From Nostoc punctiforme PCC 73102 (GTDB taxonomy: Bacteria > Cyanobacteriota > Cyanobacteriia > Cyanobacteriales > Nostocaceae), in the NCBI RefSeq assembly GCF_000020025.1, contig NC_010632.1, positions 210,001-242,000 of the forward strand: a stretch of 32,000 nt of DNA, given 5' to 3'. Of the stretch, positions 1-32,000 are shown one piece after another. The translations under genes were made by a program, and so were the position numbers. The notes under the pieces were generated by a model, which saw only the letters and a list, made by a program, of their open reading frames with translations, was not told the origin of the DNA and did not search any database. Each line of letters opens with the position of its first letter. Position 1 is the stretch's first letter.

Positions 1-1
1 A

Positions 2-244
2 TTAGTTAAAACACAGCAAACAATTAACCAAATTCGAGGCGGTATTGTTGTCGCTATTAAAAGTGGATGGATTCTTCAGCAAGATGAACTACACCAGCGC
101 TTGCAAAAGTTAATTGGTTATTTACAAGCAGGTGATGACATTTCTACTGCTACTAATAAGGCTTCTGTCTCTGAAGACTTAGTTAACAAATTAATTGCTT
201 TGAATAATAATTCTGATAACTTAAGACAAGGTAATAGTTTATGA
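2..244 (+). CDS. 3' end of a gene truncated by the window edge (80 codons, unknown function)
   Basis: Frame 2 is open from the window edge to TGA 242-244 (LVKTQQTINQIRGGIVVAIKSGW...RQGNSL*). The stop overlaps ATG 241 of the next gene (ATGA), suggesting translational coupling. It is absent from the ORF track because it has no start codon in the window. Confidence 0.5.
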   Translation, partial: LVKTQQTINQIRGGIVVAIKSGWILQQDELHQRLQKLIGYLQAGDDISTATNKASVSEDLVNKLIALNNNSDNLRQGNSL

Positions 245-1440
245 AATCATCTTTTCGCCTCAATGATAACGCCTTACGTTACCTAATCTTTTTTAGTTTA
301 GTAGGTAGCTTATTGATTCATAGTTTCATAAGATATGAGCTATTGAACTCTTTTGTAGGCTTTTTGCTGCCCAAGGCTTCAGCACAAGTACCCATTGTAA
401 ATTCTCCTAATGGGTTTACTCCTGATTGGTCGCGCTTTCGTTTTAGCGACATGATTATTTCTGTAAGTAGCAGTGTTACCTACCCAGGCACAAAAGGTAC
501 AGAAAGCAGAACTTGGACGGCAGGACAAAGCATTAGCGAGTTTATGGAACTGGGAGATTTTGAAACACCTCAATTAGCAATAGAAAATTTAAATCTCTCA
601 ATCATAGCTTCAGCACAAGGAATCAATTTAAGTGGGTTAACATTAGATGATTTTCAATTAACCCAATGGCAAACTTTACCATCTTTAACCGAAGCGATTC
701 CTGGCTTAGGTAATAGAAATGTTACAAGTGTTAAACCTGTGAGCGATTTTTTGAGAAGATTTGGAATTACTGGGGGCACAATCGGTAACGCCAGCCGAAA
801 TTCTCGTTTACGTGACGTTCCATTAGGAAGAGTAATAAATTTAAAAAATTACTCACTAACATCTATTTTCGACATTGAAAACACATCTATTAATAGATTT
901 GGAAATTGGCAAGACTCCAAAATTAATGGAGTACCTGGACTATCAACTTTGACATGGGATAATTTGCCAGGACTACGAACACTTGACCTTTCATTTGTTG
1001 CCAAAGTTGATCTGCCATTGGGAGATATTGAAGCTAACCGCACACGCTCCATATCTGGTAGCTACCAAGATGGCTTTAATGTTCCCTGTCTACAAAATAA
1101 TTGCGCTCATACGGAAATGTCAGGCATTGGTAAGACTACTGGAACACAGTGGATATCTGGGAAATCCCAAAAGGTTAATGGTGGATTTGGCATTTTAAAA
1201 GCTCTCAATGGTGGTAAAGAGCCTACTGGTCGAAACCCCTTTGGCTCCAGCTTTAAGCAAGTAGTTTGGAATATTGATGAAGGCAGTGGTTCTGTCGAGA
1301 CTACTATGTTTTTCCGTATCTGCAAAACCATCCCCTTCATTGGTCGCACTTGCAGCCCCTACTTCATAGGGCCTGTACCTTTTATTGCCTACCAGGAGAA
1401 AGACCCTATCGTTCTTGGTCAACCTAATTCTTTACCTTAA
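241..1440 (+). CDS. Hypothetical membrane-anchored or secreted protein (399 aa) in the transfer operon
   Basis: Long ORF with an N-terminal hydrophobic segment (LRYLIFFSLVGSLLIHSF). It is tightly packed between the upstream ORF (ATGA overlap) and the coupling-protein gene (TAA 1438-1440, then ATG 1442). I recognise no catalytic motif. Confidence 0.6.
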   Translation: MKSSFRLNDNALRYLIFFSLVGSLLIHSFIRYELLNSFVGFLLPKASAQVPIVNSPNGFTPDWSRFRFSDMIISVSSSVTYPGTKGTESRTWTAGQSISEFMELGDFETPQLAIENLNLSIIASAQGINLSGLTLDDFQLTQWQTLPSLTEAIPGLGNRNVTSVKPVSDFLRRFGITGGTIGNASRNSRLRDVPLGRVINLKNYSLTSIFDIENTSINRFGNWQDSKINGVPGLSTLTWDNLPGLRTLDLSFVAKVDLPLGDIEANRTRSISGSYQDGFNVPCLQNNCAHTEMSGIGKTTGTQWISGKSQKVNGGFGILKALNGGKEPTGRNPFGSSFKQVVWNIDEGSGSVETTMFFRICKTIPFIGRTCSPYFIGPVPFIAYQEKDPIVLGQPNSLP

Positions 1441-1441
1441 A

Positions 1442-3181
1442 ATGAGCAAATCTTTCAAAATAAATAGCGCTAATCCTCAAGGATTTCGATTTGAGCGATT
1501 ACAAAATCATAATGACGCAATTGGCAAGTACACTCACTCTCTTTTCACCCCCAATGGACTAACAGTTTTGTCCTTACTTGGTGCTTATATTTTGATGAGG
1601 GTATTTTTTGGCGATGGTAACAAAAAGAAAATCGCTACCTCTTATTGGGGTGGTGGTAAAGAAACTGCTACTGCTCAGAAAAAAGCCATCTTGCAAATCG
1701 TCAATCCCCAATGTGATAGTGCGGCACTTTACATTGGTAAGCATCAGGGAAAAGGTGGTGGCGCTACTTTCTATATACCTGACGTGCAACGAGGTACAGC
1801 CGTCATCGGCGCTCCCGGTAGTGGAAAAACATTCAGCGCCATCAACCCGATGATTTACTCGGCAATTGATCAGGAATTTCCATGTATAGTTTATGACTTC
1901 AAATACCCATCTCAAGCGAAAGTTGCTGCTTATGCTAAATATAAGGGCTATGATGTTCACATCTTTGCACCGGGATTTCCTGAATCTGAAGTCTGCAATC
2001 CTCTAGATTTTCTCCGGGATAGTAGTGATGCCGAATCGTCCCGACAAATTTCTACTGTTATCAATAAGAATTTCCGACTTCTGGGCAATTCAACTGAAGA
2101 CGGTTTCTTCGGCCCATCTGGTGATCAGTTGACTCAGGCAATTCTGATGTTAGCTAAAGAATTCGGTCAATTCGCAGATGTTATGACTTGCGCCGCGATA
2201 CTTTCTAGCGAACAAATGGTCAAACGCCTCATGGCTGCTTCTCTCAATCCTTGGGTAAAAATTGCTTTTGGGCAACTGTTCAGCTCTGCTGCATCTGAAA
2301 AAACTGTTGCAGGCATTGTTGCTACCGCCAGTATCATGTTCACTCGCTTTATGGCGAAAAACACACTAGGCTGCTTCATTGGAAAGACGACTTTACCTTT
2401 AGAAATTAAAGGTAAGCAAATGATTATCTTTGGGTTGGACAGAGAACGCCGAGATGCAGTAGGGCCTCTCATGACCAGCATTTTACACATGACCATCGCC
2501 CGAAATATTGCTTCTCGCCGGAAAGATCCACTGATCGTTGCACTGGATGAATTACCGTCTATTTATCTGCCTGATTTATATAGATGGCTGAATGAATCTC
2601 GTTCTGAGGGCTTCTGCGGTATTATCGGCTTCCAAAATATGGGGCAGCTTGAGAAGAACTACGGTAAGGATATTGCTAAAGCTATCCTTGGTGCTTGCAG
2701 CACTAAATTCATTTTTAATCCTGGTGAGAACGAGTCGGCGCAATTGTTTTCCAGCTTCTTAGGTGATGAAGAGATTAAGTACAAGCAAAAAAGCCGTTCT
2801 ACTGGTAGTAAAAATAATAGCACTAGTATTAGTGACCAAGAAAAAACTAGAAAGCTTTTTGAATCGGCTCAGTTTCTCAAACTAATTGCTGGTAAATGTG
2901 TTTTTATTAATCCGGCTTATGCCAATAAAAAGGAGGGGTCTGTTCCTTTACTCAAAACCATCAAAATTAATGAGTCACTCAAAAATATTGATAAATACAA
3001 TCAACTTAAATGGGCAAGGATTGTCAGTTTATTAGCTAGAAAGAGTACACAGAAGTTTCCCTCTGGGCAAGATTTAGCTTTGCGAGTTAGGCAAGTTGAT
3101 TCACGCTTCCCCATTCCCCAAAACTCTCAAGTTTCTAATCCTAATCTAACATCACAAGATGTTGACACTATGGTTTTCTAA
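1442..3181 (+). CDS. Type IV secretion coupling protein (TraG/VirD4/TraD-type T4CP)
   Basis: N-terminal TM segment (LTVLSLLGAYILMRVFF). Walker A GAPGSGKT at 1808-1831. Walker B-like LIVALDELPS. The GFQNMGQLEKNYGKD block is typical of TraG/VirD4 coupling ATPases. I prefer ATG 1442 (MSKSFKINS), one nt after the upstream stop, over the track start at 1385, which overlaps the previous gene. Confidence 0.85.
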   Translation: MSKSFKINSANPQGFRFERLQNHNDAIGKYTHSLFTPNGLTVLSLLGAYILMRVFFGDGNKKKIATSYWGGGKETATAQKKAILQIVNPQCDSAALYIGKHQGKGGGATFYIPDVQRGTAVIGAPGSGKTFSAINPMIYSAIDQEFPCIVYDFKYPSQAKVAAYAKYKGYDVHIFAPGFPESEVCNPLDFLRDSSDAESSRQISTVINKNFRLLGNSTEDGFFGPSGDQLTQAILMLAKEFGQFADVMTCAAILSSEQMVKRLMAASLNPWVKIAFGQLFSSAASEKTVAGIVATASIMFTRFMAKNTLGCFIGKTTLPLEIKGKQMIIFGLDRERRDAVGPLMTSILHMTIARNIASRRKDPLIVALDELPSIYLPDLYRWLNESRSEGFCGIIGFQNMGQLEKNYGKDIAKAILGACSTKFIFNPGENESAQLFSSFLGDEEIKYKQKSRSTGSKNNSTSISDQEKTRKLFESAQFLKLIAGKCVFINPAYANKKEGSVPLLKTIKINESLKNIDKYNQLKWARIVSLLARKSTQKFPSGQDLALRVRQVDSRFPIPQNSQVSNPNLTSQDVDTMVF

Positions 3182-3221
3182 TATCGGGTTTTTATATCAA
3201 GCACATAATGAGATAACAATT

Positions 3222-3713
3222 ATGAAAATAATGATTGAAGAACTGAAGATTGATAATTTTGGCTTCATTGAAACTTTATCCCAACAGTATATTCTCGCCA
3301 ATGGTAGTTTTATTGATATTAATCATCCCCTGCCTCAGATTATTGATGACTTTAATACCTTATCTGGTACTAGACCAAAGCTGAGAAATTTAGGCATATA
3401 TAATCTCATCAGTTTAAAAAACATTTATATTCAACTAAACCAAGAAGCTTGCCTGAAAATTGTTGACCAATATATTCACGGTATCGGCTGGCATGATTTG
3501 CAGTATATCTGTTTTTTAGATATTCAATCTAGCAATATTTATATTCATATTATTTTTAATCGCGTTACACCCCAAGGTAAGCTCATCGATATCAAATGCT
3601 TGGGGGCTAACTGGCAACAATATGAGGTTCTGCGCCAATCTTGTTCTCTGGTCATCGACAACCCCGTTCATAACAAATATTTGCAAAGACGATTCTGCAA
3701 CTGTTGTGGTTAA
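3222..3713 (+). CDS. Small relaxase-fold (MobA/VirD2-type relaxase domain-like) protein with a degenerate His triad
   Basis: GIYNLISLKN...LNQEACLKIVDQYIHGIGWHDLQYICFLDIQSSNIYIHIIFNRVTPQGKLID is collinear with the relaxase/mobilisation nuclease pattern (vyHlilSf ... lg..d.qyv.a.H.Dtd.pH.Hiv.NRv...Gk). Most of the conserved His positions are substituted (N, L, N/Y). Start taken at ATG 3222 (MKIMIEEL); the track start at 3159 overlaps the T4CP gene. Confidence 0.45.
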   Translation: MKIMIEELKIDNFGFIETLSQQYILANGSFIDINHPLPQIIDDFNTLSGTRPKLRNLGIYNLISLKNIYIQLNQEACLKIVDQYIHGIGWHDLQYICFLDIQSSNIYIHIIFNRVTPQGKLIDIKCLGANWQQYEVLRQSCSLVIDNPVHNKYLQRRFCNCCG

Positions 3714-3734
3714 ACAAGAATGTAAGAGGGGAAG

Positions 3735-3801
3735 CTCTTGAGGCTCTTGAAGCAGGGGGCAAGGGGGGCAGGGGAGCAGGGGAGCAGGGGAGCAGGGGGA
3801 G
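3735..3801. repeat. G-rich left arm of a long inverted repeat enclosing the four-helix-bundle gene
   Basis: CTCTTG twice (3735-3740, 3744-3749), then GCAGGGGGCAAGGGGGGCA and tandem 8-mers GCAGGGGA (about 3768-3800). It is complementary to the C-rich arm at 4249-4334. Confidence 0.8.
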
Positions 3802-3840
3802 AAAGAGATTGTTTAATAAATAGAAGATACAAGGAAAGAA

Positions 3841-4248
3841 ATGAATAAACAGGCTATTAAAGATCATAAGGATTTAGAAGTTTATAAAATGGCATTTGAT
3901 ACAGCTATGCGGATTTTTGAACTTTCTAAAAGTTTCCCGATAGAAGAAAGATATTTATTAACAGATCAAATTCGTAGATCATCCCGTTCTGTATGTGCAA
4001 ATTTTGCAGAGGCATGGAGAAAACGGCGATACCAAGCAGCATTTGTAGCTAAATTAAATAACTGTGTTCGCGGAGCGTGTCGCAGACAAGCAGAGTCAGC
4101 AGAAACTCAAACTTGGATTGAGTTTGCTGTTAAATGCAACTATCTTAATGTTGAATCTGGCAGAGAATTGTATGGAGCCTATAATCGCATTCTTGGTGGT
4201 TTAGTCAACATGATTAATAATCCATCACCTTGGCTAATAAAACATTAG
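3841..4248 (+). CDS. Four-helix-bundle protein (23S rRNA intervening-sequence protein / Avd-like family)
   Basis: HKDLEVYKMAFDTAMRIFELSKSFPIEERYLLTDQIRRSSRSVCANFAEAWRKR...AETQTWIEFAVKCNYL matches the family pattern (dL.vyq.A..l...iy.l...fP.eEry.L.dQirRaa.Si..NiAEg..r ... E..t.l.fA....yl). Confidence 0.85.
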   Translation: MNKQAIKDHKDLEVYKMAFDTAMRIFELSKSFPIEERYLLTDQIRRSSRSVCANFAEAWRKRRYQAAFVAKLNNCVRGACRRQAESAETQTWIEFAVKCNYLNVESGRELYGAYNRILGGLVNMINNPSPWLIKH

Positions 4249-4334
4249 CTCCCCCTGCCCCCCTGCCCCCTGCTCCTCCTCTCCCCCTGCTCCTCCTCTC
4301 CCCCTGCTCCCCCTGTCCCCTGTACTCACAAGAG
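4249..4334. repeat. C-rich right arm of the inverted repeat enclosing the four-helix-bundle gene
   Basis: CTCCCCCTGCCCCCCTGCCCCCTGCTCCTCCTCTCCCCCTGCTCC...CCCCTGT followed by CAAGAG (4329-4334). This is the reverse complement of the left arm, including its CTCTTG motif. Confidence 0.8.
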
Positions 4335-4357
4335 GCAATCCTTACACCCTAATAAAT

Positions 4358-7300
4358 ATGTTTGACGAAAGGCATTTACAACTAAGTTCTGCTTATGCTC
4401 ATAGCAGTGAGTATTTTATCCGTAATGTGATTTATCCTCTAGCTAAATATATTGATGAATATATTAAGCAGAAAGTTGAAGCTTCTATTAATAAAAGGCT
4501 GTATTGGGAGCAGGGGAAACAGACTTATGCCATGAGTCGGGATGAAAACGGTGGGTGGAAGTGGGAGAAATATGACCCCAAGGCTAATCAGTTTGTGTCT
4601 CCACCGGTAAGCGTTCAGAAGCAAGCAGCTTCTTCGCTTGCAGAAGCTGTATCTCAGTATGCAAGAATTCCTCGCTCTGAGATAGTGGTAGAAGACACTA
4701 CACAATATACCGAAGATTCTATTACTCAACCGATAAAAGCTCAAACAGAGAAAATAAATTATTTTGCCAAATCTTTAGGTCTAAAAATTAAAGCTGACCA
4801 TCAAACCTTTGTTGCTAATGTCAAAAGTAATGGCAAAATCGGTTTCTCACTAATTGATGATAAAATTAATAAAATAATTCCTGACAACAGATTTGCCGTC
4901 GAAATTCAAGCAGATGTCAATAAATACTTAGCCGAGTCTTTTACAGCATTAAATATTAATATAAAGGCGCTTAATAGAATTGAGGAAAACTTTGTTTATC
5001 AGCTAGATAAAGAGATTAATAATTATTTAAAAGATTGTTTGACTAGCTTTTTGTCTCCTATTGAGGCAAGTAATGTGAAAAAAGACAATCAAAATAACCA
5101 ATTAAATTCACAAGCTCAAGATATTCCCTCAGCCCCCGCACACATAGATACGCAGCACTGGCAAGAACTAGTAGGAAAAAGTGGGATCGCCCCTGGCATT
5201 GCCGAGATGAACTTTAAAAGTTTGCACATTGACCCGATAGAACAGGAGCATCTTGCATGGGAACATCTGTTGTACAGCAACAATATCAAACGCCTCAATA
5301 CAGGGCAATTATCTAAGGGGTGGCGTGACGCATATTCTCATATCGAAGCTGGTGGTTGGTGGTGTAAGTCTGGTGTAGACCCCGCCCAATTCGAGCAGTT
5401 AGCACCAGCAACACAATCAAGTTGGAAAGCCTGGGGGTGCTATAAGCCCAATCAACCGCGACCAAAAACGGAGAATAAAGATGGTAAATCTGTAGTGATT
5501 CCAGGGAAATTTACCAAATATGAACATCCACCAGGAGTTGAAAAAAGTATCTTTCTACTTGATGTCCCAGACGATATTGCACAAGGTATTTACCAAAAAG
5601 CGCAAGTTAATCCCACCGATAGCGATCGCAAAAGTAGCTTTTGGTACTGTGTTTGGAAGCACAATATCCCAGTCAGCATTACTGAGGGAGCCAAAAAAGC
5701 AGCTAGTCTGTTAAGCCAAGGTGATGCAGCAATTGGATTAGCAGGAATTAACGGCGGCTACTATAAAACTAAGAAGCTTGAAAATCCTGTTGAGAATAAA
5801 ATTAATACAAAGGAAAGTGAGCAGGGTGCAACACTTGCTGCCATAGAGTCAGATGAAACTAAGGCTATTGATGACAACGAAATTGAAGTACTGGAAAATC
5901 AAGCACCCGACGACGAAATTGACAACAAGAGTGCAAAAAGTAATGCTACTCACTTTTTGCATCCTGAGTTAGCAGTTTTTGCTACTACAGGGCGAGAGTT
6001 CAAAATCTGCTTTGATTTTGATAGCAGCATCAAAACCAAGAACAATGTTGATGCTGCCACTTTGCGTACTGGACAATTGCTAGAGGAGGCGGGTTGCAAA
6101 GTGAGTGTGATTTCCCTACCTGGGCCAGATAAAGGTGTGGATGATTATATCGTCGCTCAAGGGAGTGAAGCTTTTGCCCTGTTACAGTCCCAAGCTTTAC
6201 CCTTAGAACAATGGGATGATTTGCGCCATCTGGAATCACGCTCAACTATCAAGCTCAAAGATGGTACAACCAAGAAAGTTGGCGACAAAAATCAGGCTGC
6301 TGCAATTGCACAAGAGATTGTCTCACCAGACAACGAATCTCAGCAAGAGAATTTAATTGCTCAAACACCTTCCTCATCTGTTAATCAACCAGCACAAGAA
6401 AACAAATCTCCTGATGAAAGTTCCAAAGCGCTTGCATCCGAGCTAAATATTTCGCTATGTAATCTCCAGGTTAAGACTTCTTCATCATCTGCTAAATCTA
6501 GTCAACTACAACAGCAACCTTCATCAGCAAATCAAAGAACTTCATTCGCATCTAACGCAAGACAACAACACAACGATACTGTTGCCCCAGTATCGACCGA
6601 CAACAAGCAATCTCCGCCATTAGATACCACAACCCAGAATCAATCAGCCTCTCAAAATCAACAACCAACCAACACAACCACCCAGTTATCAACACAGCAA
6701 ACAGAAATTAATGCTGGTTCATCTAGCTGGTTTCCTTGGAAGAGGAAGAAACCAATAAATGAAACTCCTCCCCTAAAACCAATTCCGAATTGGGCTAAGA
6801 CGCAGGATGTTACCCTTTACCAACGCAACTACCGACGACGACAACTTGAGGATACAGAAAATCAAGCGATGGCACAGGCGGCTGTTGCCTTAGTCAAAAA
6901 ATATGGTGTGGAAACTAAAGACAATCAGCTAACTTACCAAGCCGATGCTTTCATTATTAACAAAAAAGGCGAAGATTACACTATTTACCGTCGCCACGAT
7001 AATAAGCCGTTGATGACCTTCATGGCAGATCGTTGGAGCCAGGTGCGACGGGTGAATCTGGCTCAAGATTTTAATACCAAAAATTATCCGATTAATATCC
7101 TGCCTGTTGAGAGGCAAGAATTTTTGTTGATCGCAGATTATCTCAAATCTGGTAAACAATTACCTTCAGTCGATGATGACCCACGTAAAATTGCTTCTGT
7201 CTTGAGTTCGGTTTCACCTAGTGGCACACACAATATTTTAGAAAGTTTCAAACAACCTCAAGTGTTACAAGTGATGATGGGTGCTATCCGAAACTTCGAG

Positions 7301-8467
7301 AAAGATGACTTAACCTTGGATAATTACCGCATTCTCTTCCAGCAAGGAGCGGGTGGCAAATCTACACTACAGCTATTCAAAACTGAACTTGGGGGTCTGC
7401 AAAGGGAAGCCGTAAGATTTGAATTTGAGCGTACTGAAACTGGGATGACTCACCAAGTCAAAGCTTTGGCTATCACTGAAGCTGATTTGGAAAAGTTGGG
7501 TTTGCTGTCCCAAAAACTACATATTAATTACAAAACATTATTTGGCAACCCGACAGACACCCGTAATATCGACTTGCCCGTTCATCCCGAAATTACCCGT
7601 AATTTAGACGAGGAGCAGTCACACCAATCTACTCAATCTACGCCCAACGTAACAGATCGCAAGACACAATCAAACCCACAAGAAGCAAGTTTTAATTTTC
7701 CAAAACAACAGAACGCTGTATCACACTCAACTACACCAACACCTAACAGCACAACACCATCACAACCAAATTTTTCTTCTAACTTAGATAAAGTTTTACT
7801 ACCACTACATCCAGTTTTGAAACAGTATTGGGAGCAGTTAGAAAAAGATGGTTCAAGTCATGAGACTGTAGTGCAAGGACATTTAGAATTTCAATCTAAA
7901 ATTCAGCAAACTGGAAAGTTAACTGTTGGTGAACAGCGTGAACTTTACCAGCAAATTCAAAACCAAGCCTGGAGTGAGATAAATCACTTTCGGCGTACTG
8001 ATATTGTGCTTCCACCATTAGCCCACATTGTTAATGATTTGCGATCGCAGGCTTTTCAAGAACCACAGCCACAGTTTTCTTCTGAAGAGAAGCGTGATAC
8101 ACTCGTGCCTCTTCACCCTGACATCGCCTCTCATTGGCACGGTTTAGAAACTAATAAAACTTGGTCTAGTGTTGCCAATCAGTACAACAACCCTTTGCGG
8201 GAAAAACTTTCAAAAACTGGCAAGCTGACTATTGGGGAGCAACGTGAACTTTACCAGAAAATTTTCCTTCAAAGTCAATTCGAGCAGCAGAACATTGGGC
8301 AAACGAATATCTCACTTCCTCCTTTGAATGATGTGATTCAGGATTTGCTCAATACTCGTAGCCAGGTTATTAACAATACCTATACCCCCAAGGTTGAAGT
8401 ACATTCCCAAAAATCTCGCACTCCACAACAACCTACTACCACTAATTCACAAGAATTAGAATTGTAA
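4358..8467 (+). CDS. Large DUF3854/Toprim-domain protein (primase-like; plasmid replication or transfer), 1369 aa
   Basis: Residues ~270-610 (nt ~5156-6180) follow the cyanobacterial DUF3854 pattern: GGWWC, YKPNQPRP, KFTKYEHPPG, a Toprim Glu block ITEGAKKAASLLSQGDAAIGLAGINGG (5679-), FKICFDFD, and a DxD block KGVDDYI (6134-6148). Long Q/S/T/N-rich linkers follow, then two tandem ~85-aa C-terminal modules (7796-8050, 8102-8365). I see no helicase or P-loop motif. Confidence 0.7.
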   Translation: MFDERHLQLSSAYAHSSEYFIRNVIYPLAKYIDEYIKQKVEASINKRLYWEQGKQTYAMSRDENGGWKWEKYDPKANQFVSPPVSVQKQAASSLAEAVSQYARIPRSEIVVEDTTQYTEDSITQPIKAQTEKINYFAKSLGLKIKADHQTFVANVKSNGKIGFSLIDDKINKIIPDNRFAVEIQADVNKYLAESFTALNINIKALNRIEENFVYQLDKEINNYLKDCLTSFLSPIEASNVKKDNQNNQLNSQAQDIPSAPAHIDTQHWQELVGKSGIAPGIAEMNFKSLHIDPIEQEHLAWEHLLYSNNIKRLNTGQLSKGWRDAYSHIEAGGWWCKSGVDPAQFEQLAPATQSSWKAWGCYKPNQPRPKTENKDGKSVVIPGKFTKYEHPPGVEKSIFLLDVPDDIAQGIYQKAQVNPTDSDRKSSFWYCVWKHNIPVSITEGAKKAASLLSQGDAAIGLAGINGGYYKTKKLENPVENKINTKESEQGATLAAIESDETKAIDDNEIEVLENQAPDDEIDNKSAKSNATHFLHPELAVFATTGREFKICFDFDSSIKTKNNVDAATLRTGQLLEEAGCKVSVISLPGPDKGVDDYIVAQGSEAFALLQSQALPLEQWDDLRHLESRSTIKLKDGTTKKVGDKNQAAAIAQEIVSPDNESQQENLIAQTPSSSVNQPAQENKSPDESSKALASELNISLCNLQVKTSSSSAKSSQLQQQPSSANQRTSFASNARQQHNDTVAPVSTDNKQSPPLDTTTQNQSASQNQQPTNTTTQLSTQQTEINAGSSSWFPWKRKKPINETPPLKPIPNWAKTQDVTLYQRNYRRRQLEDTENQAMAQAAVALVKKYGVETKDNQLTYQADAFIINKKGEDYTIYRRHDNKPLMTFMADRWSQVRRVNLAQDFNTKNYPINILPVERQEFLLIADYLKSGKQLPSVDDDPRKIASVLSSVSPSGTHNILESFKQPQVLQVMMGAIRNFEKDDLTLDNYRILFQQGAGGKSTLQLFKTELGGLQREAVRFEFERTETGMTHQVKALAITEADLEKLGLLSQKLHINYKTLFGNPTDTRNIDLPVHPEITRNLDEEQSHQSTQSTPNVTDRKTQSNPQEASFNFPKQQNAVSHSTTPTPNSTTPSQPNFSSNLDKVLLPLHPVLKQYWEQLEKDGSSHETVVQGHLEFQSKIQQTGKLTVGEQRELYQQIQNQAWSEINHFRRTDIVLPPLAHIVNDLRSQAFQEPQPQFSSEEKRDTLVPLHPDIASHWHGLETNKTWSSVANQYNNPLREKLSKTGKLTIGEQRELYQKIFLQSQFEQQNIGQTNISLPPLNDVIQDLLNTRSQVINNTYTPKVEVHSQKSRTPQQPTTTNSQELEL

Positions 8468-8489
8468 TCAACAGTTGTCAATTACACTT

Positions 8490-9272
8490 ATGCAATCTAG
8501 CTCAGTGGCCCAAACCATCACTACCATCAACCGCAACAGTGGCTTTTCTGACAACCAAATGGCTTACAGACTGGCGCTGATGATGGAGAAATACCCACTT
8601 TCACAATCAATACACTCAACCCCCGCACTAGACCCCATACAGCGCGAGAATATTATTGGTGAGGTGAGAAATACTCTATCTCTTACGCAAAATGCTGAAA
8701 GTACTGAAGATTACAGGCAATCCCTTAAGGAAAAATACCGCCAAGAGTACGCCCAAAAATTTGGTTTAAACAAATCCGAGGAAACACCTGATATAGATAA
8801 CTCAACAAGAGTTGAAGATTTGATCAATGAAAAGAAAAAGACATTCTTGCAGCAGATATTAGAAACTAAAGGGCGCAAACTACCTTTTGTTGACAGCCAA
8901 CAGTCAAAATCGGTTGAGAGTGATTTTGATCAGGTTGCTAAAAAGTCTCTCATTCCTGCACTAATGAATATTATCGTTACAAAGGGACAAGATACTATTG
9001 GCGGTCGGGTCTATGAAGGTATGGCTTATCAATTAAATTTGTTGATGAGAGAAGGTATGCAGCGTCTGACTGTTTGGCGCAAAAGTGATAATCAATCGGC
9101 TTTTAGTGCTTATAAAGTAGATACTAAGGAAGAATACAAGGTAATACACAATCACCTTTCACCACAAGAAACACAAAAGCTGATCAACTTTGATATAAGA
9201 GTGCAACAGCAACAGCTACCGTCACAGCAACAACAAAACGAGCCATCTCCTGACGGCCCAGAGTTAGACTAA
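8490..9272 (+). CDS. Hypothetical protein (260 aa from ATG 8490; possible TTG start at 8475)
   Basis: Last ORF of the plus-strand operon, beginning 8-23 nt after the stop of the 1369-aa gene. Its C-terminal part (8946-9204) resembles a module inside the 1369-aa protein (see findings). Q-rich tail. Confidence 0.55.
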   Translation: MQSSSVAQTITTINRNSGFSDNQMAYRLALMMEKYPLSQSIHSTPALDPIQRENIIGEVRNTLSLTQNAESTEDYRQSLKEKYRQEYAQKFGLNKSEETPDIDNSTRVEDLINEKKKTFLQQILETKGRKLPFVDSQQSKSVESDFDQVAKKSLIPALMNIIVTKGQDTIGGRVYEGMAYQLNLLMREGMQRLTVWRKSDNQSAFSAYKVDTKEEYKVIHNHLSPQETQKLINFDIRVQQQQLPSQQQQNEPSPDGPELD

Positions 9273-9511
9273 CTAAAATACCCGACAAACAACCCAAGAA
9301 TGTACGCACTTACTAAGACATATCGCTTCATCACCCGCTCAAATTGTGACCAGGGTGAGATGATGACAGCTAATACTATGTAAAATAATGCTTGTAGAAA
9401 ATCGTTGTGCCCCAGTTTGATGATTGCCGCTATCATCAAAGCCGCAAAAATTAGAAATTCCACTCCTGTTTCAATCCTGTCCCAAAGTTTCACATCAGAT
9501 AGATAGCGCAT
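9269..9511 (-). CDS. Small two-TM membrane protein (80 aa)
   Basis: MRYLSDVKLWDRIETGVEFLIFAALMIAAIIKLG...LFYIVLAVIISPW...YVLVSAYILGLFVGYF has two to three hydrophobic helices. ATG 9511 overlaps the kinase stop (9495-9497) by 17 nt. The track start at 9568 lies deep inside the kinase gene and is less likely. Confidence 0.45.
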   Translation of the reverse strand: MRYLSDVKLWDRIETGVEFLIFAALMIAAIIKLGHNDFLQALFYIVLAVIISPWSQFERVMKRYVLVSAYILGLFVGYFS

Positions 9512-10259
9512 CTTGTAACCTCTGCGATTTGGGCAACATCCTACCATCAAGCCCATAAATCCCGTCATCTTTGTAAGGAAATATAATGGTGAATTTGGTT
9601 CCTTGTTTGGCTACCGAGTTTACGCTTATCTTCAAACCATGAGCATGAGCCACACATAAGGCGATGTACAGTCCTAGTCCCATGCCTGATTGATGTAATA
9701 AATTGCTATTTGGCGCTCGCCATAATGGGATAAATATATTTGATAGTTGTTCTGCGGCAATTCCACAGCCGGTATCTTCAATCTCGATCGCTAAATCATC
9801 TTCTTGATTGAGCAGCCTTAAAAAGATATCTCCGGCAAGAGTGTACTTAATAGCATTTGTCACAAGATTACACAGCATTCTGTCAATACTTATGCTGTCA
9901 CCCTGTACTTGCGTTCCATGCTTGTACGATGATTGAGTTTCGTAGTGGAGATTCAAGGAATGATACTGCGCTATTGGCTTGAATAGAGAATAAGTTGTTT
10001 GTAAAAAACTCAACATATCAAACTGAGCTACTGTTACTGGTTTAGCTTCTTGAGAGACTCTGTTAGCTTCAACCAAGCTCATACCCCGATCATTAGTATC
10101 TCGTAGGGCTATCAGAAATGGTCTGATTTCTTCTAAAGAGTATCCATAAGCGCCATCAATTAACTGATTTACAATCAACGATGCCCCTTTAAAAGAATTT
10201 GACACATCATGGAGTAAGGCTGATAAATCCAACTGTTTGCTTAAAACTTCCTGTTGCAT
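9495..10259 (-). CDS. Histidine kinase core (HisKA + HATPase_c) with no sensor or TM domain
   Basis: H-box LSALLHDVSNSF (His codon at 10209-10211). N-box LCNLVTNAIKYT. G1 IEIEDTGCGI. G2 SGMGLGLYIA. The protein starts immediately at the dimerisation helix, leaving no N-terminal input domain. Confidence 0.85.
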   Translation of the reverse strand: MQQEVLSKQLDLSALLHDVSNSFKGASLIVNQLIDGAYGYSLEEIRPFLIALRDTNDRGMSLVEANRVSQEAKPVTVAQFDMLSFLQTTYSLFKPIAQYHSLNLHYETQSSYKHGTQVQGDSISIDRMLCNLVTNAIKYTLAGDIFLRLLNQEDDLAIEIEDTGCGIAAEQLSNIFIPLWRAPNSNLLHQSGMGLGLYIALCVAHAHGLKISVNSVAKQGTKFTIIFPYKDDGIYGLDGRMLPKSQRLQDALSI

Positions 10260-10516
10260 AACTATGTTTCCAACGACAGATGGTTATTTTGGCTACTTTT
10301 ATAAATAAATACTAATTATGTCTATAAGATTTGAGAATGTTTTTATTTTAGTTCTAAAAAAAAATTATTCAATCAAGCTTTAGTAGTAAACTTTCTTCCA
10401 TTTATCTGGAAAGAGTTCTTCTTGCTTATATTTTATATTACAGACACAAAAAGTAAAAGGCTTAACACCAACAACTATGTTATAAATATTGAGTCATCTT
10501 ATAATCGAAGTGATCT

Positions 10517-11170
10517 ATGATTCGATTAACGCTCATTGAGGATGAAGAACTCATTAGGTTGGGGATCACTACCGCTATCAATCAACAACCAGATATGGAA
10601 ATGGTCGGCGTTGCTCGTAGTGGTATTGAAGGGATTAATTTAGTTAAGGAATTAAATCCCGATGTGATTTTGGTGGATATTGGTTTACCCGACATATCGG
10701 GGCTAGAAGTGATCAAAGAGGTCAAAATCAATAGCAAGACTAAAATTGTTGTTCTTTCTTCCCATTCTTCTCAAGGTACTGTTCAATCAGCTTTAAATGC
10801 CGGCGCTGATTCTTACATTCTCAAAAAGAATAATGTTCCTCTAATTTTGGAAGCAATTAAAACCACATTCTACGATAACAAGTCTTTTTTTGACCCTGAT
10901 ATTAGCCGACATAATTTTTTATTCCAGCAGAAAATTAAGGGGAAGACTTACCAAGATCATCTTAGTGCCACTGAAATGCAAATCATCTCTTTGATGGCAG
11001 ATGGTTCTTCTAATAAGCTGATTGCCGAGCGGTTATTTATTACTGAAAGTACCGTTAAAGGCCATATTAACAAGATTTTTGCGAAGTTAGATGTCAAGGA
11101 TCGCGTCAATGCTCTGATTGAAGCTAGTAAACTTGGGTACATCGAACAAGATTACCTGAAAGTAGGTTAG
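10517..11170 (+). CDS. NarL/FixJ-type response regulator (REC + LuxR HTH)
   Basis: REC domain with DEE acidic pocket (IEDEELIR), phospho-acceptor Asp in ILVDIGLPD (gat 10676-10678) and a conserved Lys (YILKK). C-terminal LuxR/GerE HTH: LSATEMQIISLMADGSSNKLIAERLFITESTVKGHINKIFAKLDV. Confidence 0.9.
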   Translation: MIRLTLIEDEELIRLGITTAINQQPDMEMVGVARSGIEGINLVKELNPDVILVDIGLPDISGLEVIKEVKINSKTKIVVLSSHSSQGTVQSALNAGADSYILKKNNVPLILEAIKTTFYDNKSFFDPDISRHNFLFQQKIKGKTYQDHLSATEMQIISLMADGSSNKLIAERLFITESTVKGHINKIFAKLDVKDRVNALIEASKLGYIEQDYLKVG

Positions 11171-11180
11171 CTACTTATAC

Positions 11181-11213
11181 CAATTCGCAATTCGCAATTC
11201 GCAATTCGCAATT
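11181..11213. repeat. STRR-type tandem heptamer (CAATTCG)x4 plus a partial unit
   Basis: Directly visible: caattcgcaattcgcaattcgcaattcgcaatt, just downstream of the response-regulator stop. Confidence 0.95.
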
Positions 11214-11259
11214 AAGAAACTTAGATGCAGCAAAACTTTCCTAATTTACATCTGTTGCC

Positions 11260-11868
11260 TCATTTTGGAGAATTGGTATTACTCACTTGAATTAAACAAT
11301 AGCCTTGGGTTTTACTCTGCTGTGTTTGACAGGCTTCAATCGCTGCTTGATTCTTCAAGATGATTTGATACATTTGTTTACCCTCTTGGGATTTTGCCCA
11401 CTGGAGAATCTTTATCTCGTTACGTGAGACTACTACTGACTGATTCGTTCCTATATTTTGCACCAGATTCCATGTGGTCAGTGAACCCAGCAAGGTACTG
11501 CCAGCCGCGACTAATCCACACACAAGAGATACTGTCCCCAATCCCCAGCCTGCCTGCACTTTCATGCCTGTGCCGGTGGGCTTGATTTTTTTGATCTCAT
11601 CACGTACAGCATTTGACACAACTGTATAATGCATTGATTCGGCTTGTTTGCTTGTCTTATCCAGTTTTTGGTCTATCAGTGCTGCCCACGCCTCTATCAT
11701 TGCCTCCATTCTTGCCTGGAGGTCTATGATCGTTTCTTCATATCTGCCCAGTGTCGCCATCATCCTAAAAACTGGATCATCTGGTGTAATTCCTAGTTTA
11801 TATGCCCCTTCAACTATGCGTTTTTGTTCTGATGGGGAGTAGCCTTGTAATGTGTCTTGTACTCGCAT
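11260..11868 (-). CDS. Hypothetical protein with a central TM segment (202 aa)
   Basis: Long ORF at the end of the minus-strand block. Hydrophobic stretch GWGLGTVSLVCGLVAAGSTLLGSL. No motif recognised. Confidence 0.55.
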   Translation of the reverse strand: MRVQDTLQGYSPSEQKRIVEGAYKLGITPDDPVFRMMATLGRYEETIIDLQARMEAMIEAWAALIDQKLDKTSKQAESMHYTVVSNAVRDEIKKIKPTGTGMKVQAGWGLGTVSLVCGLVAAGSTLLGSLTTWNLVQNIGTNQSVVVSRNEIKILQWAKSQEGKQMYQIILKNQAAIEACQTQQSKTQGYCLIQVSNTNSPK

Positions 11869-11897
11869 TTCTCACAAGCTCCTTTGCGTTTAATGAT

Positions 11898-12010
11898 GAG
11901 TAATAAGTAATGGGTAATGAGTAAAGAGTAAAGAGTAAGAAGTAATGAGTAAAAAACAAGAAATAAGATATTGAAGTATTCGCTCATAACTCATAACTCA
12001 TAACTCATAA
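11898..12010. repeat. Two opposed heptamer arrays: (RRGTAAD)x8 at 11898-11953 and (CTCATAA)x4 at 11983-12010
   Basis: gagtaat aagtaat gggtaat gagtaaa gagtaaa gagtaag aagtaat gagtaaa ... ctcataa x4. The reverse complement of the second array (GAGTTAT)n differs from the first by about one position per unit, so the two arrays can pair as an imperfect long hairpin. Confidence 0.85.
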
Positions 12011-12054
12011 CTCCTCCATTCGAGGTGTGTTGAGAAATCCGGGTTGTAGTGTCA

Positions 12055-12753
12055 TCAATCAAGCCCTAGATATTTAATAGCCAAATGGTTATTCATCACT
12101 GAATGATGAAACTTTTTAATCCACTGAAAAATGAAGCTTCTCCAAAACAAAATTATTGAGAGATCCTGGCAAACTTGTGAATATGGTTTATCAGCCTTTT
12201 CCATCGCTTGATAATGATTCCGATGTAGAGCCATTAATTCTACTTCTGTCCCTCCTATGATTAACAGCTTTTTCCGCATCTTCTCCTCATATTCTCTAAA
12301 CTCTGGCGCAAAATGGTAATTTTTCACTACCACGTAGTTGGCGTTATTAGTCGCGTTCTGGATGATTGCATTTAAGTAATATATACAGTCTTTCCTGTGA
12401 GAAATAGGTTGAAGAAATGTTAAATTCCAACCAAATTTTACTACAACCTCAAATAAGCTAGCACTCTCGATATATTGAATTACTTTTTCAATATCTTGTC
12501 CGGGCATATCAACAATCATCACATCTAACTCAGGATGATTTAAGTCATCTGTTATTGCATCAGCATCGTCATTTGATAAATTAAACTTCTTAATGGTTGC
12601 TATATGTTCATAAGCCTGAAATACAGGGAATGATTCTTGGTTATAAACCTTTATCCGTTTTCCTTGCTGGGCGAATATTTCTAGCAATAGCTTGATAACT
12701 GTAGACTTACCCACCCGCGCATCTCCTACAGTTATAATCATTCTCTTTGACAT
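12055..12753 (-). CDS. ParA/MinD-superfamily P-loop NTPase (TraL/VirC1-like), 232 aa
   Basis: N-terminal P-loop MIITVGDARVGKSTVIKLL. VMIVDMPG Walker B-like strand. Paralogous to the C-terminal half of the upstream 394-aa protein (…VVKNYHFAPEF… versus …IVKNSFYGEAE…). Starts 8 nt after the upstream stop. Confidence 0.65.
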   Translation of the reverse strand: MSKRMIITVGDARVGKSTVIKLLLEIFAQQGKRIKVYNQESFPVFQAYEHIATIKKFNLSNDDADAITDDLNHPELDVMIVDMPGQDIEKVIQYIESASLFEVVVKFGWNLTFLQPISHRKDCIYYLNAIIQNATNNANYVVVKNYHFAPEFREYEEKMRKKLLIIGGTEVELMALHRNHYQAMEKADKPYSQVCQDLSIILFWRSFIFQWIKKFHHSVMNNHLAIKYLGLD

Positions 12754-12761
12754 CTTTATTC

Positions 12762-13946
12762 CTATTCGGATAAAATCTTCTCTATGCCAAATAAATCTTT
12801 TTTTGGCTTTATTTGCCCTTTAAAATTGTTCAACCAGCTTAAGACTCTACCAAATACAGACGGATATTCATCTTGTTCAAGTCCTTGTCTAAATGTCAAA
12901 TTTTTCACATCTAAATAATCGTAGGATTTTTTCGCTAGTTTTGGCATATTTATACTTGTGAAATCATGCCCTGTTGCTTTTACTTGCTGTTCAATTGCTT
13001 TTATTTCTTTTGAATTATCATAAAAAGCAAATTGTTCCGCCTCTCCGTAAAACGAATTTTTTACTATTATATAATCCACTCGATCACCGCAGAAACTATA
13101 TAGTTCTAGTAGTTGAGTTATACAATCAATTATTGTGCTAATAACTACTACTATCGTCACCCGCATTTTACATTTATTATTTACTACATCTAAAAACCCC
13201 ATCTCGGTTATTAAAATTTTTAAAGTTGGCAGAAATTGTGATGGTGTTTCTAGTAGTATCAAAGATTTTTCCTCTTGATTTTTCCCAGATTCTTTTGATT
13301 TGGGATACACTAATTCTTTTAAATTATCTACAAATTCGTCTAATTTATCTGAGTTAGATATATCTAAACGATGAATATTTGCAGCTTTTTCATAAAATCT
13401 GATCAAGTGTGGATTAGAATTATCCGCGTCTAACCCGACAAAGTTTACTGCGTTATCTATGTAAGTTTGCGCTAAACCTCTGGCAAAGGTTGACTTACCA
13501 ACACCTCCTTTATCTCCTGTCACCATTACTAATCTTCTTAGTTGTTCTGGATTATCTTTATTCTTGTTATTCTTATTATTACTTTCGGATACTGGATTAT
13601 TAGACTGTGTATTAATAGTCTTTTCTTCTATCGTATTGTTAAGTGCTATATTGTCGGTCACTGGGCTGTATAACTCTGTATTACTAGTCTTTTCTTCTAT
13701 CGTATTGTTAAGTGCTATATTGTCGGGTGTTAGGCTGTCTAGCTCTGTATTACTAGTCTTTTCTTCTGTCACATTGTTGGGTGGTACATTGTCGGGTGCT
13801 GTGCTATCGGGATCTGTATTACTAGTGTTTTCTTCTATCGCATTGTTGGGTGCTATATTGTTAAACTGTGTATTAGTAAAGGGTTGATCTGCCAAATTGT
13901 TGCCAGTATTTCGGTTATTATCGTTGGCTATCTTAATAGTCATCAT
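12762..13946 (-). CDS. ParA/MinD-superfamily P-loop NTPase with an N-terminal 23-aa tandem-repeat extension, 394 aa
   Basis: Deviant Walker A VMVTGDKGGVGKSTFARGL. VGLDADNSNPHL. The N-terminal ~125 aa are four 23-aa repeats (NN.IEEKTSNTEL.S...DNIAL) encoded by a 69-bp tandem repeat. Confidence 0.7.
   Translation of the reverse strand: MMTIKIANDNNRNTGNNLADQPFTNTQFNNIAPNNAIEENTSNTDPDSTAPDNVPPNNVTEEKTSNTELDSLTPDNIALNNTIEEKTSNTELYSPVTDNIALNNTIEEKTINTQSNNPVSESNNKNNKNKDNPEQLRRLVMVTGDKGGVGKSTFARGLAQTYIDNAVNFVGLDADNSNPHLIRFYEKAANIHRLDISNSDKLDEFVDNLKELVYPKSKESGKNQEEKSLILLETPSQFLPTLKILITEMGFLDVVNNKCKMRVTIVVVISTIIDCITQLLELYSFCGDRVDYIIVKNSFYGEAEQFAFYDNSKEIKAIEQQVKATGHDFTSINMPKLAKKSYDYLDVKNLTFRQGLEQDEYPSVFGRVLSWLNNFKGQIKPKKDLFGIEKILSE
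13608..13883. repeat. In-frame 69-bp tandem repeat x4 inside the 394-aa gene
   Basis: Units begin with tgtattaMtagtSttttcttct at 13608, 13677, 13746 and 13815, an exact 69-bp period. A partial fifth unit starts near 13868. Confidence 0.9.
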
Positions 13947-13976
13947 TCTTCTTCCTTTTGATATTGACTAATTGTT

Positions 13977-14303
13977 TTACAGATACTGTCTTTGAAATAT
14001 CGGTCGGATTTTAATTCGTACCCAATGCACAAATTTATTAATCAAGTCTGCTTTTACAATCGTCTTCAAGCTATTGATGGCTGTAAAATTTAAAGTTTTT
14101 ATTTTTACTACCTCTTCTTCAATAACTACATAACGTTCTTGACTGTGAATGTTCATCAGTATTACCTTTTCGTTATTTAGTTCTGCTGCAACGACGTTGA
14201 ACACATCTTCGGCAAATATCTCTAGCCCTAATGGGGTAGAGATTACTCGCACCGTGCTACCCAAAGGGTGATCAAATTCCCAATATGTCCATACTCTTCC
14301 CAT
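13977..14303 (-). CDS. Small protein with BRO-N/antirepressor-like pattern (108 aa)
   Basis: STVRVISTPLGLEIFAEDVFNVV ... NKFVHWVRIKIRPIF resembles the BRO-N pattern (vRvv..dG.pwF.a.Dv...L ... Fk.Wv...vlP.i). The resemblance is weak and judged by eye only. Confidence 0.35.
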   Translation of the reverse strand: MGRVWTYWEFDHPLGSTVRVISTPLGLEIFAEDVFNVVAAELNNEKVILMNIHSQERYVVIEEEVVKIKTLNFTAINSLKTIVKADLINKFVHWVRIKIRPIFQRQYL

Positions 14304-14882
14304 AAATAGATTGCCATATTTGATTCAACACACGAAGCTATTTAGGTACTGTTTTTTTCAGTACTATGGTTTCTTGATTTTTCAAAAATACGTTATACAA
14401 TTACTAGCGATTCTTTTTGGTTTTCAAAGGATTGCTGCTATCAACACCAATATTATTCTTTGGCTGATGATAACGGTTGAATGTTAAGCCGATCACCAAC
14501 CTTGATATTGGCAGTGCCTGTTGCTAGCTCTAGCACTTGATTGGCAACTTTCCCCTTGTAGATGGGGCAAGGGTTTTTGTAGCACGGTTTGGCATTGTAA
14601 ACCGCAGTTGTCACCACATTGTCCTTAAGATAAAAGATGTCTAATGGAAAATTTACCTTGTACATCCAAAAAGGCACGTTGTAAATTTCTCCTCCCAGGT
14701 TGAATAACATCCCGCTATCACCGTTTAAGGATGAGCGAAATTTCAGCCCTTTCTCTAATTGCTCTGGTGTAGAGGCGATTGAGAGCTTAAATGTGCGATT
14801 GCCTTTCGTGAGAATGTGCGTAACTGGTAAATCCTGGGGACGAGTTTGGGCGTAACCCAGCGCCACAGTGCCAATGATAATA

Positions 14883-15883
14883 GACTTGTCGGGAAATAAG
14901 AGAGAATAGACAGCAGTGGTAGGGAAGAATGATGCTGAATATTGAAGGTGCGCTGAAGCAAGACCGACTGTTGAGGGCATTAACTGGGTTGAACCGGAAA
15001 GCATTTGATGCCCTTTTGCCCACGTTTACCACGATGTACCTAGATACTCAACAGGCCAAGCCTCGTCAACGTGGCCTGGGTGGAGGACGCAAAGCCCGCT
15101 TACTTACAGCCCAAGACAAATTGTTTTTCATCCTTTTCTATTTCAAATGTTATCCGACCTTTGATGTGGCGGGACTGCTCTTTGATATGCATCGCTCCCA
15201 GGCACATGAGTGGATGCATCGATTGCAGCCAATATTAGAAGCGGCTTTGGGACAGAAGATGGCGCTGCCGGAACGCCATCTCGAAAGCATTGAAGCATTT
15301 TTGTCACGCTTTCCAGGAGTGCAACGAGTGATGATTGATGGGACAGAACGCCCAATTGCGCGACCTCAAGAAAGAGAACAACAACAACAGAATTACTCCG
15401 GTAAAAAGAAACGTCATACGCGTAAACACTTGGCGGCAGTTGATGAAACCAAACGGGTCTTGATCTTAAGCAAAGCACGAGAAGGCAAACTGCATGACAA
15501 ACGTTTTCATGACGAAGATGACATTGCAGGTAGTGTGCCTGATGAAATTCCGATTGAAGTAGACTCGGGCTTTCAGGGATTACAGAAGCAGTATGACAAT
15601 CTCCATCTTCCTCACAAAAAGCCCAAAGGGGGCAAGTTAAGTGACCTTCAAAAAACGGAGAATCGTCAATTGAGTCAATCCCGTGTAGTTTGCGAAAATG
15701 CCTTTGCTGGTGTGAAGCGCTACAACGCCGCCAGTGTCATTTATCGTAATCGGATTGAAAACTTTGATGACCATTTGATGCTGACCGCAGCAGGATTATG
15801 GAACTTCTACTTGATGGCTGCTTAAGAGAATCCCAATTACAAGACCAGCATTGCCTCACTTATCTTTTATTTCCCGACAACTC
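14883..15883 (+). mobile_element. IS5-family-like insertion sequence (~1.0 kb) with imperfect terminal inverted repeats and a TA target duplication
   Basis: IRL is GACTTGTCGGGAAATAAGAGAG (14883-). The reverse complement of the right end is GAGTTGTCGGGAAATAAAAGAT (ending 15883). It is flanked by TA at 14881-14882 and 15884-15885. The interior looks more GC-rich than its surroundings. Confidence 0.8.
14929..15825 (+). CDS. DDE transposase (IS5-family / DDE_Tnp_4, HARBI1-like)
   Basis: N-terminal HTH region LRALTGLNRKAFDALLP ... LLTAQDKLFFILFYFKCYPTFDVAGLLFDMHRSQAHEWMHRL. DDE blocks VMIDGTERPI, YSGKKKRHTRKHL, IEVDSGFQG and ENAFAGVKRY. Confidence 0.85.
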   Translation: MMLNIEGALKQDRLLRALTGLNRKAFDALLPTFTTMYLDTQQAKPRQRGLGGGRKARLLTAQDKLFFILFYFKCYPTFDVAGLLFDMHRSQAHEWMHRLQPILEAALGQKMALPERHLESIEAFLSRFPGVQRVMIDGTERPIARPQEREQQQQNYSGKKKRHTRKHLAAVDETKRVLILSKAREGKLHDKRFHDEDDIAGSVPDEIPIEVDSGFQGLQKQYDNLHLPHKKPKGGKLSDLQKTENRQLSQSRVVCENAFAGVKRYNAASVIYRNRIENFDDHLMLTAAGLWNFYLMAA

Positions 15884-15979
15884 TAATTAATACTCCAGCA
15901 ACAGGGCCTAGTATGTTCAATAACTTGAAAGCAGCAAGGTATAAATCTTTCTCGTTAGGAATTTTAAGAATTTGCATAA

Positions 15980-17602
15980 TTATCCAAAAATATCAACGTT
16001 GCCGAGACTATATATAGATGAATCAATCGGGCTAGATGGAAGGCCATGCAAAGCCGCAATGTTACGCATACTTTCAACTCGGTCAGCTTCACGGATGGCC
16101 AGAGGATTCATACTCTGCCTTGCAGCCAGCAATGCCGACAATGTAATCTCAAGTGATGGCAGTTGTTGCAGGGGAGAAACATCGTCGCCAAACATTTCAC
16201 AGAAAGTAGAGACGGCCGCACGTTCTACAATGGCTTGAATTTCCGCACCCACACATCGCTGCGTGGCTTTGAGTAACCTTTTCCATTCTTCTTCGGTGTA
16301 CCCATCGCCCCCGTTACGAAAACGAGGATCGAATTTAGCGAGATGGATCTTGAAAATTGAGTGGCGTTCGCCGTAATTTGGGAGATCCACCTTGAAAATC
16401 TCGTCGAAGCGTCCGCTTCTGGTTAGCTCTGGTGGTAGCCATTGAATATTGTTAGCCGAAGCGATAATTAAAACCTCACTAGTACGCTCCTGCATCCAAG
16501 TTAAAAGCATTCCCGCTAGTCGTTTTGACAAATCATCATCCCCAGCAAATCCTTTGTCGAAGTCGTCCAAATACAGGATTACACGGTTAATTCGGTCTAC
16601 GAGTGCGAGTAAATTCTTTAGCTTGTACTCAGCCAAATTACCGTAACTGCGGAAACTACCCCACTCCAAAATAATCAGAGGTAGCCCCAATTGTGCAGAA
16701 CTTGCTTTAGCCGAGTACGATTTTCCTGTCCCCGGTGGGCCGATTAGTAAAATCCCCTTGGGTAAACGAAGATTGTAAGCTTTAGCCAATGAGGATAGAA
16801 GGCGCTTATAAGTTTTAAACGCTTGCTGGATAAGTTCTAAACCACCAATGGGTGTGCTTGGAGGTTGGAGAAATTGAATATTATAAATTCGCTTAAACAG
16901 TTCGATTTTGTAAGCGGACAGTTTTTCTACTAACTCGTCCGGTGTAATTTCATGATTTGCGATTGCTTGTCTGATTCCATAGCCAATGTCTGCCAAGTAC
17001 ATACCTATTGAGGCGTTCGCTGTCGCATGAATATCGCTGCGGCTGTAATCAGGTAATACTTGGGCTAAGTAACTGCTTATTTCCTCTATAGCTGGCAGTT
17101 GTTGCACAATGGTAGGAACTTCGGGGGCAATGTCAGATGACACGGTGGCGTTTGACCCTAAGAGAATCGCTGTCTTGTTAGCATTGCAATTGTACAGCTT
17201 TAGGTTAATGAGCGCTGACTTAATCCACTCGGAAGTCAGAAAGAAATCGGGGTCAGTGGTAGACTCTCCCAGCCAGGGGAATATACCTTCTAGTATCAGG
17301 ATTCCTGATAAATCAGTAGTTTTCCAGAATCGGAGAATTTCAAAGTAATGTTCGCGCCTGCTTTTGGCGATTGCTTGATACTGGTCAACTCTTTGTAAAC
17401 TTAATCCCTCCTCATTAGTAGATAACTGCTGTAGTGCATCATCCTCCAGCGTCCACAGGTAACAGTTAATGTCCAGGCGCTGGCATTCACTGGCGAGATT
17501 TGTCAAAAGTTTGACCCTTTCTTGCAATGGAGACTCGACAGCAATCAGCTTATTGTTAAGCTTAATTAATCCAAATATTTGTTTAATTAACTCATTACTC
17601 AT
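15980..17602 (-). CDS. Classical-clade AAA+ ATPase (540 aa), N-terminal region reminiscent of Ycf46-type ATPases
   Basis: Walker A LLIGPPGTGKSYSAK (about 16722-16745). Walker B VILYLDDFDK. Second region of homology IIASANNIQWLPPELTRSGRFDEIFKVDLP. The N-terminal 280 aa (ERVKLLTNLASECQRLDINCYLWTLEDD ... GILILEGIFPWL) resemble the N-domain pattern of cyanobacterial/plastid Ycf46-like ATPases, judged by eye. Confidence 0.8.
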   Translation of the reverse strand: MSNELIKQIFGLIKLNNKLIAVESPLQERVKLLTNLASECQRLDINCYLWTLEDDALQQLSTNEEGLSLQRVDQYQAIAKSRREHYFEILRFWKTTDLSGILILEGIFPWLGESTTDPDFFLTSEWIKSALINLKLYNCNANKTAILLGSNATVSSDIAPEVPTIVQQLPAIEEISSYLAQVLPDYSRSDIHATANASIGMYLADIGYGIRQAIANHEITPDELVEKLSAYKIELFKRIYNIQFLQPPSTPIGGLELIQQAFKTYKRLLSSLAKAYNLRLPKGILLIGPPGTGKSYSAKASSAQLGLPLIILEWGSFRSYGNLAEYKLKNLLALVDRINRVILYLDDFDKGFAGDDDLSKRLAGMLLTWMQERTSEVLIIASANNIQWLPPELTRSGRFDEIFKVDLPNYGERHSIFKIHLAKFDPRFRNGGDGYTEEEWKRLLKATQRCVGAEIQAIVERAAVSTFCEMFGDDVSPLQQLPSLEITLSALLAARQSMNPLAIREADRVESMRNIAALHGLPSSPIDSSIYSLGNVDIFG

Positions 17603-17709
17603 CAGGATTTTAACTAATTTTCACCCCAATATTATTGATAGCTAAAACTCTTTACTAGCTACTTTGGTACTGAAAAAATCGGTACTAGAGTAGCTTGACT
17701 TTTTTGCAA

Positions 17710-19416
17710 CTATAGCTCTAATTCCTCGTGGTTTTGTTGTGAATAACGTTGTTGCAATTGATGGGAAAAAGTGATTAACTGCGTATTCCAATCCCGACTT
17801 TCGCATTTGAGTTGAGTCGAGTGTGGCAGCAGTTCTTTAACAGCCCGTGCCACTGTTGGTTGACTAAAAGCTACCTGTACATAAGGAACATTACGTAATC
17901 TTTCAACAGGTAAATTTGAAGTGTCATCTACTGCCATGTAAACTGTTCTGTTTTCTGGTATTCCTTTAACCTGATATTCCAGCATGGCTACTGAAATGGT
18001 GTCAATGGGAGAGTCAGACAGTACGACAGTACTAGTTTGTTCGCTAGGCTTTTTCCCCAAAGTAAAGTAAAACCAGCTATCACGGCGAACTGTACCTAAC
18101 TCATAACCAGAGAAATTATTAGCTGCCCCTTCTAAAAATGCTCCTTTGGTTTTTCCGTTGAGATCCCGCATCACAAAAACTACATTTGCTTTTGAGTCGG
18201 CATAAACTAGCCCCTGGTTATGTAACATTTGTACGCAATCAGAAGGTATGCCTCGTTTCTGTTTGAGGTAATGTTCAACGACTGACCAGTTAGCTTTATC
18301 CTCAACGGGTAGCGTAAATTGGGGTGCTGGTTGAGTTTGGATAATGTCCGCCGCAACTTTTTGAGCATGAGCGATCGCTGCACGTTGGCCCCCAGCTTCA
18401 CCAAATCTTTCCCCGATCCATGCGATTGCAGTTGTTTGGTTGCATTGATTAACGTGCTTGACTAAATCAATAGCACTGTTACCCGTTAACGAAGAACCAT
18501 TGCCAAAGTCAGTAAATTGAGAGGCATCTATATTAATGATGTGGTTTCCTCCTACCCATTCATTCCCTTTACGCCACAGTCCCAACTCCCAAGCAACATC
18601 ATCTAAAGCTAAATCAGTTGACCATTCGGTAAGTTTTTTTATTGATTGATTATCTTGCTCCAATTGCTCTATCCGCCGCCGTAACTGTTCATTGTCAAGT
18701 GCAAGAGCTTTGGCTGTAGCTTCCATCTCTTCCTTACGCTGATTCGCCCTGTCTCGGTCGGCAGCTTTGGCCTTCAATTGCGCTGCACTTAGCTCATCAA
18801 CTTCTAAATCGCGCCCCTCCTCCACAATCCGGTAAAAGTCTTTGATGTCCTGGTGCTTTGCTCTGCTTCCCTTGATACCGCGCTCTAGTTCAATTAGCCG
18901 CATTGTCTGGTAGTACGAATTCTGAAATTCATGAATTTTCTGCCGCCCGTCAAAGAAATGATTGCACCGTAGCTGTCCCTCATCATCCAAAGGCACAAAA
19001 TAAGCGTGAATATGGGGTGTGGCTTCATCCAGGTGTAACTCGGCGCGGACAATGCGATTGCCATATTCATCCGCTAACCATTGGTGAGTCGCTTCTAGCC
19101 AATCATCCAACTTTTGTGGTTCATAGTAACCGGCTTGGGTGGGGCAGTCGGGACGGAAATAACTGGGCGATGCACTCAACAGTAACTCCACGCAGTACAC
19201 CGCATCAGTGCGAATCTTCCGCTTCTGCTCCGAGTCCCCTATCTTGGCTAAGACTAAATCCTCTAGTCGTTCCTCTGGGTTGAGGCTACCGATGAACCGA
19301 ATATTTTTTTGAGTGGGATCTGCATTAGGGGTTTCTCTTTCTCGTGCAGTGTGAGATGCACTCCCTGATATGTTACCCCGCTTTAATTTTTTTAATCGCG
19401 CGATCGCGTATGCCAT
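17710..19416 (-). CDS. MobV-family (Mob_Pre) relaxase fused to a C-terminal DUF3991/Toprim-like domain
   Basis: N-terminus MAYAIARLKKLKRGNISGSASHTARE carries HxxR at 19342-19353. Motif III LHLDEATPHIHAYFVPL is at 19006-19035. A coiled-coil linker follows. The C-terminal part has NSAIDLVKHV...AIAWIGERFG and a Toprim-like block VVLSDSPIDTISVA (about 17986-18027, with Asp where Glu is usual) plus YMAVDD. Confidence 0.85.
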   Translation of the reverse strand: MAYAIARLKKLKRGNISGSASHTARERETPNADPTQKNIRFIGSLNPEERLEDLVLAKIGDSEQKRKIRTDAVYCVELLLSASPSYFRPDCPTQAGYYEPQKLDDWLEATHQWLADEYGNRIVRAELHLDEATPHIHAYFVPLDDEGQLRCNHFFDGRQKIHEFQNSYYQTMRLIELERGIKGSRAKHQDIKDFYRIVEEGRDLEVDELSAAQLKAKAADRDRANQRKEEMEATAKALALDNEQLRRRIEQLEQDNQSIKKLTEWSTDLALDDVAWELGLWRKGNEWVGGNHIINIDASQFTDFGNGSSLTGNSAIDLVKHVNQCNQTTAIAWIGERFGEAGGQRAAIAHAQKVAADIIQTQPAPQFTLPVEDKANWSVVEHYLKQKRGIPSDCVQMLHNQGLVYADSKANVVFVMRDLNGKTKGAFLEGAANNFSGYELGTVRRDSWFYFTLGKKPSEQTSTVVLSDSPIDTISVAMLEYQVKGIPENRTVYMAVDDTSNLPVERLRNVPYVQVAFSQPTVARAVKELLPHSTQLKCESRDWNTQLITFSHQLQQRYSQQNHEELEL

Positions 19417-19907
19417 TTTTTATCTAAACTAAAATTTGGAAATACAAGTTTTTGGGCTGACTGACTGAGAAACAAATATCACTCAAATTATTGCTGTTTT
19501 TTCTCGGTTTCACGCCTATTTTAAAGCCAAATCGCTCAAATACGAAAATGGGGAAATAACCGTAGTAAGTACGACTATCTTAAGCCACCTACAGCAGTTC
19601 TGAGGCATTCCACAGGCAATTCTCCCGCTATCCCCAAGATTCCCTTAGTAGCATAGTCACTCTTGACACAATTTCAGCCTAAGTAGGCAACATCCGGCTT
19701 TCTGTGATTTGGACTAAAAAACTACGCAATAGCAAGGCTTTCGGGCTGTTTAACTGTCAATAAGGCTTGATTAATGAGAATTAATGGACTGCTCACAGAA
19801 TTTTTCGAGAATTACTCAAGAATAAAATGGTTGACAACGGAATTTTTTAGCAGTCCCTCGAAGTTAATCAGCGCTAAATTGTAATTTTTAGTAGTGTTTC
19901 GTAGCAC

Positions 19908-19993
19908 AAACAGAAAAAAAACTGTTTTTTGAAGTACAAAAACAATACTTTTGTAGTAGGTATTCTCAATAATTTCAAGCCTATTGAGAATAC
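19908..19993. promoter_or_regulatory. Cluster of three hairpins in the relaxase-proximal non-coding region (oriT or origin candidate)
   Basis: H1 is AAACAG-A8-CTGTTT (19908-19927). H2 is TACAAAA-acaatac-TTTTGTA (19935-19955). H3 is a perfect 12-bp stem, GTATTCTCAATA (19960-19971) with TATTGAGAATAC (19982-19993). No nick site could be assigned. Confidence 0.4.
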
Positions 19994-20063
19994 AAGAAAC
20001 TGGACAAATCGCCTCAAAGCTTTTTGGAGTAAGTTATAGAGGGCAATTTTTCAAAAAAGCGAT

Positions 20064-20205
20064 GTGCAAAATAGCAGACATTTTGTACCTGATTATGAAC
20101 ATTTGATGACAGATATAGCAGTTAAAGGCGTGTATAAGCGGTGCAAAATAGCAGACATTTTGTATATAAATAGGGGTTTTATGTGCAAAATGTCTGCTAT
20201 TTGTA
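20064..20205. repeat. Three copies of a 23-24-bp iteron, two direct and one inverted (candidate centromere or operator)
   Basis: GTGCAAAATAGCAGACATTTTGTA occurs identically at 20064-20087 and 20141-20164. GTGCAAAATGTCTGCTATTTGTA at 20183-20205 has the central heptamer inverted, so it is effectively an inverted copy. The site lies ~300 bp upstream of the RHH-like/ParM-like gene pair. Confidence 0.75.
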
Positions 20206-20503
20206 ACTGTGATTAGTAATACATTTTGACCACGTAAAAGCAAATAAAACCCCGGTAAATTAGTAGGGATTTAAAAAATGAGGGACTAAGTGAAGGATTA
20301 GAAGAAAAAATGCGGTGTTGTATGTGCATTCATTATTAAGTAAATACTTTATTTAGGCAGACAATATAAATTTCAGAAGCCAAAATATTAAATTTAGTTA
20401 AGTTAGGCAGTATCAAAGTAAAAATAAAAAAACTGGGCGATAAAAATTAGTGTAATAATTTTAAGAAAGCGCGTTACGCTAATCAGAATTTTAGTCAAAA
20501 AAA

Positions 20504-21004
20504 ATGAATGATTCTAGATATAGAGTAGTGTCATTTAGAAGACCGAGTGACAGTGCAGATGCAGAAGTAATTGATTACTTGAGGTCAAAGCCTTTAAATT
20601 TGAAGGAAGATTATTCGGAAACAATTACATCGACACTAAAAAAACACTGGCTACCTCTAGCCTTGTTTTCTTCGGGGCTGAGGGGAGAAGAATTAAGACA
20701 GATTGGCATTTGGGCAATTAGTCAACTAGAAGCACAAATTAGTATGATTCGGAGAACTTGCGGGATAGCACCAGATCCACTAGTGGTGACATCAAATATA
20801 TCAATGCAAGCATCAAACATAGTGGCATCAGATAGTCTATCTGTCTTAGGGATTACTTCAGGAGATGGGCAAATAAGTTCTACTGATGAGGAAGATGAAG
20901 ACCATGAAGATGACGATGACGATGAATTTCTTTCCTCGCAAAACTTTCAAGAGATGACCGACATTAAGCGGATGTTTGGCTGGAACAACCAGAACGGGGG
21001 CTGA
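20504..21004 (+). CDS. Small protein with RHH-like N-terminus and poly-acidic tail (candidate ParR-like adaptor or repressor), 166 aa
   Basis: YRVVSFRRPSDSADAEVIDYLRS fits a beta-strand plus helix (ribbon-helix-helix-like) start. C-terminal STDEEDEDHEDDDDDEF. The stop at 21002-21004 is 2 nt before the ParM-like ATG. Confidence 0.4.
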   Translation: MNDSRYRVVSFRRPSDSADAEVIDYLRSKPLNLKEDYSETITSTLKKHWLPLALFSSGLRGEELRQIGIWAISQLEAQISMIRRTCGIAPDPLVVTSNISMQASNIVASDSLSVLGITSGDGQISSTDEEDEDHEDDDDDEFLSSQNFQEMTDIKRMFGWNNQNGG

Positions 21005-22064
21005 AGATGAATAAAAAAAATAATTCTAAAGACTACACAAAAGTTGCGATAACGATTGATTTAGGGACAAGTTTTCAGAAGGGGATAGCACAGATTTATC
21101 CAGATGGGGTTCCAATAGTTTTAGCAATGGAACCAGAAATAGCGGATTTAGGGGTAGAGTCAATAGAATATTTGTCAAATCAACTTGTACAAGATACGAC
21201 GGTATGGATAGGGATTGGCGAAGAATACTATGTCCTGGGAGCATTAGCCAAAAGTATGTTCGCGGGGACATCAGCTATTAGAGATTTGAAGTATCAATAT
21301 GCCTTACCGAAAGTAGCAGCTATGTTATGGTTGGCAATTCGGCGGCTGGGAGTGAAAAATCCAGATATAGAGCTATATGTACATTTGTTGTTGCCAGTGG
21401 GAGAAGCGTCGGATGGGCAAACGCTCAGAGCAAAACTAGCACAGAACTTAAAAACAGGAATAATCACGCCAACAGGGAGGTTAAAAGCAAAATTGCGTAG
21501 CTTTGATGTCAGTCCAGAAGGGGCGGGTATCATGGCATATCGCAGTCGCAACGTCAACATAAACTATTTCCAAAAGAGTATAGGAATGCTGATGTTAGGC
21601 TATCGTAATGCCAGTTTTATTCTGTCGCACAAGGGGAATGCAATAAAAGCTGAATCTACAGATTTAGGGATGAATTGGGTGGTGCATCAGTTTGTAGAAC
21701 GTACTGCCGTAGGTTTATCAAAAGATGACTTACGCCTAATTTCAGCTTTAGCCGAAACCACGAATAACAATTTTGATGCACTGCGGTTTCTATCACGCAA
21801 AACCAAAATCGAAGAAATCAATGCTGATGTAGAGTTGTTTTGTCGGATTTTACCGATAGTTCGCAAAGAGTACTGCCGTGCTTTATGGCGCTGGTTGAGA
21901 AATATTGCCCAAATGGATGAAATCTTAGTTTGTGGTGGGACAGCATCTTTTATACGCCAAGAGCTAACCGAACATTTTGATGGTGAAGGCATCCCCATTT
22001 GTTGGAATGGCGGAATGGAACTACCTAAATATTTAGACACAATGGGATTAGGTGATAGGATAGC

Positions 22065-23702
22065 AGCAATTCTCATTATGAGAATGGTTATCAATATGTT
22101 AAGAGCGAAACTAACCGATGAAGCCTGGGAGACGTTGAGAATTCTGCTGAATGATAAATTTGAACTAGGAGTGGCTACTTCAAACAGATTTTTAGACACA
22201 ATGAACTACCAAGTAATACATGGCAATTCAAGCTAATTCCATGTATTACACGGAGTTGTAAGTATTCTCAAAAAGTAAGATGAATTTTCAGCTTGTGTTG
22301 GGATGAAATTCTAATTCCAGTCCGTGGATCATAAAGTTAAGCAGACTTTCCCAACTATCAAAATAAAGATAACGAGTTAAGGCGCGTAAATCATCAAAGA
22401 AGGTCTTGCGTGTTGGTAAATGCTGGCGGATAAATTGGTATTTCTCATCTATAATGTCAAGTAGAGTATGAAACAGAAATGCAAGGATATTAAAGGTTGC
22501 TAATAGGGAGGATAAATGCGTTTTCCCATGTCCGAAATTATGTTCTAAGTTGTAACCTTTGGTTTTAAGAGTGTTATTATTTTCGTTTTCTATTTTCCAT
22601 CTGCTGCGACCATCTGACACAATCGCCTCAACATTAATATCTGTGATTCGATGATTTGTCGCAAAGGTATTTTTGTAGATTATAGTCCCATCAGAGCGAG
22701 TAATGGCCAATTCACACCAGTTTACTAATAAAGCATCCTCGCTATTCCGTAAAGGAATTTGGTTGACATAACGGTAGGTATAAATCTCATAGACTTTGCC
22801 CTTCCAATGTTTGACACTAAATGTATCAAGGGGCATTCCTTCTAACCATTCATAAAGTGTTTTATGGGATTTAGACCGACACACTAGAATGAAATTTAGT
22901 TTTTCTTGTAGTAATAATTCACATAAAGGTTGATGGCAATAAAGATCATCTCCTAAAATGGTAATACCAAGAGATGCGTACTGTTTGGCATATTTCTGAA
23001 TCCAACGTTTTGCTGCCGCATTCTCACAATCCTGCTTTTGATATCCGTCTTGAGGGACAACAAACTCTGGTATTAACGGGATTACTTGAGAATTACTAGG
23101 ACAAACAATTACTGGTGTCACCACAGTATGAAAATACTGAGTTGTTCCGTTTTTAAAAGTTCTGCTCGAACAGTGTTCACAGTGAATTTCATTGGAGCAA
23201 AAATATTCTGTTCCATCTAGAGCTATCAGCAAATTATTTTTAAAAGAACGAAATTTTGATAAGTGTTTACCATTCTCTAATGCTTTGAAAATCTTGGTAA
23301 ACACCGGAAACACAACGGTTGGTTCTATCTCATCAAGTAAATCTCGGATATGGTTATCGCTTGGAATTTGGTGTACCCCAAACAAGCTTTGAGCATTATT
23401 ATGTCCCTTACTATGTGCCATTGACCTTTGATGGGCAAGAAAAGAAGGACTCTGAGTAAAAAATATGGAGAATGCGCTTAATGCTGCATCACTCATTTGA
23501 TAGCGTTTGTTTTTGCCTGTTCGCTTATCAGGTAAATCTTTCAGGATTGACTGAAAGTATTGTACTATTTCGTCAAAAATTCCTGGCTGATTCAAAAAAG
23601 CTCCTGCGTTCGCGAGTATTGAGATACAAAAACCATACCTTTAACTGAAAATTTTGCATAGATGCTAATGATAGTTATAATCATTCTCATGATGAGAATT
23701 GC
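22065..23702 (-). mobile_element. IS4-like insertion sequence (1638 bp) with ~32-bp imperfect terminal inverted repeats and a 12-bp direct target repeat
   Basis: Left end GCAATTCTCATTATGAGAATGGTTATCAATAT (22066-) versus the reverse complement of the right end GCAATTCTCATCATGAGAATGATTATAACTAT (ending 23702) gives 28/32 identity. The direct repeat TGATAGGATAGC is at 22053-22064 and 23703-23714. Confidence 0.85.
22288..23595 (-). CDS. DDE transposase (IS4-superfamily-like), 435 aa
   Basis: DDE blocks LLIALDGTEYF, ITILGDDLYCHQP and RSRWKIENENNNTLKTKGYNLEHNFGHG. The apparent start is TTG (23593-23595); there is no in-frame ATG between it and the upstream stop at 23641-23643. Confidence 0.85.
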   Translation of the reverse strand: MNQPGIFDEIVQYFQSILKDLPDKRTGKNKRYQMSDAALSAFSIFFTQSPSFLAHQRSMAHSKGHNNAQSLFGVHQIPSDNHIRDLLDEIEPTVVFPVFTKIFKALENGKHLSKFRSFKNNLLIALDGTEYFCSNEIHCEHCSSRTFKNGTTQYFHTVVTPVIVCPSNSQVIPLIPEFVVPQDGYQKQDCENAAAKRWIQKYAKQYASLGITILGDDLYCHQPLCELLLQEKLNFILVCRSKSHKTLYEWLEGMPLDTFSVKHWKGKVYEIYTYRYVNQIPLRNSEDALLVNWCELAITRSDGTIIYKNTFATNHRITDINVEAIVSDGRSRWKIENENNNTLKTKGYNLEHNFGHGKTHLSSLLATFNILAFLFHTLLDIIDEKYQFIRQHLPTRKTFFDDLRALTRYLYFDSWESLLNFMIHGLELEFHPNTS

Positions 23703-24014
23703 TGATAGGATAGCTGATGCTTGGGCATCCCATATTAGCCATATCAAGTTTTTGGATCATGAATTGAGCTATGACCGCCAAGACAAACCCCTAGTTCCTG
23801 ATTATTATGTTCAACCATTCAAGAGTTCTAAACCAGACATGGAGATTTGGCAAAGGAACGGTTATATCACTACAAGCTAAAAATAGGGTGTTGGGGGTAG
23901 GGTGTTGGGTGTAGTGAAGACGGTATTGGACTGAGCTTGGAACTCCGACCAATGCAAACCAGAGTGAAAAGACAGGGCTTGTAACGAATCTATGTTGTTG
24001 TACAAATGCTGTCT

Positions 24015-24043
24015 GATGTTAGACAGATATTCTGTCTAACATC
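24015..24043. promoter_or_regulatory. Perfect 13-bp palindrome with a 3-nt spacer (operator or hairpin candidate)
   Basis: GATGTTAGACAGA tat TCTGTCTAACATC, ~120 bp upstream of ATG 24164. Confidence 0.5.
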
Positions 24044-24163
24044 GCCAAAGCTAACAAATGCAAGGGTTTAGCTTTGAATGGTGTTTCCCTCCGCTTAATC
24101 AACAATTGCTCAAGATGGTTGAGTCAAACAATAAACGCGAACAATTAACATTAGCAAATTGAT

Positions 24164-24574
24164 ATGGCTGAAACGACACATTTGCAGGTACAAGAATTAT
24201 CACGATTTGCCCAAGAGCAAGACTTCAATCAGCAATATAGACAGTATTTCGGGGATGTCTGGGACGAAGTTGGAGTTAGAGATATCTCCAAAATGACCAT
24301 CCAAGATGCCGAGCAAACTTTGAAGGTACTAGCTGATAGTGAAGCATCTCCCCAATTCATTAAATCCCTACTAGCACAAGCAGCAATTGATGGTGCTTCA
24401 CCGCAGGTTTTAGAGTATTTTCTCGCAAGCGACATTGACTCAGATGGGCGGACTCTGGCACAAGAATTATTTCAAGATGGGACGAACCCATTGCAGCCAG
24501 ATATACCCCAAGCACCACCCAAGGCACAGGTTTTATCTCCATCTCCAACTGAAGATTTGGACTGGGAAATATAG
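24164..24574 (+). CDS. Strongly acidic small protein (136 aa), unknown function
   Basis: ORF followed by a clean terminator. By my count it has 24 Asp/Glu versus 8 Lys/Arg. No recognisable motif. Confidence 0.55.
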   Translation: MAETTHLQVQELSRFAQEQDFNQQYRQYFGDVWDEVGVRDISKMTIQDAEQTLKVLADSEASPQFIKSLLAQAAIDGASPQVLEYFLASDIDSDGRTLAQELFQDGTNPLQPDIPQAPPKAQVLSPSPTEDLDWEI

Positions 24575-24592
24575 CATATATTCTCAAACTTT

Positions 24593-24645
24593 ACTAGCAA
24601 CCTGAGCTTTGATTTTTTCAGTACTCAAGTTGCTAGTTCTTTTTT
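24593..24645 (+). terminator. Rho-independent terminator
   Basis: Stem ACTAGCAACCTGAG (24593-24606) pairs with CTCAAGTTGCTAGT (24624-24637) with one mismatch. TCTTTTTT follows at 24638-24645, 19 nt after the stop of the 136-aa gene. Confidence 0.75.
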
Positions 24646-24771
24646 GAAAGCATATTTAAACTTCTTAAGTTAGATACGAGTTCCATTTTTCAAAAAGCAC
24701 ACTAGGGTGTAATTGAATTATCGATTACACCTGTTCCCTCAGTTAACTCAACAACTAAAGAAGGCCATAGT

Positions 24772-25146
24772 ATGACTATATTAGGTATTAATAGACCTTT
24801 AGATACAACCCAGGCAAAACTGTGGGATGAGCGCGATTTATCTACAAGCGATCGCCGCCGGGAGCATCTAGAAATTCTCCTGTGCCAGAAAGTACAAATA
24901 GGTGAAGACCCCGCCTTATGTAAACAAGTGTTGAATTATTTGTATTTCTCGGCATTTCAACAGAATCTGAATCGTATTACTGTCCAAAAAGAGAAAGAAA
25001 AGTCGGTTTTTGCATCTGTACAGCAAGTGATTATTACGTCCTTTGCTATTTTAGGAATGTTTGCGTTCCTTGCCGCCGCTTCCAACAAGTCAGTTGTGCG
25101 ATCGTCTGGGGTAATCCCTCCAGCTATAGAACGGCAAGCCAATTAA
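24772..25146 (+). CDS. Hypothetical tail-anchored membrane protein (124 aa)
   Basis: ORF with a C-terminal hydrophobic helix VIITSFAILGMFAFLAAAS. No recognisable motif. Confidence 0.5.
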   Translation: MTILGINRPLDTTQAKLWDERDLSTSDRRREHLEILLCQKVQIGEDPALCKQVLNYLYFSAFQQNLNRITVQKEKEKSVFASVQQVIITSFAILGMFAFLAAASNKSVVRSSGVIPPAIERQAN

Positions 25147-25376
25147 CCAAATATTCACTTTTTCGCGCAGGCAGACAACGGAAGACTAACTGCAAGTAAT
25201 GTGGGCTGAAGTAGCTAGAGAACGCTCGGCATTCAATTCACTGCACATATTAATCATTACACCCTTTGCCATCTTACGAAGGATTGCCTTTTTTAACGGG
25301 GCGTTTCGCTCTATTAAACCATCGGCTGCTGCTAACCTGCCTGCTGTTCAAGCTCATTAAAAGGATGTCACTAAAA

Positions 25377-25409
25377 AGCTGAAAGCGCTGTTTTATAATG
25401 CTTTCAGCT
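25377..25409 (-). terminator. Hairpin terminator for the 176-aa minus-strand gene
   Basis: AGCTGAAAGC (25377-25386) pairs with GCTTTCAGCT (25400-25409). On the minus strand the hairpin is followed by TTTT (complement of 25373-25376). It lies ~32 nt downstream of the stop at 25441-25443. Confidence 0.6.
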
Positions 25410-25440
25410 TATATTACCACTCGCTCTGCTTAGGGTGAGC

Positions 25441-25971
25441 TTAATATGCTGTGTCCTTGTCGAAAGGCAAACTGTCTTCCGGCTCAAAGTTACGCAGGTC
25501 TTGCTCCATCTGCTGCCGACGTTGGACGTATGTTCTGCTAGCGCCAATCCTTTCTTGCATTTCCTGTTGACCGAAATTGATACCCATTTCAGCGTGTTTG
25601 GCTGATACTCGATTGTAGTTATCGACATCAATTTTCTTACGCCGTTCCATTTCCTCTAACCATCCAAGGCTTTTACCTTTTTTAAGCTCAGATTCAAAGT
25701 ATTCCTGTTTAAGAGAACCGTCAGGGTTAAACTGTGTTTTCTCTGTTGGGGTGAAGAAGTCGTATGCCGTGTAGACAGGCCAAGGTTCTGGGTCGGTTTC
25801 GTCTAGATGTTTCCACTCGTCATATTCTTCTTTCAATCTACGAGCATAGTCATCGACTGCTGCTGGATTTGAGCCAGTAGATATTTTTTGTTGCCTTACT
25901 TCATCTTTTAAGGTTCCATCTGAATTGAATTCTTTACGGTTCATATTTATCCAGCGTTTTATTCTTGACAT
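25441..25971 (-). CDS. Hypothetical charged protein (176 aa) with an internal duplicated motif, divergent from the giant gene
   Basis: EFNSDGTLKDE (aa 14-24) and QFNPDGSLKQE (aa 80-90). Only 48 bp separate its start from ATG 26020 on the other strand. The overlapping track ORF 25404-25631 is out of frame and rejected. Confidence 0.6.
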   Translation of the reverse strand: MSRIKRWINMNRKEFNSDGTLKDEVRQQKISTGSNPAAVDDYARRLKEEYDEWKHLDETDPEPWPVYTAYDFFTPTEKTQFNPDGSLKQEYFESELKKGKSLGWLEEMERRKKIDVDNYNRVSAKHAEMGINFGQQEMQERIGASRTYVQRRQQMEQDLRNFEPEDSLPFDKDTAY

Positions 25972-26019
25972 GATTAATTCCTCACAAGATTGATAAAAAC
26001 TTAACTAACTCCAAGTCTT

Positions 26020-29000
26020 ATGACTCTTGAATTTAAACACTTTGACACGAGAATAAATCAATGGATTCATGATGACGGAGACAAAAATAATCCTGATTCA
26101 ATTTTAACTGAGAAAATAGATAATACCCTATTAGAATCATATTTTCCAGATCAAGAGTTTTCTTTCGGACATATTGATGAATATAGTAAAGCAGAAGATT
26201 TACAAAATCATCCAGAAGGACATATTCTTTTATTATCTTCTAAAACCAGACTCCTCTATGGCTCTCCAGAATGTTTAGAAGTAATTGATAAATTATGTCC
26301 CGATAGAAAAGATAGAGGTGCTTATGGGTCGATTTTCCTAGGTGGTTGTAAAAATTCCATTAATGAAAAATTAAATATTCTAATTGTGAATGATATTACA
26401 GGAGAGAATGGAGGATTTATTAAAGATGAGGATGCTTTCAAGTTAGTGGGCGATTGTTATGGACAGATATCAACTAAACTTTATGACCGTTTGACCCAAA
26501 CAGAGCAACAACAAAATAAAGATTATCATGTTATTCAGCATCGCTTTGGTTGGACAGAAACTGATGGAGAAGATAACCAATATCGTTTTGGCAAAGGGAC
26601 TTTACGACCATATAAGTTAGATAAAGTAGAATATTTAGACCCAAAGATTAAATCCAAAATTGACTTAATCATTCCCATATCCAGTTTTAAAGGTACAGAC
26701 AAGGATAATCCTAATGGTGCTAGTAAACCCCAAATTAAACCAGGACTATATCAGCAAAAAATCTGGTTAGGTGAAAAATCGCAGTCAGAGCGAGGTCAGA
26801 CAGCCATATCACAACTGTTGGCATCATTTCCTCAAGGGATCAAAGATTTCGCTGAGGAGCTAGAGGCACAGGCTCAAAAGCTAGCCGAAAATCAGGATGA
26901 CCCAAGGATTGTTGCACAACTTTATTGTGAAAAATACGAAAAGCGTAAGGCTTTGACTGAATCACAGAAAGCATCTTTATCAAAGCAAATTACTAAGCAA
27001 GCTGGTGATGGCTCATTAGCTAAACAATTAGAACTAGTGACATCGAATGATGCTGATGGAGAATATGAGATAATCGATGAAAATAATGAATCACCGAAAG
27101 ATAATTTGTTGATGTATAAACTCATAAAGGCTGATTTAGTTGGGGGGCATAATCAGCTTTTAGAAACTGAAAAAATTAAACAAGAACTGAGTAGATTTGT
27201 CCAAAGCGAGTGGAGAGATATAGCATCTGGGAGAACTTTAATATTTGACCGAGGAATGATTATCCCATCCAAAGAACTGAAAAATGGTGAAATCTGTGTT
27301 CCTTGGATGGATGATGGAGAAAAGGTTCTTAATTTTCGTTCTCCATTCCTCAACTCTAATGGTTTATGTATATCCACTAATAAACTTGTTGATGATAGAT
27401 TAGCCCCAGATGGGGTAAATCTTAAAGGCATTATAGTAGTCAATGATGAAGATCATAAACGCATTTTAGCAAGGCTTAAGACCAATGAAATTGCGCCAAT
27501 TGAAACCGAATCAGAACGGCAAGCGCGAGATTTTGACGGTGACTGTATTGGCGTGGCGCTGGCTAGTAAATACCCTAACCTGACAGCAGAGGCAGAGCAA
27601 AGAAATCTTCCCAAAAACGCCTATTCGCCCACGGTTAAGCTCAAAAAACAATCATTTTATTTGGAAAATGGAACCCAGCCCCCATTTGAAAAAATCGCTA
27701 TTCACATGAGCGATAGCATCAGCGTGGGCATAATCAACAATCAAGTGACGGCACTGGAGGCATTAGAATCAGAAATTGAAGTACTAAAGACTTACGGTAC
27801 TTTTGAGCAGAAATCAAATTATCTAGACCAAGTTTCTAACCATTACGAAACCCTGTTTGAGCAAGAACGCCAGAAAGATCCAAAGTTAATTCGAGAAGAA
27901 TACAAGCCTTATATGCAAGGAGTTGTTGAAATTGCTCATTCTCAAAGAACTCCCGAAATTATCCAGCAAGCGATGGACATTAACCGTCAAATGTACCGGA
28001 GCATGATTGAAGAAGGATGTTATCAAAACCAAATAGCGGTTGATTTATTCAAAAGTGCTAAAAAACCTGAGATGGATAAAATCCGGGAAAACAGCCGCTA
28101 CTTGTATCGTGATGTTAATTATATTAAAGATAAAAAGTCGCCTTCAGTTTATCTAAACACGGGGATAACACCAAAGGGCTACTCACCAGTAGAATTATTA
28201 ATTAGCCAAACCAATAAATATTTCCAAGAATCACAGTTAGAATCGCGTCCCATAGTTCAGTTTAAAGACTTGTTCAAAGGGGTAGAATTTACACCACAGC
28301 AAAAATTTGCAGCGATCGCCGCGAAGTACGAGTTCGATCTGAAATTCAACGCTGCGGTTCGTGCCTCAAGGCGGCGAGAAACAGAGTCTGGCCCTAGCGC
28401 AGTTGTTCAAACGGATTCAGGAACGCAACTCGAAATTACCAATCTCACCCGTTACGGGCATCCCTTAATCTGGAAAGCCCAGACACTTAATATTCGCCTA
28501 GATGAGATTAAATTCACAAACAGTGAACGCCCCCATAAATTATTAGCAGTTGCACAGATAGATGGTGAGATTGGGGAAAATGGAAAACCCGCCTACCGCA
28601 ACCTGGGGACAGTTAGCCAACAATCTGTGACTGACCACAACCTCAAATCGGGGATGACCATGCAGGGAGCTAAACTCCTAGAACTAAAACCAGAACTTAC
28701 TAGAAGCCAAACTAAATTACTTTTCGACAAGGCACAAGAGGCGGCTCTCGCATTTTACGCTTCTATCCCAGAGTCAGAAAAACTTGCATCCGCCGCCGCC
28801 GCTTGGAATATCTGTGCATCCCGCCAGGATGAACTCGAAGTTGCACGTAAAGAAAACGCAAACCCCCAGGCGATCGCTAAAAAAGTCTCCAATTTTGCTT
28901 TCGCTGCTTTCCCCAATGAGATTATCTCCCGCTTGGAGAAACTGCAATTTAGCGAACCGAAGTTAGTCACACTTAATAATGAAGCAAATCAATTTTTGGG

Positions 29001-31200
29001 CAGAAAGTGGAACCCAGAGGAAAAACACCCCATAGAAATCAGAGCTAGCCACCACCCACCGGGACATGAACGCCACGTTTCCAGACTAATGTTTGTCCAG
29101 GATGCTGACGGCGAATATAAGGAATTCGCCATGCTCGAAACCAGGGGCGGAATGTTACCAATTGGCTCAAAGGCGCAAGCTAATTTCATTGGGGTAGAAC
29201 CTGCTACTGCCAAATCTTCTATTGGACTGCCAGGAAACGAGTCGGTTGAAATTACTATCCGTGAACTCAAGAACTTCTCTTATGCAGGACTTGTTTTTAA
29301 CGCCGAACCCGTAAACTTAGAATTTGGCACTGTGCCGATTCCTGATAAAACAGTAAAAATCAAAATTGATGCTTTGACTCTGGGGGAGTTAGACAGTGAT
29401 TCTGTCCAACAGTTAAAACAAATTGATTACCTGAAAAATGGTAATCCTCTAAAGTTAAAACTTACTTCTATCTCCGAAACTGGAGATCAAGCTTTTGTCC
29501 TGGGTGAATCTCCTAATGGGAATCTCCTCAAAATTAATAAAATTAACTTTTATGATTTTTCTGGTCAGACATTCGATGATTTGGATTACCGAAAACTGAC
29601 TATCCAAACCTCAGCTTCTAAAACCAGAGATGCCGTATTTTTAAATGGTGAACCCTTGGGGGTATTACACTTCAAAAAAGACAAAGACGCGCTCAGACAG
29701 CTTGGGCTACTCAAACCCAAACAAGTTACACCCGCGCCTGCAATCATTGAAAGTAATTTTTCTGTTATTTGCGCTCAAATTGACCCTAATACCGTCGAAT
29801 ATCCCCAGAAATGGACGAAGGAATTTCAGGCTTTTGGGACTCAATCAGTTAATTTTGAACAACAAGAGATGATTGAGAGTAGTGCGAATATTCTACATCA
29901 TATTAAAGAGCGCCCTACTTTCTTATTTTCGACAGAATCAAACAAAAAACTTGGAGTCATGGGCTTGGCTGTTGACAACCAGAAAGTTGATACTGTAACT
30001 AAATGGTTAACTGCTCAAAATGTTAAATTCTCGCTTGCCCCAACAGAAGATGTTATAAGGGAAACTAAAAAAGGTCTAGCGGTATTTAACTTGGTTGATA
30101 GCTCCATTCCTGCCAAAACTTTAGAGAGCATGGCCAAGAAATTTGGGGCTGTGATTGAAACGGATAGTGAGTATCAACAAAGAGTTAATTCCCTCGCCAC
30201 ACGACCGCAGTTTTTGAAACCTCCATCTCAATCAGCATTGTTCCCACCTCAACAAAGCGCTCAATTCCACCCAAACCAAGAGGTTCAAAATATCGCCCCT
30301 CCTGTCATCAAAGGCAAACCGATTCCGATGAACTACCCTTTAATGATGCATGGCGACACTAATCCAATACTAGTAGATACTTGCATTGATGCGATGAGAG
30401 GATATGGTCGAACTCATACCACCAGAGCTTATCAACCATACAAACAGTATGGGTTTAAGGAAGGTGATATTGCTCTGGCGACAGGCATTGATAAGCAAGT
30501 TGCCTTTCGAGTCGGTAAGCAGTATCAAATCACACCCTCTATGATTGCTGACCCCGTTTATCAACAGCAGTGGGCTGATATGGAAAAGCACTCACCCAAA
30601 GCATTACCAGAACTGTTTACCGAAAAACAGCAGGTGTGGGGACTACATATTGAACCCTTGGGGGATTATGTGGAGGGTTTTATAGTCCCGTTTCCTGAAC
30701 CACAAAATAGAGCCGCACTTGAAGCAACAGTCCAAACTCAATCAGTTACTATTGATGACTTGAGAAATTGGTACAATGCCGCAGATAAGTTAGGGAAGTC
30801 GGAGAATTACAAAAAACGCATTGTAGAAGTGGCCAATCAGTTTAAAGCTGGTGAGCAATTGTCAGCCGAAGCGTTGACAGTAATGAATAAAGATAAATTT
30901 GAACTTGAAGCCATCAGTCGGTTGACTCAAATTGCTCAAAGGATTGGCATGGTTTGGGGTAAGTCTGATGAAAATGGTACTAAAGTCCAAGGGAAAATTT
31001 ATGACTTGGCTTTCAATACCCAGCAGAGGGATTTAACTATTTTGCAGAAAAATGGGGAAGTAGTTTTAAACTTACAATCTGGCAAGGTGCAGACTAATAA
31101 AGTAACTCCACAGATATTGCAAACTTTTGAGGATGCTAATACTCAAATTGATCAAATATTAGCTAAATCTCAAACACAAAAAACAGACTTACAAAGATAG
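26020..31200 (+). CDS. Giant (1726 aa) protein with an N-terminal two-barrel (DPBB) RNA polymerase core of the RdRP/QDE-1/YonO type, plus a long C-terminal extension
   Basis: Collinear signature blocks: VIQHRFGW and YRFGKGTLRP (aa 171-197, nt ~26530-26610); IIPISSFKG (aa 217-225); VLNFRSPFLNSNGLCI (aa 436-451, nt ~27325-); IIVVND (aa 471-476); metal-binding RDFDGDCIGV with DFDGD at aa 504-508, nt 27529-27543; SVGIINNQV (aa 568-576); QIAVDLFKSAKKP (aa 671-683, nt ~28030-28068). These map onto the conserved blocks of eukaryotic-type RdRPs (Q.R.gG.KG; S..KF; RnP.lhpgD; DxDGD; lG.i.n.h; AVDf.KtG). Confidence 0.65.
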   Translation: MTLEFKHFDTRINQWIHDDGDKNNPDSILTEKIDNTLLESYFPDQEFSFGHIDEYSKAEDLQNHPEGHILLLSSKTRLLYGSPECLEVIDKLCPDRKDRGAYGSIFLGGCKNSINEKLNILIVNDITGENGGFIKDEDAFKLVGDCYGQISTKLYDRLTQTEQQQNKDYHVIQHRFGWTETDGEDNQYRFGKGTLRPYKLDKVEYLDPKIKSKIDLIIPISSFKGTDKDNPNGASKPQIKPGLYQQKIWLGEKSQSERGQTAISQLLASFPQGIKDFAEELEAQAQKLAENQDDPRIVAQLYCEKYEKRKALTESQKASLSKQITKQAGDGSLAKQLELVTSNDADGEYEIIDENNESPKDNLLMYKLIKADLVGGHNQLLETEKIKQELSRFVQSEWRDIASGRTLIFDRGMIIPSKELKNGEICVPWMDDGEKVLNFRSPFLNSNGLCISTNKLVDDRLAPDGVNLKGIIVVNDEDHKRILARLKTNEIAPIETESERQARDFDGDCIGVALASKYPNLTAEAEQRNLPKNAYSPTVKLKKQSFYLENGTQPPFEKIAIHMSDSISVGIINNQVTALEALESEIEVLKTYGTFEQKSNYLDQVSNHYETLFEQERQKDPKLIREEYKPYMQGVVEIAHSQRTPEIIQQAMDINRQMYRSMIEEGCYQNQIAVDLFKSAKKPEMDKIRENSRYLYRDVNYIKDKKSPSVYLNTGITPKGYSPVELLISQTNKYFQESQLESRPIVQFKDLFKGVEFTPQQKFAAIAAKYEFDLKFNAAVRASRRRETESGPSAVVQTDSGTQLEITNLTRYGHPLIWKAQTLNIRLDEIKFTNSERPHKLLAVAQIDGEIGENGKPAYRNLGTVSQQSVTDHNLKSGMTMQGAKLLELKPELTRSQTKLLFDKAQEAALAFYASIPESEKLASAAAAWNICASRQDELEVARKENANPQAIAKKVSNFAFAAFPNEIISRLEKLQFSEPKLVTLNNEANQFLGRKWNPEEKHPIEIRASHHPPGHERHVSRLMFVQDADGEYKEFAMLETRGGMLPIGSKAQANFIGVEPATAKSSIGLPGNESVEITIRELKNFSYAGLVFNAEPVNLEFGTVPIPDKTVKIKIDALTLGELDSDSVQQLKQIDYLKNGNPLKLKLTSISETGDQAFVLGESPNGNLLKINKINFYDFSGQTFDDLDYRKLTIQTSASKTRDAVFLNGEPLGVLHFKKDKDALRQLGLLKPKQVTPAPAIIESNFSVICAQIDPNTVEYPQKWTKEFQAFGTQSVNFEQQEMIESSANILHHIKERPTFLFSTESNKKLGVMGLAVDNQKVDTVTKWLTAQNVKFSLAPTEDVIRETKKGLAVFNLVDSSIPAKTLESMAKKFGAVIETDSEYQQRVNSLATRPQFLKPPSQSALFPPQQSAQFHPNQEVQNIAPPVIKGKPIPMNYPLMMHGDTNPILVDTCIDAMRGYGRTHTTRAYQPYKQYGFKEGDIALATGIDKQVAFRVGKQYQITPSMIADPVYQQQWADMEKHSPKALPELFTEKQQVWGLHIEPLGDYVEGFIVPFPEPQNRAALEATVQTQSVTIDDLRNWYNAADKLGKSENYKKRIVEVANQFKAGEQLSAEALTVMNKDKFELEAISRLTQIAQRIGMVWGKSDENGTKVQGKIYDLAFNTQQRDLTILQKNGEVVLNLQSGKVQTNKVTPQILQTFEDANTQIDQILAKSQTQKTDLQR

Positions 31201-31249
31201 ATTTATCCTAGAATAGCCTTTTTCAGCAATAAAAAAGGAGAAGAACGCT

Positions 31250-32000
31250 ATGGAGACAGCTAATCTAGAGCAAGCACAGGTTTCTTATAATCAAGGTTTG
31301 GCACATCTAAAGTCAGGTAATTTAGATGCAGTTATCGAGTGTTTTAGAGAGGCATTACTACTTAATCCTAATTTTGCTGAAGTTCACAATACTATAGGGA
31401 TGATTCAGTTTCAAATCGAAAAGTATGAAGGTGCAATTCAGCTTTTTGATAACGCATTGTCAATGAATCCGAATTTTGCCGAAGCTTATAATAATCGAGG
31501 ACTAGCTCGGTCAAAAATCTGTCATAAATCAGAATTCCCCAAGGTGATTGAAGATTACACTAAAGCCATTGCCCTGAATCCAAATTTAGTCCAAGCTTAT
31601 ATAAATCGCGCTGATACATACAAAAATCTAACTGGGGACAACCCAGCAGCTATCTTAGATTACAGTCAAGTAATTTCACTTGACCCAAACTGTTTATCAG
31701 CTTATATAAATAGGGCGAATATTTATTTCTTGTCTGGGGAATTAGAAAAATCACTCTCTGATTTAGAAAAGGTATTATCTCTGGATACTGATTGTGCAGA
31801 AGCATACTGTGGACGAGGAACAGTCAGATTTTATCTGGGCGATGTTGAAGGTGCTAAAAAAGATTTGTTTAAAGCTTTTGACTTGTATAAGGCGCGAGGA
31901 AATATGGTTTACTGTGCTTTTACTCGAAGTCTCATTATGGAGCTTTTTCGAGATTTTGAAGTTTATAAGGATTTGTTTGGAGTTGAAAGTGAGATAGCCA
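31250..32000 (+). CDS. TPR-repeat protein, 5' part (runs off the window end)
   Basis: ATG 31250 is preceded by AAGGAG (31236-31241). The frame is open to the window end. At least five TPR-like units carry the recurring signature LNPNFAEA(Y/H)NN(R/I)G (LLLNPNFAEVHNTIG, LSMNPNFAEAYNNRG, IALNPNLVQAYINRA, ISLDPNCLSAYINRA, LSLDTDCAEAYCGRG). It is missing from the ORF track because it has no stop in the window. Confidence 0.85.
   Translation, partial: METANLEQAQVSYNQGLAHLKSGNLDAVIECFREALLLNPNFAEVHNTIGMIQFQIEKYEGAIQLFDNALSMNPNFAEAYNNRGLARSKICHKSEFPKVIEDYTKAIALNPNLVQAYINRADTYKNLTGDNPAAILDYSQVISLDPNCLSAYINRANIYFLSGELEKSLSDLEKVLSLDTDCAEAYCGRGTVRFYLGDVEGAKKDLFKAFDLYKARGNMVYCAFTRSLIMELFRDFEVYKDLFGVESEIA

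Follow-up and report, generated by a model that had tools for sequence, protein, structure and literature searches.

The gene at the center of this study lies at positions 26020..31200 on the + strand of the window, by which we mean the whole 32,000-nt stretch of Nostoc punctiforme PCC 73102 DNA that was analysed. It is a single open reading frame with an ATG start that encodes 1726 aa. The position of the reading frame and those of eight sequence motifs given in a preliminary description of this DNA were all confirmed. The protein can be divided into four parts, all read from the + strand: a predicted single-chain two-barrel RNA polymerase module of the RdRP/YonO-like type (aa 1–800, 26020..28419), a conserved β-rich extension (aa ~801–1410, 28420..30249), an ASCH/PUA-like cassette at the position that varies within the family (aa ~1424–1559, 30289..30696) and a conserved C-terminal domain (aa ~1561–1726, 30700..31200). 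Full-length homologs of 1724–1737 aa (78–93% sequence identity) are found on Nostoc plasmids. In every database searched, the family members are named either hypothetical or, wrongly, "ribonuclease H". The submitter name "Ribonuclease HI" of the close homolog P0031 was rejected, as P0031 has no Pfam match.

A gene for a 176-aa protein of an orphan family (25441..25971, − strand) is oriented divergently from the polymerase gene. The two start codons are separated by a 48-nt AT-rich spacer (25972..26019), delimited by sequence and an alignment of 79 loci, which carries the complement of the partner's Shine-Dalgarno sequence (ATTCCTC). At this length it leaves no room for each gene to have a promoter of its own, and the 5′ ends of the two transcripts therefore probably overlap. 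Promoter and terminator scans of the window stayed at background level, and no Rfam RNA family was found in it. Farther upstream, a repeat finder and a hairpin scan identified an inverted repeat with 25-nt arms and a 7-nt loop (20146..20202), a putative oriT, together with direct-repeat copies of it at 20062–20088 and 20139–20164. The repeat separates the mobV relaxase gene (17710–19416, − strand, assigned to MobV/Mob_Pre) from a group of + strand genes of which the polymerase gene is the last. The window also encodes a T4CP and a DUF3854 protein, and the syntenic plasmid pNLP1 is typed as conjugative, MOBV and MPF_T. The polymerase gene was thus placed correctly by the preliminary description, across the oriT-like repeat from mobV on a plasmid with T4SS and T4CP genes. 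Seven ORFs are listed from the repeat to the end of the polymerase gene. They are on the + strand and directed away from the repeat, with two exceptions, namely the partner gene and a transposase ORF (22288–23595) that has no counterpart at this place in pNLP1. Such an orientation bias is seen for leading-region genes of other plasmids (PMC11541004).

The motifs of the polymerase module begin at residues 173 (QHRFG), 189 (RFGKGTL), 221 (SSFKG), 439 (FRSPFLNSNGL), 471 (IIVVND), 569 (VGIINNQ) and 673 (AVDLFKSAKKP), while DFDGD (27529..27543, + strand) supplies D504, D506 and D508 as the predicted Mg-binding catalytic triad. Conservation was assessed in an alignment of 56 homologs with identities to the query down to 24%. 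D504, D506, G507, D508, R440, P442, Q173, R175, K192, G193, K224, G225, K543, K678 and S679 are invariant (56/56), D145 is kept in 55 of the 56, and D-x-D-G-D occurs in essentially every 50%-identity representative covering that region. Given this invariance, the motif set is, at the level of sequence, far beyond chance. According to PMC2919709, eight residues are invariant in all two-barrel RNAPs, and the R-x-P and D-x-D-x-D motifs found here match that list. The reference residues for R-x-P are R962/P964 in QDE-1 and R446/P448 in Rpb1, and those for the β-like barrel of QDE-1 are D709, R738 and K743 (PMC2919709). R440/P442 also align to R492/P494 of YonO. The distance from D145 to R175 is 30 residues, compared to 29 between D709 and R738 of QDE-1. 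Judged by sequence and spacing, D145, R175, K192 and K224 are candidates for the equivalent Asp and basic residues of the β-like barrel.

An AlphaFold (AF2) model of aa 1–820 was obtained with a pLDDT of 90 and a pTM of 0.86. Two blocks of strands can be recognized in it. The first, β-subunit-like block (aa ~145–262, 26452..26805, + strand) has strands at 147–151, 172–178, 189–198, 216–219, 242–255 and 259–262 and holds D145, Q173/R175, K192-G193-T194 and S-S-F-K224-G225. The second, β′-like block (aa ~408–514, 27241..27561, + strand) has strands at 408–417, 424–426, 435–439, 450–454, 471–475 and 509–514 and holds F-R440-S-P442 and the metal loop. DFDGD forms a well-predicted loop (pLDDT 94 for the block) immediately ahead of the strand at aa 509–514, the last of the six in this block. 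Foldseek returned only QDE-1 and RDR2 chains as the 12 best PDB matches (E 5e-9 to 1e-7, probability 1.00, 800–940 aligned columns), followed by Pol IV NRPD1, bacterial β′ and Rpb1. In a library of viral structures the best matches (E 2e-12) were phage proteins that bear the name RNA-dependent RNA polymerase, and crAss-like phage proteins came next. The double-psi topology and the equivalent residues are assigned from the Foldseek matches, the DSSP string and the motif order rather than from a superposition. Taken at the level of predicted structure, the Foldseek matches, the model and the placement of the loop support membership of the two-barrel RNA polymerase superfamily, with the QDE-1/YonO-like core and DFDGD metal loop proposed earlier, a proposal that withstood the refutation test set with it, and the first ~800 residues are predicted to be a catalytically intact, single-chain polymerase of the eukaryotic-RdRP/YonO lineage.

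QDE-1 of Neurospora and RDR2 of plants resemble the Nostoc protein in being single polypeptides in which two β-barrels make one active site, with a D-x-D-G-D metal loop, R-x-P and, if the candidate residues named above are the right ones, an Asp and basic residues contributed by the other barrel. No other solved structure matched better, and the matches span nearly all of the 800-aa module, but the TM-scores of 0.39–0.44 are only around 0.4 and indicate substantial divergence outside the core, and the sequence identity is ~10–12%. The Nostoc protein also differs from both in being bacterial and plasmid-borne, in having ~900 extra residues and in lacking RNAi partners nearby.

The relationship was far less apparent from sequence profiles. 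The whole protein had no match in Pfam, NCBIfam or PHROG, and the Pfam RdRP profile PF05183, which the preliminary description had suggested searching, failed to detect it even at E ≤ 1. Neither PF05183 nor any other precomputed Pfam domain was present in any of the 120 homologs listed, PDB sequences were matched neither by phmmer nor by a 25-sequence profile, and no relative of the polymerase core was found in 50,697 phage records by tblastn. With hhalign, the family profile gave nothing relevant against the single YonO sequence. Against a YonO family profile the match was weak (E 0.0035, probability 9%), and the catalytic motifs were nonetheless aligned, with FRSP, DFDGD and VGIINN opposite LRSP, DNDGD and IGEISNN of YonO. 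The barrel-1 segment aligned to YonO with an E-value of 0.015 (KGTLRP...SSFK to KGLLVP...SQFK), and the motifs of both barrels are collinear with those of YonO (KG-x-L-x-P ... S-x-F-K, R-S-P, D-x-D-G-D, I-G-x-I-x-N). YonO, from the Bacillus prophage SPbeta (Ruprich-Robert & Thuriaux 2010; Forrest et al. 2017), is likewise a bacterial single-chain two-barrel polymerase borne on a mobile element. It is, however, ~840 aa long and phage-encoded, whereas the Nostoc protein has 1726 aa, a plasmid location, a cassette that is exchanged among relatives and a partner gene that is conserved next to its own, and some YonO homologs match PF05183 while members of the plasmid family do not. Instead of the phage or prophage context of YonO-like RNAPs, all 87 carriers in PLSDB are cyanobacterial plasmids.

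The sequence and structure results also bear on whether the protein is an RNA polymerase in function at all. It could have degenerated into a two-barrel protein with a structural role, or it could polymerize DNA in the manner of archaeal PolD, which is a two-barrel DNA polymerase (PMC7281927). In favor of this reading, sugar selectivity is unreadable from the present data, and residue 124 is N in this protein, in place of the D found in 53 of the 56 relatives. Against degeneration stands the fact that no catalytic residue varies across 251 diverged clusters, and the top 50 PDB matches in Foldseek contain RdRPs and RNAP large subunits but no PolD chain. We therefore regard a function other than RNA synthesis as very improbable.

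The extension behind the polymerase module is modeled mostly with a pLDDT of 83–95. Its first part (aa ~780–1150) is present in nearly all family members and aa 1150–1410 in many, as judged from jackhmmer coverage. The fold hints from Foldseek are weak and OB/SH3-like (ModE Di-Mop, ribosomal L2 and Teb1). The region that follows (aa ~1425–1560) matches Escherichia coli YqfB (9kyf/9kyh) with a probability of 1.00, TM-scores of 0.62–0.64, an rmsd of 3.2–3.5 and an E-value of 8e-3 over ~98 columns. The PUA/ASCH-like segment recognized earlier was hence borne out at the fold level, while no match to Pfam ASCH was found in the protein. From the modeled fold, it may be regarded as a putative RNA-binding or RNA-modifying domain. 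The cassette is the least conserved part among close homologs, and in at least two other members a cpYpsA-SLOG domain occupies the same position. Further domains occur in relatives, namely NADAR, DUF4326, RNase H, a RecD-like helicase and PrimPol-PriCT2. A genuine RNase_H domain was present in 1 of 20 distant members. NADAR, SLOG and DUF4326 domains are typical of conflict systems, and as cassettes they do not point to priming.

The C-terminal domain is modeled with a pLDDT of ~90 as helices, a five-strand meander and a long terminal helix, and several proteins whose architectures differ in other respects (P0122, P0123, P0126, P0127, P0134 and P0171) also end with it. This terminal module had been thought to be shared with two other proteins of the window, a claim that we rejected, as our searches found only the polymerase gene itself. 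A tblastn search of the window with the whole protein and with aa 1381–1726 gave nothing beyond this gene, a 126-sequence HMM of aa 1556–1726 gave a best foreign E-value of 0.21 against all six-frame window ORFs, and Smith-Waterman comparison with shuffling against 12 window proteins gave z < 1 throughout. The C-terminus of the polymerase (..KTDLQR) lacks the ..EELEL/..QELEL tails seen in MobV and DUF3854.

Since no solved structures are closer than those of QDE-1 and RDR2, the protein might be a true RNA-dependent RNA polymerase that, in the manner of eukaryotic RNA silencing, copies RNA into dsRNA or antisense RNA, for plasmid–plasmid or plasmid–phage conflict or for copy-number control. This would go with the resemblance of the cassette to YqfB, an RNA-nucleoside-modifying enzyme, and with the NADAR, SLOG and DUF4326 cassettes of the relatives. 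The fold, however, cannot discriminate between templates. QDE-1 is active on both DNA and RNA templates (PMC9508822), and YonO, the characterized bacterial relative, transcribes phage genes as a DNA-dependent RNAP (PMC5467207). Furthermore, the window holds no linked gene for Dicer, Argonaute or the handling of dsRNA, and the absence of a known RNA-amplification pathway in bacteria (PMC2919709) also counts against RNA templates. On balance this is improbable, if somewhat less so than a function outside RNA synthesis.

The DNA-templated precedent of YonO and QDE-1 in turn counts in favor of an enzyme acting on DNA, and here the partner gene becomes relevant. It was found in 78 of 81 related loci, always divergent and 18–62 nt upstream of the polymerase gene. 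Among the 52 loci whose upstream sequence extends for 9 kb or more, the partner was present in 51, ParM in 49 and MobV (≤10 kb upstream) in 28. Homologs of the partner form 294 clusters, all from Nostocales, and no Pfam domain was detected in it. By eye, its C-terminal QEMQERIGASRTYVQRR looks helix-turn-helix-like. Together with the YonO precedent, this arrangement would suit a resident plasmid transcriptase, i.e., a promoter-specific, DNA-dependent RNAP that transcribes plasmid genes in the established host with the 176-aa protein as specificity or regulatory factor and has no part in transfer or priming. The ParM linkage is as expected for a backbone function, and the gene also occurs on plasmids typed as non-mobilizable (30/87). 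On the other hand, the partner has no detectable DNA-binding domain and is not recognizable in distant members, where the small upstream genes encode unrelated acidic proteins. No candidate promoter motif was found, and the RNase H, PrimPol and helicase fusions suit priming better. We consider such a transcriptase a real possibility, but one clearly less probable than the explanation preferred below.

An exhaustive profile search showed that the family comprises at least 251 clusters at 50% identity. A search for related loci with an alignment of closer homologs yielded close cyanobacterial relatives only. The 57 of the 87 PLSDB carriers that are not non-mobilizable are typed as conjugative or mobilizable. 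There is roughly one copy per plasmid, and strains with multiple plasmids have several diverged copies. The polymerase gene adjoins the ParM partition genes, an ssb gene lies upstream of the family member in Gloeothece PCC 7424, and the member in Calothrix PCC 7103 adjoins genes for PrimPol, clamp-loader proteins and PolA. Copy number, partition genes, the Calothrix neighborhood and the fusions to RNase H, PrimPol-PriCT2 and helicase would all be compatible with a primer synthase for vegetative replication, in which origin transcription gives an R-loop or primer, as in ColE1-type plasmids, and RNase H or ASCH cassettes process the RNA. Yet replication proteins of the CyRepA1 family are annotated separately on the syntenic plasmid pNLP1, which therefore has a dedicated initiator of its own, no origin was found near the gene, and the neighborhood of replication genes was seen in one locus only. 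A vegetative primer synthase is thus unlikely, less so than a true RNA-dependent enzyme. The protein as the plasmid replication initiator was likewise down-weighted in view of the annotated CyRepA1 genes of pNLP1.

The explanation we prefer, with a probability of about one half, is an active two-barrel polymerase that makes RNA on incoming or replicating plasmid DNA. One barrel would supply the D504-x-D506-G-D508 magnesium loop and R440-x-P442, and the other the invariant D145, R175, K192 and K224. The polymerase would always be accompanied by the β-rich extension (to about aa 1150–1410), followed by the swappable cassette and the C-terminal domain. Its gene would be a backbone gene of cyanobacterial plasmids, paired with the small divergent orphan gene. 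In plasmids of this type the oriT-like repeat separates it from both mobV and the T4SS genes, which places it on the putative leading side, the one expected to enter the recipient first. The template would most likely be single-stranded or just-entered plasmid DNA, and the RNA could prime synthesis of the complementary strand, provide early transcripts independent of the host polymerase, or do both. The analysis bears out the modeled fold, active-site conservation, family size, distribution and synteny, and it is for the activity itself, its template and timing and any passage of the protein into recipients that this account is conditional. The RNase H, PrimPol-PriCT2 and RecD-like helicase fusions and the ssb, PrimPol, clamp-loader and PolA neighbors lend a flavor of replication and priming that counts for this role, as do the T4CP, MobV and oriT-like repeat of the window, the orientation of the ORFs next to the repeat, the conjugative typing of pNLP1, the presence of MobV in 28 of 52 loci and the 57 carriers typed as conjugative or mobilizable. 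The linkage to partner and ParM is tighter than that to MobV, and with the 30 non-mobilizable carriers this means that a general role in plasmid maintenance fits at least as well as a conjugation-specific one.

Large multidomain polymerases acting on newly arrived DNA are known from phages, such as the two-barrel gp66 of the crAss-like phage phi14:2 and the T7-like vRNAP of N4. The analogy is functional, as phi14:2 gp66 itself gave a structural match with an E-value of only 0.059 and the fold of N4 vRNAP is unrelated to the Nostoc protein. Delivery of the plasmid protein into recipients, as for injected virion RNAPs, would be by analogy only. Further parallels are seen to the polyvalent proteins (Iyer et al. 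2017). The Nostoc protein is likewise very large, is encoded on a T4SS plasmid and joins a constant module to several distinct domains, and enzymatic domains are shuffled among its relatives. T4SS and relaxase genes keep it company in the window and on pNLP1, yet 30 of the 87 carrier plasmids are typed as non-mobilizable. Transferred primases of the Sog and TraC class act on the transferred strand, and the polyvalent survey contained only Toprim and PrimPol primases and N4-like RNAPs, with no two-barrel/YonO-type polymerase, ASCH, NADAR or SLOG (PMC5512222). In the window, the Toprim-type DUF3854 protein encoded beside T4CP is a candidate conjugative primase already on the plasmid, and counts against the role proposed here.

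YonO-like proteins of cyanobacteria were noted by PSI-BLAST in 2010 (PMC2919709), so this is no first sighting of the enzyme class in these bacteria, and that group is probably the present plasmid family. As far as we found, what had gone undescribed is the plasmid-only distribution, the giant modular architecture with a swappable cassette, the divergent partner gene in nearly all related loci and the position across the oriT-like repeat from mobV. The family marks an annotation gap, with at least 251 clusters, members on 87 sequenced cyanobacterial plasmids and an RNA polymerase active site that is predicted from sequence to be intact. As its nearest solved relatives are eukaryotic RNAi polymerases, it also bears on the origin of that lineage.

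Early expression and priming on transferred DNA are currently credited to primases of the Toprim or PrimPol type and to host RNAP working from ssDNA promoters. If the preferred explanation is true, a plasmid-encoded two-barrel polymerase on transferred DNA would be a new player in plasmid biology. As a compact, single-chain enzyme that is native to Nostoc, the polymerase could also be turned into a tool for orthogonal expression. More tentatively, cyanobacterial plasmids may own an RdRP-like two-barrel polymerase that, when the plasmid enters a cell or replicates, primes or transcribes its single-stranded DNA and does so without the host polymerase. Such an enzyme would be the conjugative equivalent of the RNAPs that N4 and crAss-like phages inject, and the plasmids would form a large bacterial reservoir of the lineage from which the RdRPs of eukaryotic RNA silencing arose.

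The polymerase gene (26020..31200, + strand) is a single uninterrupted frame of 1726 aa. All motifs that the preliminary description had placed in this protein were found at their assigned residues, namely QHRFG (aa 173), RFGKGTL (aa 189), SSFKG (aa 221), FRSPFLNSNGL (aa 439), IIVVND (aa 471), DFDGD (aa 504–508, nt 27529–27543), VGIINNQ (aa 569) and AVDLFKSAKKP (aa 673). In an alignment of 56 sequences, with identities to the query down to 24%, the residues invariant in 56/56 are Y102, Q173, R175, K192, G193, K224, G225, G242, L420, R440, P442, D504, D506, G507, D508, K543, K678 and S679, and D145 is kept in 55/56. As these residues are those of the motifs, the motif pattern reflects selection and not chance. 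D-x-D-G-D is present, mostly as DFDGD or DYDGD, in essentially every 50%-clustering representative covering the region. The protein has Asn at position 124 (window 26389–26391), where 53/56 relatives have Asp (IVNDITGENGG vs. the consensus VVDDxTGENGG).

The proposed two-barrel polymerase core, of the kind known from QDE-1 (an RNA-silencing polymerase of Neurospora) and YonO (the RNAP of the Bacillus prophage SPbeta), was supported by structure prediction. The AlphaFold2 model of aa 1–820, built with the 56-sequence alignment, had a mean pLDDT of 90 and a pTM of 0.86, and its twelve best PDB matches in Foldseek were all chains of QDE-1 and of the plant RNA-silencing polymerase RDR2 (E 5e-9 to 1.3e-7, probability 1.00, 800–940 aligned columns, TM 0.39–0.44), followed by the Pol IV largest subunit, bacterial beta-prime and Rpb1. 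Among predicted viral structures the top matches were phage proteins bearing the name RNA-dependent RNA polymerase (E 2e-12, TM 0.48), and crAss-like phage proteins ranked next (Cellulophaga phage phi14:2 gp66 at E 0.059). The DSSP string of the model contains two six-strand blocks (aa 145–262 and 408–514), with DFDGD in the loop that leads into the final strand of the second (pLDDT ∼94). Profile–profile comparison with the YonO family was statistically weak (E 0.0035, probability 9%); in this match LRSP, DNDGD and IGEISNN of YonO align with FRSP, DFDGD and VGIINN of the plasmid family. In the first barrel, KGLLVP...SQFK of YonO aligns with KGTLRP...SSFK. The stretch 'NFRSPFLNSNGL ... DFDGDCIGV' is presumably collinear with 'NRAPTLHRLGI ... 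DFDGDQMAV' of E. coli beta-prime.

Eight residues are invariant across all two-barrel polymerases according to Ruprich-Robert and Thuriaux, in QDE-1 D709, R738, K743, R962, P964, D1007, D1009 and D1011 (PMC2919709). R962/P964 and D1007/D1009/D1011 have their counterparts in R440-x-P442 and D504-x-D506-x-D508 of the plasmid family. The spacing between D145 and R175 is 30 residues, compared with 29 in QDE-1, and beyond R175 the plasmid family has the invariant basic residues K192 and K224. The aa 1–800 module has, in the model, a two-barrel polymerase fold, and its catalytic constellation is conserved throughout. That it is degenerate, or is a DNA polymerase, is unlikely.

A Pfam scan of the protein gave two sub-threshold chance matches and nothing else, NCBIfam and PHROGs gave no match, and a PDB sequence search with either the protein or the family profile gave nothing relevant. 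Of the 320 relatives retrieved by a word-indexed search, every one of the best 120 is labeled 'hypothetical protein' and comes from Nostoc or a related genus; many are plasmid-borne, and none has a precomputed Pfam domain. An exhaustive profile search with aa 1–800 gave 251 representatives at 50% clustering (123 with E < 1e-30). The gene was found on 21 PLSDB plasmids by megablast, and tblastn with a distant family member matched 87, all cyanobacterial and from several orders (41 typed conjugative, 16 mobilizable and 30 non-mobilizable). Three close homologs on Nostoc flagelliforme CCNUN1 plasmids (P0031, P0042 and P0080) bear the submitter name 'Ribonuclease HI'. P0031, the one of the three that was scanned, has no Pfam RNase H match, so the name looks like annotation carry-over.

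The two-barrel superfamily, the RdRP–YonO link and 'YonO-like proteins in cyanobacteria' have been published (PMC2919709; PMC5467207), and RdRP relatives in caudoviruses and transposons are mentioned in later work (PMC7824862). The cyanobacterial proteins were placed in 'main genomes' and their role termed an enigma (PMC2919709; PMC5467207; PMC7824862). N4-like RNAPs and primases of the Toprim or PrimPol type figure in a published survey of the polyvalent proteins encoded by conjugative elements, but no two-barrel enzyme does (PMC5512222), and the host RNA polymerase is the only one mentioned in a survey of leading regions (PMC11541004). We did not find a description of the restriction of this family to plasmids, of its giant, modular build with an exchangeable cassette, of its invariant partner gene or of its position on the oriT side.

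Iterated searches within the collected family showed three zones in aa 780–1726. Residues ∼780–1150 travel with the polymerase in nearly all members, residues 1150–1410 are found in many, and the last ∼165 residues stand at the very C-terminus of several architectures that otherwise differ; the stretch between aa 1410 and this tail is the least conserved among close homologs. AlphaFold2 gave a pLDDT of 84.8 and a pTM of 0.44 for aa 780–1726, and the domains are therefore well predicted while their mutual arrangement is uncertain. The sole convincing PDB match of this model was the ASCH-fold enzyme YqfB (probability 1.00, TM 0.62–0.64), in agreement with the PUA/ASCH-like segment noted before; the beta-rich extension gave only weak OB/SH3-like hints. 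The terminal module said to be shared with two further proteins of the window could not be reproduced. A Pfam scan of 20 long relatives identified cpYpsA-SLOG (4/20), DUF4326 (3/20), NADAR (2/20), RecD-like helicase domains (2/20), RNase_H (1/20), RVT_3, likewise of RNase H type (2/20), and PrimPol with PriCT_2 (1/20). Since cpYpsA occupies the slot held by ASCH in N. punctiforme, the architecture is a constant polymerase and extension followed by a cassette that can be exchanged and by a tail that is conserved.

The partner gene, an orphan (25441–25971, − strand, 176 aa), is divergent from the polymerase gene, and the 48 nt between the two start codons (25972–26019) leave no room for two separate promoters, which makes overlap of the 5′ transcripts probable. 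Of 81 related loci drawn from the genome collection, 78 had the partner ORF, always divergent and 18–62 nt from the polymerase start. Upstream sequence reached at least 9 kb in 52 loci, of which 51 had the partner, 49 ParM and 28 MobV. The partner family (294 clusters, Nostocales only) contains no known domain. The partner protein contains the motif F-N-x-D-G-[ST]-L-K in duplicate, and its C-terminal stretch 'QEMQERIGASRTYVQRR' is helix-turn-helix-like in appearance. The polymerase family is large, restricted to plasmids and accompanied by a fixed partner gene.

The window is related to the Nostoc plasmid pNLP1 (typed conjugative, MOBV, MPF_T). It encodes a T4 coupling protein (1385–3181), a 1369-aa DUF3854 protein (4358–8467, +), a TraL/ParA-like ATPase, an AAA ATPase and a MobV relaxase fused to DUF3991 (17710–19416, −). 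Between the T4CP and DUF3854 genes (3159–4248), where pNLP1 has one 489-nt hypothetical gene, the window has an ORF for a '23S rRNA intervening sequence protein' as well as a 184-aa fragment of a MobA/VirD2-like relaxase. A transposase ORF (14929–15825, +; DDE_Tnp_4 with HTH_Tnp_4) shares 76 nt with the start of the DUF192 gene. The MobV tail (..NHEELEL) resembles that of the DUF3854 protein (..NSQELEL), orf8475 (8475–9272, +) ends in ..DGPELD, and these could be a common T4SS recognition tail; the polymerase protein ends in ..KTDLQR, without the ELEL-type tail.

Upstream of mobV, an inverted repeat with 25-nt arms (20146–20170/20178–20202), accompanied by 24-nt direct-repeat copies (20064–20087 and 20141–20164), is read as a putative oriT; a second inverted repeat of 14 nt lies at 20173–20186/20240–20253. 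The polymerase gene and mobV are on opposite sides of this site. Beyond it the + strand carries, in order, orf20504, a gene with a pNLP1 counterpart annotated ParM/StbA, two small ORFs and the polymerase gene, and only the partner gene and a DDE_Tnp_1 transposase ORF (22288–23595, −) are on the opposite strand. The latter, between ParM and orf24164, has no counterpart at that position in pNLP1. A comparable position and orientation bias has been described for plasmid leading regions (PMC11541004), the leading side being here a putative one.

The surroundings of distant members differ from locus to locus. In Calothrix sp. PCC 7103 (scaffold KB217481.1, 916–17911; L084) a 2636-aa member with a cpYpsA cassette directly follows a run of genes for PrimPol-PriCT2, three clamp-loader-type proteins and a PolA-type DNA polymerase; ParAB lies close by, and the whole looks like a plasmid-borne replication module. 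In Gloeothece citriformis PCC 7424 (pP742402, 7458–17418; L089), on a plasmid typed conjugative MOBP/MPF_T, a 2805-aa member annotated 'ribonuclease H' has ssb on its own strand, ∼1.1 kb upstream. Other distant loci have topoisomerase IA, a T4CP fragment, ParA or toxin–antitoxin pairs as neighbors. Small, very acidic proteins (such as '..LSEGYADGDDFDDE..' and '..LSEGLADTDDLETYE..') take the place of the Nostoc-type partner upstream of the member at L083, L084 and L086, and a neighbor at L085 has a 'YPNGTMREG' motif similar to the partner's repeat.

We infer that the plasmid-borne enzyme polymerizes ribonucleotides on plasmid DNA. We favor a role on single-stranded or newly entered plasmid DNA, where its RNA would serve for priming and/or early transcription without the host polymerase, because the gene position on the oriT-like side points that way, YonO (PMC5467207) and QDE-1 (PMC9508822) have DNA-templated activity, RNase H, PrimPol and helicase fusions occur, and ssb and replication genes adjoin members. 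A true RdRP is less likely. So is a vegetative primer synthase; in pNLP1, replication proteins of the CyRepA1 family are annotated separately. A strictly conjugative role is weakened by the looser linkage to MobV than to the partner and ParM, by the occurrence on plasmids typed non-mobilizable and by a Toprim-type candidate primase already in the transfer cluster. These make a serious rival of a YonO-style transcriptase that would be resident on the plasmid and have the partner for a cofactor. This large family has gone entirely unannotated, and the polymerase prediction is sharp and can be tested cheaply.
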